Positions 1 to 64,000 of a stretch of DNA of 64,000 nucleotides are shown here, piece by piece. Below the pieces are notes generated by a model, which had not been told where the DNA came from, made no database searches, and saw nothing but the letters and a program-made list of their open reading frames with translations. The stretch comes from Escherichia coli (GTDB lineage: Bacteria > Pseudomonadota > Gammaproteobacteria > Enterobacterales > Enterobacteriaceae). The position numbers were made by a program, and so were the translations under genes. Positions within the stretch are counted from its first letter, which is position 1; the number at the start of each line of letters is the position of its first letter. The stretch lies in the NCBI RefSeq assembly GCF_009931435.1, contig NZ_CP043414.1, one strand, 5' to 3'.

Positions 1-1551
1 CTGTGTGCGATAAGAAAGCGCGGCTGATAACGCTTGTTCCGCCAGATTTCCTCCACCAACGCTACCTGATATTGCATCCCCTGCGGTACCACCACGGTTC
101 AGACCATCGACCTGAATAATCTTAATACCGTCGATAGACTTCATTGGTTCCACAGATTTCTCAATTACCGCAGGGAGCGCCTGCAACAATGCCAGTTTGA
201 ATTTAAGGCTGGTTTGCTCGTCAGAAAGTACGTTGATAGCATCGTTCAGCGCACGTTGCGCTTCTGCTTCCGCCAGGCCTTTTTTACGCGTAGCTTCGGC
301 TAACTCAACGATCGCCGCCGCCTGCATCTCTGCGGCTTCTTTTTCTGCTTTCGCCCGCACGGTCAGTTCAACCGCTTTGGTTTCTGCATCCTGCGCGGCA
401 GCGATTAGGGCAACTTGTTTAGCACGATCGGCTTCTGCGGTCTGGCGAGTGGTTTCTACGTTTTGCTGGGCGCTTACCGCTTCTGCAAGTGCAAGGTTGG
501 CACGCGCTTCCGCTTGTGACTGCTGTTCCGATTTGGCGGCAATAGCGATCGATTTCGTCTGGTTGGCGATTTCGGTGACCTGCTGCTGTTCGATCTCTTT
601 AATGCGAACTTCACGTTCAGCTTCAACTTTTCTGGAACGGACGGCCTGTTCGCGGTCGATTTCCGTTTCCTGAATCTGTCGTTCAGCCAGAATTCGCGTC
701 TGCTCTGCTTCCCGACGACGCTCGGCCTCAAAAGCCGCAATTTTCGCATTCTGCTCAGCGGTACGGGTTTTAACCTGCTGCTCCTGCTCAAGCGTCATAA
801 ACGCTTCTTGCTGTTCAATCTCCAGCTTCCGCGATAGCGCATCACGGTTTTTCTCACGCACCGCAACTTCTACATCTTGTTCAACTTCGTTACGTTCGCG
901 GCGACGGCGCTCCGTCTCCTGCGTCAGCTTGGTTAAACCTTCGGCGTCAAAGGCGTTGTTAGGATTGAAATGTTCTTTCGACGTCTGGTTAAAGTTGGTA
1001 AGTGAAACGCTTTCCAGTTCCAGGCCGTTTTTCGACAGATCTTCAGCAACGGTATTTTGTACGCCCTGCACGAAGTTCTCGCGGGTATCCTGTAACTCAT
1101 GCATGGTCATTTGTGCAGCTGTTGCACGGAGGGCATCGACAAATTTATCTTCAACCAACATACGTAAGTCTTCAGGCGACAGGGTGCGTTGCCCCAGCGT
1201 CTGGGCGGCGGTGGCAATACCTTCCACTGACGGTTTTACCCGCACAAAGAAAGCGACAACGACATCGACGCGCATACGATCTTTCGTAATCAGGCTATCA
1301 ATGGTTGAGCGGCTGACTTCCAGCTTCAGAGTATTCATATTGATGGGGATTATTTCATGAAAGATCGGCATCACGATTGCGCCACCGCTCATTACCACTT
1401 TTTGCCCACCTAAACCAGTACGAACAAAAGCTTGCTCTGCCGAAGCGCGACGATAGAGCCTGGCGAAAATAATTCCAATAATAAACAGAATGCATACGGC
1501 AATAATTGCGGTAAACATCCAGGAGGGCACAGAATTAACAATATCATCCAT
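1..1551 (-). CDS. yqiK: Flotillin/band-7 (SPFH) family inner membrane protein YqiK, partial (C-terminus beyond window start)
   Basis: Minus-strand reading frame starts at ATG 1551 (MDDIVNSVPSW...) with SD aaagga upstream and runs off the window; TM anchor then coiled-coil-rich SPFH-like sequence; follows yqiJ. Confidence 0.8.
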   Translation of the reverse strand, partial: MDDIVNSVPSWMFTAIIAVCILFIIGIIFARLYRRASAEQAFVRTGLGGQKVVMSGGAIVMPIFHEIIPINMNTLKLEVSRSTIDSLITKDRMRVDVVVAFFVRVKPSVEGIATAAQTLGQRTLSPEDLRMLVEDKFVDALRATAAQMTMHELQDTRENFVQGVQNTVAEDLSKNGLELESVSLTNFNQTSKEHFNPNNAFDAEGLTKLTQETERRRRERNEVEQDVEVAVREKNRDALSRKLEIEQQEAFMTLEQEQQVKTRTAEQNAKIAAFEAERRREAEQTRILAERQIQETEIDREQAVRSRKVEAEREVRIKEIEQQQVTEIANQTKSIAIAAKSEQQSQAEARANLALAEAVSAQQNVETTRQTAEADRAKQVALIAAAQDAETKAVELTVRAKAEKEAAEMQAAAIVELAEATRKKGLAEAEAQRALNDAINVLSDEQTSLKFKLALLQALPAVIEKSVEPMKSIDGIKIIQVDGLNRGGTAGDAISGSVGGGNLAEQALSAALSYRTQ

Positions 1552-1577
1552 TATTAAATTTCCTTTTGATTAATAAA

Positions 1578-2207
1578 TTACAATATCTGGGGCCAGGGAT
1601 TGTTTTCCGCCAAATATCGCGTTGCAGAAAGTCGGCAAATAATTAACACTTTGTCTCCTTTAGTGAAAATTTTTCCTTCTTCAGGCTCTAGTAGTAAATA
1701 ATGTATTTGGCCAAATTGATCGGTGAGTTTTCCTTCGCAGGGATTACCTGAAGTGGCCTGATGACCGGTAATGAACGCCATGCTACCAATATATTCTTCT
1801 TCTGTAATAGCTGAACTATGGTCGCGTGGAATCCAGGGCGCAACTATTTTACCGGTATAATGCACCGCAATAATCGTAAACAGTAAACTGACAGGAGCCA
1901 CGAACAGGTTCGAGAGTGGTGATTGCCAAACCATGATGCAGGCATGCTGCAACAGGATGCCAATAAGACCAAAAAAACCAGCCAGTAAACAGAGAACGAC
2001 GAGAGCTGGCAATCTTCCGATATTGAGATAATGAAGTGCCTGGCTAATATGACCTGTGGTTATGGAATCATAATGGTCAAGATGTGCATCAAGAGCACCG
2101 GAGAGCATGTGACCGCAGATAAGCGCAAAAATTTCTAAAAGGCCGATCAACAGTACAAAGGAAATAGCGAAAAGATAAGGGGTGTTATAGTCGGCGAATA
2201 AAATCAT
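1578..2207 (-). CDS. yqiJ: NfeD-like inner membrane protein YqiJ
   Basis: ORF track 209 aa, multi-pass membrane protein; length and position upstream of yqiK match K-12 yqiJ. Confidence 0.8.
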
Positions 2208-2475
2208 ATGTCACTCCAATGTCCATTTAGTGACGCAATATTTACTTTAGGATAGTTTCCTTGCTTACATTTATCTTTGTTAATAATAACACATGTTAGA
2301 GAGGTTCTGGAAGAGAAAGTCTTTTAATATGGTTTTTTATTTTTCACTAAAAAGTGTGATCGGGGACAATATATTTACGCACGTTATGTTTAAAGGCACT
2401 ACACTGATTGGGGAATACTGAAATCAGAAAAAGCATATGGCCTTAAAAGGTATGCGATAACCGGAGGATGTGCTT

Positions 2476-2676
2476 ATGGATCATAGTCTTAATTCTTTAA
2501 ATAATTTCGATTTCCTGGCGCGTAGTTTTGCCAGAATGCACGCAGAAGGTCGCCCGGTCGATATTCTAGCCGTTACTGGTAACATGGATGAAGAACATAG
2601 AACCTGGTTTTGCGCACGTTATGCCTGGTATTGCCAACAGATGATGCAAACCAGAGAACTGGAATTAGAACATTGA
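2476..2676 (+). CDS. glgS: GlgS (surface composition/glycogen regulator), 66 aa
   Basis: Translation [66 protein letters not shown] recognised as GlgS; ATG at 2476. Confidence 0.9.
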
Positions 2677-2680
2677 TATT

Positions 2681-2702
2681 ACGGGCCGTCTGGCCCGTTT
2701 TT
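2681..2702. terminator. Bidirectional stem-loop between convergent glgS and ubiK
   Basis: Inverted repeat acgggccgtctggcccgt followed by T-run. Confidence 0.6.
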
Positions 2703-2710
2703 GTGGTGCT

Positions 2711-3010
2711 TTATTCTGCTTTATCAACCGGCGGGATAGCCGGAGGAGATTGAAGTTCTGCTACCGGATTATTGCGCGCTTCCAGTTCGCTGATGCGTTG
2801 TTCCAGTAACGCCAGTTTTTCACGAGTCCGTAACAGGACTTGCGTCTGAACGTCGAATTCTTCGCGGCTTACCAGATCGAGACGCGTCAACTGCGCTTGT
2901 AGGGTTTGGCGGATTTTTTTCTCCACATCTTCCCCGAACTCCCTGATTCCTTTAGGCATTGATTCGTGAACCTGGCGAGCGATTTGCTCAATTTTTTTCG
3001 GGTCAATCAT
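2711..3010 (-). CDS. ubiK: Ubiquinone biosynthesis accessory factor UbiK (YqiC)
   Basis: ORF track frame; likely start [15 protein letters not shown]...; coiled-coil BMFP-type protein; divergent from ribB as in K-12. Confidence 0.8.
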
Positions 3011-3129
3011 TGTAGTTTCCCTGTACTGATAGGTGTTGAGTGCCATTGTAGTGCGATAAGGGTAAGTCATAAACCAGAATAATGTGAAGCTATGCGTTGC
3101 TGCCGCTAATCATTAGCGTTATAGTGAAT

Positions 3130-3290
3130 CCGCTTATTCTCAGGGCGGGGCGAAATTCCCCACCGGCGGTAAATCAACTCAGTTGAAAGCCCGCGAGCGC
3201 TTTGGGTGCGAACTCAAAGGACAGCAGATCCGGTGTAATTCCGGGGCCGACGGTTAGAGTCCGGATGGGAGAGAGTAACGATTCTGTCGG
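3130..3290 (+). promoter_or_regulatory. FMN riboswitch (RFN element / SroG) in ribB leader
   Basis: Conserved RFN motifs agggcggggcgaaattccccaccggcggtaaat ... cagcagatccggtgtaattccggggccgacggttagagtccggatgggagag directly upstream of ribB. Confidence 0.8.
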
Positions 3291-3383
3291 GCATGGACCC
3301 GCTCACGTTATTTTGGCTATATGCCGCCACTCCTAAGACTGCCCTGATTCTGGTAACCATAATTTTAGTGAGGTTTTTTTACC

Positions 3384-4037
3384 ATGAATCAGACGCTACT
3401 TTCCTCTTTTGGTACGCCTTTCGAACGTGTTGAAAATGCACTGGCTGCGCTGCGTGAAGGACGCGGTGTAATGGTGCTTGATGATGAAGACCGTGAAAAC
3501 GAAGGCGATATGATCTTCCCGGCAGAAACCATGACCGTTGAGCAGATGGCGCTGACCATTCGCCACGGTAGCGGTATTGTTTGCCTGTGCATCACTGAAG
3601 ATCGCCGTAAACAACTCGATCTGCCAATGATGGTAGAAAATAACACCAGCGCCTATGGCACCGGTTTTACCGTGACCATTGAAGCGGCTGAAGGGGTGAC
3701 TACCGGTGTTTCTGCCGCTGACCGTATTACGACCGTTCGTGCTGCGATTGCCGATGGCGCTAAACCTTCTGATCTGAATCGTCCTGGCCACGTTTTCCCA
3801 CTGCGCGCGCAGGCGGGTGGTGTGCTGACGCGTGGCGGCCATACCGAAGCGACTATTGATCTGATGACGCTGGCAGGCTTTAAACCAGCTGGTGTGTTGT
3901 GTGAGCTGACTAATGACGATGGCACGATGGCGCGTGCGCCAGAGTGCATTGAGTTTGCCAAGAAACACAATATGGCGCTCGTGACTATTGAAGACCTGGT
4001 GGCATACCGTCAGGCACATGAGCGTAAAGCTAGCTGA
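3384..4037 (+). CDS. ribB: 3,4-dihydroxy-2-butanone 4-phosphate synthase
   Basis: ORF track 217 aa; sequence recognised as RibB. Confidence 0.95.
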
Positions 4038-4071
4038 AAACCGCTGCTTAATTTACCGCGTTAATCAAGAA

Positions 4072-4104
4072 ACCGAAGCTATTACTGGCTTCGGTTTTTA
4101 TTTT
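4072..4104 (+). terminator. ribB intrinsic terminator
   Basis: Hairpin accgaagct...ggcttcggt followed by tttttatttt. Confidence 0.7.
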
Positions 4105-4299
4105 GCTCTTGTTATGCAAGATGTTAATTCCTCTTCTCTTTCTATGAGAAAATTTCATTAATATCAGGCATTCTTTTCCATTATGATCAAAATCATATAA
4201 TTGTTCCGTTATTATGCGACCATATGAATATATCCGAAAAAGGATATGTGAATTTTATGCGCTAAATGTTTAGTATTGTTAAATATTAAGGGTAAAAGG

Positions 4300-4470
4300 A
4301 TGTTTATCGCCTGGTACTGGATTGTATTGATTGCTCTGGTTGTGGTGGGTTATTTACTGCATTTGAAACGTTATTGTCGGGCGTTTCGTCAGGACAGAGA
4401 CGCACTGCTTGAAGCGCGGAATAAATACTTAAACAGTACGAGAGAAGAGACAGCCGAGAAGGTAGAATAG
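4300..4470 (+). CDS. Candidate small single-pass membrane protein (56 aa)
   Basis: ATG at 4300 preceded by SD aaaagga; hydrophobic helix FIAWYWIVLIALVVVGYLL followed by charged tail; terminator-like hairpin 4487..4517 downstream. Confidence 0.45.
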   Translation: MFIAWYWIVLIALVVVGYLLHLKRYCRAFRQDRDALLEARNKYLNSTREETAEKVE

Positions 4471-4527
4471 GGCTTTAGTGAAGCTGGCAGAAGTTGTCCA
4501 TGCGCTGGACAACTTCTGATGTTGCTT

Positions 4528-5301
4528 TTAACCAATTCCCGCCGTTTGTAGTAGCACTAAACTGAATCCCATCACTGACATTCCACATAGCACGCCATAG
4601 CTGGGGTTATTATTGGGGTCAATCTCTTTAGCTAGCGGCATTAATTCATCAACCGAGAGCGCCACCATAATTCCTGCAACCGCCGCCATGATTGCCGCCA
4701 TGACCACCGGAGAAATCATGCTACCGAGGATTAACCACGCCAGAACACCACCAAGAATTTCTGCCAGCCCAGAAATGCCCGCCCACAAAATTGCGGTGCG
4801 TTTTGACCCCGTTGCCGCGTAAACCGGCCCCGCAACTGCCAGACCTTCAGGAATATTATGCAATGCAACAGCCAGCGCGATGCCAAAGCCCAGCTCCAGG
4901 TTACTGCTCGCCGTGACAAAGGTGGCAATGCCTTCCGGGAAGTTATGCAGACTGATGCCGAGAGTGAGCAGAATGGCTGTGCGCTTGATCGATTTTGGCA
5001 ACGGCTGCACCGATTTTTGCATTAAATCCTGCGGATGCGCATGTGGCAACATGCGGTCCAGACCAAAATAGCCAAGCAGACCGAAGATAAACATTCCATA
5101 ACCCAGCACAGGCGACATTCCTTCGGCGGCTAATGCGGCAGGAAGCATTTCCATTAATGAGATGAGCAACATAATCCCCGCCGCAAATCCTAGCGAAAAC
5201 GCCAGTAAGCGGTTCGAGGGTTTTTGTCCGAGAACGCCGAGAAACGCGCCAATAAACGTGGCTGCCCCCGCCAGTATGGTCAGAATGAGAGGTACTGACA
5301 T
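4528..5301 (-). CDS. zupT: Zinc transporter ZupT (ZIP family), 257 aa
   Basis: ORF track frame; start chosen at [12 protein letters not shown]; processed length matches K-12 ZupT. Confidence 0.9.
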
Positions 5302-5443
5302 CGACAACTCCTTATAAATCTTTACCTTCAGGCAGATCGTCAAAATAACTGATGATCATCATCATTGTTATCCGGGTTCTTACTCCGCCGAACAAGCGTA
5401 TTGTGAGGATATCAAAATGACACCTTTAGTTAAGGATATCATC

Positions 5444-6232
5444 ATGTCTTCAACACGTATGCCAGCATTGTTTTTAGGTCACGGTAGTCCGATGAACGTG
5501 CTGGAAGATAATTTGTATACCCGCAGCTGGCAGAAGTTGGGGATGACATTGCCACGCCCGCAAGCGATTGTGGTGGTTTCGGCTCACTGGTTTACCCGTG
5601 GAACAGGAGTGACCGCGATGGAGACGCCGCCCACGATTCATGATTTTGGCGGTTTTCCGCAGGCGCTGTACGACACCCATTATCCTGCTCCGGGTTCGCC
5701 TGCGCTGGCACAGCGTCTGGTTGAGCTGTTAGCGCCGGTCCCTGTGACGCTGGATAAAGAAGCCTGGGGCTTTGACCACGGTTCCTGGGGCGTGCTGATT
5801 AAGATGTATCCTGACGCCGATATCCCGATGGTGCAGTTGAGTATCGACAGTACCAAACCTGCCGCCTGGCACTTTGAGATGGGGCGTAAACTGGCGGCTC
5901 TGCGAGACGAAGGAATAATGTTGGTCGCCAGCGGTAACGTGGTGCATAACCTGCGTACGGTGAAGTGGCACGGTGATAGTTCACCGTATCCGTGGGCGAC
6001 GTCATTTAATGAGTATGTGAAAGCGAATCTGACGTGGCAAGGACCGGTAGAGCAGCATCCTCTGGTGAATTATCTCGACCATGAAGGTGGCGCGTTATCG
6101 AACCCAACGCCAGAGCACTATCTGCCGTTGTTGTATGTCTTAGGTGCGTGGGATGGGCAGGAGCCAATTACCATTCCGGTCGATGGTATAGAAATGGGCA
6201 GTTTAAGTATGTTGTCGGTGCAGATAGGCTAA
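5444..6232 (+). CDS. ygiD: 4,5-DOPA dioxygenase extradiol-like protein YgiD
   Basis: ORF track frame (5417..6232); start chosen at MSSTRMPALFLGHGSP (262 aa); alternative start at 5417. Confidence 0.85.
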   Translation: MSSTRMPALFLGHGSPMNVLEDNLYTRSWQKLGMTLPRPQAIVVVSAHWFTRGTGVTAMETPPTIHDFGGFPQALYDTHYPAPGSPALAQRLVELLAPVPVTLDKEAWGFDHGSWGVLIKMYPDADIPMVQLSIDSTKPAAWHFEMGRKLAALRDEGIMLVASGNVVHNLRTVKWHGDSSPYPWATSFNEYVKANLTWQGPVEQHPLVNYLDHEGGALSNPTPEHYLPLLYVLGAWDGQEPITIPVDGIEMGSLSMLSVQIG

Positions 6233-6269
6233 TAATTACCGGATGGCGAGTGCCATCCGGTATCATGGC

Positions 6270-7430
6270 TTATTCAACAAAAATATGTGGATAAAACCGA
6301 GACATATCCTGGGTGATCAATGCACGGTCTTCACGAATGCCAATTCCGGCAGGTTGATCGTTCACCAGCCAGCTACCAATCAGCATATAGCTATCGCCGA
6401 ATTTCGGTAACGGGTGGAATTGCTGAACAATCATCCCTTCTTCGCCATACGGACCTTCTGCTGCTTCAATGGTTTTGCCGTTCTCAATGATCGACACGTT
6501 TGCGCCTTCACGGGAGAAGATCGGTTTAACCACATATTTTTCCATTTGCGGATGATCATCTTCCGCAAAATAAGCGGGCAACAGGTTTGGGTGATTCGGG
6601 AACATCTCCCACAGCAGCGGTAGAAGCGCCTTGTTGGAGATAATGCTCTTCCACGCCGGTTCCAGCCAGCGTACGCCTGCATCCTCCAGCTTGGTTGAGA
6701 ACATCTCACGCAGCATAAATTCCCACGGATACAGCTTGAACAGGTTGGAAATCACCTGATCCTGTAAATCCGTGAACTGACCTTTTTCGCCTAAACCGAT
6801 ATCGTCGATGTAGAGGAATTCGGTAGCGATTTCAGCTTCGGTTGCGCAGTCCTGCAAATATTGAATGGTGCCGCGATCTTCCACTGTATCGCGACAGCAG
6901 GTGAGATGTAGCAATTGGAAGCCGAACTGCTCACGCAGCTCGACAAAGCGATCAATAAGCTTTTCTTGCAGACTGTTAAACTGGTCGCTGCCTTCCGGCA
7001 GGTTACCGGCGTTAAGCTGATCTTCCAGCCAGATCCACTGAAAGAATGCGGCTTCATACAGTGACGTTGGCGTATCGGCGTTATTTTCCAGAAGTTTAGG
7101 TTCGCCAGTACCATCCCACGCCAGATCAAGACGCGAATAAAGCGATGGCTGGTGAGTCAGCCATGACTGGCGCACAAAACTCCAGGTGTGTTTTGGAATG
7201 CGGAATTTGGTCATCAGCTCATCGCTGGCGATCACTTTTTCAACCACTTTCAGGCACATCTGGTGCAGTTCGGCGGTGACTTCTTCCAGCTTTTCAACCT
7301 GGGCGAGGGTCAACTTGTAGTAAGCATCTTCACACCAGTACGGTTCGCCGTACATGGTGTGAAAATTGAAACCGTATTCGTGGGCTTTTTCGCGCCAGTC
7401 CGGGCGCTCGGTAATACTGACTCTTTCCAT
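6270..7430 (-). CDS. ygiC: Glutathionylspermidine synthase-like protein YgiC
   Basis: ORF track 386 aa; paralogous to the Gss synthetase domain; in tolC-ygiBC operon context. Confidence 0.9.
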
Positions 7431-7435
7431 CGGTA

Positions 7436-8107
7436 TCAGCCACCCATTGAACGAGAAGAGGTGCCAGTTGCGCTACGCTGCATGGTGCTTTGTTTGGCAA
7501 CAGATTCACCAAAGCCACCGCGGGTAACGGTAGTGGTGGTCGCCGGTTTTGGTGCCATGGCTGTCTTCGGTACGGTCATGGTGCGGCCTGGCTGAGCTGC
7601 GCCATAGTTTTTACCGGTGGCATCAGTATATTTACCGTAAGCCGGGCTGGCTGGGTTTTTCGAGGAGAACAGCGGTTGTTGTGCAAAGCCCGCGCCGCCG
7701 CCCATCAAACGTCCCATCATGTAACCTGCCATCAGCGGCATCCAGAAACTCCCGCTGGATTGCTGGGCCTGCGCCTGATTTTCAGGTGCCATGCCAGCCT
7801 GGGCTGGTGCCTGCTGGCACTGACCTTCACCAAATTCGGCAACACAGTCTTCACGTGTGGCGTATTTCGGCGCAGTACGTTCGGCTTCTTTCAGCGCATT
7901 GTTATACGCAGTGGTACATTCTGCGCTTTTGCCTGGGTTTGCGGCTGAGCAGTCATCAGCATTTTGATACAGAGACACTGTCTCATCACTCTTTTCACAG
8001 CCTGCCAGCATAAAAACAGTGGCAACAGCAAGAGCGACAGGTGTCAGATGGCGTGCGCTCCAGTTTTTGCGGAACGATGCGTGGCGTATGGATTTTGTCC
8101 GTTTCAT
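7436..8107 (-). CDS. ygiB: UPF0441 protein YgiB (lipoprotein-like)
   Basis: ORF track frame; start chosen at [12 protein letters not shown] (223 aa); signal peptide with LAGC lipobox. Confidence 0.85.
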
Positions 8108-8227
8108 TTTTGTCTTCCGGGACCAGTGGTAAATACCCATCAGAATAGAGGATGGCTGGTCGAAATTGAAGCGGGAAGGGGGAAGAATGCGGCAGATAAC
8201 CCGTATCTTTACGTTGCCTTACGTTCA

Positions 8228-8250
8228 GACGGGGCCGAAGCCCCGTCGTC
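8228..8250 (-). terminator. Stem-loop downstream of tolC (possible attenuator before ygiBC)
   Basis: Inverted repeat gacggggccgaagccccgtc just 3' of the tolC stop on the minus strand. Confidence 0.5.
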
Positions 8251-8254
8251 AGCA

Positions 8255-9736
8255 TCAGTTACGGAAAGGGTTATGACCGTTACTGGTAGTCGTGCGTGCG
8301 GATGCTTGCTGAACGGCTGGGGCTGGGCTATCTGGTGCATAACCATCAGCAATAGCATTTTGTTCTGGCGTTTGCGGCGCAACGTTTTCTGGATTAGTGG
8401 AAACCGGTTTGCTCAGCGCATTGTTCAGTGCCAGCAGATCCTGCTCGTTCAACGTACCCAGAGCTGATTTAATATTCAACTGGTTAATCAGGTAGTTATA
8501 ACGCGCATTCGCCAACTCTTGCTTGGCGTTGTACAGCGTGGTGGTCGCATCCAACACATCAACAATGGTACGCGTACCGACCGAGTAGCCCGCTTCCATC
8601 GCGTCTAATGAGCTTTGAGCGGAAACTACGGCTTGTTTGTAGGCGTTAATGCTACTGATAGAAGCATTAATGTTGTTGAATGAGGAACGTACGGTTTGCA
8701 CGACGCTACGATGGGCGCTTTCCAGTTGCTCACTGGCACCAACAAAGTTGTACTGGGCCTGTTTCACCTGCGAGTTAACCATTCCGCCCTGATAAATCGG
8801 CAGCGAGAAGCTCAGGCCAACTTTGTTCTGGCCCATATTGCTATCGTCATACTGGGTACCAGCGGCACCACGGGTTTTCGAACCGCTATATGAGGTGTCA
8901 GAAATCCCGGTAGAAGCCGTTAAATCCAGAGTCGGTAAGTGACCATCCTGCGCCTGGCGAATTTGCTCGCGCGCCAGGTCTTGGCTCAAGCGTGCCTGTA
9001 ACAGCGACAGGTTGCGTTTTTCGGCTTCTTTCAGCAGCGCGTTAACCGGCTGCGGTTTGTCGGTTTTAAAGTTTTCGACATTCAGCGCCGCCAGTTCCGG
9101 ATAATAGTTACCGGTGATCTGACGCAGTTGCTCTACAGCGTTATCGAGGTTATTACGTGCGGTCACTTCATTCGCCAGCACGGTATCGTACTGTGCACGG
9201 GCGTTCTGCACGTCGGTGATCGCCACCAGGCCCACGTTAAAACGTTGAGTGGTTTGATCTAACTGACGGTAGATCGCTTCTTTTTGCGCCTGTGTATAGG
9301 AAAGAACGTCAATCGCATTCAACACGTTGAAATAAGCGGTCGCGGTGTTGAGGATCAAGGTTTGTTGATCGGTCTGATACGTGACGTCCTGAATACCCGC
9401 TGCTTTTTCCTGTAGCGTTAACGCACGCCATTTTGACATATCAAAAATGGATTGAGTTAACTGCAGGGACGCACTGGTCGCGTTAGAGTTGATGCCGTTC
9501 GCGTCGCGGTAGCCGTTGCTATAGGTGTAATCTGCACCTAAACCTAGCTGTGGCAGTAATGGACTGCGCGCTTCATTAATTTTTTCAAAGGCAGCATCAC
9601 GATCGGCGGCAGACTTACGCAATTCCGGGTTACTAAGGCGTGCTTGCTGATAAACTTGCATCAGGTTCTCGGCCTGGCTCAACGTACTGAACCCAGAAAG
9701 GCTCAGGCCGATAAGAATGGGGAGCAATTTCTTCAT
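8255..9736 (-). CDS. tolC: Outer membrane efflux channel TolC, 493 aa precursor
   Basis: ORF track frame; start at MKKLLPILIGLSLSGF; sequence recognised as TolC. Confidence 0.95.
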   Translation of the reverse strand: MKKLLPILIGLSLSGFSTLSQAENLMQVYQQARLSNPELRKSAADRDAAFEKINEARSPLLPQLGLGADYTYSNGYRDANGINSNATSASLQLTQSIFDMSKWRALTLQEKAAGIQDVTYQTDQQTLILNTATAYFNVLNAIDVLSYTQAQKEAIYRQLDQTTQRFNVGLVAITDVQNARAQYDTVLANEVTARNNLDNAVEQLRQITGNYYPELAALNVENFKTDKPQPVNALLKEAEKRNLSLLQARLSQDLAREQIRQAQDGHLPTLDLTASTGISDTSYSGSKTRGAAGTQYDDSNMGQNKVGLSFSLPIYQGGMVNSQVKQAQYNFVGASEQLESAHRSVVQTVRSSFNNINASISSINAYKQAVVSAQSSLDAMEAGYSVGTRTIVDVLDATTTLYNAKQELANARYNYLINQLNIKSALGTLNEQDLLALNNALSKPVSTNPENVAPQTPEQNAIADGYAPDSPAPAVQQASARTTTSNGHNPFRN

Positions 9737-9940
9737 TTGCATTCCTTGTGGTGAAGCAGTATTTAGCGCGATCAAACTGTAAAATTATTGCGGATTCTAG
9801 CAGAAGCCGCTACCGCAAAAGGTTGGCGTTACGTGCCATAGGGCGTTAATGTGCCTCAATTTAACACATGACTGCTCAAACGGCAGTCAAACGTCGCTGA
9901 AATTCACATTTAATTCACTATTAGTGCCAGGACATTAACA

Positions 9941-10570
9941 ATGCTTAAGCCAGACAACCTGCCCGTTACTTTTGGCAAAAACGATGTTGAAATTATTGCA
10001 CGAGAAACACTTTATCGCGGCTTTTTTTCATTAGATCTTTATAGATTTCGTCATCGTCTATTCAACGGGCAAATGAGTCGTGAGGTACGGCGGGAAATTT
10101 TTGAGCGCGGTCACGCCGCAGTCTTGCTACCCTTTGACCCAGTGCGCGATGAAGTTGTGCTGATTGAGCAGATTCGGATTGCCGCGTATGACACCAGCGA
10201 AACCCCCTGGCTACTGGAGATGGTGGCCGGGATGATTGAAGAGGGTGAAAGTGTGGAAGATGTCGCCCGTCGCGAAGCGATTGAAGAGGCGGGACTGATA
10301 GTCAAACGGACCAAACCGGTGTTAAGTTTCCTGGCAAGCCCTGGGGGCACCAGTGAGCGTTCGTCAATTATGGTGGGCGAAGTGGACGCCACGACCGCAA
10401 GCGGTATTCACGGTCTGGCTGATGAAAACGAAGATATTCGCGTTCATGTGGTAAGCCGGGAACAGGCATACCAATGGGTAGAAGAGGGGAAAATCGACAA
10501 CGCAGCGTCGGTCATCGCTTTGCAATGGCTGCAGCTGCATCATCAAGCGTTAAAAAATGAGTGGGCATAA
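9941..10570 (+). CDS. nudF: ADP-ribose pyrophosphatase (Nudix)
   Basis: ORF track 209 aa; Nudix box region [22 protein letters not shown]. Confidence 0.9.
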
Positions 10571-10993
10571 ATGAAGCGTTACACACCTGACTTTCCTGAA
10601 ATGATGCGCCTGTGCGAGATGAACTTTTCACAATTGCGGCGTTTGTTACCGCGCAATGACGCACCCGGCGAAACTGTAAGCTATCAGGTGGCAAACGCAC
10701 AATATCGGCTAACGATTGTGGAATCGACCCGATACACTACCCTGGTGACAATCGAACAGACTGCGCCCGCGATCAGTTACTGGAGCCTTCCGTCAATGAC
10801 GGTGCGTCTGTATCATGACGCGATGGTGGCTGAAGTGTGTTCAAGTCAGCAGATTTTTCGCTTCAAAGCGCGGTATGATTATCCTAATAAAAAGTTGCAT
10901 CAACGCGACGAAAAGCATCAAATTAACCAGTTTTTAGCGGACTGGTTGCGATACTGTTTAGCACATGGAGCGATGGCGATTCCGGTTTATTAG
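10571..10993 (+). CDS. yqiB: DUF1249 protein YqiB
   Basis: ORF track 140 aa; immediately follows nudF as in K-12. Confidence 0.85.
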
Positions 10994-11017
10994 CGTCGTG
11001 AAACCTAAGGACACCAT

Positions 11018-22891: not shown

Positions 22892-23224
22892 ATGTTAAAG
22901 CATAAAATTCAAACAATATTTGAAGCTCTGTTATATATAGTGCTTACTTATTGGTTAATAGATGCTTTTTTTGCATTCAATAAGTATGACTGGATGCTTG
23001 AGTCGGGAGACAATATTTGCAGTATACCTTCCGTTTCAGGCGAAGATCGTATATTGCAAACAATGATTGCAGCATTTTTTCTTCTGACGCCACTTATTAT
23101 TCTTATCTTAAGAAAACTCTTTGTGCGAGAAATCTTTGAGTTTTGGTTATATGTAATCTCGCTCGTTATTTGTTTGGTTTGTGGTTGGTGGCTTTTTTGG
23201 GGACGGTTTATATTTTGCTATTAA
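22892..23224 (+). CDS. ygiZ: Inner membrane protein YgiZ
   Basis: ORF track 110 aa; hydrophobic; strongly AT-rich gene between mdaB and qseC. Confidence 0.75.
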   Translation: MLKHKIQTIFEALLYIVLTYWLIDAFFAFNKYDWMLESGDNICSIPSVSGEDRILQTMIAAFFLLTPLIILILRKLFVREIFEFWLYVISLVICLVCGWWLFWGRFIFCY

Positions 23225-23269
23225 TAAAATCTATGAGAGTCGTTTTAACGGCTCTCATAGACAGAGAAG

Positions 23270-24619
23270 TTACCAGCTTACTTTCGCCTCAAATCCACCT
23301 TGTTCCGCATTCCCAAACTCAACATTCATGCCATGCAGCTTGGCGATTCGCTGGACAATTGAAAGCCCAAGTCCACTGCCGGTAGCGGTTTGTCCGGGTG
23401 GGCGATAGAAGCGTTCGCCAATTCTCGCCAGTGCCTCTGGTGTCACACCGGGGCCGTTATCCCTCACGATGAAATTATCGGCATTCAGCGTGACGTCCAC
23501 CACGCTACCTTGTGGACTGTAGCGCACGGCGTTATCCAGCAAATTTCGCACCAACAAACTTAGCAATAGCGGTTGTCCGGTGCGTTTGATGCCGTGGGCA
23601 TTGAGTGTCAGTCGCACGTCAATTTTTGCCTGCTGCGCCGTGTGGTAAATATCCATCACCGACGATTGCAGGAGATCTTCAAGCGGGATCTCCGCGACGT
23701 CCTGAAGGTTATCCAGTGAGTCCAGCCGCGATAGCGTGAGCAGTTGATCAACCAGACGAGTAGCACGATCGATCCCGGAATGTAATTGGAGCAGCGCTTT
23801 TTTCCGCGCCTGCGGATCATCGTCAGAGAGCTGCGCAACTTCGGTTTGCACTTTCAGCGCCGTTAACGGGCTTCGTAGTTCATGCGCTGCGTCGGAGGTA
23901 AAGCGTCGTTCACGAACCATCATCGCATGTGTGCGGGCGAACAGTTGATTTAGCGACTCAACCAGTGGACGCACTTCGCTGGGTACGCCCGTCGCGTTTA
24001 GTGGTTTTTCCGAGTCAGGGTCACGCATACGTAGTGCCAGCGCCAGTTTGTTCAGCGGCGCGAGTTCACGACCCAGTAGTACCATCATGATGATTAACAT
24101 AATCGGCAGTGCGACAAGCCACGGGATCAATTGCCCGGCAACAATTGCCAGCGCCATGTCTTCGCGGTATTCCCATTCCTGACCAACAACGATGCGATAT
24201 TTGCCATCAGGTGAGGTCATCCAGACAAAACGCCAGGGATCGTCTTCACCGACCAGTTGCCCGTCAGCAAAACCTTCCCGTTGATAGCTATAGGGAATAT
24301 CTTCTCCGTTATCCCCATCATTAAGGACCATTCTGCCGTCGTGGGTAAAGATGGCAAAGGTCAGCGCATCGTCATCAACATGACCGTGTTTTAATTTATT
24401 TGGCGTCTGTGCCATGCGATCCGCCGCGTTGATTTCGTTGAGATCGAGCGTACTTAACCGTTTGGCAAACAGCATCAGTTGGGTGTCGAACAACTCATCG
24501 ACGTTATCCGTTGTTTGTTTCCAGGCGACAAAGCTGGAAAGCAGCCAGGTCACCGAGGCCAGAATTAAAAAGATTAGCGTCAGCCTGACTCGCAGACTAA
24601 GACGTTGGGTAAATTTCAT
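23270..24619 (-). CDS. qseC: Sensor histidine kinase QseC
   Basis: ORF track 449 aa; HisKA motif HELRSPL and HATPase region; overlaps qseB stop. Confidence 0.9.
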
Positions 24620-25275
24620 TTCTCACCTAATGTGTAGCCAATACCATGAACGGTACGAATAAAATCACTGCCGAGTTTGCGTCGCAGATGATGTACATGC
24701 ACTTCAACGGCATTACTGGTGACCTCTTCGTCCCAGGTATACAGTTTCTCTTCAATCAGTTTGCGCGGCAGTACCCGACCAGCGTTACGCATCAGTAATT
24801 CCAGCAGGGCAAATTCTTTTGGTTTCAGCGTTAAGGGTTCGCCAGCCAGCGTGGCGATACGTTTGCCGGGGTCGAGCATGACGTTACCGTGGCGCAGCTC
24901 GTTGCTGGCCTGGCCGTTGGTTCGGCGCATCAGAGCTTCCAGCCTGGCGGCGACTTCTATCAACGCAAAAGGTTTACACAGATAATCGTCAGCTCCCAGA
25001 CGCAGCCCTTCTACACGTTCCGCCAGCGCATCGCGCGCAGTCAGGATTAATACCGGCTCACGCTGACCTTTTTCTCGCCATTCGCGCAAAATATCGCGAC
25101 CATCCATGCCCGGTAAGGTTAAATCCAGGATCACCGCATCATAAGGTGCGCTATATAGCGCCTCTTTTCCCTGACGACCTTGTGTAAACCAGTCGACGCT
25201 AAAACCCATTTTACTAAGGCCCGTTTTGATGCCGTCGCCAATCAGCATGTCATCTTCTATCAGTAAAATTCGCAT
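24616..25275 (-). CDS. qseB: Response regulator QseB (OmpR family)
   Basis: ORF track 219 aa; receiver domain plus winged-helix. Confidence 0.9.
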
Positions 25276-25426
25276 TTTTTCATCCCTGCGATAACCATAT
25301 TTGCTGCCAGTAAACCGTGTTGTAACGCGCTCTGTACAGCACTAAATTTTATTTTTTTCCCTTAAGAAGTTGTTAAGGACTATCTTGTTAAATGCTCGAA
25401 AACAGACATTAAAGGGAGTAATAAAC

Positions 25427-25819
25427 ATGAAAAAATTCGCAGCAGTAATCGCAGTAATGGCCCTGTGCAGTGCACCGGTGATGGCAGCAGAGCAGGGCGG
25501 TTTTTCTGGTCCATCGGCAACACAAAGTCAGGCCGGAGGATTCCAGGGGCCGAATGGCAGCGTAACGACCGTAGAAAGCGCAAAATCCCTGCGTGATGAC
25601 ACTTGGGTCACCCTGCGCGGCAATATCGTTGAACGTATCTCTGACGATCTCTACGTGTTCAAAGATGCCAGCGGTACTATCAATGTTGATATCGACCACA
25701 AACGCTGGAACGGCGTGACGGTGACCCCGAAAGATACCGTTGAGATTCAGGGTGAAGTCGATAAAGACTGGAACTCTGCTGAAATTGACGTCAAACAGAT
25801 CCGCAAAGTAAATCCGTAA
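25427..25819 (+). CDS. ygiW: BOF/OB-fold periplasmic stress protein YgiW (VisP)
   Basis: ORF track frame; start at MKKFAAVIAVMALCSAPVMA (signal peptide), 130 aa. Confidence 0.85.
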   Translation: MKKFAAVIAVMALCSAPVMAAEQGGFSGPSATQSQAGGFQGPNGSVTTVESAKSLRDDTWVTLRGNIVERISDDLYVFKDASGTINVDIDHKRWNGVTVTPKDTVEIQGEVDKDWNSAEIDVKQIRKVNP

Positions 25820-25828
25820 TTGTTAGCG

Positions 25829-25851
25829 CTCCCGGGACACGTTCCCGGGAA
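25829..25851. terminator. Stem-loop between ygiW and ygiV
   Basis: tcccggga-cacgt-tcccggga inverted repeat 10 nt after the ygiW stop; no clear U-run. Confidence 0.35.
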
Positions 25852-25871
25852 TAATTTCGCAGGGAGGCAAA

Positions 25872-26354
25872 ATGAAAAACCTGACACTGGATGTAAATAT
25901 TATCGATTTCCCATCAATCCCTGTGGCGATGTTGCCACATCGCTGTAGCCCTGAATTGCTCAACTACAGCGTGGCGAAATTTATCATGTGGCGTAAAGAA
26001 ACGGGGCTTTCTCCTGTTAACCAAAGCCAGACTTTTGGTGTCGCCTGGGATGACCCTGCCACCACCGTACCGGAAGCGTTTCGCTTTGATATCTGCGGCA
26101 GCGTTAACGAACCGATTCCCGATAATCGTTATGGCGTGAGTAATGGTGAACTTACCGGTGGACGTTATGCCGTGGCCCGCCACGTTGGCGAGCTGGACGA
26201 TATTTCACATACGGTATGGGGCATCATTCGCCACTGGCTGCCTGCAAGCGGCGAGAAAATGCGTAAAGCACCGATTCTGTTTCACTACACCAATCTTGCC
26301 GAAGGGGTAACAGAGCAGCGACTGGAAACGGATGTTTATGTGCCGTTGGCGTGA
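25872..26354 (+). CDS. ygiV: GyrI-like / AraC-effector-binding domain protein YgiV
   Basis: ORF track 160 aa; position downstream of ygiW. Confidence 0.8.
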   Translation: MKNLTLDVNIIDFPSIPVAMLPHRCSPELLNYSVAKFIMWRKETGLSPVNQSQTFGVAWDDPATTVPEAFRFDICGSVNEPIPDNRYGVSNGELTGGRYAVARHVGELDDISHTVWGIIRHWLPASGEKMRKAPILFHYTNLAEGVTEQRLETDVYVPLA

Positions 26355-26462
26355 TGAAGAATCTTTACCGGAGTGTGAGCCAAATCACTCGCGATAAGTT
26401 TGAGCGAACAATGCCACAGGCGTATTGTTGTTGGGCTTATAATTTCTCCGGTAAGGAATACC

Positions 26463-28070
26463 ATGTATACGCGAAATTTATTATGGCTGGTCAGCCTGGT
26501 AAGTGCGGCTCCTCTCTACGCTGCTGACGTTCCCGCCAACACACCGCTCGCCCCGCAACAAGTCTTTCGTTACAACAATCATAGCGACCCAGGTACGCTC
26601 GACCCGCAAAAGGTGGAGGAGAATACTGCCGCGCAGATTGTGCTGGATCTGTTTGAAGGTCTGGTATGGATGGACGGTGAAGGCCAGGTGCAGCCCGCTC
26701 AGGCTGAACGCTGGGAGATACTGGACGGCGGCAAGCGCTATATTTTCCATCTGCGTAGAGGTTTGCAGTGGTCAGACGGTCAGCCTCTGACGGCAGAGGA
26801 TTTTGTCCTCGGCTGGCAGCGCGCGGTTGACCCGAAAACGGCAAGCCCTTTTGCTGGCTATCTGGCACAGGCGCACATTAACAATGCCGCGGCTATTGTT
26901 GCGGGTAAAGCAGATGTTACATCGCTGGGTGTCAAAGCGATGGATGATCGTACTATTGAAGTTACGCTTGAGCAGCCGGTTCCTTGGTTCACGACGATGC
27001 TCGCCTGGCCGACGCTGTTCCCGGTTCCCCATCATGTAATCGCGAAATATGGCGATAGCTGGAGTAAGCCTGCGCATATGGTTTACAACGGTGCCTTTGT
27101 GCTTGATAAATGGGTAGTTAACGAAAAGATTACTGCACGCAAAAATCCAAAGTACCGCGATGCGCAACATACGGTATTGCAACAGGTTGAGTATCTGGCG
27201 CTGGATAATTCGGTCACCGGCTATAACCGCTATCGCGCGGGAGAGGTCGATCTCACCTGGGTTCCGGCACAGCAAATTCCTGCCATTGAAAAATCACTGC
27301 CTGGCGAGCTACGAATTATCCCGCGTCTGAACAGCGAATATTACAACTTTAACCTTGAGAAACCGCCATTTAACGATGTGCGGGTGCGTCGGGCGCTATA
27401 TCTTACGGTTGATCGACAGCTTATTGCGCAAAAGGTACTGGGGTTGAGAACGCCCGCAACCACGCTGACGCCGCCAGAGGTAAAAGGCTTTAGCGCGACG
27501 ACGTTCGATGAACTGCAAAAGCCAATGAGTGAGCGTGTCGCGATGGCAAAAGCCTTGCTGAAACAGGCGGGATACGACGCCTCTCATCCGCTACGCTTTG
27601 AGCTGTTCTACAACAAGTACGATCTGCATGAAAAAACCGCGATAGCGTTGTCTTCCGAATGGAAAAAATGGCTGGGTGCACAGGTGACGCTGCGCACAAT
27701 GGAGTGGAAAACCTATCTTGATGCCCGACGAACCGGTGATTTCATGCTGTCTCGGCAGTCGTGGGATGCGACGTACAATGATGCTTCCAGCTTTCTGAGC
27801 ACGCTCAAAAGCGATAGTGAAGAAAACGTCGGTCACTGGAAAAATGCGCAGTATGACGCCTTACTAAACCAGGCCACGCAGATCACTGATGCGACAAAGC
27901 GTAATGCGTTGTATCAGCAGGCAGAAGTAATCATCAACCAGCAGGCACCGCTGATTCCTATCTACTATCAGCCGTTAATCAAACTGCTTAAACCCTACGT
28001 TGGCGGTTTTCCGCTGCATAATCCCCAGGATTATGTCTACAGCAAAGAGTTGTATATCAAGGCACATTGA
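26463..28070 (+). CDS. ygiS: Periplasmic solute-binding protein YgiS (OppA/DppA family), 535 aa
   Basis: ORF track frame; start at ATG 26463 (MYTRNLLWLVSLVSAAPLYA signal peptide) with SD. Confidence 0.85.
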   Translation: MYTRNLLWLVSLVSAAPLYAADVPANTPLAPQQVFRYNNHSDPGTLDPQKVEENTAAQIVLDLFEGLVWMDGEGQVQPAQAERWEILDGGKRYIFHLRRGLQWSDGQPLTAEDFVLGWQRAVDPKTASPFAGYLAQAHINNAAAIVAGKADVTSLGVKAMDDRTIEVTLEQPVPWFTTMLAWPTLFPVPHHVIAKYGDSWSKPAHMVYNGAFVLDKWVVNEKITARKNPKYRDAQHTVLQQVEYLALDNSVTGYNRYRAGEVDLTWVPAQQIPAIEKSLPGELRIIPRLNSEYYNFNLEKPPFNDVRVRRALYLTVDRQLIAQKVLGLRTPATTLTPPEVKGFSATTFDELQKPMSERVAMAKALLKQAGYDASHPLRFELFYNKYDLHEKTAIALSSEWKKWLGAQVTLRTMEWKTYLDARRTGDFMLSRQSWDATYNDASSFLSTLKSDSEENVGHWKNAQYDALLNQATQITDATKRNALYQQAEVIINQQAPLIPIYYQPLIKLLKPYVGGFPLHNPQDYVYSKELYIKAH

Positions 28071-28207
28071 TGCCTTTATCGCCGTCGGAGCACGTCCGGC
28101 GGCGCTATTCACGCTGATCTCCTGTGACTCGACGCGGCAGATAATGTAGTATCTCCGGCAATATTGCCCCTTTGAAGGCTGGCGAATAAGTTGAGGAATC
28201 AGAATTA

Positions 28208-30466
28208 ATGAGCGATATGGCAGAGCGCCTTGCGCTACATGAATTTACGGAAAACGCCTACTTAAATTACTCCATGTACGTAATCATGGACCGTGCGTTG
28301 CCGTTTATTGGTGATGGTCTGAAACCTGTTCAGCGCCGCATTGTGTATGCGATGTCTGAACTGGGACTAAATGCCAGCGCCAAATTTAAAAAATCGGCCC
28401 GTACCGTCGGTGACGTACTGGGTAAATACCATCCGCACGGCGATAGCGCTTGTTATGAAGCGATGGTCCTGATGGCACAGCCGTTCTCTTACCGTTATCC
28501 GCTGGTTGATGGTCAGGGGAACTGGGGCGCGCCGGACGATCCGAAATCGTTCGCAGCAATGCGTTACACCGAATCCCGGTTGTCGAAATATTCCGAGCTG
28601 CTATTGAGCGAGCTGGGGCAGGGTACGGCTGACTGGGTGCCAAACTTCGACGGTACTTTGCAGGAGCCGAAAATGCTACCTGCCCGTCTGCCAAACATTT
28701 TGCTTAACGGCACCACCGGTATTGCCGTCGGCATGGCGACCGATATTCCACCGCATAACCTGCGTGAAGTGGCTCAGGCGGCAATCGCATTAATCGACCA
28801 GCCGAAAACCACGCTCGACCAGCTGCTGGATATCGTGCAGGGGCCGGATTATCCGACCGAAGCGGAAATCATCACCTCGCGTGCCGAGATCCGTAAAATC
28901 TACGAAAATGGTCGCGGTTCTGTGCGTATGCGCGCGGTGTGGAAGAAAGAAGACGGTGCGGTGGTTATCAGCGCATTGCCGCATCAGGTTTCTGGTGCGC
29001 GCGTACTGGAGCAAATTGCTGCGCAAATGCGCAACAAAAAGCTGCCGATGGTTGACGATCTGCGCGATGAGTCTGACCACGAGAACCCGACCCGTCTGGT
29101 GATTGTGCCGCGTTCCAACCGCGTGGATATGGATCAGGTGATGAACCACCTCTTCGCAACCACCGATCTGGAAAAGAGCTATCGTATTAACCTCAATATG
29201 ATCGGTCTGGATGGGCGTCCGGCGGTGAAAAACCTGCTGGAAATCCTTTCCGAATGGCTGGTGTTCCGCCGTGATACCGTGCGCCGCCGTCTGAACTATC
29301 GTCTGGAGAAAGTCCTCAAGCGCCTGCATATTCTGGAAGGTTTGCTGGTGGCGTTTCTCAATATCGACGAAGTGATTGAGATCATTCGCAATGAAGATGA
29401 ACCGAAACCGGCGCTGATGTCGCGCTTTGGCCTCACGGAAACTCAGGCGGAAGCGATCCTCGAACTGAAACTGCGTCATCTCGCCAAACTGGAAGAGATG
29501 AAGATTCGCGGTGAGCAGAGTGAGCTGGAAAAAGAGCGCGACCAGTTGCAGGGCATTTTGGCTTCCGAGCGTAAAATGAATAACCTGCTGAAGAAAGAAC
29601 TGCAGGCAGACGCGCAAGCCTACGGTGACGATCGTCGTTCGCCGTTGCAGGAACGCGAAGAAGCGAAAGCGATGAGCGAGCACGACATGTTGCCGTCTGA
29701 ACCTGTCACCATTGTGCTGTCGCAGATGGGCTGGGTACGCAGCGCTAAAGGCCATGACATCGACGCGCCGGGCCTGAATTATAAAGCGGGTGATAGTTTC
29801 AAAGCAGCGGTGAAAGGCAAGAGTAACCAACCGGTAGTGTTTGTTGATTCCACCGGTCGTAGCTATGCCATCGACCCGATTACGCTGCCGTCGGCGCGTG
29901 GTCAGGGCGAACCGCTCACCGGCAAATTAACGTTGCCGCCTGGGGCGACCGTTGACCATATGCTGATGGAAAGCGACGATCAGAAACTGCTGATGGCTTC
30001 CGATGCGGGTTACGGTTTCGTCTGTACCTTTAACGATCTGGTGGCGCGTAACCGTGCAGGTAAGGCTTTGATCACCTTACCGGAAAATGCCCATGTTATG
30101 CCGCCGGTGGTGATTGAAGATGCTTCCGATATGCTGCTGGCAATCACTCAGGCAGGCCGTATGTTGATGTTCCCGGTAAGCGATCTGCCGCAGCTGTCGA
30201 AGGGCAAAGGCAACAAGATTATCAACATTCCGTCGGCAGAAGCCGCGCGTGGCGAGGATGGTCTGGCGCAACTGTACGTTCTGCCGCCGCAAAGCACGCT
30301 GACCATTCATGTTGGGAAACGCAAAATTAAACTGCGTCCGGAAGAGCTACAGAAAGTCACTGGCGAACGTGGACGCCGCGGTACGTTGATGCGCGGTTTG
30401 CAGCGTATCGATCGTGTCGAGATCGACTCTCCTCGCCGCGCCAGCAGCGGCGATAGCGAAGAGTAG
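28208..30466 (+). CDS. parC: DNA topoisomerase IV subunit A
   Basis: ORF track 752 aa; GyrA/ParC family sequence. Confidence 0.95.
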
Positions 30467-30699
30467 TATGCCGGGGAGGGTATTGCTTCCTCCCGCTTGC
30501 AAGGAACGCCGGATGAAACGTTAAGTCGTCATCCGGCAGCATATTCAACCCCCGGAAACGATAAAAATTCCCTTGAAACCGTTGTTTATTCATGCGTTGC
30601 GATTAACAATACGCTTTTCCAGAGAGCGGCTTTTAACAATGCCCTAACCTGATTTCAGGTGACGTACAATGCCAGTCTCTCAGACCTTCAGAGGGTGTT

Positions 30700-31437
30700 A
30701 TGCTATATATCTTTCGTCTTATTATTACCGTGATTTACAGCATCTTAGTCTGTGTATTCGGCTCCATTTACTGCCTTTTCAGCCCGCGTAACCCGAAACA
30801 TGTAGCCACCTTTGGGCATATGTTTGGTCGTCTTGCGCCGCTGTTCGGCCTGAAAGTTGAGTGTCGCAAACCTGCAGATGCTGAAAGCTACGGCAATGCT
30901 ATTTATATTGCTAACCACCAGAACAACTATGACATGGTGACAGCATCGAACATTGTGCAACCGCCGACGGTGACGGTAGGTAAAAAGAGTTTGCTGTGGA
31001 TCCCCTTCTTTGGTCAGTTGTACTGGCTAACCGGCAACTTATTGATCGACAGAAATAACCGCACTAAAGCTCACGGCACCATTGCAGAAGTAGTGAATCA
31101 CTTCAAAAAACGCCGTATTTCCATCTGGATGTTCCCGGAAGGTACCCGCAGCCGTGGTCGCGGCCTGCTGCCGTTCAAGACAGGAGCATTTCACGCGGCA
31201 ATTGCGGCGGGCGTCCCGATTATTCCCGTGTGCGTCTCTACAACTTCGAATAAGATTAATCTTAATCGGCTACACAACGGTCTGGTGATTGTCGAAATGC
31301 TGCCGCCAATTGACGTCAGTCAGTATGGCAAAGATCAGGTTCGCGAGTTGGCTGCCCATTGTCGTTCGATAATGGAACAAAAAATCGCTGAGCTCGATAA
31401 AGAAGTCGCAGAACGCGAAGCCGCCGGAAGAGTTTAA
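30700..31437 (+). CDS. plsC: 1-acyl-sn-glycerol-3-phosphate acyltransferase
   Basis: ORF track 245 aa; acyltransferase motifs NHQNNYD and FPEGTRS. Confidence 0.9.
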   Translation: MLYIFRLIITVIYSILVCVFGSIYCLFSPRNPKHVATFGHMFGRLAPLFGLKVECRKPADAESYGNAIYIANHQNNYDMVTASNIVQPPTVTVGKKSLLWIPFFGQLYWLTGNLLIDRNNRTKAHGTIAEVVNHFKKRRISIWMFPEGTRSRGRGLLPFKTGAFHAAIAAGVPIIPVCVSTTSNKINLNRLHNGLVIVEMLPPIDVSQYGKDQVRELAAHCRSIMEQKIAELDKEVAEREAAGRV

Positions 31438-31510
31438 GTCGGCAATCTGTATTTTTGCGGGAACACTTTCCTGCACGGTATTACTTTAGCCAGTTTTACA
31501 TGGAGCAAAT

Positions 31511-32923
31511 ATGTCACTCAGTCGGCGTCAGTTCATTCAGGCATCGGGGATTGCACTTTGTGCAGGCGCTGTTCCCCTGAAGGCCAGCGCAGCCGGGCAA
31601 CAGCAACCGCTACCCGTTCCGCCGCTGCTTGAATCTCGCCGTGGGCAACCGCTGTTTATGACTGTACAACGTGCGCACTGGTCATTTACGCCAGGAACGC
31701 GCGCATCGGTCTGGGGAATCAATGGTCGTTACCTGGGGCCGACTATCCGCGTCTGGAAGGGCGATGATGTTAAGCTGATCTACAGTAACCGCCTGACAGA
31801 AAATGTCTCAATGACGGTGTCTGGTTTACAGGTGCCTGGCCCGCTGATGGGCGGTCCGGCACGGATGATGTCGCCAAACGCTGACTGGGCACCCGTATTA
31901 CCCATTCGCCAGAACGCAGCGACATTGTGGTATCACGCTAATACCCCCAATCGCACGGCTCAGCAGGTCTATAATGGCCTTGCCGGAATGTGGCTGGTGG
32001 AAGATGAAGTCAGCAAGTCGCTGCCTATCCCCAACCATTATGGTGTGGATGATTTTCCGGTCATTATCCAGGATAAACGGCTGGATAATTTTGGTACGCC
32101 AGAATACAACGAACCGGGAAGCGGCGGCTTTGTTGGAGATACGCTGCTGGTCAACGGTGTACAAAGCCCGTACGTTGAAGTCTCGCGTGGCTGGGTGCGC
32201 TTGCGTCTGTTGAACGCGTCGAACTCTCGTCGCTATCAACTACAGATGAGCGATGGTCGCCCGTTACATGTGATTTCTGGCGATCAGGGATTCTTGCCTG
32301 CTCCTGTATCGGTGAAGCAACTTTCGCTGGCACCGGGCGAGCGCCGCGAGATTCTGGTGGATATGAGCAACGGTGATGAAGTGTCGATCACCTGTGGCGA
32401 AGCGGCGAGCATTGTTGATCGTATTCGTGGCTTCTTTGAGCCATCCAGCATTCTGGTTTCTACGCTGGTGCTCACGTTGCGCCCGACCGGGCTACTGCCG
32501 CTGGTTACTGACAGCCTGCCGATGCGCCTGCTGCCAACTGAAATTATGGCCGGTTCGCCGATTCGCAGTCGCGATATCAGTCTGGGTGATGACCCGGGTA
32601 TCAATGGGCAGCTGTGGGACGTCAACCGTATTGATGTCACCGCGCAGCAAGGAACGTGGGAACGCTGGACGGTACGCGCGGACGAGCCGCAAGCGTTCCA
32701 TATTGAAGGCGTGATGTTCCAGATCCGTAACGTGAATGGCGCGATGCCGTTCCCGGAAGACAGAGGCTGGAAAGATACCGTTTGGGTTGACGGACAAGTG
32801 GAGCTGCTTGTTTATTTCGGTCAGCCTTCCTGGGCGCACTTCCCGTTCTACTTCAACAGTCAGACGCTGGAAATGGCGGACCGTGGCTCGATTGGGCAAT
32901 TGTTGGTCAATCCGGTACCGTAA
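31511..32923 (+). CDS. ftsP: Cell division protein FtsP (SufI), multicopper-oxidase fold
   Basis: ORF track 470 aa; Tat signal SRRQFIQASG. Confidence 0.9.
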   Translation: MSLSRRQFIQASGIALCAGAVPLKASAAGQQQPLPVPPLLESRRGQPLFMTVQRAHWSFTPGTRASVWGINGRYLGPTIRVWKGDDVKLIYSNRLTENVSMTVSGLQVPGPLMGGPARMMSPNADWAPVLPIRQNAATLWYHANTPNRTAQQVYNGLAGMWLVEDEVSKSLPIPNHYGVDDFPVIIQDKRLDNFGTPEYNEPGSGGFVGDTLLVNGVQSPYVEVSRGWVRLRLLNASNSRRYQLQMSDGRPLHVISGDQGFLPAPVSVKQLSLAPGERREILVDMSNGDEVSITCGEAASIVDRIRGFFEPSSILVSTLVLTLRPTGLLPLVTDSLPMRLLPTEIMAGSPIRSRDISLGDDPGINGQLWDVNRIDVTAQQGTWERWTVRADEPQAFHIEGVMFQIRNVNGAMPFPEDRGWKDTVWVDGQVELLVYFGQPSWAHFPFYFNSQTLEMADRGSIGQLLVNPVP

Positions 32924-32926
32924 TCG

Positions 32927-32960
32927 CCATACTCGCCCGAGTGGGCGAGTATGGAATACT
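32927..32960 (+). terminator. ftsP intrinsic terminator
   Basis: Long perfect hairpin ccatactcgcccgagtgggcgagtatgg followed by T-rich tract. Confidence 0.7.
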
Positions 32961-33032
32961 TTTCGATTTCTCTTTCGTTCCGGCTTATAATCCCCGGCCT
33001 TTGATTATTTTTTTATCATTTCTGGAAGCAAA

Positions 33033-35252
33033 ATGAGCTCTATCTCCCTGATCCAACCGGATCGCGACCTGTTCTCCTGGCCGCAGTACTGGGCCGCCTG
33101 TTTTGGACCGGCACCGTTTTTGCCGATGTCTCGTGAAGAGATGGATCAACTTGGCTGGGATAGCTGCGACATCATTTTGGTTACTGGCGACGCGTATGTC
33201 GATCACCCCAGCTTCGGGATGGCGATTTGCGGTCGTATGCTTGAAGCGCAGGGCTTTCGCGTCGGGATCATCGCCCAGCCAGACTGGAGCAGCAAAGACG
33301 ATTTCATGCGTCTGGGTAAACCGAATCTGTTTTTCGGTGTTACTGCTGGCAACATGGACTCGATGATCAACCGCTATACTGCCGATCGCCGTTTACGTCA
33401 TGACGATGCCTACACGCCGGATAACGTCGCGGGTAAGCGACCGGATCGCGCCACACTGGTTTATACCCAGCGTTGTAAAGAGGCGTGGAAAGATGTACCG
33501 GTAATCCTCGGCGGTATTGAGGCTAGTTTGCGTCGTACCGCGCATTATGATTACTGGTCTGATACCGTGCGCCGTTCCGTGCTGGTGGATTCCAAAGCCG
33601 ACATGCTGATGTTCGGTAACGGTGAGCGTCCGCTGGTGGAAGTGGCGCATCGTCTGGCGATGGGTGAGCCGATTAGTGAAATCCGCGATGTGCGTAATAC
33701 CGCGATTATCGTAAAAGAGGCGTTGCCAGGCTGGAGCGGTGTGGATTCCACCCGTCTTGATACTCCTGGGAAAATCGACCCGATCCCGCATCCGTATGGC
33801 GAAGATTTGCCGTGCGCGGATAACAAACCGGTGGCCCCGAAAAAGCAGGAAGCGAAAGCCGTAACCGTGCAGCCACCACGCCCGAAACCGTGGGAAAAAA
33901 CTTACGTATTGCTGCCTTCTTTCGAGAAAGTGAAGGGCGATAAAGTGCTGTACGCTCATGCTTCGCGTATTCTGCACCACGAAACCAACCCAGGCTGCGC
34001 GCGTGCGCTGATGCAAAAACATGGCGACCGCTATGTATGGATCAACCCGCCTGCCATCCCGCTTTCTACCGAAGAGATGGACAGCGTCTTTGCGCTGCCG
34101 TACAAGCGCGTACCGCATCCGGCTTACGGTAATGCCCGAATTCCGGCTTACGAAATGATCCGTTTCTCGGTCAACATTATGCGCGGCTGCTTTGGCGGCT
34201 GCTCTTTCTGTTCTATCACCGAGCACGAAGGGCGCATTATTCAGAGCCGTTCGGAAGATTCGATCATTAATGAGATCGAAGCGATCCGCGACACCGTTCC
34301 AGGTTTTACGGGCGTAATTTCCGATCTCGGTGGGCCAACTGCCAACATGTATATGTTGCGCTGCAAATCGCCACGCGCTGAGCAAACCTGCCGTCGTTTG
34401 TCGTGCGTTTATCCGGATATTTGTCCGCACATGGACACTAACCACGAACCGACGATCAACCTCTATCGCCGCGCGCGTGATCTGAAAGGCATTAAAAAGA
34501 TCCTCATCGCTTCCGGCGTGCGTTATGACATCGCCGTGGAAGATCCGCGCTATATCAAAGAGCTGGCGACCCATCACGTTGGCGGTTATCTGAAGATTGC
34601 CCCGGAACATACCGAAGAAGGGCCGTTGTCGAAGATGATGAAGCCGGGCATGGGCAGCTATGACCGCTTTAAAGAGCTGTTCGATACCTACTCGAAACAG
34701 GCAGGTAAAGAGCAGTATCTGATCCCGTATTTCATCTCTGCGCACCCCGGTACGCGTGATGAAGATATGGTGAATCTGGCGCTGTGGCTGAAAAAGCATC
34801 GCTTCCGTCTCGACCAGGTACAGAACTTCTACCCGTCGCCGTTGGCTAACTCCACCACCATGTATTACACCGGGAAAAACCCGCTGGCGAAGATTGGTTA
34901 CAAGAGTGAAGACGTCTTCGTACCGAAGGGCGACAAACAGCGTCGTTTGCATAAAGCGTTGTTGCGTTACCACGATCCGGCAAACTGGCCGTTAATCCGT
35001 CAGGCGCTGGAAGCGATGGGTAAAAAGCATCTGATTGGCAGCCGTCGTGATTGCTTAGTGCCTGCGCCAACCATTGAAGAGATGCGCGAAGCCCGCCGTC
35101 AGAACCGCAATACCCGTCCGGCGTTGACTAAACATACGCCGATGGCGACCCAGCGTCAGACACCTGCTACGGCAAAAAAAGCGTCGTCTACGCCATCTCG
35201 CCCGGTGAATGCTGGCGCGAAGAAACGCCCTAAAGCGGTGGCAGGTCGTTAA
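33033..35252 (+). CDS. ygiQ: Radical SAM protein YgiQ (UPF0313)
   Basis: ORF track 739 aa; cysteine motif CFGGCSFC. Confidence 0.85.
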
Positions 35253-35290
35253 GTGAAATGTGCCCGGCAGCAATGATGCTGCCGGGAAAT

Positions 35291-35521
35291 TTATAACCTT
35301 GGTTTATAAGGACTGTTACGAACGTCTAAGCGGTAATGCGCTCTTGCTGTTTCGTCTTTAACTTGCTGAATTTCCGGACGCAGGGCGTCAATATCCTGTT
35401 GCAGTTGATTAATTTTGTTATTCAATGCCTGAATATCATGTTCCAGGTGTTCAATTTTGGCATTGCTGGTACAGCCAGCAAGACACAGCGCCAGCGGAAT
35501 GGATAAGATAAGTTTGTTCAT
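35291..35521 (-). CDS. Lpp-like coiled-coil lipoprotein (second copy)
   Basis: Start at MNKLILSIPLALCLAGC (lipobox LAGC) then Lpp-like heptad region; begins 17 nt after yqhH stop. Confidence 0.55.
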   Translation of the reverse strand: MNKLILSIPLALCLAGCTSNAKIEHLEHDIQALNNKINQLQQDIDALRPEIQQVKDETARAHYRLDVRNSPYKPRL

Positions 35522-35538
35522 TATGAATTCCAGAACCG

Positions 35539-35796
35539 TCATTCCGCATACATACGCAAGCAGCGCAGGCAATCAAAATAGTCCTGAGCATCAAGACGCG
35601 TATTGGCTCTGTTAGCGTCGGATTTGGCAGCATAGATTTGTGGGCGTAATGCTTTCATATCCTGCTCAAGCCGGGCGATTTTGGCATTTAATGTTTGCAC
35701 ATTGCTCGCCAGCTGATTGACCTTTTGCTCATTGACGCAGCCACTGAGCAAGCAGGTTGCCAGAACAACAGCCCCCACGGTGAAAATCGTTTTCAT
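35539..35796 (-). CDS. yqhH: Lpp-like outer membrane lipoprotein YqhH
   Basis: ORF track 85 aa; [20 protein letters not shown] lipobox; Lpp-like coiled coil. Confidence 0.8.
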
Positions 35797-35846
35797 ATAG
35801 TGTTCCCTTTTATTTATTGTTCCGGCTAATTGTTATTTAATTCAGC

Positions 35847-36773
35847 TCATTGCTTTAATCTGGCGGCGGTTTTTGCCTCAATCTGCTTAAGTAGGCTGCC
35901 GCTATTCGGGCGGATAAAATCAGCGATTTCCCACTTACCTTCGCGCCGCTGTAAAACCAGTTCTTGCTCTTCATTGTTGCCATTGGTCAGCGTAAAACGA
36001 ACATGAATGCGGGCGGAATCGGCGGTTTTCTCCAGGACACGGATTTCATCAACGCGTGAAAATAGCGACTCTTCGCCAAAACAGATCGGATTGTCGTAAA
36101 TAAATTGCCGTTCTATTTGCATATCTTCATCGGGATTGTTGGCAGTCTTGAAGGTGGTTTTATAGAAGGCATTGACCGCCTGGCGGTAAGAGTCGGAAAC
36201 CACCCACGTCCACGGCCAGCTATAATCAGCAATATGTTCAAAGAGTTCGGCAACAAAGGCTTCCGGCTGTTCTTTTTGCAACGAAGCTATAGCGGCCAGC
36301 GTTTTTTCATTCTCGCTATTAACTGCTTGTAAGACGCTGCCATGATTGCTGACAATATCGTCAATGATCCAACGACCATTTTCCGCCACCATTTTCAGTG
36401 TCTGCGTGGTCTTTTCTTTATCGTCTTTAAAGATACGAAAGCGCACAACGGCATCGGCATGATCGGCGTCAGGTTGGGTTATCGCTACGCTTTCTAACAC
36501 CAGATCGCCAAAATCCTGACAATCACAAACCGGATCATAATCCAGCCAGCCAATATTGCCCGGTAGTGTAAGATTGTCGTTCAGGGTAAGCGCCTGTTGA
36601 ATACGCGCTGAAGTTATCGCCCGCTCTCCGGTTTCACCGAAATAAGGCGTACTGGCATCTGATTTATAGTTCTGATAAATCTGCCGGACTGTTTGTTCTA
36701 CGGTCTGTGAAGGAGGCTGCGCGTGTACGGTAAAACTTGCCAGGGCTGCTAAAAACAGAAGTATTATTTTCAT
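35847..36773 (-). CDS. yqhG: DUF3828 periplasmic protein YqhG
   Basis: ORF track 308 aa; signal peptide; synteny. Confidence 0.8.
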   Translation of the reverse strand: MKIILLFLAALASFTVHAQPPSQTVEQTVRQIYQNYKSDASTPYFGETGERAITSARIQQALTLNDNLTLPGNIGWLDYDPVCDCQDFGDLVLESVAITQPDADHADAVVRFRIFKDDKEKTTQTLKMVAENGRWIIDDIVSNHGSVLQAVNSENEKTLAAIASLQKEQPEAFVAELFEHIADYSWPWTWVVSDSYRQAVNAFYKTTFKTANNPDEDMQIERQFIYDNPICFGEESLFSRVDEIRVLEKTADSARIHVRFTLTNGNNEEQELVLQRREGKWEIADFIRPNSGSLLKQIEAKTAARLKQ

Positions 36774-36972
36774 CTGTTTTTCACCTCTCCGTTGCGTTTA
36801 TCCCGGGTGTAGATGAGTTGTTCCTTTAAGAGCTTCCGGCTCTGCATGATGATGTCCTTATATTTGGCATTCCTGAACAAGGAAGAGTAACAATGGGCAG
36901 GACGCGAGGGGAATAAATGATTTCTGAAAAGTCCGGTAGCGGAACATTACCGCCACCGGGAGAATTTGCACG

Positions 36973-37800
36973 TTAGCCGCCAAACTGGTCAGGATCGGGG
37001 CCGAGGCGTTTGCCCTGGTCGAGTTTGGCAATTTCACCTAGCTCGTCTTTGTCGAGACGGAAATCCCAGACATCAAAGTTTTCGGCAATACGTGAAGGTG
37101 TGACCGATTTCGGGATCACCACCAGGCCGCTATCCAGATGCCAGCGGATAACAATCTGCGCCGGGGTTTTGCCGTATTTATCTGCCAGATCGCGAATGAC
37201 TTTCTGATCGAAAACGCCTTTCCCTCCTTGCGCTAATGGGCTCCAGGATTCGGTCTGGATTTTGTGTGTCGCGTTCCAGGCGTGAAGCTGGCGTTGCTGC
37301 ATCAGCGGGTGGAGTTCAATCTGGTTTATCACCGGCGTCACGCCAGTTTCATCAATCAGGCGTTGCAAGTGATGGATCTGGAAGTTGCACACGCCGATGC
37401 TTTTGATTAAGCCCTCTTTTTGCAATTCGATCATGCCCTTCCATGCTTCGACATAATGGTCGATAGCAGGAACGGGCCAGTGCATTAAGTAAAGGTCGAC
37501 ATAATCAAGCTGGAGTTTTTTCAGGCTGTCGAGCAGGGCTTCGCGGGGGCGCTTGTGGTCGTCGTTCCACAGTTTAGTGGTGATGAACAGTTCTTCTCTG
37601 TTGACTGAGGCATTTTTCAGGGCTTTGCCGACACCTTCTTCGTTCTTATAGGCCGCGGCGGTATCAATCGAGCGATAACCCACGTCTAACGCTTTTTGAA
37701 TGGCGGTGATTACTTCCTCATTACTTGCTTGCCAGACGCCCAGTCCCAACTGGGGCATGACATTGCCATCCTGTAGCTTAATAACGGTTGGATTAGCCAT
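36973..37800 (-). CDS. dkgA: 2,5-diketo-D-gluconate/methylglyoxal reductase A (aldo-keto reductase)
   Basis: ORF track 275 aa; AKR family sequence. Confidence 0.9.
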   Translation of the reverse strand: MANPTVIKLQDGNVMPQLGLGVWQASNEEVITAIQKALDVGYRSIDTAAAYKNEEGVGKALKNASVNREELFITTKLWNDDHKRPREALLDSLKKLQLDYVDLYLMHWPVPAIDHYVEAWKGMIELQKEGLIKSIGVCNFQIHHLQRLIDETGVTPVINQIELHPLMQQRQLHAWNATHKIQTESWSPLAQGGKGVFDQKVIRDLADKYGKTPAQIVIRWHLDSGLVVIPKSVTPSRIAENFDVWDFRLDKDELGEIAKLDQGKRLGPDPDQFGG

Positions 37801-37904
37801 ACGTTCCTCCTTTATATGAACTCACCGGAGCAGGCTCCGGTGAGGTGTTGTGAACTTAAGTCTGGACGAAATGCCCGAAAACGAAAGTTTGAGGCGTAAA
37901 AAGC

Positions 37905-39068
37905 TTAGCGGGCGGCTTCGTATATGCGGCGGCTGACATCCAGCGTAATGTCATGATTTTCGCCCAGTTGGGTCATGCCGTGTTCTTCCAGTTTTTTCAG
38001 CAATGCCGGGATGGAGCTGCCGTCCAGACCGTAGTCGGAGAGGTGGGTCGGCACGCCTAATTGCTCAAAGAAATTGCGGGTTGCGGCAATCGCGGCGTCA
38101 ATACGCTCATCGTCAGAACCTTCTGTGATGTTCCAGACGCGTTCAGCATATTGCAGCAGTTTAGCGCGTTTAGTGTCGCGTTTTTCATTCCACAGTGCAG
38201 GCAGGACGATAGCCAGTGTTTGCGCGTGATCCAGACCGTGCATCGCAGTCAGTTCGTGGCCTAGCATATGCGTTGCCCAGTCCTGCGGTACGCCAGCGCC
38301 GATCAAACCATTCAGCGCCTGAGTCGCCGCCCACATAACGTTGGCGCGTACATCGTAGTTTTCTGGCTCTTTCAGGGCTTTTGGACCATCTTCGATCAGC
38401 GTCAGCAAAATGCCTTCTGCGAAACGGTCCTGAATTTTGGCATCAACCGGTTTGGTAACATACTGTTCCACGGTGTGCACAAAGGCATCCACTACACCGT
38501 TAGCCACCTGACGCGGCGGCAGAGTGTAGGTATAAACCGGATCGAGCACGGCAAATACCGGCTGAACATGGGCAGAATGGAACGCCTGCTTGTCGCCTGT
38601 GGTTTTACGGGAGATGACCGCACCTGCGTTGGATTCTGAACCGGTCGCTGGCAGCGTCAGCACACAGCCCATCGGGATAGCGCTTTTAATCTCTTTACCG
38701 CCCGTTTGTAGAATGCGCCACGGATCGATATTTTCTGGATAGTTAGCCGCCGCAGCGATAAATTTGGTGCCGTCCAGTACAGAACCGCCGCCAACCGCCA
38801 GCAGGAAGGTTACTTTCTGTTCGCGAACCAGTTTCACGGCATTCATCAGCGTTTCATAAGCCGGGTTTGGCTCAATACCGCCAAATTCCAGCACGTCCAT
38901 GCCTTTCAGGGCATCCAGAACTTGATCGAGAACGCCGGTTTTTTTCACGCTGCCGCCGCCGTAGGTAATCAATACGCGAGCATCGTGAGGAATTTGTTCG
39001 CGTAAACCAGCGATTGCGCCTTTACCAAAAAGAATGCGGGTTGGGGTGTGCAGATTAAAGTTGTTCAT
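37905..39068 (-). CDS. yqhD: NADPH-dependent aldehyde reductase YqhD (Fe-ADH family), 387 aa
   Basis: ORF track frame; start at [17 protein letters not shown]. Confidence 0.9.
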
Positions 39069-39204
39069 TACTTGCTCCCTTTGCTGGGTCAATATGAGGG
39101 CAGAGATCGGTCTGCCTGATATTTTTCATTGTGGTCGCCAGCGCCGTACCTCTCAATGCTCATTTCTGCCAATGTCTTGCCTATTTCTCCAGAGTGCTGG
39201 AGAA

Positions 39205-40161
39205 ATGCGACAAAATTGCGCACAATCAAATTGCCGCATTATTCCTAAGAAATTACGCGATATGAAACGTGAAGAGATTTGCCGCTTGCTAGCGGGTAAA
39301 GTTAATAAACTGAAAAATAAAGAAAATAGTTTATCAGAGCTATTGCCCGATGTGCGTTTGTTGTATGGCGAGACGCCTTTCGCACGTACGCCGGTGATGT
39401 ACGAGCCTGGCATCATAATTCTCTTTTCTGGGCATAAAATCGGTTATATCAATGAACGCGTGTTTCGTTATGATGCCAATGAATATCTGCTGCTGACGGT
39501 GCCGTTGCCGTTTGAGTGCGAAACTTATGCCACGTCAGAGGTACCGCTGGCAGGGTTGCGTCTCAATGTCGATGTTTTGCAGTTACAAGAGCTGTTGATG
39601 GACATTGGCGAAGATGAGCATTTTCGTCCGTCGATGGCAGCCAGCGGGATTAACTCTGCCACGTTATCAGAAGAGATTTTATGTGCGGCGGAGCGGTTAC
39701 TCGACGTGATGGAGCGACCGCTGGATGCGCGTATTCTCGGCAAACAGATCATCCGCGAAATTCTGTACTACGTGCTGACCGGACCTTGCGGTGGCGCGTT
39801 ACTGGCGCTGGTCAGCCGTCAGACCCACTTCAGCCTGATTAGTCGTGTGCTGAAACGAATTGAGAATAAATACACCGAAAACCTGAGCGTCGAGCAACTG
39901 GCGGCAGAAGCCAACATGAGCGTATCGGCGTTCCACCATAATTTTAAGTCTGTCACTAGCACCTCGCCGTTGCAGTATTTGAAGAATTACCGTCTGCATA
40001 AGGCGCGGATGATGATTATCCACGACGGCATGAAGGCCAGTGCAGCAGCGATGCGCGTCGGCTACGAAAGCGCGTCGCAATTTAGCCGTGAGTTTAAACG
40101 TTACTTTGGTGTGACACCGGGGGAGGATGCGGCAAGAATGCGGGCGATGCAGGGGAGTTAA
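39205..40161 (+). CDS. yqhC: AraC-family transcriptional activator YqhC, 318 aa
   Basis: ORF track frame; start chosen at [10 protein letters not shown] to match length; divergent from yqhD; C-terminal AraC HTH. Confidence 0.8.
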
Positions 40162-40200
40162 ATGCGTTCCCGGTACCGCAACCGGGAACGGGGGAAATTG

Positions 40201-40860
40201 TCAGGCGTTACAGTATTTCTTTTTAATCACCACAAACAGCGTGCCTAACAAGCCTGCAGTTAACAAGGCAATCGGCAGGATCATCAGGAACGTCATTACC
40301 TGATCTTCATGGCGTTTAACGAACGGAATCATACTTAAGGCATAGCCGAAACTGGTTACCACGCTGACCCACAGCAATCCGCTTAACCAGTTGAAAAACT
40401 GGAAGCGGCGGTTTGGCAGACCGGAAATTCCCGCCATGGTTGGCAGCAACGTACGGACAAATGCAAGAAAACGTCCAGCCAGCAGCGCCAGCAGACCGTG
40501 GCGGTCAAACATGCAGGTGGCGCGCTGGTGATATTTAGCGGGAAGCTGTGCCAGCCAGCCTTTCACCGTTTTGGTATTCCCTAACCAGCGCCCCTGAATA
40601 TAACTTAACCAGCAGCCCAAACTTGCTGCGGCGGTCAGAATCGCAATCGTTGGCAGAAAATCCATAACCCCCTGGGCAATCAATGCGCCTGCCAGTATCA
40701 ACAAGCTGTCGCCTGGCAAAAATGAGGCGGGCAGCAGGCCGTTTTCTAAAAACAGCGTGGCAAACATGACAAAGTAAACAACGCTAACAATATGAGGATC
40801 CGCCAGCGCGGCAAAGTCGTGTTGCCAGAGCGCAGCGATGATATCTTGAATAACAGCCAT
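40201..40860 (-). CDS. yghB: DedA-family inner membrane protein YghB
   Basis: ORF track 219 aa; polytopic membrane protein. Confidence 0.85.
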
Positions 40861-40998
40861 GGACTTTCCTGTGGAACAGCGTTTAAGCCTTTATCTGCCT
40901 ATTGTACTCCTGAATCACCCGGGACGCCTTGATCCCGGACGCAACAATTTAAGACTTTTCACAATTAAATGTCTGCAAATTTGTCCAAACTGGCAACA

Positions 40999-42186
40999 TT
41001 ACACAATTCGCGTAAAACCGGCGTCCAGATCGGCAATCAAATCATCGACATCTTCCAGACCAATATGCAGGCGAATCAAGGTCCCGCTAAAATCGATCTC
41101 GCCTTGTGGGCGAATGGCGGCGATATGTTCCGGTTGATTTGCCAGGATCAACGATTCATACCCGCCCCACGAATAGGCCATGCTGAATAAACTGAAGTTA
41201 TCCAGATAGTTCGCCAGCTCTTCATCATTGAGTTTTTTCTTAAGCACAAAGGAAAATAGCCCGCTGCTGCCTGTAAAGTCTCGTTTCCAGAATTCGTAGC
41301 CTTTACTGCCAGGCAGAGCAGGGTGGTTAACTCGCGCTACTTGCGGATGCTCTGCCAGCCATTCAGCCACTTTCAGACTGCTTTCATGATGTTGACGCAG
41401 GCGAACACCCAAAGTGCGTAGGCCACGGCTGGTTATATAGGCGGTATCGGCATCGACCATCTGCCCCATCAGATAGGCATTCTCCCGCAGCTGCTCCCAG
41501 CAACGGGCATTGCATACGGCAGTACCAATCATCGCATCTGAATGCCCCACCAGATATTTGGTGGCTGCCTGAATGGAAACATCGATGCCAAAATCCAGCG
41601 CCTTAAACAGCACACCGGCCGCCCAGGTGTTATCGATCATAATGATGGCATCTGGCACCACACTGCGCACGGCGGCAACAATCGCCGGAACGTCGTGGAC
41701 TTCCATGGTGATGGAGCCTGGCGATTCCAGAAACACGATTTTAGTGTTTGGCTGCACATGTTTAACGATATCTGCGCCAATCAGCGGATCAAACCACGAT
41801 GTCGTTACGCCCAGTTTGCTGAGGATTTTGCTACAGAAATCCTGACTCGGTTCATAGGCGGTGTTGGTCATCAACACATGATCGCCCTGTTCGACAAAAG
41901 CAAGAATGGAATTAGCAACCGCTGCTGCTCCGCAGGGGAACAGCACGCAGCCTGCGCCACCTTCCAGTTCGCACATCGCTTCTTGTAAGGAGAAATGGGT
42001 TAACGTTCCACGCCGTCCATAAAACAACTCGCCATTGGCGCGATTGCGTGTCGCGTGTTTTTTGGCTTCCACACTGTCAAAGACCAGCGAAGACGCGCGC
42101 TGAATCACGCTATTTACCGCGCCGAGAGTGTATTTTTTGCTGCGTCCTGCGTTCACCAGTTGAGTATCAAGCTTTTTGTCCGCCAT
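40999..42186 (-). CDS. metC: Cystathionine beta-lyase MetC, 395 aa
   Basis: ORF track frame; start at [18 protein letters not shown]-dependent enzyme. Confidence 0.9.
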
Positions 42187-42204
42187 GTCGGGATTCCTGT
42201 TTTT

Positions 42205-42228
42205 ATACGTCTGGATGTCTAAACTAGC
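42205..42228 (-). promoter_or_regulatory. Candidate tandem MetJ boxes upstream of metC
   Basis: atacgtct-ggatgtct-aaactagc, tandem 8-mers resembling the met-box AGACGTCT. Confidence 0.45.
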
Positions 42229-42350
42229 ATGAATATTCGCGGGCGCATCCTGAAGAATTAGCATAAAGCAGAAAATTTTCGCAAATGGCGTGCTGGTGAC
42301 TTTTTTACTGCGTAAACGCAAGGAAAAGAAAGCAAAGGTACGGCAGTATG

Positions 42351-42379
42351 CAAATAGTAATGAGAACGACTATCAATTC
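42351..42379 (+). promoter_or_regulatory. Candidate Fur box in exbB promoter
   Basis: caaatagtaatgagaacgactatcaattc, Fur-box-like AT-rich dyad upstream of exbB. Confidence 0.45.
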
Positions 42380-42437
42380 GACGTCGTTTTGATATTATTA
42401 TGCGCAGATTTTGTGACTTGCGTCCTGGAGATACACA

Positions 42438-43172
42438 GTGGGTAATAATTTAATGCAGACGGACCTTTCCGTCTGGGGTATGTATCAGCACGCCGATATT
42501 GTCGTTAAGTGCGTGATGATTGGGCTTATTTTGGCCTCCGTAGTCACTTGGGCAATCTTCTTCAGTAAGAGCGTTGAGTTCTTCAATCAGAAGCGTCGCC
42601 TGAAACGCGAACAGCAACTGCTGGCCCAAGCGCGTTCCTTGAACCAGGCCAACGATATCGCCGCTGATTTTGGTAGCAAAAGCTTAAGCCTGCATTTGCT
42701 CAATGAAGCGCAGGATGAGCTGGAACTGTCAGAAGGCAGCGACGATAACGAAGGTATTAAAGAACGTACCAGCTTCCGTCTGGAGCGTCGGGTCGCCGCC
42801 GTGGGGCGTCAAATGGGCCGCGGTAACGGCTACCTTGCAACCATCGGCGCGATTTCGCCGTTTGTGGGCCTCTTTGGTACGGTCTGGGGCATCATGAACA
42901 GCTTTATCGGTATTGCGCAAACGCAGACCACTAATCTGGCTGTCGTTGCGCCGGGTATCGCAGAAGCTCTGTTAGCAACGGCAATCGGCCTCGTGGCAGC
43001 GATTCCGGCGGTCGTTATCTATAACGTATTTGCACGTCAGATTGGCGGCTTTAAAGCGATGCTGGGTGATGTCGCAGCGCAGGTATTATTGCTGCAAAGT
43101 CGTGACCTGGATCTGGAAGCCAGCGCCGCTGCGCATCCGGTTCGTGTCGCCCAAAAATTACGCGCAGGATAA
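42438..43172 (+). CDS. exbB: TonB-system energiser ExbB
   Basis: ORF track 244 aa; MotA/TolQ/ExbB family. Confidence 0.9.
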   Translation: MGNNLMQTDLSVWGMYQHADIVVKCVMIGLILASVVTWAIFFSKSVEFFNQKRRLKREQQLLAQARSLNQANDIAADFGSKSLSLHLLNEAQDELELSEGSDDNEGIKERTSFRLERRVAAVGRQMGRGNGYLATIGAISPFVGLFGTVWGIMNSFIGIAQTQTTNLAVVAPGIAEALLATAIGLVAAIPAVVIYNVFARQIGGFKAMLGDVAAQVLLLQSRDLDLEASAAAHPVRVAQKLRAG

Positions 43173-43178
43173 TGTCCG

Positions 43179-43604
43179 ATGGCAATGCATCTTAACGAAA
43201 ACCTCGACGATAACGGCGAAATGCATGATATCAACGTGACGCCGTTTATCGACGTGATGTTGGTTCTGCTGATTATCTTTATGGTGGCAGCGCCGTTAGC
43301 GACGGTAGATGTGAAGGTGAACTTGCCTGCTTCTACCAGCACGCCGCAGCCTCGTCCGGAAAAACCGGTTTATCTGTCGGTGAAGGCGGACAACTCGATG
43401 TTTATCGGTAACGATCCGGTCACCGATGAAACAATGGTTACAGCGCTGAATGCGTTAACCGAAGGTAAGAAAGATACCACTATCTTCTTCCGTGCGGATA
43501 AAACTGTCGATTACGAGACGTTGATGAAGGTAATGGATACGCTGCATCAGGCGGGTTACCTGAAGATAGGTCTGGTCGGCGAAGAAACAGCCAAAGCGAA
43601 GTAA
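43179..43604 (+). CDS. exbD: TonB-system protein ExbD
   Basis: ORF track 141 aa; follows exbB. Confidence 0.9.
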   Translation: MAMHLNENLDDNGEMHDINVTPFIDVMLVLLIIFMVAAPLATVDVKVNLPASTSTPQPRPEKPVYLSVKADNSMFIGNDPVTDETMVTALNALTEGKKDTTIFFRADKTVDYETLMKVMDTLHQAGYLKIGLVGEETAKAK

Positions 43605-43611
43605 AGAGAAT

Positions 43612-43712
43612 TGCCTGATGCGCTACGCTTATCAGGCCTACAAAATCTATCGCAAGGTATTGAATTTGCATGAATTTGTAGGCCGGATAAGGCGTTCACG
43701 CCGCATCCGGCA
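43612..43712. repeat. REP/BIME palindromic units downstream of exbD
   Basis: gcctgatgcgctacgcttatcaggcctac and tgtaggccggataaggcgttcacgccgcatccggca, typical REP sequences. Confidence 0.75.
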
Positions 43713-43729
43713 AGAGTTATAAAGTACGA

Positions 43730-43766
43730 TGATGCCCGGTTGCTTTTCACAACCGGGCATTTTTTT
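43730..43766. terminator. Hairpin plus T-run between convergent exbD and yghA
   Basis: gcccggttgcttttcacaaccgggc followed by attttttt. Confidence 0.65.
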
Positions 43767-44649
43767 AGCCTAAATGCTCGCCGCCGCACACGCCGTGCAC
43801 TTCTGCGGTGACATAGCTCGACTCCTGACTTGCCAGATAAACATACACTGGGGCCAGCTCCGCCGGTTGTCCTGCACGTTTCATTGGTGTTTGCTGTCCA
43901 AACTGCGGGATCTTATCCTGCGTCTGTCCACCGGAAATTTGCAGTGCCGTCCAGATAGGGCCTGGTGCGACAATGTTCACTCGAATGCCTTTTTCTGCAA
44001 CCTGTTTTGCCAGGCCACGGCTGTAGTTCAGAATCGCCGCCTTCGTAGCCGCATAGTCCAGCAAATGTGGGCTTGGCTGGTACGCCTGGATTGACGAAGT
44101 GGTGATGATACTGGCACCTTTCGGTAGCAGGGGGATCGCTTCCTGGGTTAGCCAGAACAGCGCGAAAACGTTAATGGCAAAGGTCTTTTGAAACTGTTCG
44201 CTGGTGAGGTCTGCAATATCAGGAATGGCAACCTGTTTCCCGGCGACCAGCGCCATAATATCCAGCCCGCCTAACGCCTTGTGCGCTTCGTGAACCAGCG
44301 AACGGGCGAATTTCTCATCGCTTAAATCGCCTGGCAGCAGGACGGCTTTGCGTCCGCATTCTTCAATGATCTTTTTCACATCCTGAGCGTCTTCTTCTTC
44401 CACGGGAAGATAACTGATCGCTACGTCAGCGCCTTCACGCGCGTAAGCGATGGCGGCAGCACGACCGATTCCGGAATCGCCCCCTGTCACCAGTGCTTTA
44501 CGATCTTTCAGGCGACCGCTACCAACATAGGTTTTCTCGCCGCAATCCGGCACCGGTGTCATTTTCGCCTGGATGCCTGGCGTCGGTTGTTTCTGTTTGG
44601 GATATTCACCAGTGTAATACTGCGTGGTCGGGTCTTTTAAATGAGATAT
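43765..44649 (-). CDS. yghA: Short-chain dehydrogenase/reductase YghA (conserved N-terminal extension lacks ATG)
   Basis: ORF track 43765..44562 (265 aa, TGGDSGIG Rossmann motif); in-frame upstream 29 codons encode [29 protein letters not shown], with ATA where an ATG start is expected (44647..44649). Confidence 0.8.
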
Positions 44650-44770
44650 TGTTTTTCTCCCTTCAGGTTCAACGTCCTTTAAGGGTAGACGCTCTCGATG
44701 CGTTGATAAGGGAACCAGGAAGATCCCTAAACCTCGGATTTATGCGACAAAGGTTTAACGGATATGTTGA

Positions 44771-45334
<564 letters not shown>

Positions 45335-45341
45335 TCTGATT

Positions 45342-45361
45342 CGGGCGCGGTTCTCGCGCCC
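45342..45361. terminator. Bidirectional hairpin between convergent yqhA and gpr
   Basis: gggcgcggttctcgcgccc inverted repeat. Confidence 0.55.
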
Positions 45362-45373
45362 GTTATTAACAGG

Positions 45374-46414
45374 TCATTTATCGGAAGACGCCTGCCACAG
45401 ATTCAGCTCGCCATCGGCGATATGCTGATCAATCTGCGCCAGCTCCTCGGTGCTAAATGTCAGATTATTCAGCGCCTGGACATTCTCTTCCAGTTGCTCT
45501 GCACGGCTGGCACCGATCAATACCGACGTCACTCGCTCATCTTTCAGCAACCAGCTTAACGCCATTTGTGCCATTGATTGTCCACGCTGCTGTGCCATTT
45601 CATTCAATAACCGCAGGCTGTTGAGGTTGGCTTCGGTGAGCATTTTCGGCGTCAGACCACGAACTTTATTCCCTTCACGATGCATCCGTGAATCTTGCGG
45701 AATACCGTTGAGATATTTTCCGGTCAGCAATCCCTGAGCCAGAGGAGTAAAGGCAATGCAGCCCACGCCGTTATGTTGCAGGGTATCCAGCAGGCCGCTT
45801 TTATCCACCCAGCGGTTCAGCAAATTGTACGAAGGTTGATGAATTAACAGCGGAATTTTCCACTCGCGCAGCAACTCGACCATTTTTTGCGTCCGCTCTG
45901 GCGAGTAAGAGGAGATCCCGACATAAAGCGCCTTACCGCTTTGTACCGCATGAGCCAGCGCAGAGGCGGTTTCTTCCATCGGCGTATTTTCATCGACGCG
46001 ATGAGAGTAAAAGATATCGACATACTCAAGCCCCATCCGCTTCAGGCTTTGGTCGAGGCTGGCGAGCAGGTATTTACGTGAGCCGCCAGAGCCGTACGGG
46101 CCGGGCCACATATCGTATCCGGCTTTGGTAGAGATAATCAGTTCATCGCGATAAGCGGCAAAATCCTCCCGCAGCAGGCGACCAAAGTTCTCTTCTGCGC
46201 TTCCTGGAGGCGGCCCGTAATTGTTGGCTAAATCAAAGTGCGTAATGCCCAAATCAAACGCTTTGCGCAGGATCGCACGCTGTGATTCCAGTGCGTTAAC
46301 GTGACCGAAATTGTGCCATAAACCGAGCGATAACGCGGGCAGGCGTAAACCGCTTTTTCCGCAATAGCGGTATTGCATCTGCCCGTAACGTTCGGGATTC
46401 GCTAACCAGACCAT
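45374..46414 (-). CDS. gpr: L-glyceraldehyde 3-phosphate reductase (aldo-keto reductase), 346 aa
   Basis: ORF track frame; start at MVWLANPERYGQMQYRYCGKSGL. Confidence 0.9.
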   Translation of the reverse strand: MVWLANPERYGQMQYRYCGKSGLRLPALSLGLWHNFGHVNALESQRAILRKAFDLGITHFDLANNYGPPPGSAEENFGRLLREDFAAYRDELIISTKAGYDMWPGPYGSGGSRKYLLASLDQSLKRMGLEYVDIFYSHRVDENTPMEETASALAHAVQSGKALYVGISSYSPERTQKMVELLREWKIPLLIHQPSYNLLNRWVDKSGLLDTLQHNGVGCIAFTPLAQGLLTGKYLNGIPQDSRMHREGNKVRGLTPKMLTEANLNSLRLLNEMAQQRGQSMAQMALSWLLKDERVTSVLIGASRAEQLEENVQALNNLTFSTEELAQIDQHIADGELNLWQASSDK

Positions 46415-46567
46415 GACCTCTCCTTTCCACCATTCAATTTCGAAACAATGTTTCCAGTTTAGCGATTTACCAGGGGGGATCCCGTAGCATCGCTCACAGT
46501 GTGACGAAAAACTGGGCAAAAACACGTGCTTATGCTTTGCTTAAAAAAACACCAATTGAGGAGTGCA

Positions 46568-47458
46568 ATGATGCCGCGTCTGACCGCTAAAGATTTCCCA
46601 CAAGAGTTGCTGGATTACTACGACTATTACGCTCACGGGAAAATTTCGAAACGTGAGTTCCTCAACCTTGCGGCGAAGTATGCGGTGGGCGGGATGACGG
46701 CATTAGCGTTGTTTGATTTGCTCAAGCCAAATTATGCGCTGGCGACTCAGGTAGAGTTTACCGACCCGGAAATTGTTGCTGAGTACATCACGTATTCTTC
46801 GCCAAATGGTCACGGCGAGGTACGGGGTTATCTGGTGAAGCCCGCAAAGATGAGCGGCAAAACGCCAGCCGTGGTGGTGGTGCATGAGAATCGTGGACTG
46901 AATCCGTATATCGAAGATGTGGCACGGCGAGTAGCGAAGGCGGGGTATATCGCCCTGGCACCTGACGGCTTAAGTTCCGTTGGAGGTTATCCGGGTAATG
47001 ATGATAAAGGTCGTGAGCTGCAACAGCAGGTTGATCCAACCAAACTGATGAATGATTTCTTTGCCGCAATTGAGTTTATGCAACGCTATCCGCAAGCGAC
47101 AGGCAAAGTGGGTATTACCGGATTTTGCTATGGCGGTGGTGTATCGAACGCGGCGGCTGTCGCGTATCCGGAAATGGCCTGCGCGGTGCCGTTTTATGGT
47201 CGTCAGGCACCCACTGCCGATGTGGCGAAGATTGAAGCGCCTTTACTGCTCCACTACGCGGAACTGGATACCCGAATCAACGAGGGCTGGCCCGCTTACG
47301 AGGCGGCGTTGAAAGCCAATAATAAGGTCTATGAGGCGTATATCTATCCGGGGGTTAATCACGGATTCCATAATGATTCCACGCCCCGTTATGACAAATC
47401 TGCCGCCGATCTTGCCTGGCAAAGGACGCTGAAATGGTTCGATAAATATCTCTCCTGA
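46568..47458 (+). CDS. yghX: Dienelactone hydrolase-family protein YghX (intact)
   Basis: ORF track frame; start at ATG 46568 (MMPRLTAKDF) with SD gagga; uninterrupted 296 aa. Confidence 0.7.
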   Translation: MMPRLTAKDFPQELLDYYDYYAHGKISKREFLNLAAKYAVGGMTALALFDLLKPNYALATQVEFTDPEIVAEYITYSSPNGHGEVRGYLVKPAKMSGKTPAVVVVHENRGLNPYIEDVARRVAKAGYIALAPDGLSSVGGYPGNDDKGRELQQQVDPTKLMNDFFAAIEFMQRYPQATGKVGITGFCYGGGVSNAAAVAYPEMACAVPFYGRQAPTADVAKIEAPLLLHYAELDTRINEGWPAYEAALKANNKVYEAYIYPGVNHGFHNDSTPRYDKSAADLAWQRTLKWFDKYLS

Positions 47459-47576
47459 TAGGTTTATCTCTTACGGGATTACGTCTTAAACAAGCATGAA
47501 AAAATAGCGTGCGCAAAAGTCGTTCTTTGCCTAAAATATCGCTATATATGACAATATATAGCGAATGAGGTGAACG

Positions 47577-47864
47577 ATGAATAACCATTTTGGTAAAGGC
47601 TTAATGGCGGGATTAAAAGCAACGCATGCCGACAGTGCGGTTAATGTGACAAAATACTGTGCCGATTATAAACGCGGTTTTGTATTAGGCTACTCACACC
47701 GGATGTACGAAAAGACCGGAGATCGCCAGCTTAGCGCCTGGGAAGCGGGGATTCTGACGCGCCGCTATGGACTGGATAAAGAGATGGTAATGGATTTCTT
47801 TCGTGAGAATAATTCCTGTTCTACGTTGCGCTTTTTTATGGCCGGTTATCGCCTCGAAAATTGA
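47577..47864 (+). CDS. yghW: DUF2623 protein YghW
   Basis: ORF track 95 aa; position upstream of the hyb operon. Confidence 0.75.
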
Positions 47865-48052
47865 TCAAACATACGTATTATCTTGCTTTAATTAATTACA
47901 CTAATGCTTATTCCCTTCGTTTTAGTGCCCCGCCGCAGTATCATGATATCGATAACCATAATAAATGTGTGGTAAATGGCGCATCGATCGCATTATTGAT
48001 TTTGCGATTGAGGCAAAATATATGCCAGATCTTCGCAACGGAATAACTATAA

Positions 48053-49171
48053 ATGACTGGAGATAACACCCTCATCCATTCTCACGGCATTAACCGTCGT
48101 GATTTCATGAAGCTTTGTGCAGCATTAGCCGCCACCATGGGGTTAAGTAGCAAAGCCGCTGCAGAAATGGCCGAATCGGTTACTAACCCGCAGCGTCCGC
48201 CAGTTATCTGGATTGGCGCGCAGGAGTGCACCGGTTGTACGGAATCTCTGCTTCGTGCAACGCATCCAACGGTAGAAAACCTCGTGCTGGAGACTATCTC
48301 TCTCGAGTATCACGAAGTGCTTTCCGCCGCCTTCGGTCATCAGGTCGAAGAGAACAAACATAACGCTCTCGAGAAGTACAAAGGGCAGTATGTGTTAGTG
48401 GTGGATGGTTCCATCCCATTAAAAGATAACGGTATTTATTGCATGGTTGCCGGTGAGCCGATTGTGGATCACATCCGCAAAGCGGCGGAAGGCGCAGCAG
48501 CCATTATCGCTATCGGTTCCTGCTCTGCGTGGGGCGGTGTTGCCGCAGCTGGAGTTAACCCAACTGGCGCTGTCAGCCTGCAAGAAGTTCTGCCGGGCAA
48601 AACCGTTATCAACATTCCGGGCTGCCCACCGAACCCGCACAACTTCCTCGCGACCGTTGCGCACATCATCACTTACGGCAAACCGCCGAAACTGGATGAC
48701 AAAAACCGTCCGACTTTCGCCTATGGCCGTCTGATTCACGAACACTGCGAACGCCGCCCGCACTTCGATGCTGGTCGTTTTGCCAAAGAGTTCGGTGATG
48801 AAGGCCACCGCGAAGGCTGGTGCCTGTACCACCTCGGCTGTAAAGGGCCAGAAACTTACGGCAACTGCTCAACGCTGCAATTCTGCGATGTTGGTGGTGT
48901 GTGGCCGGTGGCGATTGGTCACCCGTGCTATGGCTGTAACGAAGAAGGTATCGGCTTCCATAAAGGCATCCATCAGCTTGCCAACGTCGAAAACCAGACT
49001 CCGCGTTCGCAGAAACCGGATGTTAACGCTAAAGAGGGCGGCAACGTCTCTGCGGGCGCTATCGGTTTGCTCGGCGGTGTGGTTGGGCTGGTTGCCGGTG
49101 TCAGCGTGATGGCGGTGCGTGAACTGGGTCGTCAGCAAAAGAAAGATAACGCTGACTCACGGGGAGAATAA
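48053..49171 (+). CDS. hybO: Hydrogenase 2 small subunit
   Basis: ORF track 372 aa; Tat signal RRDFMK; [NiFe] hydrogenase small-subunit cysteine clusters. Confidence 0.95.
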
Positions 49172-49173
49172 CC

Positions 49174-50160
49174 GTGAACAGACGTAATTTTATTAAAGCA
49201 GCCTCCTGCGGGGCATTGCTGACGGGCGCGTTGCCGTCTGTCAGTCATGCGGCTGCTGAAAACCGCCCGCCAATTCCGGGATCGCTGGGGATGTTGTACG
49301 ACTCGACGCTGTGCGTAGGCTGCCAGGCTTGCGTCACTAAGTGTCAGGATATCAACTTCCCTGAACGTAACCCACAAGGGGAACAGACCTGGTCGAACAA
49401 CGACAAACTGTCGCCGTACACCAATAACATCATTCAGGTGTGGACCAGCGGCACGGGAGTCAACAAAGACCAGGAAGAGAACGGCTATGCGTACATTAAG
49501 AAACAGTGTATGCACTGCGTCGATCCGAACTGTGTCTCAGTGTGCCCGGTTTCTGCGCTGAAAAAAGATCCGAAAACCGGCATTGTCCATTACGACAAAG
49601 ATGTGTGCACCGGCTGCCGTTACTGCATGGTTGCCTGTCCGTACAACGTGCCGAAGTACGACTACAACAACCCGTTTGGTGCGCTGCATAAGTGTGAGCT
49701 TTGCAACCAGAAAGGTGTGGAACGTCTCGATAAAGGCGGTCTGCCTGGCTGCGTAGAAGTGTGCCCGGCGGGCGCGGTGATTTTTGGTACGCGTGAAGAG
49801 CTGATGGCGGAGGCGAAAAAACGTCTGGCGCTGAAGCCTGGCAGCGAATACCACTATCCGCGTCAGACGCTGAAATCTGGCGACACTTACCTGCATACGG
49901 TGCCGAAATATTATCCGCATCTGTACGGCGAGAAAGAGGGCGGCGGTACTCAGGTACTGGTACTGACGGGTGTGCCTTATGAAAATCTCGACCTGCCGAA
50001 ACTGGACGATCTTTCTACTGGTGCGCGTTCCGAACATGTTCAACACACCCTGTATAAAGGCATGATGCTACCACTGGCTGTGCTGGCGGGCTTAACCGTG
50101 CTGGTTCGTCGCAACACCAAAAACGACCATCACGACGGAGGAGACGATCATGAGTCATGA
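49174..50160 (+). CDS. hybA: Hydrogenase 2 4Fe-4S ferredoxin-type component
   Basis: ORF track 328 aa; multiple CxxCxxC motifs; Tat-like signal. Confidence 0.9.
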
Positions 50161-51328
50161 TCCACAACCGCTGGGCGGCAAAATCATCAGTAAACCGGTC
50201 ATGATTTTTGGACCGTTAATCGTCATCTGTATGCTCCTGATTGTGAAGCGTCTGGTGTTCGGTCTGGGCTCTGTCTCTGACCTGAACGGCGGCTTCCCGT
50301 GGGGCGTGTGGATCGCGTTTGACCTGTTGATCGGCACCGGCTTTGCCTGTGGCGGCTGGGCGCTGGCGTGGGCGGTATACGTCTTTAATCGTGGGCAATA
50401 CCATCCGCTGGTGCGTCCGGCACTGTTGGCAAGTCTGTTTGGTTACTCACTGGGTGGCTTGTCGATCACTATCGACGTTGGTCGCTACTGGAACCTGCCG
50501 TACTTCTACATTCCGGGTCACTTCAACGTGAACTCGGTACTGTTCGAGACGGCGGTCTGTATGACCATCTACATCGGCGTGATGGCACTGGAGTTTGCTC
50601 CGGCACTGTTTGAACGTCTGGGCTGGAAAGTGTCGCTACAGCGTCTGAACAAGGTGATGTTCTTCATCATCGCGCTCGGTGCGCTGCTGCCAACTATGCA
50701 CCAGTCTTCAATGGGGTCGCTGATGATCTCGGCGGGCTACAAGGTGCATCCACTGTGGCAAAGCTATGAAATGTTGCCGCTGTTCTCGCTGCTGACGGCG
50801 TTCATCATGGGCTTCTCGATTGTCATCTTTGAAGGTTCGCTGGTGCAGGCGGGTCTGCGTGGCAACGGTCCGGATGAAAAGAGCCTGTTCGTCAAGCTGA
50901 CCAACACTATCAGCGTGCTGCTGGCGATTTTTATCGTGCTGCGCTTTGGCGAGCTGATCTATCGCGACAAGCTGTCGTTAGCGTTTGCCGGTGACTTCTA
51001 CTCCGTGATGTTCTGGATTGAAGTCCTGCTGATGCTCTTCCCGCTGGTTGTTCTGCGTGTGGCGAAGCTGCGTAATGATTCCCGCATGCTGTTCCTGTCA
51101 GCACTGAGCGCACTGTTAGGTTGTGCAACCTGGCGTCTGACCTATTCGCTGGTGGCATTCAACCCGGGCGGCGGTTACGCCTACTTCCCGACCTGGGAAG
51201 AACTGTTGATTTCTATTGGTTTTGTGGCTATTGAGATTTGCGCTTACATCGTACTCATTCGTCTACTGCCGATACTTCCTCCTTTAAAACAAAACGATCA
51301 TAATCGTCATGAGGCGAGCAAAGCATGA
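50150..51328 (+). CDS. hybB: Hydrogenase 2 integral membrane subunit
   Basis: ORF track 392 aa; polytopic. Confidence 0.9.
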
Positions 51329-53028
51329 GCCAGAGAATTACTATTGATCCGGTAACCCGAATTGAAGGGCATTTACGCATCGATTGCGAAATCGAAAATG
51401 GCGTCGTTTCGAAAGCATGGGCTTCCGGTACCATGTGGCGCGGCATGGAAGAGATCGTGAAAAACCGCGATCCGCGCGATGCATGGATGATTGTGCAACG
51501 TATCTGTGGCGTATGCACCACCACTCACGCGCTCTCTTCCGTTCGTGCGGCAGAGAGTGCGCTGAATGTCGACGTTCCGGTTAACGCGCAATACATCCGT
51601 AACATCATTCTGGCTGCGCACACCACGCATGACCATATCGTTCATTTCTATCAGCTTTCGGCGCTGGACTGGGTGGACATCACTTCTGCACTGCAAGCTG
51701 ATCCAACCAAAGCCTCCGAAATGCTGAAAGGCGTTTCGACCTGGCATCTGAACAGCCCGGAAGAGTTCACCAAAGTTCAGAACAAGATCAAAGATCTGGT
51801 TGCCAGCGGTCAGTTGGGTATTTTCGCCAATGGCTACTGGGGTCACCCGGCAATGAAACTGCCGCCGGAAGTGAACCTGATTGCGGTAGCGCACTACCTG
51901 CAAGCGCTGGAGTGCCAGCGTGACGCTAACCGCGTCGTGGCGCTGCTGGGCGGTAAAACGCCGCACATTCAGAACCTGGCGGTAGGTGGTGTCGCGAACC
52001 CAATCAACCTCGACGGTTTGGGCGTGCTGAACCTTGAGCGCCTGATGTACATCAAGTCTTTCATCGACAAACTGAGCGACTTTGTTGAGCAGGTTTACAA
52101 GGTTGATACCGCGGTTATCGCCGCGTTCTATCCGGAATGGCTGGAGCGTGGTAAAGGTGCGGTGAACTACCTGAGCGTGCCGGAATTCCCGACCGACAGC
52201 AAAAACGGTAGCTTCCTGTTCCCGGGCGGCTACATTGAGAATGCGGATCTGTCCTCGTATCGTCCGATCACTTCCCATTCCGATGAATATCTGATCAAAG
52301 GGATTCAGGAAAGTGCGAAGCACTCCTGGTATAAAGACGAAGCGCCGCAGGCACCGTGGGAAGGTACCACCATTCCGGCTTACGACGGTTGGTCTGACGA
52401 CGGCAAATATTCCTGGGTGAAATCACCGACTTTCTACGGCAAAACGGTAGAAGTGGGTCCGCTGGCTAACATGCTGGTGAAACTGGCGTCAGGACGCGAG
52501 TCTACCCAGAACAAACTGAATGAAATCGTTGCGATTTATCAGAAACTGACTGGCAACACGCTGGAAGTGGCGCAGCTGCACTCCACGCTGGGCCGTATCA
52601 TTGGTCGTACCGTTCACTGCTGCGAATTGCAGGATATCCTGCAAAACCAATACAGTGCGCTGATCACCAATATCGGCAAAGGCGATCACACCACCTTTGT
52701 GAAACCGAACATTCCGGCAACGGGTGAGTTCAAAGGTGTTGGCTTCCTTGAAGCACCGCGCGGTATGCTCTCTCACTGGATGGTGATTAAAGACGGTATC
52801 ATCAGCAACTATCAGGCAGTTGTTCCATCAACCTGGAACTCTGGCCCGCGTAACTTCAATGATGACGTTGGTCCTTACGAGCAGTCGCTGGTGGGTACAC
52901 CGGTTGCCGATCCGAATAAACCGCTGGAAGTGGTGCGTACCATTCACTCCTTCGACCCGTGCATGGCCTGTGCGGTACACGTAGTGGATGCCGACGGCAA
53001 CGAAGTGGTTTCAGTGAAGGTTCTGTAA
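51325..53028 (+). CDS. hybC: Hydrogenase 2 large subunit
   Basis: ORF track 567 aa; N-terminal RICGVCTTTH and C-terminal DPCMACAVH Ni-binding motifs. Confidence 0.95.
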   Translation: MSQRITIDPVTRIEGHLRIDCEIENGVVSKAWASGTMWRGMEEIVKNRDPRDAWMIVQRICGVCTTTHALSSVRAAESALNVDVPVNAQYIRNIILAAHTTHDHIVHFYQLSALDWVDITSALQADPTKASEMLKGVSTWHLNSPEEFTKVQNKIKDLVASGQLGIFANGYWGHPAMKLPPEVNLIAVAHYLQALECQRDANRVVALLGGKTPHIQNLAVGGVANPINLDGLGVLNLERLMYIKSFIDKLSDFVEQVYKVDTAVIAAFYPEWLERGKGAVNYLSVPEFPTDSKNGSFLFPGGYIENADLSSYRPITSHSDEYLIKGIQESAKHSWYKDEAPQAPWEGTTIPAYDGWSDDGKYSWVKSPTFYGKTVEVGPLANMLVKLASGRESTQNKLNEIVAIYQKLTGNTLEVAQLHSTLGRIIGRTVHCCELQDILQNQYSALITNIGKGDHTTFVKPNIPATGEFKGVGFLEAPRGMLSHWMVIKDGIISNYQAVVPSTWNSGPRNFNDDVGPYEQSLVGTPVADPNKPLEVVRTIHSFDPCMACAVHVVDADGNEVVSVKVL

Positions 53029-53522
53029 TGCGTATTTTAGTCTTAGGGGTTGGCAATATTTTGCTGACCGATGAAGCCATCGGTGTGCGGATTGTCGAAG
53101 CATTAGAGCAACGATACATTCTGCCGGATTATGTTGAGATCCTCGATGGCGGCACGGCGGGAATGGAGCTGCTTGGCGACATGGCAAATCGCGATCATCT
53201 GATTATCGCCGATGCCATTGTGTCGAAAAAGAACGCGCCGGGAACGATGATGATCCTGCGGGATGAAGAAGTTCCGGCGTTGTTTACCAACAAAATCTCT
53301 CCGCATCAGCTTGGCCTGGCCGACGTATTGTCGGCCCTGCGCTTCACCGGCGAGTTTCCGAAAAAGCTGACCCTGGTCGGCGTGATCCCGGAATCGCTGG
53401 AGCCGCACATCGGCTTGACACCAACGGTTGAAGCGATGATTGAACCTGCGCTTGAGCAGGTTCTGGTTGCGCTGCGCGAATCAGGCGTGGAAGCCATCCC
53501 ACGGGAGGCGACTCATGAATGA
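53028..53522 (+). CDS. hybD: Hydrogenase 2 maturation endopeptidase, 164 aa
   Basis: Start at MRILVLGVGNILLTDE; ATG overlaps the hybC stop. Confidence 0.9.
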   Translation: MRILVLGVGNILLTDEAIGVRIVEALEQRYILPDYVEILDGGTAGMELLGDMANRDHLIIADAIVSKKNAPGTMMILRDEEVPALFTNKISPHQLGLADVLSALRFTGEFPKKLTLVGVIPESLEPHIGLTPTVEAMIEPALEQVLVALRESGVEAIPREATHE

Positions 53523-54003
53523 AGAGATAGCAGGTTTTCAGACCTCCCCGAAGGCGCAAGTACAGGCAGCGTTTGAAGAAATTGCCCGGCGTTCGATGCA
53601 CGATCTCTCTTTTCTGCATCCTTCAATGCCGGTGTACGTTTCCGACTTTACGTTGTTCGAAGGTCAGTGGACGGGGTGTGTAATCACCCCATGGATGCTG
53701 AGTGCAGTTATCTTCCCCGGCCCGGATCAACTCTGGCCGCTGCGCAAAGTGAGTGAAAAAATTGGTCTGCAACTGCCGTATGGCACTATGACCTTTACTG
53801 TTGGTGAACTGGACGGTGTTTCGCAATACCTCTCCTGCTCGCTGATGTCGCCGCTTTCGCATAGCATGTCGATTGAAGAGGGCCAACGGCTGACGGATGA
53901 CTGCGCGCGGATGATCCTTTCGCTGCCGGTCACCAATCCGGATGTACCACACGCAGGGCGTCGCGCCCTGCTGTTTGGCCGCAGGAGTGGCGAAAATGCA
54001 TGA
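53515..54003 (+). CDS. hybE: Hydrogenase 2-specific chaperone, 162 aa
   Basis: Start at MNEEIAGFQTSPKAQ; overlaps hybD end. Confidence 0.85.
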   Translation: MNEEIAGFQTSPKAQVQAAFEEIARRSMHDLSFLHPSMPVYVSDFTLFEGQWTGCVITPWMLSAVIFPGPDQLWPLRKVSEKIGLQLPYGTMTFTVGELDGVSQYLSCSLMSPLSHSMSIEEGQRLTDDCARMILSLPVTNPDVPHAGRRALLFGRRSGENA

Positions 54004-54337
54004 GTTGTCGCTTTGCCAGAGCGCCGTTGAAATTATCCAACGGCAGGCGGAGCAGCATGATGTTAAGCGCGTCACCGCCGTGTGGCTGGAAATTGGCGCG
54101 CTCTCCTGCGTTGAGGAGAGCGCCGTCCGTTTTAGTTTTGAAATTGTCTGCCACGGAACGGTGGCGCAAGGGTGCGATTTACATATCGTCTATAAACCCG
54201 CCCAGGCCTGGTGCTGGGATTGCAGCCAGGTGGTGGAGATTCATCAGCACGATGCGCAATGCCCGCTCTGTCATGGCGAGCGGTTGCGTGTCGATACCGG
54301 CGATTCGCTGATCGTCAAAAGTATTGAAGTTGAATAA
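53996..54337 (+). CDS. hybF: Hydrogenase nickel incorporation protein (HypA paralogue), 113 aa
   Basis: Start at MHELSLCQSAVEII; CxxC ... CPLC zinc motif. Confidence 0.85.
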   Translation: MHELSLCQSAVEIIQRQAEQHDVKRVTAVWLEIGALSCVEESAVRFSFEIVCHGTVAQGCDLHIVYKPAQAWCWDCSQVVEIHQHDAQCPLCHGERLRVDTGDSLIVKSIEVE

Positions 54338-54349
54338 CCGGAGTTAACA

Positions 54350-54598
54350 ATGTGTATTGGCGTTCCAGGCCAGGTGCTGGCTGTCGGTGAAGATATTCAC
54401 CAGCTTGCGCAGGTTGAAGTATGTGGTATCAAGCGCGACGTGAATATCGCCCTGATTTGCGAAGGTAACCCTGCCGATCTGCTGGGCCAGTGGGTGCTGG
54501 TGCACGTCGGATTTGCCATGAGCATCATCGACGAAGATGAAGCCAAAGCCACATTAGACGCGCTGCGCCAGATGGATTACGACATTACCAGCGCGTGA
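54350..54598 (+). CDS. hybG: Hydrogenase maturation factor (HypC paralogue)
   Basis: ORF track 82 aa; N-terminal MCIGVPGQV. Confidence 0.9.
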
Positions 54599-54609
54599 TG
54601 ATTAGCTTT

Positions 54610-54691
<82 letters not shown>

Positions 54692-54730
54692 GGATCGGCC
54701 TGGATGGCTTGCTGCGACGAACACCAACCC

Positions 54731-55597
54731 TTACCCCTGACGCTTATCTTCCGTATTCGTCTCGAAATCACTGGCGTCATGGCGCTCATGCAACTGCTCA
54801 TTCAGCGGTCCGTTGGTGCGGTTAACAATACGCCCACGCTTCACCGCCGGACGTTCGCCTACTTCTTTCGCCCAGCGTTGTACATGCTTATAACTGCCCG
54901 CATCAAGAAACTCTGCGGCATCATACACACCACCTAACACCACGTTGCCAAACCACGGCCAAATCGCCATATCTGCAATGGTGTACTCATCGCCCGCAAC
55001 AAACTTATGCTGCGCCAGTTGCTTATCCAGCACGTCGAGCAGGCGCTTGGCTTCCATGGTAAAGCGGTTGATGGCGTATTCAATTTTCACCGGCGCGTAA
55101 TGGTAAAAGTGACCAAAACCACCGCCGAGGAACGGCGCGGCACCCTGTAACCAGAACAGCCAGTTCATTGCTTCAGTACGTTTCGCCAGATCCTGCGGCA
55201 GGAAGTAGCCAAATTTCTCCGCCAGATAAAGCAGAATCGATCCAGACTCAAACACGCGGATCGGCGGAGTATGGGTATGATCGCGCAGCGCCGGGATCTT
55301 CGAGTTTGGGTTCACTTCGACAAAGCCGCTGGAGAATTGATCGCCATCGCCAATACGAATCAGCCAGGCGTCGTACTCTGCACCAGTAACGCCCAGCGCC
55401 AGCAGCTCCTCAAGCATAATCGTTACTTTCTGTCCGTTTGGCGTTCCCAGCGAATAGAGTTGCAGCGGATGTTTGCCCACCGGCAGCGTTTTTTCATGCG
55501 TCGGACCAGAAACCGGGCGATTGATATTGGCGAACGCGCCGCCAGCGGATTTATCCCACGTCCAGACTTTCGCGGGCTGATAAGTATTGTCTGTCAT
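54731..55597 (-). CDS. yghU: Glutathione S-transferase-family disulfide reductase YghU, 288 aa
   Basis: ORF track frame; start at MTDNTYQPAKVWTWDK. Confidence 0.85.
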   Translation of the reverse strand: MTDNTYQPAKVWTWDKSAGGAFANINRPVSGPTHEKTLPVGKHPLQLYSLGTPNGQKVTIMLEELLALGVTGAEYDAWLIRIGDGDQFSSGFVEVNPNSKIPALRDHTHTPPIRVFESGSILLYLAEKFGYFLPQDLAKRTEAMNWLFWLQGAAPFLGGGFGHFYHYAPVKIEYAINRFTMEAKRLLDVLDKQLAQHKFVAGDEYTIADMAIWPWFGNVVLGGVYDAAEFLDAGSYKHVQRWAKEVGERPAVKRGRIVNRTNGPLNEQLHERHDASDFETNTEDKRQG

Positions 55598-55801
55598 AGT
55601 GAGTTGCCTTCTGAGTGGTAGTGTTGAAGCAGTGTAGCAGGTCACTTGCTGTACAGAATGTGAATTTTTTAACCCTTTGCGCCAGCCGCTGCGATGAGGT
55701 GTATGATTAGTCTGACCTCTGTCCGGTTAATGTCGCTGAGCAGGTAATCAGAGCACAACAATTACGCCAACTGCTTAGGTTGTATTGTTAAAGGTAAAGT
55801 G

Positions 55802-57661
55802 ATGAGCAAAGGAACGACCAGCCAGGATGCCCCGTTCGGGACATTATTGGGCTACGCCCCAGGTGGGGTAGCAATCTACTCTTCAGATTACAGTTCTCTC
55901 GATCCGCAGGAATACGAAGATGACGCCGTATTCCGTAGCTATATCGACGACGAATATATGGGCCACAAATGGCAATGCGTTGAATTTGCTCGCCGTTTTC
56001 TCTTTCTGAATTACGGTGTGGTCTTCACTGACGTGGGTATGGCGTGGGAGATTTTCTCGCTGCGCTTCCTGCGTGAAGTGGTTAATGACAACATCCTGCC
56101 ATTGCAGGCATTTCCTAACGGCTCGCCGCGTGCGCCGGTCGCGGGTGCGCTTCTTATCTGGGATAAAGGCGGTGAATTTAAAGACACTGGCCATGTCGCC
56201 ATCATTACCCAATTGCATGGCAACAAAGTCCGTATTGCGGAACAGAACGTGATTCATTCCCCGTTACCGCAAGGGCAACAGTGGACACGCGAGCTGGAGA
56301 TGGTGGTCGAAAACGGCTGCTATACCCTTAAAGACACGTTTGATGACACCACCATTCTGGGCTGGATGATCCAGACGGAAGATACCGACTACAGCTTACC
56401 GCAGCCGGAAATTGCAGGCGAGCTGCTGAAAATCAGCGGAGCGCGTCTGGAAAACAAAGGCCAATTTGATGGTAAATGGCTGGATGAAAAAGATCCGCTG
56501 CAAAACGCCTACGTGCAGGCGAACGGTCAAGTGATCAATCAGGATCCGTATCATTTTTACACCATTACCGAGAGTGCCGAACAGGAGCTGATTAAAGCCA
56601 CCAACGAGCTGCACTTGATGTATCTTCACGCTACCGACAAGGTGCTAAAAGATGACAATCTGCTGGCGCTGTTCGACATTCCGAAAATCCTCTGGCCGCG
56701 TTTGCGCCTCTCCTGGCAGCGTCGCCGTCACCATATGATCACCGGTCGTATGGATTTCTGCATGGACGAACGTGGCCTGAAGGTCTACGAATACAACGCC
56801 GATTCCGCCTCCTGTCATACCGAAGCGGGCTTGATCCTCGAACGTTGGGCGGAGCAGGGCTATAAAGGCAACGGCTTCAATCCTGCGGAAGGGCTGATTA
56901 ACGAACTGGCTGGTGCCTGGAAACACAGTCGTGCACGTCCGTTTGTCCATATCATGCAGGACAAAGATATCGAGGAAAACTATCACGCGCAGTTTATGGA
57001 GCAGGCGCTGCACCAGGCGGGCTTTGAAACGCGTATCTTGCGTGGGTTGGATGAACTGGGCTGGGATGCTGCCGGGCAACTGATTGATGGGGAAGGGCGA
57101 CTGGTTAACTGCGTGTGGAAAACCTGGGCGTGGGAAACCGCGTTTGATCAGATTCGTGAAGTTAGCGACCGTGAGTTTGCTGCGGTGCCGATCCGTACCG
57201 GTCATCCGCAAAATGAAGTGCGTTTAATTGACGTATTGCTGCGCCCGGAAGTGCTGGTCTTTGAGCCGCTGTGGACGGTGATCCCCGGCAACAAAGCGAT
57301 TCTGCCGATCCTCTGGTCGCTGTTCCCGCACCATCGTTACCTACTGGATACCGATTTCACTGTTAATGATGAACTGGTAAAAACAGGTTACGCAGTGAAA
57401 CCGATCGCCGGTCGCTGTGGCAGTAACATCGACCTCGTCAGCCATCATGAAGAGGTGCTGGACAAAACCAGCGGTAAATTTGCCGAGCAGAAAAACATTT
57501 ACCAGCAACTGTGGTGCTTGCCGAAAGTGGACGGTAAATACATCCAGGTATGTACTTTCACCGTTGGCGGCAACTACGGTGGGACGTGTTTGCGCGGTGA
57601 TGAATCACTGGTCATCAAAAAAGAGAGTGATATTGAACCGTTAATTGTCGTGAAAGAGTAA
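55802..57661 (+). CDS. gss: Bifunctional glutathionylspermidine synthetase/amidase, 619 aa
   Basis: ORF track frame; start at ATG 55802 (MSKGTTSQDAPF); CHAP amidase N-domain and synthetase C-domain. Confidence 0.9.
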   Translation: MSKGTTSQDAPFGTLLGYAPGGVAIYSSDYSSLDPQEYEDDAVFRSYIDDEYMGHKWQCVEFARRFLFLNYGVVFTDVGMAWEIFSLRFLREVVNDNILPLQAFPNGSPRAPVAGALLIWDKGGEFKDTGHVAIITQLHGNKVRIAEQNVIHSPLPQGQQWTRELEMVVENGCYTLKDTFDDTTILGWMIQTEDTDYSLPQPEIAGELLKISGARLENKGQFDGKWLDEKDPLQNAYVQANGQVINQDPYHFYTITESAEQELIKATNELHLMYLHATDKVLKDDNLLALFDIPKILWPRLRLSWQRRRHHMITGRMDFCMDERGLKVYEYNADSASCHTEAGLILERWAEQGYKGNGFNPAEGLINELAGAWKHSRARPFVHIMQDKDIEENYHAQFMEQALHQAGFETRILRGLDELGWDAAGQLIDGEGRLVNCVWKTWAWETAFDQIREVSDREFAAVPIRTGHPQNEVRLIDVLLRPEVLVFEPLWTVIPGNKAILPILWSLFPHHRYLLDTDFTVNDELVKTGYAVKPIAGRCGSNIDLVSHHEEVLDKTSGKFAEQKNIYQQLWCLPKVDGKYIQVCTFTVGGNYGGTCLRGDESLVIKKESDIEPLIVVKE

Positions 57662-57676
57662 TAGATGTTGTAGCAA

Positions 57677-57711
57677 CCCCGTACTGATTATGAAGAATAA
57701 TCAGTGCGGGG
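57677..57711 (+). terminator. Hairpin downstream of gss
   Basis: ccccgtactgattatgaagaataatcagtgcgggg long inverted repeat; weak U-tract. Confidence 0.5.
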
Positions 57712-57952
57712 ATTAATCAAAATATTCAATATTTATATATTTCAATGTCTATTCATTTTATATGTGAATATATTAACCAGCAGAATACCTGTGTTCTAAT
57801 TATTTTTAAATATTTTGAATGAATGCTTATTGTTTGATACCCAAGAAATAACTCTCTTTTTATCGTTAAAAGATGATATTTCACTTTGCCCGCGCCGTGA
57901 AAGTCACTGATAATGCGTTCGTTCGTAAATTCAAAATGGCGTAATCTAATAT

Positions 57953-59452
57953 ATGCTAAATTTATTTGTTGGCCTTGATATATACACAGGGCTTTTGTTA
58001 TTACTTGCTCTGGCATTTGTGTTGTTCTACGAAGCAATCAATGGTTTTCATGACACGGCGAATGCGGTGGCAACCGTTATTTATACTCGTGCCATGCAGC
58101 CACAGCTTGCCGTGGTGATGGCGGCATTTTTTAACTTTTTTGGCGTATTGCTAGGCGGACTTAGCGTTGCCTATGCCATTGTCCATATGTTGCCAACCGA
58201 TTTGTTGCTGAATATGGGGTCAACTCACGGCCTGGCGATGGTCTTTTCCATGCTGCTGGCGGCGATTATCTGGAACCTGGGAACGTGGTTCTTTGGTTTA
58301 CCGGCCTCCAGTTCGCATACCTTGATTGGTGCGATTATCGGCATCGGTTTAACCAACGCGCTTTTAACCGGCTCATCGGTGATGGATGCGTTAAACCTGC
58401 GTGAAGTGACCAAAATTTTCTCCTCGCTGATTGTTTCCCCTATCGTCGGCCTGGTCATTGCGGGAGGCCTGATATTCCTGCTGCGCCGCTACTGGAGCGG
58501 GACGAAAAAGCGTGACCGTATTCACCGCATTCCGGAAGATCGCAAAAAGAAAAAAGGCAAACGTAAGCCACCATTCTGGACGCGTATTGCGCTGATTGTT
58601 TCCGCTGCGGGCGTGGCGTTTTCGCACGGCGCGAACGACGGACAGAAAGGGATCGGCTTGGTGATGCTGGTACTGGTGGGGATTGCTCCTGCTGGTTTCG
58701 TCGTCAATATGAATGCGTCCGGCTATGAAATTACCCGTACCCGCGATGCCGTCACCAACTTTGAACACTATCTGCAACAGCATCCTGAACTGCCGCAGAA
58801 GTTGATTGCGATGGAACCTCCATTGCCTGCGGCATCGACTGATGGCACGCAAGTAACGGAGTTTCATTGTCATCCGGCAAATACCTTTGATGCGATTGCG
58901 CGCGTTAAAACGATGTTGCCAGGTAATATGGAAAGCTACGAACCGTTAAGCGTGAGTCAGCGCAGCCAGCTGCGCCGCATTATGCTGTGCATCTCTGATA
59001 CCTCTGCGAAGCTGGCGAAACTGCCAGGCGTCAGTAAAGAAGATCAGAACCTGTTGAAAAAACTGCGCAGTGATATGTTAAGCACCATTGAGTACGCTCC
59101 GGTGTGGATCATCATGGCGGTAGCACTGGCGCTCGGCATTGGCACCATGATTGGCTGGCGTCGTGTAGCGATGACCATCGGTGAGAAGATTGGTAAGCGC
59201 GGCATGACGTATGCGCAAGGCATGGCGGCACAAATGACGGCGGCAGTGTCTATCGGCCTTGCCAGTTATATTGGGATGCCCGTCTCCACAACGCACGTAC
59301 TCTCATCTGCGGTAGCAGGGACGATGGTGGTGGACGGCGGTGGGTTACAGCGTAAAACGGTAACCAGCATCCTGATGGCGTGGGTGTTTACTTTACCGGC
59401 GGCGATTTTTCTGTCCGGTGGGTTGTACTGGATAGCATTGCAGTTGATTTAA
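57953..59452 (+). CDS. pitB: Low-affinity inorganic phosphate transporter (Pit family)
   Basis: ORF track 499 aa; PiT family; position relative to gss as in K-12. Confidence 0.85.
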
Positions 59453-59500
59453 CCTTCCTGAAAATGCCCGGTCCTGACGATCGGGCATTTCCATTTTTGA

Positions 59501-60193
59501 CTAGTGATAACCACACGCGGTCATAAAATCCGTAATCGCTTTTTCTGCATCAACCAGCACCTTTTCCAGTGGCTGATTGGCGTCGATATCAACCAGTTGT
59601 GCACCACCAAAGGTTAACTGTGGCGTTATGGCAATCTTTCTCGCCAGCGATTCCCGTTTATGGTCGGGTTTACGCGCGCAGGCAACTTCAAGGTCAACAT
59701 TGAGTTTGATAACCAGATCAGGCTTATGGCTCGCCATCCAGTGAAATGCTTTACGTTCCTGGCTTGCCAGCCATGAGACAAACCGGCCGCCTTCAACGTT
59801 AGGTGGGAACACCGTACCATCGTAAGCGCCAGGAATTTGGTCCTGAGGATAACGATCGGTTAAGACAATCAGCCCGCGACGACGGCAGGCGAGCATATGA
59901 CGAAAGCGTAACAGTCGGCGGGCGACGAAAGCGGTGATCACCAGGGCCGGAACCGGACCCGGCAATTTTTTTGCCGTTTTCACTTCATTTTTTTCAATAG
60001 TCTTGTGCAGAGACTTTCCCATCAACGGTAATTTTGTCACTGCACGACCGACATTTCCGGCCTGTTTTCCTAAATGAACTCTTTCGGCAGCACCATATTT
60101 TTCGACAACGGTAATAAGATGTTCACACACCGTTGACTTGCCTGAACCATCGCTACCAATAACGGCAATTAATGGAGGTGTTATTGACTGCAT
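59501..60193 (-). CDS. yghT: P-loop nucleotide-kinase-like protein YghT
   Basis: ORF track 230 aa; Walker [10 protein letters not shown] and DRYP motif; convergent with pitB. Confidence 0.7.
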
Positions 60194-60366
60194 GAATATA
60201 TCCTTAAATTTAAATATCCATCCAAAATATTTATTTGGTTAATATGTTTTTATGAAAGCGTAATTCAGGTCAATGTCACAATTAACCATTGTCACAATAA
60301 GGTTGAACGGATATTCTGAGCACGGACCACGTAATATTCAATACATTATTTGCTGCCGGGTTTTTC

Positions 60367-61080
60367 GTGAATCAACGTAATATGTCAATAATTAATTCCA
60401 CGCCAGTGCGTGTTATTGCCATTGTAGGATGTGATGGTTCAGGTAAATCGACCCTCACGGCAAGCCTGGTAAATGAACTGGCAGCAACAATGCCAACAGA
60501 ACACATTTATCTCGGGCAATCGTCCGGGCGAATTGGCGAATGGATTTCACAGCTCCCTGTTATTGGCGCACCTTTTGGGCGTTATCTGCGAAGTAAAGCG
60601 GCACATGTGCACGAAAAGCCCTCCACACCGCCTGGCAATATTACTGCGCTGGTTATTTATCTGCTTTCCTGCTGGCGGGCGTATAAGTTTCGCAAAATGT
60701 TGTGTAAAAGCCAGCAAGGCTATCTGCTCATCACCGACCGCTACCCGCAGGTTGAAGTGCCGGGTTTTCGCTTTGATGGCCCGCAACTGGCAAAAAACAC
60801 GGGCGGTAACGGCTGGATAAAAATGTTAAGACAGCGCGAGCTCAAACTTTACCAATGGATGGCGTCTTATTTGCCCGTATTGTTGATTCGTCTTGGCATT
60901 GATGAACAAACCGCGTTTGCGCGTAAACCTGACCACCAACTGGCGGCGTTACAGGAAAAAATCGCTGTTACGCCGCAACTGACATTCAATGGCGCAAAGA
61001 TCCTTGAACTGGATGGTCGGCAACCAGCCGATGAAATTCTGCAAGCGTCACTACGCGCAATTCACGCCGCGCTTTCCTGA
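60367..61080 (+). CDS. yghS: P-loop nucleotide-kinase-like protein YghS (paralogue of YghT/YghR)
   Basis: ORF track 237 aa; GCDGSGKST and DRYPQVEVPGFRFDGP motifs. Confidence 0.7.
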   Translation: MNQRNMSIINSTPVRVIAIVGCDGSGKSTLTASLVNELAATMPTEHIYLGQSSGRIGEWISQLPVIGAPFGRYLRSKAAHVHEKPSTPPGNITALVIYLLSCWRAYKFRKMLCKSQQGYLLITDRYPQVEVPGFRFDGPQLAKNTGGNGWIKMLRQRELKLYQWMASYLPVLLIRLGIDEQTAFARKPDHQLAALQEKIAVTPQLTFNGAKILELDGRQPADEILQASLRAIHAALS

Positions 61081-61110
61081 TCACCAAATGGATAGGGGAT
61101 GATTTAACGA

Positions 61111-61869
61111 ATGGATGCACTACAAACACAAACTGTTAATAGTACAACCGCGCCGCAGCCCAACTACATTCCGGGGCTGATTGCGGTGGTCGGGTGTGAT
61201 GGCACCGGTAAATCCACACTGACCACTGACCTGGTGAAATCGCTGCAACAACACTGGCAAACCGAGCGCCGCTATCTGGGGCTGCTCTCCGGCGAAGACG
61301 GCGACAAAATCAAACGGTTGCCGCTCGTTGGCGTCTGGCTGGAACGGCGACTGGCGGCCAAATCCTCGAAAACCCAAAGCATGAAAACCAAATCTCCGGC
61401 GCTATGGGCGGCGGTGATTATGTACTGCTTCTCGCTGCGAAGAATGGCGAATCTACGCAAGGTTCAGCGACTGGCGCAAAGTGGCGTTCTGGTGGTCAGC
61501 GATCGCTTCCCGCAGGCTGAAATTTCGGGCTTTTATTATGACGGACCGGGGATTGGCGTCGAGCGTGCGACCGGGAAAATCAGCATGTTTCTGGCACAGC
61601 GCGAACGGCGTTTATACCAAAAAATGGCGCAATACCGTCCTGAATTAATTATTCGTTTGGGGATTGATATTGATACTGCCATCTCCCGCAAGCCTGACCA
61701 TGACTATGCCGAGCTGCAGGACAAAATCGGTGTCATGTCGACGATTGGCTATAACGGCACAAAAATTCTTGAGATTGATTCCAGAGCGCCCTACAGCGAA
61801 GTGCTGGAACAGGCACAGAAGGCGGTTTCTCTGGTTGCAATCGTTTCTGACCGCCGAAGTTTAACTTAA
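61111..61869 (+). CDS. yghR: P-loop nucleotide-kinase-like protein YghR (paralogue)
   Basis: ORF track 252 aa; GCDGTGKST and DRFPQAEISGFYYDGP motifs. Confidence 0.7.
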   Translation: MDALQTQTVNSTTAPQPNYIPGLIAVVGCDGTGKSTLTTDLVKSLQQHWQTERRYLGLLSGEDGDKIKRLPLVGVWLERRLAAKSSKTQSMKTKSPALWAAVIMYCFSLRRMANLRKVQRLAQSGVLVVSDRFPQAEISGFYYDGPGIGVERATGKISMFLAQRERRLYQKMAQYRPELIIRLGIDIDTAISRKPDHDYAELQDKIGVMSTIGYNGTKILEIDSRAPYSEVLEQAQKAVSLVAIVSDRRSLT

Positions 61870-61914
61870 GGTTGGCGGGATACTTTTTACTATCAACGAT
61901 AAGGTCAGGCTGAA

Positions 61915-63270
61915 TTGGCGGGGTTTAACATCAAACATTGGTTTGCAGATGGCGCGTTTCGCACCATTATTCGCAATAGCGCCTGGTTAGGCTCCAGTAA
62001 TGTCGTGAGCGCTTTGCTGGGTCTGTTGGCGCTCTCGTGTGCCGGTAAAGGGATGACGCCCGCCATGTTTGGCGTACTGGTGATTGTGCAATCGTACGCC
62101 AAGTCGATCAGCGATTTTATTAAGTTTCAGACATGGCAGCTGGTGGTTCAGTACGGAACGCCAGCCTTGACCAATAATAATCCGCAGCAATTTCGCAATG
62201 TCGTCTCATTTTCCTTCTCGTTGGATATCGTCAGCGGCGCGGTGGCGATTGTCGGCGGCATTGCCTTACTCCCTTTTCTTTCCCATTCATTAGGTCTGGA
62301 TGACCAAAGCTTTTGGCTGGCAGCGCTGTATTGCACGCTCATTCCTTCAATGGCTTCCTCCACACCGACCGGCATTCTGCGTGCGGTAGATCGCTTCGAT
62401 TTGATTGCTGTACAGCAGGCGACGAAACCTTTTCTGCGCGCAGCGGGGAGCGTCGTAGCCTGGTATTTTGATTTTGATTTTGGTTTTGCGGGTTTTGTTA
62501 TTGCCTGGTACGCATCGAATCTGGTTGGCGGCACCATGTACTGGTGGTTTGCCGCGCGCGAATTACGCCGCAGAAATATCCATAACGCCTTCAAATTGAA
62601 TTTGTTTGAGTCTGCCCGACACATTAAAGGCGCGTGGAGTTTTGTCTGGTCAACCAACATTGCCCACTCCATCTGGTCGGCACGTAACTCGTGCAGCACA
62701 GTGTTGGTGGGGATCGTGTTAGGACCCGCTGCCGCCGGGTTATTTAAAATCGCCATGACATTCTTCGATGCCGCCGGAACGCCAGCGGGTTTACTGGGCA
62801 AAAGTTTTTACCCAGAGGTGATGCGTTTAGATCCGCGCACCACCAGACCGTGGTTGTTAGGCGTGAAGTCCGGTTTACTGGCGGGCGGAATCGGTATTCT
62901 GGTGGCGCTCGCGGTGTTGATCGTCGGCAAGCCGCTCATTTCGCTGGTGTTTGGCGTTAAGTATCTCGAAGCGTATGACCTGATTCAGGTGATGCTTGGC
63001 GCAATTGTGATTTCGATGCTGGGCTTCCCACAGGAGTCATTGCTATTGATGGCGGGAAAACAGCGCGCTTTTCTCGTGGCGCAAACCATCGCCTCAATCG
63101 GCTACATCGTATTGCTGTTCATGTTCTGTCATCTGTTTGGCGTGCTGGGGGCTGCATTTGCTTACTTCGGTGGGCAATGTCTGGATGTGGTGCTCTCGTT
63201 AATTCCAACCTTAAAGGCATTTTTTCAGCGCCATTCCTTGCTTTATAACGCAGCCGGAGAGAAATCCTGA
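61915..63270 (+). CDS. yghQ: Polytopic inner membrane protein YghQ (flippase/MOP-like)
   Basis: ORF track 451 aa from TTG; many TM helices; actual start codon uncertain. Confidence 0.65.
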   Translation: MAGFNIKHWFADGAFRTIIRNSAWLGSSNVVSALLGLLALSCAGKGMTPAMFGVLVIVQSYAKSISDFIKFQTWQLVVQYGTPALTNNNPQQFRNVVSFSFSLDIVSGAVAIVGGIALLPFLSHSLGLDDQSFWLAALYCTLIPSMASSTPTGILRAVDRFDLIAVQQATKPFLRAAGSVVAWYFDFDFGFAGFVIAWYASNLVGGTMYWWFAARELRRRNIHNAFKLNLFESARHIKGAWSFVWSTNIAHSIWSARNSCSTVLVGIVLGPAAAGLFKIAMTFFDAAGTPAGLLGKSFYPEVMRLDPRTTRPWLLGVKSGLLAGGIGILVALAVLIVGKPLISLVFGVKYLEAYDLIQVMLGAIVISMLGFPQESLLLMAGKQRAFLVAQTIASIGYIVLLFMFCHLFGVLGAAFAYFGGQCLDVVLSLIPTLKAFFQRHSLLYNAAGEKS

Positions 63271-64000
63271 TGATGAGAAAATATTTCCCGCTTGAGGCGA
63301 GCGAGCGTCTATTTATTGCAGTTGAAGAAGATGATGTCGTTGATGCGCAGGTCAGTTTACCGCCGACTATCGCAACAGGTTGTACCACCGAAATCATTCA
63401 TGATAATTACGCGTTATGCCTGCAATTCTGGCTGAATGGCGTTGATCGTCAGGAATTACTGCGTTTAATCCACAAACAAGCCAAAGGCGAGGGGCTTACG
63501 GCTGACGAGCGTAAACAGTTTAAATATATGCGGGCGCGTTATAAGCATCTACGTTTTGCCCAACGGTTGTATTTAAAAAAGCATCAGGCCGGATTTTTAT
63601 TTGGCAAAACGACCGTTTTTCTTGGACGTTTTCAGGACGGCTTTCGTAACGGTAAGAAAAATATTGTGTCGTTTTACGGCAACCTTTTACGGATTTATTT
63701 AAGCTCTCCGGTCTGGTTGTTGGTGAACTATTCATTACGCCATAGCCAGTTAGAAAGCGTAAGCGGTTTTATTGCCTATCGGCAAAAGCAAATGCACCTC
63801 CTGAAAGAGATTATTGCCAAACCACGGCTAACTGGCAGGGAATTTCATGATGTACGAAAAATAATCAGCCAGCAGGTTTCTTATTACGACACCCTAAGAT
63901 CGCTTGATCCTGAAAATAAAGAAGCGTTACAGATTTCCCGCTTCCTCGCCGCCATTAATGGCCTGATGGGGGATAAACACGACGACATGGTGGCGGATGA
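63270..64000 (+). CDS. Conserved hypothetical protein, partial (continues beyond window end)
   Basis: Open frame from ATG 63270 (overlaps yghQ stop in tgATG, SD ggagag) with no stop to position 64000; begins MMRKYFPLEASERLFIAVEEDD. Confidence 0.55.
   Translation, partial: MMRKYFPLEASERLFIAVEEDDVVDAQVSLPPTIATGCTTEIIHDNYALCLQFWLNGVDRQELLRLIHKQAKGEGLTADERKQFKYMRARYKHLRFAQRLYLKKHQAGFLFGKTTVFLGRFQDGFRNGKKNIVSFYGNLLRIYLSSPVWLLVNYSLRHSQLESVSGFIAYRQKQMHLLKEIIAKPRLTGREFHDVRKIISQQVSYYDTLRSLDPENKEALQISRFLAAINGLMGDKHDDMVAD

Follow-up and report, generated by a model that had tools for sequence, protein, structure and literature searches.

E. coli K-12 MG1655 (NC_000913.3) is annotated with the gene order ribB, ubiK, ygiL, yqiG, yqiH, yqiI, glgS, yqiJ, in which yqiG is a pseudogene split by IS2I (insC5/insD5). 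The ygiL-yqiG-yqiH-yqiI operon was given the name 'Yqi-like' by Wurpel et al. 2013, who found Yqi-like to be associated with phylogroups A, B1, D and E, and Yqi to be common in B2. A preliminary description of the window, the term used here for the whole 64-kb stretch of E. coli DNA analysed, had given the K-12 gene order, including an IS2 insertion in the cluster, and had stated that in the window the fimbrial operon is missing between glgS and ubiK (yqiC). The order given there agrees with the annotation of NC_000913.3, where glgS does not lie directly beside yqiC.

Gene layout of the glgS-ubiK region

The window carries, in order, yqiJ, glgS, ubiK, an FMN riboswitch, ribB, yqiD, zupT, ygiD and ygiC, and in the glgS-ubiK region it reads as E. 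coli. The features around the junction are as follows.

1578..2207, minus strand: yqiJ (209 aa), the conserved left neighbour (ORF; yqiJ annotation in matching E. coli records)
2476..2676, plus strand: glgS (66 aa), identical to GlgS of the WP_001296424.1 type (ORF; glgS annotation at the matches)
2677..2710, no strand: 34-bp convergent spacer, the empty site of the K-12 Yqi-like operon (same or nearly the same spacer length and sequence in cryptic Escherichia and E. albertii)
2711..3010, minus strand: ubiK/yqiC, in the ancestral 99-aa form (96 aa in K-12) (ORF; ubiK annotation in matching records)
3132..3280, plus strand: FMN riboswitch, 5' of ribB (Rfam RF00050, 120.9 bits, E 1e-28)
3384..4037, plus strand: ribB (ORF; sequence comparison)

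According to the sequence and the list of open reading frames, 2676 is the last base of the glgS stop codon, and ubiK, on the minus strand, has its stop codon at 2711-2713. Between the two lies a convergent spacer of exactly 34 bp, 2677..2710 (TATTACGGGCCGTCTGGCCCGTTTTTGTGGTGCT), close to the separation of about 35 bp that had been claimed. Strains 2017-02-2CC and SK1144 have a GlgS that is 100% identical to that of the window. No known RNA was matched by Rfam in the 34-bp spacer, the FMN riboswitch lying further along.

The hairpin in the spacer

One structural feature was recognised within the spacer by folding, a terminator scan and conservation.

2681..2698, plus strand: GC-rich hairpin followed by TTTTTGTGG, predicted intrinsic terminator of glgS

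This is the sole hairpin of the spacer and has a 7-bp stem (6 GC pairs) and a 4-nt loop, ACGGGCC-GTCT-GGCCCGT. When folded in a 61-nt context it gave -17.3 kcal/mol on the plus strand (z -2.9 against shuffled controls) and -15.4 kcal/mol on the minus strand (z -3.7). On the plus strand the GC-rich stem-loop is followed directly by a U-run, as expected of a Rho-independent terminator for glgS, and a terminator consensus scan called the hairpin on this strand only. On the minus strand the scan called no terminator; the sequence that follows the stem on the ubiK strand is GUAAUAUCA, without a U-run, and with a minus-strand tail of GTAATATCA the U-run on both strands that marks a bidirectional terminator was not found. 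The hairpin had been introduced as 'one bidirectional hairpin', a wording that holds for the single structure and for the glgS strand but not for the ubiK strand. Bidirectional intrinsic terminators between convergent genes are similar in that one GC-rich hairpin is common to the two genes, whereas in the window the T-run is confined to the plus strand.

In Escherichia, Citrobacter, Salmonella and Trabulsiella alike the stem is conserved without change and the loop varies, and in K-12 the hairpin remains on the glgS side of the island. In Citrobacter sp. NCU1 and Awk 4 the same hairpin is symmetric, lying between an A-run and a T-run, and has the look of a truly bidirectional terminator. Going by fold and tail, the window hairpin would serve as a Rho-independent terminator of glgS, and it probably also provides a weaker 3'-end or stop structure for ubiK.

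The K-12 operon replaces the 3' end of ubiK

A blastn comparison of window 2300..3100 with K-12 returned two blocks, with breakpoints at window 2705 and 2780. The first block, 2300..2705, spans glgS, the hairpin and the T-run, and the second, 2780..3100, spans ubiK codons 1-77 and the sequence upstream. The segment between them was delimited by these breakpoints and by a comparison of the ubiK tails.

2706..2779, minus strand: 74 bp without a K-12 counterpart, comprising 5 bp of spacer, the ubiK stop codon and the last 22 sense codons

In place of these 74 bp K-12 has 6,639 bp, or about 5.3 kb when IS2I and its 5-bp target duplication are left out. Because 74 bp of the window have no counterpart in K-12, the K-12 island is a replacement that reaches into ubiK, and not a clean insertion.

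The operon that occupies exactly this junction in K-12 is missing from the window. No PapC-type usher, PapD-type chaperone, YgiL subunit or YqiI adhesin is encoded between ubiK and glgS, and tblastn with K-12 YgiL, YqiH and YqiI, together with the usher and adhesin of ExPEC Yqi (EA/I), gave no match at E<=1e-3 in the 64-kb window. The preliminary description had proposed a check for usher fragments and target-site remnants. When the window junction was searched for fimbrial remnants, target-site duplications and island-end sequence, by blastn at word size 7 and by blastn-short against the K-12 island, only chance matches of 8-13 nt were obtained. The 34-bp spacer and the absence of tblastn matches thus confirm that ygiL-yqiGHI is not present between glgS and ubiK, and that the window is in the empty state.

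Two states of the junction in E. coli

Occupancy of the junction was surveyed, as had also been proposed, in 5,426 complete RefSeq E. coli genomes. An uninterrupted glgS-ubiK junction was found in 2,062 of them (38%), ST131 included, and the K-12-type operon between glgS and ubiK in about 3,320 (61%), always with the same two junctions (ubiK-ygiL in 3,321 genomes and yqiI-glgS in 3,314). K-12-type yqiHI at a coverage of at least 80% was present in 3,267 genomes, and under 1% of the sample showed neither the empty nor the K-12-type state. The site is in essence biallelic with fixed junctions, which points to a single insertion event rather than to a hotspot for several cargos. An integration hotspot would be expected to show several cargos, or an integrase, a tRNA or att site, or direct repeats; what was found was a single cargo with fixed ends. 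The site had been called a 'strain-variable hotspot', of which the variability stands, while the term hotspot overstates the case for one cargo and one pair of junctions.

Two allele classes of K-12-type yqiH-yqiI were seen with the query L001 7882-9697, one at 99% identity or more to K-12 (1,614 records) and one at 90-95% (1,756 records), with most of its identities near 91-93%. The divergence between the classes is far above that of the neighbouring core genes, and the split may reflect diversifying selection on the adhesin or more than one import. A few records classed as plasmids carry yqiHI (92.7%) or part of the window sequence directly before glgS; one search gave 52 such places and the other 32, examples being H49 (NZ_AP027475.1, 45 kb) and H30 (NZ_CP154598.1, 32 kb; matching window 2300-2393). 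These could be mis-binned chromosomal fragments or genuine mobilised copies.

Outgroups and the ancestral state

A GlgS search with one genome per species yielded 27 loci, and wherever ubiK was on the glgS contig it was adjacent and convergent to glgS. This adjacency was present in E. albertii, three cryptic Escherichia lineages, E. whittamii, nine Citrobacter, S. enterica arizonae and diarizonae, and three Trabulsiella. The spacers in these outgroups are 28-73 bp long with an invariant CGGGCC/GGCCCG stem and a variable loop, and the UbiK tails carry PAIPPV[DE] in most, shortened to PPV[DE] in E. albertii and Trabulsiella. In E. fergusonii glgS and ubiK are likewise adjacent, with a 169-bp spacer, no operon there and the same UbiK tail. 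The yqiC gene of S. Typhimurium has been described as convergent to glgS and divergent to ribB (Carrica et al. 2011, PMC3107778), and the Salmonella enterica locus shares the convergent glgS-yqiC arrangement of the window but has a longer spacer, of 73 bp. E. coli O157:H7 strain 7.1_Anguil has the same gene order, orientation, 34-bp spacer, hairpin and 99-aa UbiK as the window, from which it departs in point differences only, at 96.7% nucleotide identity across 3.5 kb.

Because all outgroups checked have adjacent glgS and ubiK, the empty state is ancestral and the K-12 operon derived within E. coli. Judged from gene order and sequence, the empty junction of the window is thus taken to be the ancestral enterobacterial arrangement, and not the result of a loss or a deletion scar.

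Two of the 5,426 complete genomes matched window 1-24000 at 98.5-98.6% over 24 kb and the rest at about 97% at most, and shorter stretches of the window reached 99.3-99.4% identity to strains 2017-02-2CC and R32_14_1F. The window comes from a sparsely sampled E. coli lineage, and the short-stretch identities set against those over 24 kb suggest that this lineage is mosaic. No Clermont phylogroup markers lie in this region.

Three other explanations of the adjacency were weighed. In the first, the operon was once present and the empty allele was regained by homologous recombination from an empty-state E. coli. Blocks of divergence show that the region moves by homologous recombination, and the identity of the window to other strains is a mosaic, 99.3-99.4% over 0.8-3.5 kb and at most 98.6% over 24 kb. 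However, no positive evidence for such a replacement was seen, two events are needed where one suffices, and empty junctions are common, in B2, in O157:H7 and in 38% of genomes, so that we consider this course of events unlikely. A second possibility is that the ancestors of the strain had ygiL-yqiGHI and lost it by deletion, the junction being the scar. Fimbrial operons do decay readily, the K-12 usher is itself disrupted by IS2, and IS-disrupted or truncated copies of the operon occur in other genomes (H61, H175). A deletion would nevertheless have to restore the ancestral sequence precisely, namely the 22 replaced ubiK codons and the 34-bp spacer, the latter being identical or almost identical in cryptic Escherichia; moreover, no island-derived sequence is left at the junction, and at 12 of 13 diagnostic ubiK sites the flanks have the variants of the empty haplotype, shared with B2 and O157:H7. 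The presence of the ancestral UbiK tail effectively refutes a deletion scar, which we regard as highly improbable. Finally, an artefact of assembly or of the window, through a collapsed or mis-joined contig, deserves hardly any credence and is refuted by the same contiguity, annotated as glgS next to ubiK, in 2,062 complete RefSeq E. coli and in all outgroups.

We therefore hold it very probable that 2677..2710 is an intact ancestral junction that contains the glgS terminator hairpin, and that the operon of K-12 is a single derived gain which never reached this lineage. On this account the Yqi-like operon ygiL-yqiGHI would be a derived, low-GC acquisition that entered once, in the ancestor of part of E. 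coli, and its entry would have replaced the 74 bp that include the ubiK 3' end, homologous recombination in ubiK and glgS being the most likely route. The lineage of the present strain would never have received the operon and its junction would be intact and ancestral; the strain would make no Yqi-like fimbriae, and it encodes the ancestral 99-aa UbiK.

Two UbiK tails

The window UbiK is 99 aa long with a proline-rich PAIPPVD tail, and K-12 UbiK is 96 aa long and is devoid of the PAIPPVD motif, which Enterobacteriaceae otherwise conserve. The 77-residue core is identical in the two proteins and the tails diverge from residue 78. The coiled coil of UbiK has been predicted at residues 53-80, or at 49-85 as modelled (PMC9499169), and the point of divergence overlaps its end. 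With the 77-residue core and a PAIPPV[DE] tail, the window protein has the ancestral form of UbiK (PF04380, BMFP), and not the 96-aa C-terminus of the K-12 type that is linked to the island. The PAIPPV[DE] motif was present in 73 of 119 retrieved UbiK clusters, from Kosakonia, Enterobacter, Lelliottia, Citrobacter, Salmonella and E. fergusonii, and the outgroup tails, with the same proline-rich motif, are homologous to the 99-aa tail. The 99-aa allele is found in the window, B2 and O157:H7 and the 96-aa allele in K-12 and Shigella, and the tail allele tracks island occupancy. K-12 UbiK would thus be a 96-aa chimera that arose when the island replaced the ubiK 3' end.

The K-12 tail aligns loosely, as protein, with the common E[VI]K-P-P-IPP pattern, and in its length and in its ENRST...ETLPPTL ends it agrees with the UbiK of the enterobacterium P0022/L031. 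By these likenesses, the K-12 tail is a diverged homologue of a genuine UbiK tail, and not random read-through. In the search with K-12 UbiK, P0022 was the only other genome with a K-12-like tail; it has no island and a ubiK-glgS spacer of 191 bp. P0022 was rejected as the donor, since it has the K-12 base at only 5 of 13 junction-linked ubiK variants and lacks the island. As a separate observation, P0022/L031 (152-846) and L032, from Logan SRR33454298 and ERR3179213, show 77-82% nucleotide identity to E. coli, a 70-aa GlgS and a UbiK tail ending in ..NRSTVTVVKDDQETLPPTL.

Origin of the island

The GC content of the island is 40%, against 49% in the flanks. Neither direct nor inverted terminal repeats of at least 8 bp were found at the K-12 island ends, and the island has no integrase, IS2I being a later arrival. 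A transposon or integrative-element model was rejected on the lack of terminal repeats of at least 8 bp at the island ends. Beside each junction the window is unusually divergent from K-12.

2631..2705, no strand: raised divergence on the glgS side (13 differences in 75 bp, against 1 in the preceding 225 bp)
2780..2895, no strand: raised divergence on the ubiK side (13 differences, all synonymous, and none in the next ~190 bp)

Divergence from K-12 is thus 11-17% in the 75-115 bp beside each junction and then 0-1% for several hundred bp. At 12 of the 13 ubiK sites the empty-haplotype variants are common to the window, B2 SK1144 and O157:H7. These spikes of divergence would be the signature either of co-imported donor flanks or of an old linked haplotype. 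Taken together, the low GC, the absence of repeats, the flanking divergence and the K-12 tail would fit a diverged donor whose sequence entered by homologous recombination, the crossovers falling in ubiK and at the end of glgS. A search for a donor with ubiK-ygiL synteny returned none, and a search with K-12 YqiI outside E. coli and Shigella gave no homologue between 83% and 36% identity.

Neighbouring presence/absence sites

Two further sites in the window are empty where other genomes carry an operon.

4036..4181, no strand: empty second site, between ribB and yqiD, the position of the Yqi/ExPEC-adhesin-I operon elsewhere (comparison with occupied genomes)
6233..6269, no strand: empty third site, between ygiD and ygiC, occupied by assT-dsbL-dsbI in many E. 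coli (ORFs and genome comparison)

ExPEC adhesin I (EA/I) was described by Antao et al. 2009 (PMC2771359) and reported absent from K-12 and O157:H7. The Yqi/EA-I operon of B2 ExPEC and the K-12 type are both four-gene chaperone-usher operons, with amino acid identities of 56% for the usher, 49% for the chaperone and 37.5% for the adhesin. The Yqi/EA-I operon, however, belongs to the site between yqiD and ribB and not to that between glgS and ubiK, and it is missing from the window too. It was found at the yqiD-ribB site in B2 SK1144, E. fergusonii, E. whittamii and Trabulsiella (copies at this site: L003 8731-13703, L035 1950-6918 and L008 4494-9461). Only about 1.3 kb, containing ribB-ubiK, separates this site from the K-12 one, and the operons at the two sites share their orientation. 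Yqi and Yqi-like have been reported as mutually exclusive (PMC3559732). Window 1500..5000, which covers both Yqi-type sites, is contiguous in 1,114 of 5,426 genomes (20.5%), including O157:H7, and the configuration of the window at these two sites is therefore common. The assT-dsbL-dsbI island, where present, lies for instance at L003 3002-6170. The Yqi-like, Yqi/EA-I and assT-dsbL-dsbI sites thus make up three presence/absence islands within about 4 kb.

At 4036-4106 on the plus strand Rfam also gave a weak match to STnc240, an sRNA of enterobacteria (29.8 bits against a gathering score of 55, E 0.21), just downstream of ribB and inside the segment that is replaced by the ExPEC Yqi operon in B2.

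Meaning of the empty junction and of the UbiK tail

The empty glgS-ubiK junction is correct, ordinary and already known, the adjacency of the two genes being annotated in thousands of RefSeq genomes. The strain is without both Yqi-type fimbriae and stands on the ancestral side of a known, phylogroup-linked presence/absence polymorphism. The junction can serve as a marker for typing or synteny but hardly for more, and in itself it matters little.

The one point of some practical value is the UbiK tail, as the laboratory-standard K-12 protein has a replaced C-terminal tail. In the literature searched, no description was found of a coupling between the island and the replaced UbiK C-terminus. We are evenly divided over the fuller proposal that the island came from an unsampled enterobacterial donor and that one crossover fell inside ubiK, which would have given a chimeric UbiK without PAIPPVD in about 61% of E. 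coli and in the Shigella UbiK sequences retrieved. If this is true, K-12, on which all E. coli UbiK biochemistry is based, carries the chimera, and the ancestral protein persists in the window, B2 and O157:H7; the alleles of the tail could then differ in the behaviour of the UbiJ-UbiK complex or in membrane association. Since the tail of K-12 UbiK is a replaced one, the 96-aa and 99-aa forms should not be taken as equivalent when findings on the K-12 protein are carried over to O157:H7, B2 ExPEC or Salmonella.

Follow-up and report, generated by a model that had tools for sequence, protein, structure and literature searches.

The DNA analysed here is a 64,000-nt stretch of an Escherichia coli genome (contig NZ_CP043414.1), hereafter called the window. 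It carries on its plus strand ribB (3384-4037), the gene for 3,4-dihydroxy-2-butanone-4-phosphate synthase and the regulated gene of the leader described below. The ORF scored 288.5 bits against TIGR00506 (cut-off 177.45) and is also annotated by PGAP. The divergent ubiK ORF lies on the minus strand at 2711-3010 (150.4 bits against a cut-off of 100). In the closest strain (99.7% identity), the gene order is yqiK-yqiJ-glgS-ubiK / ribB-yqiD-zupT-ygiD-ygiC, and PGAP has placed an "FMN riboswitch" at the position matching window 3132-3280. The same PGAP feature was found at this position in other near-identical E. coli genomes.

Reading by eye, we have noted a putative sigma-70 promoter for the ribB leader at 3097-3125 (+), with a -35 hexamer TTGCTG (3097-3102), a 17-nt spacer and a -10 hexamer TATAGT (3120-3125). 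It fits the consensus at 8 of 12 positions; counted from the literature +1 (3132), its -10 hexamer spans -12 to -7. A consensus scan called no promoter for the leader, this candidate falling below the threshold of the scanner; we regard it as a plausible ribB leader promoter. At the other end of the transcription unit, the terminator scan called, at 4068-4099 (+), a hairpin resembling an intrinsic terminator, with a U-run after it.

The surroundings of ubiK differ from those in K-12, where the fimbrial operon ygiL-yqiG(IS2-disrupted)-yqiH-yqiI lies between ubiK and glgS. This yqi operon is absent beside ubiK in the window and in strain 2017-02-2CC. The glgS-ubiK junction corresponds to window 2677-2711, with the stop codons of the two genes 33 nt apart. 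From about residue 78, the C-terminal tail of UbiK departs from the K-12 tail (NRSTEIKKQPDPETLPPTL), which puts the breakpoint of the presence or absence of the fimbrial operon inside the 3' end of ubiK.

The FMN aptamer upstream of ribB

A preliminary description of the region, made from the sequence, had placed a canonical RFN element (FMN riboswitch) in the ribB leader and proposed an Rfam FMN covariance-model search as its check. We have run this search on both strands of a 2-kb segment (2500-4500) with permissive filters and obtained a significant match to RF00050 (FMN) at 3132-3280 (+), which scored 120.9 bits where the gathering score is 66.2 (E = 3.5e-29). In the whole-window scan at the gathering threshold, the same match had E = 1.1e-27. 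It spans model positions 1-138 of 138, being thus full length and untruncated. This was the only FMN match in the 64 kb, and the minus strand of the window gave none. The aptamer ends 103 nt before the ribB start codon and on the same strand, which is the arrangement expected of an FMN riboswitch, namely in the 5' leader of a riboflavin biosynthesis or transport gene. Together with the TIGR00506 and PGAP assignments of ribB and of the riboswitch, and with the identity of the leader to that of K-12 MG1655 (see below), the RF00050 match confirmed that a canonical FMN riboswitch precedes ribB.

Three sub-threshold matches to other Rfam families in the region were rejected as chance or partial resemblances. 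The AdoCbl-II riboswitch (RF01689) at 3210-3278 reached 22.3 bits against 36.5, contained many non-canonical pairs and was nested wholly within the FMN match. The match to mir-999 (4255-4297) scored 19.5 bits against a gathering score of 58, and that to the sRNA STnc240 (RF02074; 4036-4106) scored 29.8 bits against 55. The STnc240 match coincides with the ribB terminator hairpin at 4068-4099, and the likeness is probably only that of a terminator.

Elsewhere in the window, two Rfam RNAs passed their gathering scores. The ES173 sRNA was found at 37839-37902 (-) with 99 bits (gathering score 90). The naRNA4 family (CssrE, nucleoid-associated ncRNA) was matched at 54614-54690 on both strands, with 92.7 and 59.7 bits (gathering score 59.5), and this two-strand match suggests a palindromic repeat-type element.

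Landmarks of the leader and alternative pairings

The E. coli K-12 ribB riboswitch has been studied by Eschbach et al. (2024) with a full-length transcript of 282 nt, comprising the leader and 10 codons (PMC11571811). Since this construct ends after codon 10, the published +1 corresponds to window 3132 and the ribB AUG to nt 253 (3384). With this numbering, all the landmarks named in that work are present in the window, including C175, G176 and U181 as published. The pause sites 175, 181 and 247-249 correspond to 3306, 3312 and 3378-3380 (PMC11571811), and the target sites of probes 137, 184 and 218 to 3268-3277 (nt 137-146, GGAGAGAGUA), 3315-3324 (nt 184-193, GGCUAUAUGC) and 3349-3358 (nt 218-227, UCUGGUAACC), respectively.

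The aptamer (3132-3280, +), identified by RF00050 and PGAP, comprises helices P1 to P6, with covariation in P2, P3, P4, P5 and P6. According to the structure line of the cmscan match, the 5' strand of P1 is UUAUUCUC (3134-3141, nt 3-10). Its 3' strand, GAGAGUAA (3271-3278, nt 140-147), is the switching strand. In the FMN-free state, the anti*-P1 hairpin pairs AGAGUAACG (3272-3280, nt 141-149) with CGUUAUUUU (3306-3314, nt 175-183) (PMC11571811), and free folds by RNAfold found this hairpin independently. For anti-P1 we infer a pairing of UCAGGGCGG (3140-3148, nt 9-17), a segment shared in part with the end of the P1 5' strand and with the J1/2-P2 region, with CUGCCCUGA (3339-3347, nt 208-216). 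In the FMN-bound state, the sequestering hairpin pairs CUGAUUCUGGUAA (3344-3356, nt 213-225) with UUACCAUGAAUCAG (3379-3392, nt 248-261); it was seen in both constrained and unconstrained folds. GUGAGG (3368-3373), the Shine-Dalgarno sequence, lies inside it, together with the start codon (AUG, 3384-3386) and codons 2 and 3. This hairpin is the published sequestering stem.

The P1, anti-P1, anti*-P1 and sequestering helices share strands, so the pairings that link P1 to the gene-control signal are mutually exclusive. In particular, the anti-P1 3' arm and the sequestering stem have nt 213-216 in common, an overlap through which the aptamer state is passed on to the start site. The preliminary description had confined the element to 3130-3290. 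The whole aptamer does lie inside this interval, but the expression platform lies outside it: the anti*-P1 partner, the anti-P1 3' arm, the sequestering helices and the zone of Rho-dependent termination fall within 3281-3392, and the platform reaches the first ribB codons at about 3392.

The calculated duplex energies were -17.9 kcal/mol for anti-P1, -16.7 for the sequestering stem, -8.4 for anti*-P1 and -7.2 for P1. When the Rfam aptamer structure was enforced and the rest of the leader was left to fold, the sequestering hairpin appeared. Unconstrained MFE folding of the leader did not recover the aptamer fold, nor was the leader more stable than its shuffles (z = -0.54); we have set the free-folding result aside as evidence either way. 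A model of the ON state, with anti-P1 and anti*-P1 enforced, left nt 217-225 paired with the AUG region, in conflict with the RNase H probing, where nt 215-227 are accessible in the absence of FMN (PMC11571811). Nearest-neighbour thermodynamics does not reproduce the switch, and we have given the published experiments priority over the model. Both misfits are expected for an RNA that owes its stability to a ligand, to tertiary contacts and to co-transcriptional kinetics.

Conservation of the leader

Comparison with K-12 MG1655 revealed no difference in the 252-nt leader (0/252, 100% identity). The two sequences are the same from 3082 through the ribB start, a substitution at 3081 being the sole difference in the ubiK-ribB intergenic region. 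In the ribB coding sequence, 24 of the 654 sites differ (96.3% identity), 23 of them at third codon positions, and RibB carries a single residue change, N193K. The contrast between the leader (0/252) and the third codon positions of ribB (23/218; Fisher p = 1e-8) points to constraint on the leader as a whole, and argues that purifying selection acts on all of it and not on the aptamer alone. Part of this contrast could stem from recombination with a boundary at the start codon. The distribution of the differences, together with the rarity of close matches over 3000-4100 (see below), is suggestive of a divergent ribB allele, or of such a boundary, on top of the constraint on the leader.

Megablast with the region 3000-4100 matched 5425 of the 5426 complete E. 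coli genomes; ubiK, the riboswitch feature and ribB are annotated beneath the matches. The leader was at least 99% identical in 4958 of these 5425. Over the entire 3000-4100 region, only 4 of the 5425 genomes reached 99% identity. One complete genome had no match, one copy of the region is listed as plasmid-borne, and two copies occur in at least one genome. Two more-divergent leader copies varied only in the P3 terminal loop (nt 49-50), in P4, where a G.U pair became A-U (nt 74), and by the loss of one U from the run that separates the Shine-Dalgarno sequence from the AUG. In the RefSeq record of K-12 MG1655, the ribB-ubiK intergenic region (NC_000913.3, 3184467-3184839) lists no riboswitch, sroG or RNA gene, unlike the PGAP-annotated genomes.

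We have then looked for relatives by scanning one genome per species with a 5' aptamer motif. This yielded at least 120 loci from many phyla, a sample that is neither exhaustive nor unbiased; among the matches listed, 34 of these had a ribB homologue within 1.4 kb downstream. The window leader was aligned by MAFFT with 16 gammaproteobacterial ribB leaders (17 sequences in total), from taxa including Escherichia albertii, Citrobacter, Enterobacter, Arsenophonus, Aeromonas, Rodentibacter, Shewanella and Vibrio. In the OFF-state structure, 88.9% of the alignment cells were paired, against 39-52% when the partners were slid by 1-3 columns. Compensatory changes were present at 20 pairs, and the observed values were never reached in 500 shuffles. 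These changes are located in P2, P3, P4, P5 and P6, as well as in two pairs of the weak inner stem that covers the Shine-Dalgarno sequence. P2, P5 and P6 were 100% paired, each with compensatory changes, and all six pairs of the main P4 helix were compensatory. P1 was paired in 94% of cells and showed one-sided changes only. Thus, among these 17 leaders, chosen through the 5' aptamer motif, the six-helix junction P1-P6 shows both pair conservation and covariation.

In the sequestering stem, 93.7% of cells were paired and 9 of the 13 pairs were invariant, while the 7 core pairs of anti-P1 were invariant in all 17 sequences. No covariation was seen in these two helices among the 17 leaders, because their pairs never vary; their support comes from conservation and from the published probing. 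The anti*-P1 helix was paired in 76.8% of cells, with 3 compensatory pairs in the cross-genus alignment. The linker aligns poorly, which probably accounts for this weak covariation, and conservation of anti*-P1 has been reported by Eschbach et al. from their own comparison (PMC11571811).

Two blocks downstream of the aptamer, GCCCUGAUUCUGGU (3341-3354) and ACCAUGAAUCAG (3381-3392), were invariant across Enterobacterales, Aeromonas, Rodentibacter, Shewanella and Vibrio, while the sequence between and upstream of them diverged freely in the 17-leader alignment. The invariance of UCAGGGC follows by construction from the motif used to select the loci; that of the downstream blocks does not. Among the matches listed, 18 of the 34 ribB-linked loci contained both blocks and 22 contained the nonamer ATGAATCAG; of the other 86 loci, 2 had both blocks. 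The first three RibB codons (AUG AAU CAG, Met-Asn-Gln) were invariant in 17/17 leaders, and may be fixed by the RNA switch, through the sequestering stem, rather than by the protein.

The E. coli K-12 ribB riboswitch is the closest known system. The window has the same sequence over the 252-nt leader and the first codons, the same flanking genes ubiK and ribB, and P1, anti*-P1, the sequestering stem, pauses 175/181/247 and the AUG at nt 253 all at the expected positions. There is no difference inside the element; outside it are the 3081 substitution, the 24 mostly synonymous ribB sites and N193K. The preliminary description had listed the element as expected rather than novel and as an internal control, and this identity bore it out: the ribB FMN riboswitch at 3132-3392 was already known, and this copy brings nothing new. 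As a control, it indicates that the frame and strand of the window were read correctly, a textbook cis-regulatory RNA having been recovered at the right coordinates. Its biological importance lies in the regulation of riboflavin synthesis and in its being a target of ribocil and roseoflavin.

Control of ribB translation and Rho-dependent termination

All this leaves us nearly certain that window 3132-3392 is the E. coli ribB leader, an FMN-sensing riboswitch that represses ribB at two levels when flavin is plentiful. That the match could be a chance resemblance or a decayed, non-functional aptamer is vanishingly improbable. The poor MFE z-score would fit such a reading, but it is usual for RNAs stabilised by ligand and tertiary contacts, and the reading is contradicted by the full-length model match at E = 3.5e-29, by the near-universal presence and conservation of the element in E. 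coli, by the covarying helices and by the identity with an experimentally active riboswitch (PMC11571811).

The outline of the mechanism is known from published work on this exact sequence. FMN binds the six-helix aptamer (3132-3280) during transcription of the leader and locks P1 (3134-3141 / 3271-3278). With P1 locked, the 5' part of the aptamer, UCAGGGC (3140-3146), would be unable to pair with GCCCUGA (3341-3347), and the freed GCCCUGA would take part in the sequestering hairpin. This hairpin (3344-3356 / 3379-3392) closes over the Shine-Dalgarno sequence and the AUG and blocks translation initiation. The restructured, untranslated leader would also expose Rho sites, and Rho terminates transcription before or at the ribB start. 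Without FMN, anti*-P1 forms between the P1 3' strand and 3306-3314, and the P1 5' region would pair with 3339-3347 (anti-P1). The start region then stays open, and ribB is transcribed and translated.

Our own analysis contributes the sequence features and their conservation; other groups, working with the identical sequence, have demonstrated FMN binding, the changes in RNase H accessibility and the pause sites (PMC11571811), as well as the Rho dependence (PMC5499598). Kswitch values of about 176 nM (P1) and about 206 nM (sequestering stem) were measured on this K-12 sequence. FMN protected from RNase H both nt 137-146 (probe 137, P1 3' strand) and nt 215-227 (sequestering stem), and raised the accessibility of nt 184-193 (3315-3324). 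Accessibility around nt 214 was low with and without FMN, which fits our assignment of anti-P1. FMN sensing was confined to a co-transcriptional window: stalling the elongation complex at pause site 175 gave a Kswitch of 23 nM, and stalling it at 247 gave values in the micromolar range (about 7.7 µM with probe 137 and about 1.1 µM with probe 184). Mutations of C175 and G176 altered sensing (PMC11571811).

The linker between aptamer and start site is C-rich and G-poor (3291-3360) and, judging by its base composition, is a candidate Rho utilisation (rut) region. Its 40-nt windows starting at 3291-3321 contain 12-14 C against 7-9 G, a bias that is suggestive of a rut site but modest. Hollands et al. 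(2012) are the primary source for the Rho termination sites and the rut of ribB, and are cited for its classification as directly controlled.

How Rho acts at ribB can be read in two ways. RNA polymerase occupancy across ribB is Rho-dependent (termination score 3.1), and in rho R66S mutant cells the control disappears (PMC5499598). The same study, like reviews of the field, classes ribB as subject to direct unmasking of the rut (PMC5499598, PMC12360218). The switch could instead be mainly translational, Rho termination being an indirect outcome of FMN-induced sequestration of the start site, which uncouples ribosomes from RNA polymerase. Such an indirect model was established for thiM in the very study that scored ribB (PMC5499598), and it would suit a platform whose most conserved part is the hairpin that sequesters the Shine-Dalgarno sequence and AUG, and whose linker has only a modest C bias. 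The single-molecule assays of Rho termination at ribB bear on both sides. In a minimal in vitro system, ribocil-C raised Rho termination by only about 7 percentage points on the stand-by route; yet this ligand-dependent termination occurred without ribosomes (PMC10085680). Since direct control is also the published classification, and nt 184-193, which precede the start site, become more accessible with FMN, we regard the indirect reading as unlikely, though not negligible, and retain a two-level switch in which Rho sites would be exposed along with start-site sequestration.

Premature Rho termination necessarily yields a fragment containing the aptamer, and the stable 5' fragment of the ribB leader is presumably the sRNA called SroG in older annotation. 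Trans-acting terminated riboswitches are known from Listeria and Enterococcus, and a trans role for SroG would resemble these. One could imagine that this fragment is the functional product, acting in trans as a base-pairing sRNA or FMN sponge, with the cis effect being secondary. The strong constraint on the whole leader, beyond the aptamer, would agree with such a role, but the conserved blocks outside the aptamer are all explained by alternative helices in cis that involve the ribB start codon. The name of plasmid pTXTL-sroGp2eGFP ties sroG to the ribB leader (PMC9204756); NC_000913.3 annotates no RNA gene there, and the papers examined describe neither a target nor a trans phenotype. We therefore consider a primarily trans-acting SroG highly improbable. 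Only slightly more credence, and still very little, is given to a second role in trans for the Rho-terminated aptamer RNA (SroG, about 3132-3280 and beyond), for instance in FMN buffering or mRNA pairing.

The cis-acting switch has counterparts that differ in ligand and aptamer. In E. coli thiM, thiC, thiB and lysC and in Salmonella mgtA, the state of the riboswitch likewise decides early Rho termination (PMC5499598, PMC12360218). Among these systems, thiM acts indirectly through translation, while mgtA is classed, as is ribB, as direct rut exposure (PMC5499598). The same aptamer family, ligand and logic (FMN stabilises P1 and expression is off) recur in Bacillus subtilis ribD (ribDEAHT). There, the FMN riboswitch controls an intrinsic terminator and antiterminator. 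For the E. coli leader, the terminator scan found no intrinsic terminator-like site of the ribD type in 3132-3383, and the U7 run at 3374-3380 is preceded only by the weak, G.U-rich inner stem. Unlike B. subtilis ribD, E. coli ribB uses sequestration of the Shine-Dalgarno sequence and AUG together with Rho (PMC11571811).

What the first reader, a model, noticed from the sequence alone, without database searches (positions are those of the whole stretch)
4300..4470. Small membrane-protein ORF between ribB and zupT
A 56-codon ORF with a good SD encodes one hydrophobic helix followed by a basic/acidic tail, and is flanked by hairpins. It has the architecture of the small membrane proteins often missed by annotation.
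Basis: seen in the sequence. Interest (0 to 1): 0.3.

Follow-up and report, generated by a model that had tools for sequence, protein, structure and literature searches.

The report
Known small membrane protein gene yqiD
The 56-codon ORF is real, but it is the already named and experimentally detected E. coli small membrane protein gene yqiD; its function is still unknown, and the new point here is that an unassigned FNR (oxygen-sensor) binding peak from a 2013 study sits on its conserved promoter.

Summary
Observation confirmed: window 4300-4470 (+) is a 56-codon ORF with a conserved TAAGGGT Shine-Dalgarno. It lies between the ribB terminator (4068-4099) and a 13-bp hairpin shared with convergent zupT (4488-4518).

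It is not new. It is yqiD (b4756), annotated "protein YqiD" in RefSeq. It was detected as a tagged protein and was positive in ribosome profiling (VanOrsdel 2018).

Across 28 species-level loci the ORF is intact. Codons 1-42 have dN/dS of 0.04-0.14 at saturated dS, and only this frame shows pN/pS well below 1. The last 14-16 codons drift freely.

Predicted protein: one N-out/C-in transmembrane helix, a conserved basic helix next to the membrane (KRYCRAFRQDRDALLEAR) and a variable tail. No family, structure or defence-system match was found. The family is confined to Enterobacteriaceae.

Added here:
- A near-invariant palindrome ATGATC(A/G)AAATCAT lies about 41 bp upstream of a predicted start site.
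- It coincides with an unassigned FNR ChIP peak and an anaerobically enhanced sigma-70 peak in Myers 2013.
- yqiD stays tail-to-tail with zupT in every locus examined.

Function is unknown. My best guess is an accessory or regulatory subunit of a larger membrane protein, with ZupT as the leading but weakly supported candidate. Interest is low.

The parts
3384..4037 (+). [quoted passage not shown]
   Evidence: ORF list; RefSeq annotation of the identical strain. It is not stably linked to yqiD: insertions of 1 to more than 4 kb separate the two genes in many species and in 989 E. coli genomes.
   Evidence: Terminator scan; inverted repeat I2. It overlaps a sub-threshold Rfam STnc240 match.
4182..4197 (.). 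Conserved palindrome TATGAT-CAAA-ATCATA (core ATGATCAAAATCAT, 4183-4196); a probable FNR (CRP/FNR-family) site centred about 40-41 bp upstream of the predicted start site
   Evidence: One match in the window against 0.11 expected. Near-invariant at -108.5 to -111.5 from the ATG in 27 loci, even where the DNA further upstream is unrelated. It scores 11.2-12.4 bits on a matrix built from 62 ChIP-supported FNR sites and is the third-best hit in the 64-kb window. Myers 2013 report an FNR ChIP peak and a predicted FNR site at this place in K-12.
4215..4223 (+). Predicted extended -10 element TG-c-GACCAT; the start site is inferred at about 4230 (an A)
   Evidence: The columns TG, A(-11), A(-8) and T(-7) are conserved across genera. 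The K-12 sigma-70 ChIP peak centre maps to about window 4218-4227. The start site itself was not measured here.
4230..4247 (+). Hairpin ATATCC-N6-GGATAT at the 5' end of the predicted leader
   Evidence: Inverted repeat I9 and RNA fold. 80% of cells are paired in 20 species, 3 pairs show compensatory changes, and the structure does better than all slid controls. Support is modest.
4248..4299 (+). Conserved A/U-rich leader containing the Shine-Dalgarno TAAGGGT (4287-4293)
   Evidence: 76-82% identity between genera, against 54% at codon third positions and 47% at fourfold-degenerate sites. The reason for this constraint is unknown.
4300..4470 (+). yqiD coding sequence (56 codons plus TAG)
   Evidence: RefSeq WP_000469268.1 'protein YqiD'; K-12 b4756; protein detection; purifying selection.
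4303..4365 (+). Residues 2-22: predicted transmembrane helix (FIAWYWIVLIALVVVGYLLHL)
   Evidence: Hydropathy 2.4-2.5; AlphaFold helix with pLDDT 84-90; I3, W5 and W7 nearly invariant family-wide.
4366..4425 (+). Residues 23-42: conserved basic juxtamembrane helix KRYCRAFRQDRDALLEARNK, predicted to be cytoplasmic
   Evidence: A28, R30, R33 and A35 are invariant and R24 nearly invariant in 26 sequences down to 30% identity. Net charge +4. It is part of the low-dN/dS block.
4426..4467 (+). Residues 43-56: variable charged tail
   Evidence: dN/dS about 1 or higher between genera; length 14-18 residues; 25-62% charged residues; pLDDT about 53.
4488..4518 (.).
   Evidence: (dG -25 kcal/mol, z -3.2). 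Hairpins of different sequence occupy the same place in most orthologous loci. In species where the stop-to-stop gap is only 9-21 nt they are weak or absent.
4528..5301 (-). zupT (ZIP-family divalent metal importer), convergent neighbour
   Evidence: RefSeq annotation. It lies tail-to-tail with yqiD, about 10-75 nt apart or overlapping, in all 28 loci and in four distant-homologue loci.

Best explanation
Identity (shown). The ORF is yqiD (b4756), a translated core gene of Escherichia, Citrobacter and Salmonella.

Protein architecture (shown by sequence, inferred for location). It encodes a 56-residue bitopic inner-membrane protein. Residues 2-22 span the membrane with the N-terminus at the periplasmic face. 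Residues 23-42 form a conserved arginine-rich helix on the cytoplasmic side. The last 14 residues are a freely evolving charged tail.

Transcription (partly shown, partly inferred). yqiD is transcribed on its own, between the ribB terminator and a hairpin shared with convergent zupT. The promoter appears to be an extended -10 type whose -35 region is occupied by a conserved FNR-type palindrome. The gene therefore has basal aerobic expression and is probably boosted by FNR when oxygen is absent.

Mechanism (inferred). Like other bacterial small membrane proteins, YqiD most likely acts by docking onto a larger membrane protein through its transmembrane helix and the conserved juxtamembrane helix, changing that partner's activity or stability. 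The partner is unknown. The neighbouring metal importer ZupT is the only candidate that the genomic evidence points to.
For: Identity and expression: RefSeq annotation at the same coordinates. SPA-tagged protein and ribosome-profiling signal in K-12. yqiD is listed among genes with NAD-capped transcripts.

Selection: intact ORF in 28 species-level loci. Codons 1-42 have dN/dS 0.04-0.14 at dS 1.2-1.9 against other genera. pN/pS is 0.136 in this frame only.

Architecture: hydropathy and charge distribution. A single AlphaFold helix, residues 2-55. Invariant A28, R30, R33 and A35.

Own transcription unit: the ribB terminator lies upstream. Insertions between ribB and yqiD stop just upstream of the palindrome.

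FNR:
- The palindrome is conserved at a fixed distance in 27 loci and scores within the range of ChIP-supported FNR sites.
- Myers 2013 found an FNR ChIP-seq/ChIP-chip peak labelled '5' of zupT/ribB', called by all four peak callers.
- The same study predicted an FNR site overlapping the palindrome.
- It also reported a sigma-70 peak with 395 aerobic versus 1002 anaerobic reads, adjusted p 7e-83 (mapped).

Partner idea: yqiD is tail-to-tail with zupT in 28 of 28 loci and in the distant Kosakonia and Phytobacter loci, while the ribB side is repeatedly broken.
Against: - No experiment addresses function, localisation, topology or partners.
- No match to any characterised family or structure.
- The zupT linkage may be passive. 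Only 9-74 nt separate the two stop codons, leaving little room for insertions, and zupT belongs to a conserved core block.
- zupT is reported to be constitutive and did not appear among the O2- or FNR-responsive operons in Myers 2013, so there is no sign of co-regulation.
- The start site is predicted, not measured. The palindrome has A where FNR prefers T at both outer positions (8 of 10 consensus bases) and fits CRP equally well by eye.
- Myers 2013 listed the peak among those with no FNR-dependent expression change, although yqiD was not annotated then and so could not be scored.
- The protein is made aerobically in LB, so FNR is not required.
- Kosakonia and Phytobacter homologues lack the palindrome.
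Confidence: 0.55

Rival explanations
1. YqiD works without a protein partner. It would be a membrane-anchored basic helix that acts on the lipid bilayer or on a cytoplasmic polyanion, for example anionic lipid domains, ribosomes or RNA at the membrane, during the shift to low oxygen.
For: The most conserved residues are arginines (R24, R30, R33) on a net +4 helix just below the membrane. No partner is known. The alanines at 28 and 35 could equally mediate self-association.
Against: Simple lipid or polyanion binding rarely needs such exact sequence conservation: KRYCRAFRQDRDALLEAR is almost unchanged from Escherichia to Intestinirhabdus at saturated dS. The transmembrane segment is also conserved in sequence, not only in hydrophobicity (W5, W7, G17, Y18).
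Confidence: 0.2
2. YqiD serves the flavin/quinone genes on its other side (ribB, ubiK) rather than zupT, for example as a membrane adaptor for quinone or flavin cofactor handling under changing oxygen.
For: ubiK, ribB and yqiD are adjacent in K-12, in the window and in the distant Kosakonia and Phytobacter loci. Myers 2013 also report an FNR peak at ribB, and O2-dependent expression of ribB and yqiC/ubiK.
Against: The ribB-yqiD junction is broken by 1 to more than 4 kb of unrelated DNA in many Citrobacter, Salmonella and Escherichia loci, and by a fimbrial operon in 989 E. coli genomes. A strong terminator separates ribB from yqiD.
Confidence: 0.08
3. YqiD is a type I toxin-like or holin-like peptide that damages the membrane when made, kept in check by RNA structure or antisense transcription from convergent zupT.
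For: It is small, with one hydrophobic helix followed by a charged tail. It has a conserved, partly structured leader. Convergent transcription across a shared hairpin could give antisense RNA. There is a very weak Rz-like spanin hit at E = 0.13.
Against: It is a single-copy core gene, present in 5425 of 5426 complete E. coli genomes at one locus. The tagged protein accumulates in normally growing LB cultures. No promoter-like site lies antisense to the ORF. Leader folding is unremarkable, z = -1.6. The most conserved part is the cytoplasmic helix, which is not what pore formation would need.
Confidence: 0.05
4. The ORF is a chance or non-functional reading frame, or merely a regulatory upstream ORF, and the conserved thing is RNA or DNA rather than protein.
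For: The leader and promoter are indeed conserved as nucleic acid. The last quarter of the ORF evolves neutrally.
Against: Codons 1-42 show pN/pS 0.136 with 37 of 42 third positions variable. The frame is kept in every locus despite saturated synonymous change. The protein has been detected. There is no co-directional downstream gene for an upstream ORF to regulate.
Confidence: 0.02

Closest known systems
E. coli K-12 YqiD (b4756, YP_009518818.1); homologues are called 'DUF4051 domain-containing protein' by UniRef and NCBI
   Same: Identical at 55 of 56 residues (L19 here, F19 in K-12). Same position and orientation between ribB and zupT, with the same promoter and leader. RefSeq gives the window's exact allele the name YqiD.
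   Different: Nothing of substance; this is the same gene. A second, deeply diverged allele class is present in 989 E. coli genomes and is annotated only as 'hypothetical protein'.
Characterised small inner-membrane regulators of transporters and sensors (AcrZ-AcrB, MgtS-MgtA/PitA, KdpF, MgrB-PhoQ, PmrR-LpxT); from general knowledge of the field
   Same: Size below about 60 residues, a single transmembrane helix, stress- or condition-linked transcription, and in several cases a gene next to the target's gene.
   Different: No sequence similarity. No partner, phenotype or localisation is known for YqiD. Its long, strongly conserved cytoplasmic arginine-rich helix has no counterpart in those proteins. 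It is convergent with its candidate partner gene, not in the same operon.
Class II FNR-activated promoters (FNR site TTGAT-N4-ATCAA centred near -41.5, for example at narG, nirB, dmsA, yfiD)
   Same: An inverted repeat with TGAT-N4-ATCA cores. The centre is about 40-41 bp from the predicted start, with no separate -35 element. In K-12 there is in vivo FNR occupancy and higher anaerobic sigma-70 occupancy.
   Different: The outer bases are A/T instead of T/A, and the score lies at the low end of bound sites. The start site and FNR dependence of expression are untested. There is clear aerobic expression.
Type I toxins (Hok, Ldr, Ibs, TisB, ZorO families)
   Same: A small hydrophobic peptide with a conserved 5' leader.
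   Different: Single copy and core. No antisense RNA gene found. Expressed without harm. A conserved cytoplasmic domain.

Membership tests
YqiD (b4756) orthologue | Sequence near-identical to K-12 YqiD | tested here: met
   55 of 56 residues identical to the sequence in Table 1 of VanOrsdel 2018. RefSeq names the identical protein WP_000469268.1 'protein YqiD'.
YqiD (b4756) orthologue | Same genomic position: downstream of ribB and convergent with zupT | tested here: met
   Window order is ribB 3384-4037 (+), yqiD 4300-4470 (+), zupT 4528-5301 (-). K-12 has the same order.
YqiD (b4756) orthologue | Translated into a stable protein | not testable with these tools
   Literature only: chromosomal SPA tag immunoblot and tetracycline ribosome profiling in K-12. 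Supported indirectly here by dN/dS.
DUF4051 (Pfam name used by UniRef/NCBI for homologues) | Match to the family profile above its threshold | tested here: inconclusive
   The Pfam-A copy available returned no DUF4051 model at all, only sub-threshold hits to unrelated DUFs, so the model seems to be absent from it. Homologues at 63-80% identity carry the DUF4051 name in their sources.
Single-pass (bitopic) inner-membrane small protein, N-out/C-in | One hydrophobic segment of about 20 residues | tested here: met
   Kyte-Doolittle 19-residue mean of 2.4-2.5 for residues 1-20. AlphaFold helix with pLDDT 84-90 there.
Single-pass (bitopic) inner-membrane small protein, N-out/C-in | Positive-inside charge bias that fixes orientation | tested here: met
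   No charged residue in 1-22, and 7 K/R within the 20 residues after the helix. The pattern is conserved in all homologues.
Single-pass (bitopic) inner-membrane small protein, N-out/C-in | Experimental membrane association and topology | not testable with these tools
   No fractionation or reporter-fusion data were found in the library.
Class II FNR-dependent promoter | FNR-type inverted repeat | tested here: met
   ATGATCAAAATCAT matches 8 of 10 consensus bases and scores 12.4 bits on a matrix from 62 ChIP-supported sites (training range 11.0-21.0), with p about 5e-5 among window 14-mers. It is conserved in 27 loci.
Class II FNR-dependent promoter | Site centred near -41.5 relative to the transcription start | tested here: inconclusive
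   The start is only inferred (about 4230) from a conserved TG-n-nAnnAT element at 4215-4223. This would put the centre (4189.5) at about -40.5. The sigma-70 ChIP peak maps within about 10 nt of that element.
Class II FNR-dependent promoter | FNR occupies the site in vivo | not testable with these tools
   Literature: Myers 2013 Tables S5-S7 report a peak at 3181647 (U00096.2), called by MOSAiCS, NCIS, CisGenome and ChIP-chip. The palindrome in K-12 is identical to the window's.
Class II FNR-dependent promoter | Expression depends on FNR and anaerobiosis | not tested
   Indirect only: sigma-70 occupancy of 395 (aerobic) versus 1002 (anaerobic) reads. yqiD was not annotated in that study's expression analysis.
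Type I toxin-antitoxin | Cognate antisense RNA gene overlapping or adjacent | tested here: not met
   No promoter-like site on the minus strand within or just downstream of the ORF. No Rfam antitoxin or sRNA family there.
Type I toxin-antitoxin | Toxicity of the peptide | not testable with these tools
   Argued against by accumulation of the tagged protein in growing cultures.

The most novel reading that the evidence does not exclude
YqiD is an oxygen-responsive (FNR-boosted) accessory subunit of the neighbouring ZIP-family metal importer ZupT. It would bind ZupT through its transmembrane helix and conserved arginine-rich cytoplasmic helix and retune ZupT's activity, stability or metal preference (for example towards Fe2+ and away from toxic Co/Cd) when cells go anaerobic. 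ZupT is otherwise regarded as constitutive, so this would give it a post-translational regulator.
Probability: 0.15. Interest if true: 0.55.

Novelty: already known. Interest (0 to 1): 0.2.

Why it matters
As a gene discovery it does not matter: yqiD has been named, annotated and shown to be expressed since 2018.

What remains open is its function. The analysis here gives three concrete handles that I did not find stated in the searchable literature:
- Selection acts on the transmembrane helix and an R-x3-A-x-R-x2-R-x-A cytoplasmic helix, not on the tail.
- A published FNR ChIP peak labelled only "5' of zupT/ribB", together with its anaerobically enhanced sigma-70 peak, sits on the conserved yqiD promoter. 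This suggests yqiD is a previously unassigned FNR target.
- The gene never separates from zupT.

If YqiD turned out to modulate ZupT, it would add a metal-uptake example to the short list of small-protein transporter regulators. It would also explain how a constitutively transcribed importer is adjusted to anaerobiosis.

Tried and rejected
Family and structure searches:
- NCBIfam, Pfam, PHROGs, PADLOC and PDB-sequence searches gave only sub-threshold noise.
- Rfam over 3000-4700 found nothing in or around the ORF except the FMN riboswitch upstream of ribB and a weak STnc240-like hit on the ribB terminator.
- An exhaustive profile search of 1.8 billion representative proteins gave only 25 clusters, all the same narrow family, so no remote homology to a characterised protein emerged.
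- I did not run a fold search, because the model is a single helix.
- I did not run a fused ZupT-YqiD AlphaFold job, because the tool returns no inter-chain error or contact information.

Alternative readings of the sequence:
- TTG 4276 as start: rejected, because it is out of frame in other alleles.
- The -35/-10 pair TTAATA-18-TATGAT found by the scanner, which uses the left arm of the palindrome as a -10: considered less likely. Its -35 is not conserved, and it would not explain conservation of the right arm.
- The register reported by PatSer in Myers 2013 (TTGATCATAATGAA) is not conserved. It drops to 3.0 bits in this window because of a T-to-C change and is poor in Citrobacter. The palindromic register 6 bp away is the conserved one.
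- Fur-box reading: the half-sites resemble the Fur box, but the spacing differs by 3 bp. No Fur ChIP table was available.
- PhoP-box-like TGTTTA repeats and a CsrA-like GGA motif in the leader: wrong spacing, or not conserved in the C. freundii group.

Literature that could not be reached or did not help:
- Transcription start-site data: the Thomason 2015 paper is not held.
- No supplementary files are held for the NAD-RNA, Weaver 2019, VanOrsdel 2018 or Beauchene 2015 papers.
- Searches for yqiD, b4756 and DUF4051 found no functional study.
- The ZIP cryo-EM paper that mentions 'small membrane protein' is irrelevant to this question.

Full report
**What is at the coordinates**

Window 4300-4470 on the + strand reads ATG ... 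TAG, 56 codons plus stop. It encodes MFIAWYWIVLIALVVVGYLLHLKRYCRAFRQDRDALLEARNKYLNSTREETAEKVE.
- A TAAGGGT Shine-Dalgarno sits 7 nt upstream.
- Upstream lies ribB (3384-4037) with its intrinsic terminator at 4068-4099.
- Downstream lies a perfect 13-bp stem-loop at 4488-4518, then the stop codon of convergent zupT at 4528.
- The 200 bp between the ribB terminator and the ATG is AT-rich, 28-31% G+C.

**It is a known gene**

A megablast of 4040-4540 against 5,426 complete E. coli genomes hit 4,432 of them. RefSeq labels the ORF "yqiD: protein YqiD".
- In the one strain that is 100% identical over the stretch, the CDS maps exactly to window 4300-4470 (WP_000469268.1).
- K-12 MG1655 carries it as b4756.
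- VanOrsdel et al. 2018 (PMC6001520) tagged the chromosomal ORF with SPA and detected the protein in LB cultures. They named it yqiD and noted that it was also an unassigned positive in a tetracycline ribosome-profiling screen.
- Their sequence differs from the window's at one residue, F19 versus L19.
- A 2026 NAD-cap study lists b4756 yqiD among genes with NAD-capped transcripts.
- A 2025 preprint found that natural promoter variants of yqiD change its expression consistently across GWAS, a promoter model and a reporter assay.
- In enteroaggregative E. coli 042, a DUF4051-family ORF (orf3334) was more highly expressed in an aar mutant. It is very probably this gene, since the family is single-copy, but I did not verify this.
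- No paper in the library addresses function.

A protein search found 108 relatives in Escherichia, Citrobacter and Salmonella. A scan of one genome per species returned 27 loci. With the diverged E. coli allele, that makes 28 orthologous loci, all with an intact 56-60-codon ORF and a conserved ribosome-binding site.
- Against other genera, codons 1-42 give dN/dS of 0.04-0.14 while dS is saturated at 1.2-1.9. In that block, 37 of 42 third positions vary, against 20 first and 16 second positions.
- Averaged over 154 between-genus pairs, pN/pS is 0.136 in the annotated frame. It is 1.1-2.2 in four other frames and 0.29 in the antisense frame that shares wobble positions.
- The last 14-18 codons behave differently. 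Their dN/dS is about 1 or above, only length and charged character are retained, and net charge ranges from -3 to +1.

The protein-coding reading is therefore secure, and selection acts on the first three quarters of the protein.

**The protein**

- Residues 1-22 are uncharged and strongly hydrophobic. Seven Lys/Arg follow within 20 residues, which by the positive-inside rule puts the N-terminus outside and the C-terminus in the cytoplasm.
- AlphaFold2, with a 26-sequence alignment, gives one continuous helix over residues 2-55. pLDDT is 84-90 in the membrane segment, 63-75 in the next segment and about 53 in the tail.
- In an alignment reaching 30% identity (Kosakonia, Phytobacter, unclassified Enterobacter), the invariant residues are M1, A28, R30, R33 and A35. 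I3, W5, W7 and R24 are nearly invariant.
- H21 and C26 are conserved in the Escherichia-Citrobacter-Salmonella group but not beyond.
- No characterised family, solved structure, phage family or defence-system model matches.
- An exhaustive profile search of 1.8 billion representative proteins found only 25 clusters. The family is narrow and confined to Enterobacteriaceae.

**Genomic linkage**

In all 28 loci yqiD is tail-to-tail with zupT, with the stop codons 9-74 nt apart. The same holds for the distant homologues checked in Kosakonia and Phytobacter, where the two genes can even overlap by 18 nt.

The ribB side is unstable. Unrelated DNA of 1 to more than 4 kb separates ribB and yqiD in many Citrobacter, Salmonella and Escherichia species. 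In 989 complete E. coli genomes a four-gene chaperone-usher fimbrial operon is inserted there.

This is the only evidence that points to a partner. It is weak, because the short convergent spacer offers little room for insertions.

**Promoter**

Aligning the upstream regions shows that homology begins abruptly at a 16-bp palindrome, TATGATC(A/G)AAATCATA (window 4182-4197), whatever lies further upstream.
- It occurs once in the window, against 0.11 expected.
- Twenty-odd bases downstream is a conserved TG-n-nAnnAT element at 4215-4223, an extended -10. This predicts a start near 4230 and puts the palindrome centre at about -40.5, the geometry of class II CRP/FNR-family activation.
- I then found that Myers et al. 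2013 (PMC3688515) reported several features in K-12 at just this place:
  - an FNR ChIP peak labelled "5' of zupT/ribB", called by three ChIP-seq peak callers and by ChIP-chip;
  - a predicted FNR site, TTGATCATAATGAA, at the peak;
  - a sigma-70 ChIP peak with significantly higher anaerobic occupancy (395 versus 1002 reads).
- The peak was filed among those without an assigned operon, because yqiD was not annotated in 2013.
- Mapping through the K-12 sequence shows that their predicted site overlaps the left half of the palindrome. The sigma-70 peak centre falls at about window 4218-4227, on the predicted -10 and start.
- On a matrix I built from the 62 other ChIP-supported sites of their Table S6, the palindromic register scores 11.2-12.4 bits.
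  - This is at the low end of bound sites.
  - It is the third-best hit in the 64-kb window, with p about 5e-5.
  - It sits at a fixed -108.5 to -111.5 from the ATG in all 27 Escherichia, Citrobacter, Salmonella and Intestinirhabdus loci.
- The register reported by PatSer is not conserved and is lost in this window.

I conclude that yqiD very probably has its own FNR-bound promoter. Activation by FNR is inferred, not shown. The protein is also made aerobically.

**Leader and 3' end**

- The predicted 70-nt leader begins with a hairpin at 4230-4247 that has modest covariation support: 80% paired, three pairs with compensatory changes, better than slid controls.
- The 52 nt before the ATG are 76-82% identical between genera, against 54% at codon third positions. 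I cannot explain this constraint.
- The downstream hairpin is replaced by different sequences of similar structure in most species, and is weak or absent where the genes nearly abut. This is consistent with a shared bidirectional terminator.

**Mechanism**

Shown:
- a translated, selected gene;
- its architecture and promoter anatomy;
- in vivo FNR and sigma-70 occupancy in K-12, from the literature.

Inferred:
- membrane insertion with an N-out/C-in orientation;
- FNR enhancement of transcription;
- action by binding a larger membrane protein through the transmembrane and juxtamembrane helices, by analogy with AcrZ, MgtS, KdpF and MgrB (general knowledge of the field).

I rate the general modulator model at about 0.5, and ZupT as the partner at about 0.15-0.2. 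zupT itself is regarded as constitutive and is not O2- or FNR-responsive in Myers 2013. Regulation through a small protein would therefore make sense, but nothing tests it.

Rivals are a partner-independent lipid- or polyanion-binding helix, a role with ribB/ubiK, a type I toxin, and a non-coding reading. They are weighed in the rival-explanations section. The last two are contradicted by core single-copy status, harmless expression and the codon evidence.

**Verdict**

The residual value lies in linking an unassigned FNR peak to yqiD and in defining which residues are under selection. Interest is low (0.2).

Noticed in passing
window 4300-4470 and the ribB-yqiD spacer; loci L002, L035, L036: E. 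coli is dimorphic at this locus. 4,432 complete genomes carry the K-12/window-type yqiD. 989 carry a deeply diverged allele (dS above 1, 54% protein identity over the whole length by NG counts, named only 'hypothetical protein'). The diverged allele comes with a four-gene chaperone-usher fimbrial operon inserted between ribB and yqiD, while ZupT stays 100% identical. Protein P0013 looks like an intragenic recombinant of the two alleles.
   Followed up: partly
window 4248-4299: The yqiD leader is more conserved between genera (76-82% identity) than synonymous sites in the gene (54% at third positions, 47% at fourfold sites). No known RNA family, sRNA site or protein site explains it. GUAAAAGGAUGU over the start codon resembles the CsrA SELEX consensus as I recall it, but it is not kept in the C. 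freundii group.
   Followed up: partly
window 4036-4106 (+): The ribB 3' UTR and terminator give a full-length but sub-threshold match to the Salmonella sRNA family STnc240 (RF02074; 29.8 bits against a gathering score of 55; E = 0.06). This could indicate a 3'-UTR-derived sRNA.
   Followed up: no
locus L037 1499-2027: One metagenome-run contig encodes a ZupT(1-71)::YqiD-like(13-end) fusion, followed by the inverted 3' end of zupT. The junction lies at an 8-nt microhomology (GATGTTCG). It is either a real inversion between the two convergent genes or a chimeric assembly.
   Followed up: partly
window 15512-15525 and 52042-52055: These are the two best matches in the window to the FNR matrix built from Myers 2013 sites: TTGAGTTGCATCAA (15.6 bits) and CTGATGTACATCAA (14.0 bits). 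Their gene context was not examined.
   Followed up: no
window 5352-5365: ATGATCATCATCAT lies in the divergent zupT/ygiD promoter region. It is a weak FNR-matrix hit (9.9 bits) that also looks Fur-box-like. zupT is reported to be constitutive.
   Followed up: no
window 3132-3280 (+): An FMN riboswitch lies upstream of ribB (RF00050, 120.9 bits), as expected for this locus.
   Followed up: yes
loci L030-L032 and L038, upstream of the yqiD homologues: Kosakonia, Phytobacter and one unnamed metagenome homologue lack the FNR-type palindrome. Three of the four loci instead share a different conserved element (CTACTTATAAAGTGGTAG), which suggests a different regulator in that branch.
   Followed up: no

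Follow-up and report, generated by a model that had tools for sequence, protein, structure and literature searches.

A conserved RNA hairpin at the 3' end of the Escherichia coli ygiW mRNA, probably an exonuclease barrier within the ygiW-ygiV operon

Introduction

The hairpins in the malE-malF intergenic region are the classical example of an intercistronic stabilizer. RNA 3' ends that result from exonuclease trimming halted at stem-loops have also been described (PMC6061677, as summarized in PMC7815308), and RNase E prefers the sequence RN↓WUU (PMC10667835). Here, we examine a small palindrome between ygiW and ygiV of E. coli in light of these systems and of the intrinsic terminators that follow ygiW in sister genera.

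The downstream gene, ygiV, encodes a GyrI-like protein, and its gene dosage leads to high-level resistance of E. coli to the gyrase poison albicidin (PMC10414762). E. coli YgiV comprises only the C-terminal GyrI-like domain, as a shortened form of a two-domain regulator of the AraC type from which the DNA-binding domain is missing (PMC10414762). The orthologous pair in Salmonella Typhimurium, STM3175-ygiW, has been reported to be polycistronic (PMC10414762).

The palindrome was identified in a stretch of 64,000 nucleotides of an E. coli genome (NCBI RefSeq assembly GCF_009931435.1, contig NZ_CP043414.1), hereafter referred to as the window, and was initially put forward from sequence as a weak terminator or attenuator separating the two genes, or as the site of a dimeric regulator. 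Both the hairpin and the RNA 3' end associated with it are already present in published supplementary tables, and the hairpin is an ordinary element of its kind.

Results

A near-perfect palindrome is indeed present between ygiW and ygiV and comprises TCCCGGGA-CACGT-TCCCGGGA at positions 25830-25850, a perfect 8-bp stem closed by a 5-nt loop. The original prediction had the correct site and its exact offset of 10 nt (25820-25829) after the ygiW stop, although its limits of 25829-25851 were one base too wide at each end. From the ygiW stop to the ygiV start, the 52-nt spacer and its borders read taa-TTGTTAGCGC-TCCCGGGA-CACGT-TCCCGGGA-ATAATTTCGCAGGGAGGCAAA-ATG, which places the hairpin 21 nt ahead of the ygiV ATG. 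The 21-mer falls short of a perfect palindrome solely through the odd length of its loop. A property that had been missed is that each arm is itself self-complementary, with a SmaI site inside; the element therefore doubles as two direct copies of CG(C/T)TCCCGGGA that recur at an interval of 13 nt. RefSeq annotates the two genes as ygiW and ygiV in an E. coli genome that is 99.8% identical, which confirms the names; the neighborhood there comprises qseC-qseB (opposite strand), ygiW, ygiV, and ygiS. Coordinates of the features are compiled in Table 1.

Table 1. Features of the ygiW-ygiV junction, in positions of the window.
Feature	Position	Strand	Basis
ygiW CDS, 130 aa, OB-fold periplasmic stress protein	25427-25819	+	ORF list and RefSeq annotation of a 99.8%-identical genome; stop TAA at 25817-25819
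Stop-to-stem spacer TTGTTAGCGC, 10 nt, freely evolving	25820-25829	+	7 of 10 columns variable among 12 distinct Escherichia sequences
5' arm TCCCGGGA	25830-25837	+	Pair probabilities 0.89-1.0 (121-nt context); invariant in E. coli sequences read
Loop CACGT, 5 nt, polymorphic	25838-25842	+	CGCGT in K-12; also TGCGT, CGTGT, CGCAT; 4 of 5 columns variable
3' arm TCCCGGGA	25843-25850	+	Invariant in 12 of 12 distinct Escherichia sequences
Two 13-nt direct-repeat units holding the arms; slippage substrate	25827-25839 and 25840-25852 (25827-25852)	+	Repeat family D2; one-unit deletion in strain 730V1
AU-rich single-stranded tail AUAAUUUCG	25851-25859	+	K-12 3' ends transferred by coordinates to 25853-25856
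ygiV Shine-Dalgarno GGGAGG, not paired by the hairpin	25862-25867	+	Unpaired probability 0.85-0.97 at 25864-25867; invariant across Escherichia
ygiV CDS, 160 aa, stand-alone GyrI-like domain	25872-26354	+	ORF list, RefSeq annotation, PMC10414762

The fold energy of the 21-mer was -14.4 kcal/mol when folded alone and -15.4 kcal/mol as a centroid, with six G:C pairs among the eight of the stem, and the probability range given in Table 1 for the 5' arm holds for every stem pair. By allele, fold energies were -14.4 kcal/mol (K-12), -15.4 kcal/mol (TGCGT loop), and -13.5 kcal/mol (E. albertii). The palindrome is above chance expectation: dinucleotide shuffling of the window, repeated 100 times, never produced the exact pattern, and when the 52-nt spacer was shuffled 200,000 times, a perfect 8-bp stem with a loop of 3-8 nt arose in only 584 of the shuffles (0.3%).

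The stem is of the kind found in intrinsic terminators (GC-rich, ~5-14 bp, loop of 3-8 nt). The sequence that follows it is AATAATTTCG, with a tail, AAUAAUUUCG, that contains at most 4 U in 8 nt and begins with AAUAA. The lack of a clear U-tract that had been noted initially thus holds, and a terminator pattern scan that requires at least 5 T in 8 positions made no call at the hairpin. Screening of positions 25200-26600 on both strands against Rfam 15 covariance models (E <= 1) yielded two chance matches to snoRNA models elsewhere and none at the hairpin.

Several other identities for the element were considered and rejected. A REP/BIME or other dispersed repeat is contradicted by the copy number, with one match in the 64-kb window and, across E. 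coli genomes, a median of one location each. An anti-Shine-Dalgarno switch was suggested by the minimum free energy fold of a 61-nt segment, in which CUCCC of the 5' arm pairs with the ygiV Shine-Dalgarno, but this pairing has a probability of 0.002 in a 121-nt context. A ygiV promoter at AATAAT (25850-25855) was dismissed given the absence of a promoter-like call and of a -35 or extended -10 element, and given that its transcription start site (TSS) would land inside the Shine-Dalgarno.

Across the whole window, perfect inverted repeats of at least 8 bp with short loops were about sixfold more frequent (39, nested) than expected from first-order Markov simulations (6.6). Examples are located at 6238-6261, 14378-14401, 32929-32952, 35263-35286, 37821-37844, 39183-39206, and 47540-47563, and several have stems of at least 10 bp. 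These repeats are likely to be terminators or other structures at transcript ends.

All of the available RNA-end data are from K-12 and were transferred to the window strain via the identical stems and tail. The K-12 palindrome lies at NC_000913.3 3169273-3169253 on the minus strand, where stems, tail, and Shine-Dalgarno are identical to those of the window and the loop differs (CGCGT). The original prediction was to be abandoned if no 3' ends mapped to this site; three published K-12 data sets map a strong ygiW end 3-6 nt past the stem, at 3169250-3169247 (minus strand), which corresponds to window positions 25853-25856. Thus, an in vivo, Rho-insensitive 3' end lies within ~10 nt of the stem in the K-12 tables.

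Term-seq places the primary 3' end of ygiW at 3169249(-), 4 nt past the stem, with an RNA that ends in ...UCCCGGGAAUAA (Adams et al., 2021; PMC7815308). The table for the three growth conditions has three entries for this end, two of which give average counts of 29,202 and 422,457; its Rho score is 0.68 ('No'; outside Rho termination regions), and its intrinsic-terminator score, at 3.198, is borderline relative to the threshold of 3.0 (PMC7815308). DirectRNA-seq coverage in the same source was 56 upstream and 62 downstream of the end (PMC7815308). These values point toward read-through but gauge it imprecisely, since they were taken over 800-nt windows that include untranscribed DNA upstream and other promoters downstream.

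A second data set addresses the enzymes involved. Inactivation of RNase E lowered the proportion of ends at 3169248 from 0.214 to 0.041 (~5-fold; FDR 0.004), and deletion of pnp lowered that at 3169250 from 0.205 to 0.048 (~4-fold); trimming by PNPase stopped at 3169250 and that by RNase II at 3169249 (PMC10667835). The hairpin end is listed there among RNase E-cleaved, exonuclease-trimmed transcripts, with rows in Tables S3 and S6 (PMC10667835). Shortly past the stem, AA↓UUU at 25853-25857 conforms to the sequence that RNase E prefers. Operon 403 of the same study (Table S7) comprises ygiW-ygiV-mqsR-mqsA and is classified as complex, with 4 TSS and 3 TTS (PMC10667835); the grouping of these genes in one operon implies read-through. 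Collectively, the published tables describe a stem-loop between cistrons of one transcript with an end that depends on RNase E and on 3' exonucleases, as in intercistronic stabilizers.

The third data set (TRS) defines the primary ygiW terminus as 3169244-3169253, with peaks at 3169247 and 3169248 and R-bar values of 0.986 and 0.912, where values near 1 denote little local read-through (PMC10687069). Its supplementary table prints this hairpin in dot-bracket notation, with an energy of -15.4 kcal/mol (PMC10687069). No ygiW entry is present in the SMRT-Cappable-seq and TERMITe supplements.

The region is held, once per genome, by ~5,420 of 5,426 complete E. coli genomes. In 5,208 of the ~5,420, the central 28 nt (stems, loop, and adjoining bases) match exactly one of three alleles, which exact-word searches recovered in 4,694 (CGCGT), 386 (TGCGT), and 128 genomes (CACGT, that of the window). 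Within the central 28 nt these alleles differ in the loop alone, and one of them differs also in the flanking spacer. The 49-nt spacer departs from K-12 at no more than two positions in every matched genome. Among six rarer variants that were read, changes were located in the loop (CGTGT, CGCAT) and, in one case, near the Shine-Dalgarno, with no change in the stem. E. coli thus carries at least five loop alleles on stems that are invariant in the sequences read.

The hairpin was kept in all Escherichia sampled, which comprised E. coli, two further Escherichia species, E. whittamii, and E. albertii. An alignment of 12 distinct sequences was variable at 1 of 16 columns in the stem, 4 of 5 in the loop, 7 of 10 in the spacer, and 3 of 21 in the tail and Shine-Dalgarno (Fisher test of stem versus loop and spacer, p = 1.7e-4). 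Between K-12 and E. albertii, 2 of 37 sites differ in the stems and tail versus 79 of 292 third-codon sites of the flanking genes (p = 0.002). The only arm substitution in the genus is an A to G change in the 5' arm of E. albertii (TCCCGGGG), a single event; the closing pair becomes G-U in + strand RNA, and DNA and opposite-strand RNA acquire a mismatch. Among the 12 distinct Escherichia sequences, no stem pair was altered on both sides, such that comparative support for the structure comes from conservation alone, over a shallow phylogeny.

One E. coli strain, O19:H7 730V1, lacks exactly one 13-nt unit (L089 331-369, corresponding to window 25827-25852) and is left with a single TCCCGGGA; its spacer cannot form the hairpin (-0.7 kcal/mol). 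The low-identity band that contains this allele holds 2 of the ~5,420 genomes, in one of which the deletion was read, and the allele thus appears to be very rare. It represents a natural knockout and a ready-made allele with which to address the function of the hairpin.

The five E. coli loop alleles (window 25838-25841 and the same positions in seven sampled loci) differ by C:G to T:A transitions at 4 of the 5 loop positions. These transitions fit relaxed constraint; a more speculative alternative is deamination of unpaired cytosine in an extruded hairpin, on either strand.

The sequence downstream of ygiV differs among strains. The mqsR-mqsA toxin-antitoxin cassette, which lies between ygiV and ygiS in K-12 and in most of the E. 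coli listed, is missing from the window strain. The indel of ~0.9 kb falls directly after the ygiV stop (window 26354-26464, junction ~26357-26362), and in K-12 the cassette closes with the mqsA terminator just ahead of the shared sequence CTTTACCGGAGTG. The sole call of the terminator pattern scan in 25200-26600 was a terminator-like site at 26411-26433, between ygiV and ygiS, that comprises ATGCCACAGGCGT followed by ATTGTTGTTG; where mqsRA is absent, this site may serve as the end of the ygiW-ygiV transcript.

Gene content downstream of ygiW also differs among genera. Citrobacter and Salmonella arizonae/diarizonae have no ygiV, and their ygiW stop is followed, at the same distance as in E. 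coli, by a canonical terminator, AGGGCCGCG-TTC-GCGGCCCT and then TTTTCTTT. A downstream gene of 288-289 aa with AraC DNA-binding and GyrI-like domains is found in Klebsiella, Raoultella, Kluyvera, Yokenella, and others. A conserved box, TGCGCAAGATCGGTCAGGA, precedes this longer gene in the first 60-110 nt past the ygiW stop and is lacking in Escherichia. The box was present in all loci with a full-length homolog (15 loci); it may serve the two-domain regulator as promoter or autoregulatory operator and would have been lost together with the DNA-binding domain.

A second, strongly conserved motif, CTGTGACTCA...(C/G)AGATA(A/G)GGTA(G/T)TATC, follows the ygiW or ygiV unit in many genera other than Escherichia, often within an inverted repeat. 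It is located, for example, ~35-75 nt past the ygiW stop in loci L014-L032 and ~30-70 nt past the stop of the ygiV homolog in L037-L068, and is probably a promoter or operator of the next gene.

Local alignment against shuffles revealed that 13 of 15 positions of the hairpin core match the ygiW terminator of Citrobacter and Salmonella (p ~0.004-0.03). Separately, the 3' arm, tail, and Shine-Dalgarno align with codons R-V-P-K-M-A-S-Q-E in the linker of the closest full-length homologs (GACGCG-TCCCGAAAATGGCCTCACAGGAGC); this alignment is colinear with that of the protein domains and had p ~0.01-0.05 against shuffles in the four closest relatives. By eye, each of the first seven mismatches in the L058 alignment is a transition. 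CGCGT(T)C is common to the two candidate ancestors, and neither alignment is decisive.

The start of E. coli ygiV (window 25872-25900) is five codons ahead of the position of an internal Met that is conserved in the full-length proteins (TMDV in four homologs compared, TLDV in E. coli) and contains ~12-13 extra nt, CAAAATGA-CAAACCTGA, relative to them. This suggests that small duplications may have created a new ygiV start region.

Discussion

The palindrome is a real, conserved RNA hairpin at a stable 3' end of the ygiW mRNA, and its action as + strand RNA rather than as DNA is the best explanation of the observations. We consider it likely that the hairpin is an exonuclease barrier that stabilizes ygiW mRNA within a read-through operon, with a termination component that is minor at most. 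Transcripts from a promoter upstream of ygiW would extend across the 52-nt spacer to include ygiV and, in K-12, mqsRA as well. The spacer RNA would fold into the 8-bp stem-loop with its six G:C pairs (about -14 to -15 kcal/mol), and RNase E would then cut either in the single-stranded, AU-rich RNA that adjoins the stem on its 3' side or at a point beyond it. PNPase and RNase II would trim the products in the 3'-to-5' direction until halted by the stem-loop, 3-6 nt from its base. The outcome would be a discrete, protected ygiW mRNA with the K-12 3' terminus and a downstream ygiV RNA without that protection, such that the hairpin would set both a boundary and an expression ratio within the operon. 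The short AAUAAUUU tail may allow a minority of polymerases to terminate. We infer that the behavior of K-12 extends to the window strain; the hairpin presumably causes the 3' end, and ygiW would be expressed more than ygiV as a result.

The leading alternative to exonuclease protection is the role of a mainly leaky, Rho-independent terminator, in which RNA would be released 7-9 nt past the stem at the weak AAUAAUUU tract, the end would be nibbled back to +3 to +6, and the remaining transcription would continue into ygiV. The GC-rich 8-bp stem and 5-nt loop are within terminator norms, three U's occupy +6 to +8, the intrinsic score exceeds its threshold, bicyclomycin had no effect (PMC7815308), and the TRS statistic is high (PMC10687069). 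A canonical terminator is moreover found at the homologous position in sister genera, and the extent of its match to the hairpin core indicates that the hairpin may descend from a true terminator. The published RNase data can also be accommodated, since effects of RNase mutants can be indirect (with read-through RNA stabilized, the ends at any given site make up a smaller share) and since termination a few nt further on, followed by nibbling of the U's, would also be expected to make the exact end dependent on PNPase and RNase II; likewise, TRS values of 0.91-0.99 would also fit efficient termination. However, only 4 U are present in the 8 nt past the stem, with AAUAA first and a silent pattern scan, the end is several-fold lower both without active RNase E and in the pnp deletion and is listed as cleaved and trimmed (PMC10667835), ygiW and ygiV are assigned to one operon in published tables, and the mapped end at +4 is nearer to the stem than typical termination points. 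Processing is favored by the RNase E and PNPase dependence, the RNase II stop at the stem, the lack of a U-tract, the end at 4 nt from the stem, and operon read-through, and we regard a mainly terminating hairpin as rather unlikely, if the most credible of the alternatives. Of the weak terminator proposed originally, what stands is an RNA boundary between the two genes; simple weak termination is probably not the mechanism, and nothing points to conditional attenuation.

The dimeric regulator site that had also been proposed would require a transcription factor that binds the dyad TCCCGGGA-N5-TCCCGGGA as DNA and controls ygiV, for example as a roadblock or by repression of an internal promoter. 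The dyad is perfect and both half-sites are strongly conserved, and the ygiW end is included in Supplementary file 3 of PMC7815308; its presence there implies that a TSS lies inside ygiW, no more than 200 bp upstream of the end, and thus that there is some internal transcription on which a roadblock could act. Yet no promoter-like site is located nearby (AATAAT has no -35 partner), the half-site centers are 13 bp apart and so off the helical repeat, E. coli YgiV has no DNA-binding domain, and the sole arm change in the genus breaks the DNA dyad and preserves a G-U pair in + strand RNA, albeit as a single event. In three data sets, an RNA 3' end sits right at the foot of the stem; an RNA hairpin explains this position and a DNA site does not. 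No reported protein-binding site at the hairpin was found in the literature searched. An operator is accordingly without support and highly improbable. A neutral relic, by comparison, would have arisen through 13-nt slippage duplication of a self-complementary octamer that folds and stalls exonucleases by chance and with no benefit. Such an origin is compatible with the placement of the arms inside a 13-nt tandem repeat, with the slippage demonstrated by the 730V1 allele, with the resemblance of the 3' half of the spacer to linker codons of full-length ygiV homologs, and with the absence of covariation. We nonetheless consider neutrality improbable, given that stems and tail change far less than flanking third-codon positions, the adjacent loop, and the spacer, that the hairpin persists in at least five Escherichia species, and that the deletion allele is very rare.

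As to how the hairpin came about, one tentative and on balance doubtful scenario is that it arose anew in Escherichia through domain loss. An ancestral 288-aa gene with AraC and GyrI-like domains would have been located downstream of ygiW, as is still the case in Klebsiella, Kluyvera, and S. Typhimurium, and a deletion would have removed the upstream box of the gene together with its DNA-binding domain. Leftover linker codons could then have become the 3' arm, the AU-rich tail, and a new Shine-Dalgarno, and a 13-nt tandem duplication of the octamer TCCCGGGA could have made the 5' arm. A junction at the CGCGT(T)C microhomology is conceivable, although this is speculation. If domain loss were the origin, a single step would have given rise to the exonuclease barrier that now sets the level of albicidin-binding YgiV relative to YgiW.

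The true 3' boundary of the ygiW message lies at the hairpin, a matter of little importance beyond annotation, and the hairpin would account for how adjacent, co-transcribed genes can differ in expression. Since ygiV dosage affects albicidin resistance, an element that limits survival of ygiV RNA, and the rare deletion allele of that element, could shift baseline albicidin tolerance. The locus is also a neat case of an RNA hairpin made by tandem duplication of a self-complementary octamer.

Three known systems resemble the ygiW hairpin to differing extents. With the intrinsic terminators that follow ygiW in Citrobacter and S. arizonae/diarizonae it shares a position 9-10 nt after the orthologous stop, a GC-rich 8-bp stem, most of the core sequence, and Rho independence. 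It differs from them in that AATAATTT stands in place of the U-tract TTTTCTTT, and in that the E. coli hairpin is followed, 21 nt on, by a gene with its own Shine-Dalgarno that is assigned to the same operon, and has an RNase-dependent 3' end. With the exonuclease-trimmed ends of PMC6061677, to the extent that these are summarized in PMC7815308, it shares a 3' end that lies a few nt past a stable hairpin without a U-tract and that results from 3'-to-5' trimming; unlike the ends in that summary, the ygiW end was unaffected by bicyclomycin, and we therefore attribute exonuclease entry at ygiW to RNase E and not to Rho. The closest likeness is to the intercistronic stabilizer hairpins of selective RNA processing and stabilization, for which a genome-wide E. 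coli catalog exists (PMC10667835). With these it has in common a stable hairpin that separates two cistrons of a shared transcript, a site of the RNase E type in AU-rich sequence next to the 3' side of the stem, a stop of PNPase and RNase II at its base, and a discrete mRNA of the upstream gene. Relative to those stabilizers, the ygiW hairpin is single and small (21 nt), occurs once per genome, and is not a REP/BIME element, and its stabilization of the ygiW message is predicted.

Follow-up and report, generated by a model that had tools for sequence, protein, structure and literature searches.

The ygiV–ygiS junction of a divergent Escherichia coli lineage: a probable ancestral site without mqsRA

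Gene order at the ygiV–ygiS junction

In the window, the 64-kb stretch of Escherichia coli DNA analysed here (64,000 nucleotides), ygiV is followed directly by ygiS within a run of core genes (Table 1). The initial annotation had put about 108 bp between the two genes, too short for mqsR or mqsA, and the spacer is exactly 108 bp. It had also placed the MqsR/MqsA toxin–antitoxin module at this junction in K-12. This is correct: NC_000913.3 has the order ygiV, mqsR, mqsA, ygiS, and alignment of the window with K-12 puts the module at exactly the ygiV–ygiS junction. The K-12 module (YgiU/YgiT, b3022/b3021) has the same address as the spacer, and its flanks are collinear with the window. By alignment and blastn, both flanking genes of the empty site are intact and the breakpoints are sharp.

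Table 1. Features at and around the ygiV–ygiS junction (positions in the window)
Feature	Position	Strand	Description
qseC	23270-24619	-	Core gene upstream; ORF collinear with K-12; so annotated in the closest genome
qseB	24616-25275	-	Core gene upstream; ORF collinear with K-12; so annotated in the closest genome
ygiW	25427-25819	+	393-bp match in all compared loci; annotation
ygiV	25872-26354	+	Left flank; intact, 160 aa; 98.1% amino acid identity to K-12 YgiV
ygiV–ygiS spacer	26355-26462	+	108 bp; unoccupied, very probably ancestral, mqsRA integration site
AAGAA	26357-26361	+	5 nt, exchanged for the 927-bp mqsRA cassette in K-12; from alignments and blastn breakpoints
ygiS leader/promoter block	26362-26462	+	Conserved; equals the K-12 sequence downstream of the mqsA terminator
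ygiS	26463-28070	+	Right flank; intact, 535 aa, periplasmic substrate-binding protein; 98.3% amino acid identity to K-12
parC	28208-30466	+	Core gene downstream

The mqsRA cassette of K-12

Pairwise alignment and blastn give the same breakpoints. K-12 MG1655 (NC_000913.3) matches the window up to position 26356, where left-hand homology ends (…GGCGTGATG), and again from 26362, where right-hand homology restarts (TCTTTACCGGAG…). Between these points K-12 has 927 bp (NC_000913.3 3167820-3168746), whereas the window has the five nucleotides AAGAA. The K-12 cassette is made up of a promoter region of about 200 bp, mqsR, mqsA, and a terminator-like end. Two MqsA operator palindromes (ACCT-N3-AGGT; ACCTAAAAGGT on the record strand) lie in the promoter region, at 8576-8592 and 8608-8624 of the K-12 locus (L001). 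After mqsA a stem-loop followed by a T-run, read from the sequence, resembles a terminator. The terminator scan did not report this stem-loop and T-run; a terminator downstream of mqsA is listed in a table of PMC5120126. The GC content of the cassette is 41.1%, compared with 52-53% in ygiV and ygiS. No convincing target-site duplication or terminal inverted repeats were found at the ends of the K-12 cassette. Its insertion point is directly upstream of the conserved ygiS leader, which is left intact in K-12.

The window was searched for traces of this cassette with tblastn at E up to 10 and with blastn at word size 7, and chance-level matches only were returned. For K-12 MqsR (an ORF of about 98 aa, RelE-like RNase toxin), the best tblastn match in six frames of the 64-kb window had E=1.5 over 7 aa. 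For MqsA (about 131 aa, with an N-terminal zinc-binding part and a C-terminal HTH), the best match in the window had E=1.7 at an unrelated position. No remnant of cassette DNA was found by blastn in the 64-kb window. The operator motif ACCT-N2-4-AGGT does not occur in the spacer (26355-26462). The rest of the window holds two matches to it, none near the locus, against 1.2 expected by chance, and orphan MqsA operators were rejected for want of enrichment. The 108-bp spacer is therefore free of mqsR, mqsA, and operator by tblastn, blastn, and motif scan; for the two genes the initial annotation had said the same. Set against K-12, the window lacks mqsR, mqsA, the operator palindromes, and the mqsA terminator, and carries what is very probably the pre-insertion sequence.

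State of the junction in sister species

The polarity of the difference was read from outgroups. When one genome of each GTDB species was scanned with a YgiV peptide pattern, five loci came up, all Escherichia; Salmonella and Citrobacter were not recovered. Escherichia albertii, Escherichia whittamii, and SCPM-O-B-8794 all have ygiV, a spacer of about 108 bp, and ygiS, with no mqsRA, and are 88-93% identical to the window. SCPM-O-B-8794 is labelled E. coli, yet at this divergence (88-93%) it is taken to be another species, a non-coli Escherichia. The sister-species junctions read TGA-nn-GGGA(A)-TCTTT(A/T)CCGG, and the homologous window sequence is TGATG-AAGAA-TCTTTACCGG. The filler at 26357-26361 is AAGAA in the window, GGGAA in other empty-site E. 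coli, and GGGA/GGAAT-like in the sister species. The same arrangement as in the window is found in Nissle 1917, which we take to be a phylogroup B2 strain, and in O157:H7. The latter is a phylogroup E strain, an assignment given for EDL933 in PMC7167474.

The empty site in the sister species, Nissle 1917, and O157:H7 makes it the ancestral state for the genus and the K-12 state derived. The initial annotation had described an absence. The module is indeed missing relative to K-12, but this framing obscures which state came first: an empty site is ancestral, and it is also what the majority of genomes have.

Distribution of mqsRA among complete E. coli genomes

Population frequencies were taken from 5426 complete RefSeq E. 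coli genomes with a 200-bp query that has the junction at its midpoint. The empty junction gives an unbroken match in 3123/5426 genomes (58%); elsewhere the query splits into two half-length places, as it does in 2300 genomes. K-12 mqsRA DNA is present in 2298/5426 (about 42%). No copy falls below 99% identity or lies off the chromosome. The median is one place per genome, and copies interrupted by IS elements are among those in the few genomes that have two. A blastn search sensitive to about 65-70% identity returned the same 2298 of the 5426 genomes and added none, at a sensitivity that very divergent MqsR-family modules such as mqsRAC would escape. Empty-site (3123) and mqsRA-positive (2298) genomes together make up 5421/5426. 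This near-perfect partition means that, at the population level, empty-site genomes do not carry the module elsewhere.

These counts bear on whether MqsR/MqsA, or a diverged module of the MqsR family (mqsRAC, for example), sits outside the window on the chromosome or a plasmid of this strain. The inspected sequence covers 64 kb of the genome, MqsRA-family modules occur on plasmids of other Enterobacterales, and some E. coli carry a separate mqsRAC system (PMC9519451). However, the 2300 split junctions match the 2298 mqsRA genomes and the 3123 empty ones are the rest, no mqsRA place falls on a plasmid in the 5426 genomes, the more sensitive blastn search adds none, and the 64-kb window has no mqsRA match. 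The closest relative, 2020CK-00188, also has an empty junction, and by the matching counts an mqsRA copy elsewhere in 2020CK-00188 is unlikely. From the population counts we infer that this strain has no mqsRA copy elsewhere in its genome, and give relocation only a slender chance. Loss of the module from the sequence by mis-assembly or collapse at the junction has nothing specific in its favour and is hardly credible: the same unbroken junction recurs in 3123 complete genomes, each assembled independently, and in the sister species, and ygiV and ygiS are both intact.

The occupied allele, for its part, is uniform. In 14/14 sampled carriers the distance covered by the two flank pieces is exactly 2015 bp, so that all have a net insertion of 922 bp, and the flank haplotypes of these 14 are near-identical to each other and 98.2-98.3% identical to the window. 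The identical span and near-identical flanks fit one insertion event followed by inheritance. With its atypical GC, identical junctions, and very low diversity, the occupied allele looks foreign and monophyletic. That the insertion happened once is suggested by the identical junctions and the identity of the cassettes rather than by a phylogeny.

A probable ancestral site and the case for secondary loss

We conclude that 26355-26462 is very probably the ancestral, never-occupied ygiV–ygiS intergenic region, and that mqsRA of K-12 is a horizontally acquired insertion. This reading draws on four observations made here: where the breakpoints lie, how frequent each state is in the population, what the outgroups carry, and how low the GC of the cassette is.

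The site could also have been emptied a second time, mqsRA having been present and then either deleted almost precisely or replaced by an empty allele through homologous recombination. Over a 1093-bp junction query the window is 98.3% identical to mqsRA-positive haplotypes, compared with 95.9-97.7% for most of the other genomes with an empty site. On its right flank, 26362-26562 matches K-12 at 100%, and frequent recombination in E. coli would make a swap to the empty allele mechanistically easy. The right flank is, however, part of a leader that is very conserved in all Escherichia. The AAGAA filler is kept, equal in length and homologous to the GGGAA of other empty alleles and of the sister species, which argues against deletion of the cassette because a deletion would not recreate the filler. 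No cassette remnant was detected in the window. In a 12-kb comparison all genomes but one reach at most about 97.3% identity to the window; its identity to K-12 is 95.4-96.9%, and so it is not close to the mqsRA-positive group. We therefore regard secondary loss as very unlikely.

For a never-occupied site, events can be proposed as follows. A 927-bp cassette consisting of an autoregulated promoter, mqsR, mqsA, and a terminator would have been acquired horizontally. A single insertion, in the ancestor of one haplotype group of E. coli to which K-12, B, C600, and H10407 belong, would have replaced the 5 nt that directly precede the conserved leader of ygiS. The lineage of the window, a divergent E. 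coli, would never have received it, and the same would hold for B2, E, and the sister Escherichia species. Between ygiV and ygiS this strain has no MqsR RNase toxin, MqsA repressor, or mqsA terminator. ygiS therefore follows ygiW-ygiV without a break and keeps its conserved leader.

Comparison with known toxin–antitoxin loci

Chromosomal type II toxin–antitoxin (TA) modules of E. coli are accessory, horizontally transferred, and intergenic between core genes (PMC7167474, PMC5120126). Passages of these two papers that cite Fiedoruk et al. 2015 and Ramisetty & Santhosh 2016 describe them as uneven across phylogroups. The published presence/absence pattern, a promoter/operator and two ORFs of atypical GC between core genes, is one that mqsRA fits. 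The cassette does have a terminator, whereas PMC5120126 quotes the generalisation 'no terminator'. What goes beyond the published pattern here are the exact breakpoints, the counts in 5426 genomes, and the outgroup polarity; otherwise there is no material difference. A B2 AIEC strain has been explicitly reported to be without MqsRA (PMC7232551). The absence of mqsRA in this strain is an ordinary, already documented accessory-gene presence/absence polymorphism.

Relatives of the module are found on plasmids of other bacteria. MqsRA-family modules on plasmids of Rahnella, Pectobacterium, Yersinia, and Pseudomonas have about 66-73% DNA identity to it. Two plasmid matches at 100% and 99.8% were set aside; one is a record of 4.9 Mb that is filed as a plasmid, the other an E. 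coli plasmid of 354 kb, and the true relatives are those at 66-73%. The K-12 cassette had no match in the phage genomes searched.

A second E. coli system has a toxin and an antitoxin of the same families. MqsRAC of E. coli C496_10 (Vassallo et al. 2022, PMC9519451) combines an MqsR-family toxin with an MqsA-family antitoxin and is likewise accessory in the pangenome. It differs in being a diverged tripartite system with a SecB-like chaperone, MqsC, and in lying at another locus; it was not detected in the window. The reported phage-defence activity belongs to the chaperone-dependent MqsRAC of C496_10, and not to the K-12 module or to YgiS (PMC9519451). An identification of YgiS with MqsC was rejected, since MqsC is the SecB-like chaperone of MqsRAC in strain C496_10.

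The initial annotation further held that absence of MqsA would change a regulatory network in this strain. This is doubtful, as it rests on a contested regulon (PMC6918082). Regulation of rpoS, csgD, and cspD by MqsA was not reproduced in the independent study of Fraikin et al., who suggest that polar effects on the neighbouring ygiS may have confounded earlier work (PMC6918082).

K-12 should not be taken as the reference state at this locus, where mqsRA is in all probability a derived insertion in about 42% of complete genomes. Since only that share carries the module, the phenotypes attributed to MqsR/MqsA in K-12 (biofilm, bile, and rpoS/csgD control, all disputed) are not species-wide.

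The ygiS leader

The part of the spacer to the right of the insertion point is the more constrained. By blastn, 26362-26562 of the window has 100% identity to K-12. The spacer/leader is 93-95% identical to the sister species, compared with 86-91% for the flanking coding sequences. Such conservation suggests a selected promoter or leader of ygiS. The ygiS Shine-Dalgarno sequence AAGGA falls within a 12-nt inverted repeat (26362-26373 / 26446-26457), which pairs the first bases past the insertion point with the Shine-Dalgarno region. The leader is predicted to fold at -40.8 kcal/mol with z = -3.05, and a hairpin of this kind could sequester the ygiS Shine-Dalgarno sequence. Among six Escherichia sequences the hairpin showed no compensatory pairs. 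A covarying leader structure was accordingly rejected, and support for a structure comes from conservation and a z of about -3. A perfect TATAAT can be read at 26436-26441; the consensus promoter scan of the spacer returned no full promoter. An Rfam scan of the spacer and its flanks gave no family at E up to 1.

Loss of ygiS and three allelic states

In 1354/5426 genomes ygiS itself is replaced. These keep its first 22 bp and its last 42 bp, with 236 bp of unrelated filler between them. The filler lies between ygiV and parC, at 4614-4849 of the 2014C-4135 locus (L002) and likewise in the IAI1 locus (L014), and takes the place of about 26485-28028 of the window. All 1354 genomes are without mqsRA; they include 2014C-4135 and IAI1, which we take to be the B1 reference strain. 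The filler is single-copy, not being repeated elsewhere in E. coli genomes, and matched no Rfam family at E up to 1. Its start was considered as a group II intron, which was rejected for lack of Rfam support.

The complete genomes can be sorted into three allelic states. The ancestral state, with an empty site and intact ygiS, is found in about 1769 genomes (33%). The state with mqsRA accounts for 2298 (42%), and an empty site with ygiS replaced for 1354 (25%). These three states offer a possible natural control for polar or read-through effects on ygiS. We infer rather than observe any effect of the missing cassette on ygiS transcription.

Different internal deletions of ygiS are present in Escherichia sp. 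MOD1-EC7003 (5554-5925 of locus L005) and Escherichia sp. E1V33 (3716-4143 of locus L007). Decay of ygiS has therefore occurred at least three times independently, all three in mqsRA-less backgrounds, and essentially all of the approximately 2298 mqsRA-positive genomes retain the gene. ygiS seems prone to loss. YgiS has been reported to promote deoxycholate uptake. One could suppose that ygiS is costly and that lineages have responded in either of two ways, by gaining mqsRA or by losing ygiS, and that the leader acts as a cis-regulatory RNA that silences ygiS read-through where neither has happened. We consider this improbable. It is heavily confounded by phylogeny, with one event per clade and a young mqsRA-positive clade, and the link between MqsR, ygiS, and bile was not reproduced (PMC6918082).

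Strain background and other differences from K-12

The window is 95.4-96.9% identical to K-12 and belongs to a divergent E. coli lineage. When 12 kb were compared with the 5426 complete genomes, 2020CK-00188 matched at 99.2% and all others at 97.3% or less. The lineage may be a rare phylogroup or a cryptic clade.

Several other segments of the window differ from K-12. A 7.3-kb segment between parE and ygiN (14343-21649) is absent from K-12. It encodes a TonB-dependent siderophore receptor (14411-16552, minus strand), an ABC ATPase, two FecCD-type permeases, and a substrate-binding protein (19709-20719) that is intact in the window and frameshifted in 2020CK-00188. Its MurR/RpiR regulator ORF has 230 aa in the window, compared with 295 aa annotated in 2020CK-00188. 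At about 2705-2780 the window is without the K-12 fimbrial operon ygiL-yqiGHI (NC_000913.3 3185070-3191710, about 6.6 kb), and glgS stands almost directly before the ubiK side.

At 35269-35539 about 270 bp cannot be aligned to K-12. An ORF there (35291-35572, minus strand) encodes an extra small Lpp-like lipoprotein adjoining yqhH. In 2020CK-00188 its annotation is 'LPP leucine zipper domain-containing protein', and it seems to be a YqhH paralogue. Homology to K-12 ends at 62989, where K-12 has IS5 adjoining yghQ, and 62989-64000 is absent from K-12. Finally, about 100 bp around 43612-43712, between yghA and exbD, align twice to K-12, pointing to either a small duplication or a difference of the REP type.

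Follow-up and report, generated by a model that had tools for sequence, protein, structure and literature searches.

What does the short open reading frame beside yqhH encode, and is it a working gene? Lpp is the most abundant protein of Escherichia coli and sets the width of the periplasm, the stiffness of the outer membrane and the release of vesicles. Its minor paralogues, where they cannot be cross-linked, might act as modulators of the Lpp tether, a role proposed for LppB of Salmonella and suggested for YqhH. In the window analyzed here, a stretch of 64,000 nucleotides of E. coli DNA (assembly GCF_009931435.1, contig NZ_CP043414.1), the Lpp-like gene yqhH is followed by a second reading frame of the same kind, which we refer to as ORF2.

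Organization of the yqhH-ORF2 locus

The two reading frames lie one behind the other on the minus strand, and the 17-nt gap after the yqhH stop codon that the initial annotation had reported is read directly from the window sequence. The length of about 77 aa given there for ORF2 was about right, the exact value being 76 aa. Otherwise all elements of that observation hold, and its interpretation is borne out in part. The locus comprises the following features:

33033-35252, plus strand: ygiQ, a radical SAM protein of 739 aa, converging on ORF2
35263-35286, either strand: GC-rich hairpin with a 10-bp stem (CCCGGCAGCA/TGCTGCCGGG), fold of -21.5 kcal/mol, z = -6.7
35291-35521, minus strand: ORF2, 76 aa, ATG at 35521, TAA stop, RefSeq WP_001037461.1
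35522-35538, minus strand: 17-nt spacer between yqhH and ORF2 (CGGTTCTGGAATTCATA), with only a weak GGA(A) Shine-Dalgarno (SD)-like element
35539-35796, minus strand: yqhH, 85 aa, ATG start, annotated in RefSeq, NCBIfam NF007428 'lipoprotein YqhH'
35847-36773, minus strand: yqhG, 308 aa, two DUF3828 domains (Pfam DUF3828, E = 5e-45)

The genes yqhG, yqhH and ORF2 thus share one strand, with a gap of 50 nt between yqhG and yqhH and of 17 nt between the yqhH stop and the ORF2 ATG. A second in-frame ATG at 35542, upstream of the ORF2 start and overlapping the yqhH stop codon (ATGA), would give an 83-aa form, which is used in some databases and by some gene callers. The start of the 76-aa form is the one kept in the orthologues.

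The hairpin has a perfect stem and sits between the stop codons of ORF2 and ygiQ. It is likely a bidirectional terminator for the converging ORF2 and ygiQ transcripts, and it was left unflagged in a simple terminator scan because its U-tract is weak.

ORF2 and YqhH are Lpp-family lipoproteins without a terminal lysine

Both proteins fit the lipobox pattern [LVI][ASTVI][GAS]C, with LSGC at 35737-35748 in YqhH and LAGC at 35471-35482 in ORF2, as read from the sequence; the lipoboxes of the orthologues are LSGC and LASC. The signal peptide of YqhH spans residues 1-19, its lipobox (...LLSGC) ending with Cys20, and that of ORF2 spans residues 1-16 (MNK + LILSIPLALC + LAGC), followed by Cys17 and leaving a mature part of 60 aa. 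The description of both products as a lipobox followed by an Lpp-like coiled coil is borne out by the Pfam LPP family (PF04728, gathering score 29.1 bits), which YqhH matches with 46.2 bits (E = 6e-12) and ORF2 with 42.1 bits (E = 1e-10). The C-termini, ...RMYAE in YqhH and ...YKPRL in ORF2, can be read directly, and the lysine used for attachment to peptidoglycan is, as had been noted, present in neither; the canonical Lpp-family members in our HMMER search and alignment end in Y[RKH]K. The tail of YqhH holds two cysteines, and that of ORF2 (NSPYKPRL) is free of cysteine.

ORF2 is distinct from its neighbor. With the NCBIfam equivalog for YqhH (NF007428, cutoff 120), YqhH scored 196.9 bits and ORF2 53.8 bits, so that ORF2 is not a YqhH, and both fell below the cutoff of 108 for the 'major outer membrane lipoprotein' (NF011925), with 71.4 bits for ORF2 and 84.1 bits for YqhH. 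ORF2 and YqhH were 42% identical over 64 residues in BLASTP (E = 3e-17), well past what a chance match would give. The mature ORF2 has 47% identity with Lpp and 38% with YqhH, YqhH and Lpp being 47% identical, and a phmmer comparison with the Lpp structure in the PDB aligned ORF2 without gaps from Cys1 to residue 57 (E = 3e-13). A motif L-R-P-(E/Q)-I, with the proline at heptad position f, is common to ORF2 and YqhH and absent in Lpp. The idea of a local duplication, implied by calling the two genes a tandem pair of paralogues, does not survive these comparisons: with an identity of only 38-42% to each other and each of them equally near to Lpp, the duplication is ancient and not a recent tandem event.

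Whether reference genomes list the second reading frame, a point left for checking in the initial annotation, is answered by RefSeq, where it appears as an 'LPP leucine zipper domain-containing protein' (WP_001037461.1). A literature search under this annotation name found no publication. ORF2 is an Lpp-family lipoprotein gene, ordinary in kind, that is already annotated generically.

Within Escherichia, ORF2 is confined to cryptic clade I

Low-stringency DNA similarity identified ORF2 in 18 of the 5,426 complete E. coli genomes, intact and annotated in every case. It was absent, even at low stringency, from K-12 and from 5,408 complete E. coli genomes (99.7%). In these, the yqhH stop is followed directly by the hairpin, which corresponds to a clean indel made up of the 17-nt spacer and the ORF2 coding sequence. 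The gene yqhH itself is present in virtually all of the 5,426 genomes and also in the E. albertii and Escherichia sp. E1V33 loci examined. The exact ORF2 protein occurred on about 900 contigs of a protein collection and close variants on hundreds more, all of them Escherichia.

The same 18 carriers were the 18 best matches to the window in the 3' half of ygiQ (97.0-98.1% identity versus at most 96.3% for all other E. coli) and again over 20 kb at window positions 38000-58000 (98.0-98.5% versus at most 97.0%). A sporadic distribution of ORF2 within E. coli, as an accessory gene, is thereby rejected, all carriers forming one lineage, cryptic clade I, which carries Stx and ETEC toxins. The lineage is identified by strain 2013C-4282, one of the 18 carriers and a completely sequenced cryptic clade I genome (PMC10100065). 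Since the carriers are also the best matches to the flanks of the window, the window itself comes from clade I or very near to it.

Among the species-representative genomes, ORF2 was not found either with a single-sequence query or with a subsequent profile-based scan. The latter returned only paralogues of another class, described below as class A, in E. albertii and Escherichia sp. E1V33; a match in Coriobacteriaceae was judged spurious. ORF2 is confined to cryptic clade I among the Escherichia genomes searched and is, in these genomes, a simple marker for the clade within the genus.

A variable array of Lpp-like genes adjoins ygiQ

A word-indexed protein search for relatives of ORF2 gave 3 matches, and an exhaustive HMMER search gave 60. 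Beside ygiQ, the Lpp-like proteins fall into three classes:

YqhH class: tail containing cysteine
ORF2 class: 76 aa, tail NSP(Y/F)xPRL
Class A: 82-83 aa, longer W/F-rich tail ending in PPR(L/Y/W)

They are combined next to ygiQ as follows:

Window (clade I): yqhG - yqhH - ORF2
E. coli K-12: yqhG - yqhH
Escherichia sp. E1V33: yqhG - A - yqhH
E. albertii: yqhG - (two extra ORFs) - A - yqhH
Many Salmonella enterica strains: A - ORF2, with different upstream genes
Enterobacterium L003: ORF2 alone, between a CarboxypepD_reg lipoprotein gene and ygiQ

Going by database names, class A also occurs in E. ruysiae and E. whittamii. In K-12, E. albertii, E1V33, Salmonella, L003 and the window alike, a homologous hairpin by the ygiQ stop immediately follows the last Lpp-like gene, and ygiQ is the constant anchor adjoining ORF2-class genes in every lineage examined. 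The S. enterica orthologue of ORF2 (locus L012) was found on more than 1000 contigs in the same position by the hairpin and ygiQ; the orthologues in S. enterica and L003 each share 71% protein identity and 78-79% DNA identity with ORF2. The C-terminal ...PRL or ...PPR[LYW] is kept across the ORF2-class and class-A proteins of Escherichia, Salmonella and metagenomic relatives, the tails being otherwise divergent. Three classes of non-tethering Lpp-like proteins make up the variable array beside ygiQ, which is newly recognized here.

Sequence conservation of ORF2

The dN/dS ratio of ORF2 was 0.23 in comparison with Salmonella (dS 0.72) and 0.20 in comparison with L003 (dS 0.81); for the adjacent yqhH it was 0.07-0.25. 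Lipobox, heptad core and C-terminal PRL are kept from one genus to the next. The five clade I alleles compared (that of the window and those of four further strains) differed in ORF2 only at codons 12, 13 and 15 of the signal peptide, and the 17-nt spacer was identical in all five. Damaged copies were also seen: the orthologue of one Salmonella strain is frameshifted by a 1-nt deletion and truncated to 64 aa, and the copy P0011 on one E. coli contig has the lipobox cysteine replaced by glycine. The possibility, raised in the initial annotation, that ORF2 is a decaying duplicate with frameshifts in relatives finds little room in these comparisons, with 18 of 18 copies intact, a dN/dS of 0.20-0.23 and one frameshifted Salmonella copy. 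We interpret ORF2 as being under purifying selection where it is present, but as evolutionarily dispensable rather than essential.

The zero diversity of the mature ORF2 next to a variable yqhH could be taken for a selective sweep. This was rejected in favor of the simpler explanation that the flanks recombine with alleles of E. coli sensu stricto; the diversity of mature ORF2 is low because E. coli sensu stricto has no ORF2 counterpart to recombine with. A constraint at the RNA level in the central 42 nt of ORF2 was likewise discarded, the enrichment of identical codons not being significant (Fisher p = 0.16), and an Rfam search gave nothing credible there (a Chloroflexus-1 match of 23 bits against a gathering score of 181).

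Expression of ORF2

No hairpin was seen between yqhG and the end of ORF2, the first one coming after ORF2, so that ORF2 is most simply the third gene of a yqhG-yqhH-ORF2 operon. The transcription unit would then end with ORF2, at the hairpin common with ygiQ. A candidate internal terminator at 35581-35597 was dismissed as a weak match within chance expectation (5 found, 2.5 expected), and a consensus scan of positions 35000-37200 returned no sigma-70-like promoter. In K-12, yqhGH has been treated as one unit with a promoter activated by BglJ-RcsB (PMC3950696), and a MALDI study reported YqhH only following peroxide or chlorine stress (PMC6115441).

The best duplex of ORF2 with the anti-SD sequence reaches -3.6 kcal/mol and is badly placed, in agreement with the earlier remark that the second reading frame has no clear SD sequence. 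The corresponding values are -5.3 kcal/mol for yqhH, -5.4 for the Salmonella orthologue and -11.6 for that of L003. Translation of ORF2 probably depends largely on ribosomes finishing yqhH, given its weak SD sequence and a start only 17 nt past the yqhH stop, and a translational coupling of the two genes, as suggested in the initial annotation, is plausible. Expression of ORF2 may be low, its SD sequence being weaker than those of its orthologues and the K-12 operon being a target of the H-NS-antagonizing BglJ-RcsB.

Predicted structure and role of the ORF2 protein

The AlphaFold2 (AF2) monomer of ORF2 is a single helix of residues 7-68 with a pLDDT of 97-98 in its core, followed by a tail without secondary structure (pLDDT 66). 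The heptad register is that of Lpp, with I7, I14, I21, I28, I35, T42, L49 and Y56 at the a positions and L10, L17, L24, L31, V38, A45 and R52 at the d positions, and the a/d core is hydrophobic or alanine-like at every position up to residue 49. The g-e' pairs D27-R32 and (D/E)34-K39 are kept between Lpp and ORF2, and no repulsive g-e' pair was present however Lpp, YqhH and ORF2 were combined, with themselves or with each other. A Foldseek search of the monomer against the PDB gave no match, a single long helix being unsuited to such a search. Pro33 lies within the helix and could disturb an Lpp-like packing at its middle.

In E. coli, lipoproteins without Asp at position +2 are sorted to the outer membrane. 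ORF2 has Thr and YqhH has Val at this position, and the +2 rule predicts the outer membrane as the destination of both. The mature ORF2 is most likely a parallel coiled coil of Lpp length, probably a trimer, that would hang from the outer membrane towards the peptidoglycan. Its tail ends in Y-K-P-R-L and not in Y-R-K, so a lysine-dependent attachment to peptidoglycan is not expected; lacking the C-terminal lysine for L,D-transpeptidases, ORF2 would be an Lpp-like protein that always stays 'free'. By itself, or as part of mixed trimers with YqhH or Lpp, it would provide non-tethering subunits and thereby lower or tune the coupling between outer membrane and peptidoglycan, in a manner comparable to LppB.

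Alternative explanations for ORF2

Taken as a whole, the explanation that we consider probable is that ORF2 is a genuine and selectively maintained third Lpp-family gene beside lpp and yqhH, restricted to clade I within Escherichia, cotranscribed with yqhG-yqhH and encoding a free coiled coil anchored in the outer membrane. It might instead be a dispensable relic of an old array of paralogues, still intact but without relevance for function, poorly translated and nearing loss. The weak SD sequence, the absence of the gene from most Escherichia, the frameshifted Salmonella copy and the Cys-to-Gly exchange in the lipobox on one E. coli contig are what a relic would show, but a dN/dS of about 0.2 over a dS of about 0.75, the intact state of the gene on thousands of contigs and in every one of the 18 complete genomes of clade I, and the conservation of lipobox, heptad core and C-terminal PRL across genera make this quite unlikely. 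As regards its origin, we regard ORF2 as probably old and lost, or never fixed, in most Escherichia lineages. The competing view, that clade I acquired it recently as a horizontally transferred cassette and did not inherit it from the Escherichia-Salmonella ancestor, has a real but lesser chance of being right. The same ORF2-less junction (GAATGA-TAAAAA-hairpin) is found in E. albertii, E1V33 and E. coli sensu stricto, so that on the accepted tree the absence of the gene looks ancestral for Escherichia; ORF2 has a GC content of 42% versus 51% for the window, and its mature coding part is without nucleotide diversity in clade I, where yqhH differs at 5-17 sites. Low diversity, however, is expected of a gene without a homologue in E. 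coli sensu stricto, and the flanks are of Escherichia type, with yqhH 98% identical to K-12 and the 3' end of ygiQ 93% identical to K-12 but only 80% to Salmonella, values that also exclude a foreign import of this end of ygiQ together with ORF2. Furthermore, the dS of 0.72-0.81 is roughly that of a vertically inherited gene (for ygiQ, the window and Salmonella are separated by a dS of 1.15), all carriers have ORF2 at exactly the same place with respect to the hairpin and ygiQ, and no mobile-element features were seen flanking ORF2. The ORF2-less junction and the AT-richness would fit either a re-acquisition by clade I or an ancient polymorphism that was retained.

The question of how the protein acts admits other answers than that of a free, passive coiled coil. 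YqhH and ORF2, as co-expressed paralogues, might join in a dedicated heterotrimer, and this one specific mixed coiled coil would then be what functions in the cell. Co-assembly would be favored by the adjacency and the probable translational coupling of the genes, the two proteins have in common the LRP(E/Q)I motif with its proline at f that Lpp does not have, and there are 4 attractive g-e' contacts from ORF2 to YqhH compared with 2 for ORF2 with itself. In the reverse direction, from YqhH to ORF2, only 1 attractive pair is formed, however, and nothing points to negative design against homotrimers. ORF2 is missing beside YqhH in E. albertii, E1V33 and 99.7% of E. coli, YqhH is missing beside the ORF2-class genes of Salmonella and L003, and the partners are swapped by lineage (A + YqhH, A + ORF2, YqhH + ORF2). 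With pairings of the classes that vary by lineage, and with no second class next to YqhH in most E. coli, an obligate complex of YqhH and ORF2 is unlikely, and we give little credence to the heterotrimer as the functional unit; judging from the heptad core and the g-e' charge pairs, ORF2, YqhH and Lpp could nevertheless mix. ORF2 might also act through a C-terminal module of its own, the conserved P-R-L (compare PPR[LYW] of class A) docking a periplasmic partner or binding peptidoglycan non-covalently, so that the protein would be a tether or sensor and not a passive 'free Lpp'. The conservation of the PRL and PPR[LYW] ends over the ORF2 class and class A in spite of divergent tails speaks for such a module, but this is a sequence pattern alone, in a tail that the AF2 model leaves unstructured at a pLDDT of 66, and we think it improbable.

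Significance of the ygiQ-proximal array

As a third, lineage-restricted member of the Lpp family, ORF2 shows the yqhH locus to be a variable array of paralogues. What is modestly new is its restriction to clade I within Escherichia, together with the variable three-class set by ygiQ. The natural genotypes, with none, one or two extra paralogues and three types of tail, are suited to testing the modulation of the tether. The practical value of ORF2 is modest, and the known picture of Lpp biology is unchanged.

A bolder reading, which we consider highly speculative and very unlikely to hold in full, is that the interval is a swap-shop of non-tethering Lpp paralogues with alternative C-terminal modules (a Cys pair, NSPYxPRL, or a W/F-rich PPR[LYW]). 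The lineages of Escherichia and Salmonella would mix these, controlled by envelope stress through Rcs/BglJ, either to set the coupling between outer membrane and wall or as docking sites for various partners in the periplasm, and ORF2 would be the clade I-specific member. If this were true, the presence of ORF2 would set clade I, an emerging lineage of pathogens, apart in its envelope or vesiculation phenotype.

Comparison with known lipoproteins

Of the known proteins, E. coli Lpp (PDB 1EQ7) shares with ORF2 the LAGC lipobox followed by S/T-S-N-A-K-I, a mature part of similar length (58 aa versus 60 aa in ORF2) that aligns without gaps at 47% identity, the a/d core and the match to PF04728. 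ORF2 differs from it in ending in Y-K-P-R-L instead of Y-R-K, and thus in having no C-terminal lysine for attachment by LdtA/B/C, in carrying Pro33 where Lpp has Ser, and in lying at another locus, within an operon whose expression is presumably weak compared with the high expression of lpp. With YqhH, ORF2 has in common the presumed operon, the family, the length class, the LRP motif and the lack of a terminal lysine. The two proteins are only 38-42% identical, the tail of YqhH contains cysteine whereas NSPYKPRL does not, and YqhH is near-universal in the complete E. coli genomes searched while ORF2 is restricted to one lineage.

The closest relative is a 76-aa 'LPP leucine zipper domain-containing protein' of Salmonella enterica (P0106), which has the same length as ORF2, 71% identity to it and an NSP(F/Y)xPRL tail. 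It lies by the ygiQ hairpin as the second gene of a tandem Lpp-like pair, which makes it a member of the true orthologue class. Its upstream partner, however, is a class-A paralogue (P0052, 82-83 aa, tail ...HPPRL) and not YqhH, the genes further upstream encode an amidohydrolase and a CxxC protein, and its SD sequence is better.

The comparison that bears most on function is that with Salmonella LppB, which stands in tandem with LppA and is, like ORF2, a minor Lpp paralogue next to a member of its family. LppB forms heterotrimers with Lpp and lowers the cross-linking of Lpp to peptidoglycan, and the same modulation has been proposed for YqhH (bioRxiv 10.1101/2025.11.13.688167). In contrast to ORF2, LppB keeps Lys58, is inefficiently cross-linked and acts via a C-terminal Cys disulfide, neither residue being present in ORF2; it is encoded at the lpp locus and not beside ygiQ, and it has been studied by experiment, while ORF2 is known from its sequence. 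By analogy, LppB would, among the known systems, best show how a paralogue with poor or no tethering could act, and ORF2 appears to fit this model, proposed also for YqhH, at least as well.

Lineage and local divergence

The lineage of the window is the divergent, cryptic Escherichia clade I. No complete E. coli genome reached at least 99% identity to the window at either 33900-35255 (the 3' half of ygiQ) or 38000-58000, the highest values being 98.1% and 98.5%, respectively. Across 1,689 complete E. coli genomes, the ygiQ segment (33900-35255) showed just 90-95% identity, and the polymorphism of this gene within E. coli is unusually high.

Among clade I strains, the mature coding part of ORF2, the gene for the 76-aa Lpp-like lipoprotein, showed no nucleotide differences (window 35291-35521 compared with four other strains, L014-L017), whereas the adjoining yqhH (35539-35796) differed from the same strains at 5-17 nucleotides, mostly synonymously. 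The YqhH protein of several clade I strains is exactly that of K-12 (WP_000848528.1). This contrast in diversity probably arose because the flanks have recombined with E. coli sensu stricto.

Two further features were found in the window:

32400-32549, local divergence spike inside ftsP
37839-37902, minus strand, match to the ES173 sRNA (Rfam, 99 bits against a gathering score of 90, E = 1.5e-20)

The spike carries 13 mismatches in 150 nt relative to K-12 and 12 in 150 relative to a clade I strain, compared with 0-5 in the flanking bins, and looks like a small recombination patch. The sRNA match lies just past the start of dkgA (36973-37800), toward yqhD.

Lpp-like genes in related loci

In a Salmonella strain (Logan SRR31391959; locus L013), the ORF2 orthologue is damaged: a 1-nt deletion (GCAG-AAAAG) cuts it to 64 aa. 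The adjacent class-A gene, which encodes the third Lpp-like protein class beside ygiQ, is intact. The features of this and two other loci, from E. albertii (L006) and Salmonella enterica (L012), are:

L013:3001-3195, truncated ORF2 orthologue
L006:2132-2815, CPIC-motif protein gene, a short way upstream of the class-A gene
L012:2049-2861, CPIC-motif protein gene, a short way upstream of the class-A gene
L006:3228-3476, class-A gene with atypical lipobox context

The two CPIC-motif proteins are about 230-270 aa long, carry the motif CPIC...C(Q/D)VC at the N-terminus and share 39% identity (E = 3e-62); neither matched any Pfam or NCBIfam entry. In E. albertii, this gene and a 137-aa ORF are inserted between yqhG and the class-A gene. 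The lipobox region of the E. albertii class-A protein reads …LILCVAC-SPSS, which is atypical: the class-A proteins of Escherichia sp. E1V33 and Salmonella have LTGC and LSGC.

The head of the presumed operon

The presumed operon containing the Lpp-like genes is headed by yqhG:

35847-36773, minus strand, yqhG

Its product comprises two DUF3828 domains and is named 'YqhG/Tai3 family' in newer PGAP annotations, which relates it to a family of type VI amidase-immunity proteins. The first place of yqhG in an operon of Lpp-like genes could point to a peptidoglycan-related role for the protein.

Follow-up and report, generated by a model that had tools for sequence, protein, structure and literature searches.

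The 251-bp intergenic region between metC and exbB of Escherichia coli is, with high confidence, a divergent control region that holds the known MetJ and Fur sites and serves two independently regulated promoters. The region with both operators is already known and experimentally characterised; our analysis establishes the motifs, their significance and their conservation, while protein binding and the regulatory outcome are taken from the literature.

The region occupies positions 42187-42437 of the window, i.e. the whole stretch of 64,000 nucleotides that was analysed, and corresponds exactly to the gap between metC on the minus strand and exbB on the plus strand, bounded by the start codons of the two genes, ATG for metC (complement of 42184-42186) and GTG for exbB (at 42438). 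K-12 MG1655 has an equal 251-bp gap between b3006 and b3008, and the two sequences differ across it by a single SNP at 42260. Of 5426 complete E. coli genomes, 5422 matched 42100-42520 in a megablast search, and the genes annotated at the match are metC and exbB. Published coordinates were converted as window position = 42438 + 3151984 - K-12 v3 coordinate; the U00096.2 coordinates of older papers run 1978 lower at this locus, an offset confirmed by the figure of Chen et al., in which site 3150076 lies at -70 from the exbB start. An Rfam scan of 41500-43200 (E up to 1) returned no RNA family, and two terminator-like matches from a generic terminator scan were ignored since both lie inside the metC coding sequence. 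The features referred to below are the following.

40999-42186, minus strand: metC coding sequence (cystathionine beta-lyase; K-12 b3008), from the ORF translation and the annotation in 5422 E. coli genomes
42205-42220, minus strand: MetJ operator of two abutting met boxes, 18 bp upstream of the metC ATG, called with the published MetJ matrix
42221-42229, minus strand: putative metC extended -10, TGCTAGTTT, which abuts the met boxes and has conserved positions in the 21-species alignment
42307-42326, no strand assigned: conserved block ACTGCGTAAACGCAAGGAAA, part of a conserved stretch that begins at about 42300 (TTTTTTACTGCGTAAACGCAAGGAAA, 42300-42326)
42322-42336, plus strand: predicted CpxR box GGAAAagaaaGCAAA, listed for exbB-metC in the supplement of PMC9600279 (score 9.98, at -102 and -136)
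42356-42380, no strand assigned: Fur operator, consisting of overlapping 19-mers (42356-42374 and 42362-42380), with a 9-1-9 core at 42359-42377, a 7-1-7 core TGAGAACGACTATCA at 42361-42375 and its centre at 42368
42390-42398, plus strand: putative exbB extended -10, TGATATTAT, with hexamer TATTAT at 42393-42398 and conserved pattern TGnTAYnAT
42427-42431, plus strand: exbB ribosome-binding site GGAGA, of which GGAG is invariant in the 21-species alignment (identity 0.92 over 42425-42431)
42438-43172, plus strand: exbB coding sequence with GTG start, from the ORF (K-12 b3006)
43179-43604, plus strand: exbD coding sequence, following exbB, from the ORF (K-12 b3005)

With regard to annotation, all E. 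coli records other than K-12 among the matches listed give exbB the RefSeq product name 'tol-pal system-associated acyl-CoA thioesterase'; this label was seen in 15 records under the megablast match and in further E. coli records. The K-12 gene is correctly named 'Ton complex subunit ExbB'. The other name is one that we take to be that of YbgC, not ExbB, and the label looks like a propagated product-name error.

The MetJ operator in front of metC

The tandem octamers that the original prediction placed just upstream of metC are indeed present, with the refinement that there are two boxes and no more. In the sense of metC they read AGACATCC (42220-42213) followed by AGACGTAT (42212-42205), which on the plus strand corresponds to ATACGTCT directly followed by GGATGTCT. 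A search for the double consensus AGACGTCTAGACGTCT with up to three mismatches gave one match in the 64 kb, at this very position, where 0.04 would be expected. We then applied the information weights and the acceptance rule of Augustus & Spicer 2011 (PMC3228920), by which each box is accepted from 3.15 bits, one quarter of the consensus score, and an array from 12.58 bits, the full consensus score. Box 1 scored 8.96 bits and box 2 scored 9.96 bits, giving 18.92 bits for the array, and 42205-42220 was the only site in the window to pass. Dinucleotide-shuffled versions of the window contained on average 0.65 passing sites of any score and 0.005 sites at 18.92 bits or above, and none of 5000 shuffles of the intergenic region reached this score. 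A third box was rejected, as the in-register flanking octamers scored -9.4 and -8.7 bits, so that the array consists of exactly two.

The same site is found in the K-12 b3008 entry in Table S1 of PMC3228920 (agacatccagacgtat, two boxes, 18 bp upstream, 18.92 bits) and is identical to that of the window. According to the same study, MetJ requires at least two adjacent boxes and gel-shifts the shared metC-exbB intergenic region, while a reporter for exbB is without MetJ regulation in vivo. Ec.metC was among the known E. coli operators assayed there; for metC, no numerical repression ratio is given in the text of that paper. MetJ sequestration is the subject of a bioRxiv paper dealing with metB upregulation in a ΔmetC strain; it contained nothing on the metC operator. 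The location of the boxes is typical, in the promoter/leader of a methionine gene, within the usual distance of about 75 bp from the start codon and abutting a conserved extended -10, and they provide one clear true positive for the MetJ matrix.

A further met-box-like sequence was noted on the other side of the region. The 8-bp palindrome CGACGTCG at 42379-42386 has a GACGTC core, is partly conserved and lies in the spacer of the exbB promoter, between the Fur box and the -10. As a MetJ site it was rejected, since it is solitary and scores about -0.9 bits (our own sum with the published matrix), below the 3.15 bits required of a single box.

The Fur operator in front of exbB

Symmetric Fur matrices were built by iterative refinement from 17 footprinted, gel-shifted or otherwise well-documented K-12 Fur sites, located by the coordinates of Chen et al. 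2007 and with exbB excluded. The matrix for the 9-1-9 alignment, which is the single-dimer geometry favoured by those authors, gave 18.1 bits for the core AATGAGAACGACTATCAAT at 42359-42377. This is the highest score in the window and lies well inside the training range (11.9-27.7 bits), with 0.017 such matches expected per shuffled window and a p of about 0.0005 for the intergenic region. The classical 19-mer matrix, on the other hand, was far less decisive. The site AGTAATGAGAACGACTATC at 42356-42374 agrees with the classical consensus GATAATGATAATCATTATC in 13 of 19 positions by our own count and scored a borderline 10.8 bits, which ranks seventh in the window (2.8 expected per shuffled window; p about 0.04 for the region) and is lower than for any of the 17 training sites (13.2-23.0 bits).

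With the classical matrix, a second overlapping site appears 6 bp downstream, at 42362 (8.6 bits), and weak sites are present 6 and 12 bp upstream, at 42350 and 42344, so that together they form a ladder with 6-bp steps, as is typical of multi-dimer Fur operators in E. coli. Its summed score of 19.4 ranks fourth in the window, with 0.23 expected per window. The AT-rich sequence TTTTGATATTATTATG (42387-42402) was rejected as a Fur site, as it scored 2.7 bits and is better explained by the exbB extended -10. Whether the sequence by itself is called a Fur site depends on the geometry of the matrix.

Chen et al. 2007 (PMC2189734) report a Fur site of 19.1 bits at -70 from exbB, which converts to window position 42368, the centre of the 9-1-9 core. 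In the same work an oligonucleotide with the exbB promoter site was gel-shifted by Fur, and a Fur site proposed earlier at exbD was found not to bind it. Gao et al. 2023 (PMC10164565) assigned a K-12 Fur ChIP-exo peak to exbB, seen solely in iron-replete conditions, at U00096.2 3150091-3150113. This interval corresponds to window 42331-42353 and adjoins the best Fur matrix site without overlapping it. The 36-gene core Fur regulon of the nine strains studied there includes both exbB and exbD, as does the Fur-2 iModulon, and the log2 fold changes of the two genes in Δfur ranged from 1.87 to 5.53 across these strains. The supplementary files of the study, in text form, did not contain metC.

The dyad upstream of exbB that had been proposed from the sequence is thus supported, strongly in the 9-1-9 alignment and far less so as a classical 19-mer. 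It had also been stated that both motifs agree with known regulation, and the gel shifts with MetJ and Fur, the Fur ChIP-exo peak and the derepression of exbBD in Δfur bear this out. Matrix scans had been named as the check: with scores below threshold for both matrices as the outcome that would have spoken against the motifs, the scans gave 18.92 bits against a threshold of 12.58 bits for MetJ and 18.1 bits, within the training range, for Fur. As to the suggested use of the region as a positive control for motif calls elsewhere, this works well for the MetJ matrix, but for Fur the site is awkward when thresholds are to be set, being good in the 9-1-9 alignment and poor as a classical 19-mer. 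It should be underlined that the exbB site is a true Fur positive that a strict classical 19-mer threshold would miss.

Two other places in the window gave strong Fur matches. One is 16876-16897 (also 16651-16669), with 16.9 bits in the classical and 16.1 bits in the 9-1-9 alignment, ranking first and second in the window. It sits between a gene for an ABC transporter ATP-binding protein and a gene for a TonB-dependent siderophore receptor, in a segment that is accessory (present in 1870 of 5426 E. coli genomes), and is probably the 'island Fur box' mentioned in the original prediction. By score, this accessory-island site is no worse than the proven exbB site. The other place is the hybO-yghW intergenic region, where ladder matches at 47939-47966 and 47802-47823 include the top ladder score in the window (22.5). 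A published K-12 Fur ChIP-exo peak assigned to hybO, at U00096.2 3144508-3144520, corresponds to about 47924-47936 and adjoins these matches.

Conservation of the operators and of a mid-region block

To follow the two operators across species, we used one ExbB scan of species-representative genomes, which yielded 80 loci: 67 in Enterobacterales, most of which have metC as the divergent upstream neighbour of exbB, and 13 in Pseudomonas. In an alignment of the intergenic regions of 21 Enterobacteriaceae, with identity measured to the E. coli base, the met boxes (0.94), the Fur ladder (0.95) and the segment 42387-42398 containing the exbB extended -10 (0.96) stand out clearly against the spacers (0.48 and 0.47). 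Within the genus Escherichia, an alignment that combined K-12 with E. albertii and two divergent strains of E. coli placed all substitutions outside the met boxes, the Fur site and both -10 hexamers. Identity over 42187-42240 was found in 5068 of the 5414 E. coli genomes with a match, and over 42347-42402 in 4218 of 5412.

The Fur box, TAATGAnAAYnACTATCAAt, was present upstream of exbB in 67/67 Enterobacterales loci and in 0/13 Pseudomonas loci. It is followed by TGnTAYnAT at a distance of 12 bp in 60 of the 67 loci and of 14 bp in five. The box is also kept where metC is not adjacent (Pectobacterium, Brenneria, Rahnella and Arsenophonus), and in distant genera it comes nearer to consensus, as exemplified by AATAATGATAATTACTATC with 19.9 bits. 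The met boxes are more restricted. They were seen in Escherichia, Citrobacter, Enterobacter, Kluyvera, Kosakonia, Cedecea, Shimwellia and relatives, and among the loci sampled they were otherwise confined to Enterobacteriaceae except for Serratia, where they occupy a different position; the loci sampled from Erwinia, Pantoea, Tatumella, Dickeya, Yersinia, Photorhabdus, Xenorhabdus and Providencia had no met boxes at metC. MetJ control of metC therefore appears to be clade-specific, in agreement with the 81 of 119 Enterobacteriales reported to carry met boxes at metC (PMC3228920). A deeply conserved Fur module on one side and clade-restricted met boxes on the other show that one half of a divergent promoter region can evolve independently of its counterpart.

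In several other genera the predicted ExbB is longer, about 308-398 aa compared with 244 aa in E. coli, owing to an N-terminal extension, and this extension accounts for the apparently long intergenic distances in distant genera. The genera concerned are Pectobacterium, Brenneria, Dickeya, Rahnella, Acerihabitans, Serratia, Rouxiella, Xenorhabdus, Providencia, Yersinia, Arsenophonus and Photorhabdus, together with one MAG (loci L046-L048, L051, L053, L060-L065, L067, L069-L077 and L079-L081). The Fur box and the extended -10 module are kept upstream of the longer gene. Such an extension has been described before, with 325 residues in Serratia and 244 in E. coli (PMC9008036).

Two other accounts of the operators can be judged against these data. 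According to one, the Fur-like sequence is a chance match in AT-rich DNA, and exbBD responds to iron indirectly or through another site. The 10.8 bits of the classical 19-mer, which fall within chance expectation for 64 kb, would fit this, as would a ChIP-exo peak that does not overlap the best site; but the 9-1-9 score is the top match of the window, the sequence is kept in all Enterobacterales loci at a fixed spacing to the -10, and Fur shifted an oligonucleotide containing the site (PMC2189734), which leaves coincidence with next to no probability. Hardly more credible is a single shared switch, in which control by MetJ extends to exbBD and/or that by Fur to metC. It draws on the fact that the two genes share one 251-bp region and that MetJ gel-shifts the fragment used for the exbB reporter. 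That reporter, however, did not respond to MetJ in vivo (PMC3228920), the distance from the met boxes to the exbB -10 further downstream is about 170 bp, and metC did not appear in the Fur pan-regulon files (PMC10164565, text form). Moreover, the Fur module accompanies exbB also where metC is not its neighbour, and many genera with the Fur box have no met boxes. Two separate operators, each serving its own promoter, is the reading that we retain.

Between the operators, a third conserved element was found at 42300-42326, with an identity of 0.82 compared with 0.47 in the neighbouring spacer (21 Enterobacteriaceae). The block lies 49 bp upstream of the Fur 19-mer in 24 of 24 carriers from Enterobacteriaceae (the window and 23 loci), whereas between the block and metC there are 108 to 153 bp, depending on the carrier. 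This fixed spacing on one side and variable spacing on the other indicate that the block belongs geometrically to the exbB promoter. Across the 70 bp upstream of the Fur box no indels were present in 26 genomes, and the sequence of the 18-20 bp between block and Fur box is not conserved. Erwiniaceae and the more distant genera sampled showed no such block, nor did Siccibacter (L022), Mangrovibacter (L057) and the MAG L039; in Pluralibacter gergoviae it is deleted. No similar motif was detected upstream of tonB, in the other Fur promoters examined or elsewhere in the window.

Readings of the block by eye as a hairpin/terminator, as sigma-70 promoters on either strand, or as a site for PurR, IscR (type 2), MarA/SoxS, FNR, CRP, PhoP or OmpR all failed. 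Its small palindrome has uncompensated substitutions in the left arm, which argues against a structural element. The predicted CpxR box overlaps the 3' end of the block, with just its first pentamer inside it. Zhao et al. 2022 (PMC9600279) observed changes in metC and exbB mRNA on Cpx activation, and the predicted box was not among their EMSA fragments. Myers et al. 2013 placed the centre of an FNR ChIP-seq peak at U00096.2 3150150, about window 42294, without an FNR-dependent change in expression. Neither the CpxR box nor the FNR peak explains the conservation pattern of the block.

The block might, tentatively, provide a third input to the region, adding to MetJ and Fur and not replacing them, with CpxR or an anaerobic factor as candidates. 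Its conservation, which is nearly that of the known operators, and its locked position relative to the Fur box speak for such a role, as do the overlap with the CpxR prediction, the mRNA changes on Cpx activation and the nearby FNR peak centre. Each candidate nevertheless meets difficulties: overexpression of nlpE lowers metC in ΔcpxR as well (0.08 vs 0.06), which argues against CpxR dependence; the most conserved bases of the block (CGCAA) fall in the would-be CpxR spacer; the CpxR box is a prediction outside the EMSA-tested fragments; and reading the block sequence revealed no FNR-like TTGAT-N4-ATCAA. The absence of the block from Erwiniaceae, distant genera, Siccibacter, Mangrovibacter and the MAG, and its loss in Pluralibacter gergoviae, likewise weigh against a third input. 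A more specific proposal, which we consider rather unlikely, is that the block is an uncharacterised, Enterobacteriaceae-specific operator for a second exbBD regulator bound on the same face of the DNA as Fur; the centres of block and Fur site are about 52 bp apart, roughly five helical turns. If this were true, the block would couple expression of the Ton system to a non-iron signal, for instance envelope stress or anaerobiosis.

Proposed promoter arrangement and relation to known operators

A generic sigma-70 scan of 42000-42600 gave no promoter, and the promoter assignments therefore rest on conserved extended -10 elements and not on a -35/-10 consensus. For metC, on the minus strand, the positions T42229, G42228, T42226, A42225, T42223 and T42221 are invariant or nearly so in the alignment and spell TGnTAnTnT, which covers the TG plus the -12, -11 and -7 positions of an extended -10. 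For exbB, the implied -35 with a 17-bp spacer is CTATCA at 42370-42375, inside the Fur 9-1-9 site. Transcription of metC would then start near 42214, inside met box 1, and that of exbB near 42405. The Cappable-seq and SMRT-Cappable-seq supplements, in text form, contained nothing for the coordinates or genes of metC-exbB. The exact promoter elements and start sites, and hence the steric mechanism set out below, are what we infer from these patterns.

In the proposed arrangement, two sigma-70 promoters with extended -10 elements stand back to back at a distance of about 190 bp. At metC, a pair of MetJ dimers with S-adenosylmethionine would bind the abutting met boxes cooperatively. As these start directly downstream of the -10 and cover the predicted start, MetJ would block initiation when methionine/SAM is plentiful. 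On the other side, Fe2+-Fur dimers would bind the overlapping sites at 42356-42380, which cover the -35 position of exbBD and the spacer upstream, so that RNA polymerase would be excluded when iron is sufficient. The model implies no cross-regulation between the two operators.

Compared with the MetJ operators of the E. coli met regulon (metA, metBL/metJ, metE/metR, metF, metK and metNIQ), the metC site is a published member. It shares with them the spacer-free tandem 8-bp boxes matching AGACGTCT near the start codon of a methionine-biosynthesis gene. The metC array is, however, of the minimum size, two boxes, whereas the other operators listed have two to four (four at metB/metJ, for example), and within Enterobacterales its boxes are phylogenetically patchy. 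Similarly, the exbB site is a published member when compared with the Fur boxes of the E. coli iron-uptake promoters (fepA-fes, fhuA, cirA, tonB, entC and fecA). It has the 9-1-9 inverted repeat and the overlapping sites offset by 6 bp in common with these, and would lie over the -35/spacer of a predicted sigma-70 promoter of the Ton system, but matches the classical 19-bp consensus less well than all 17 sites used for training.
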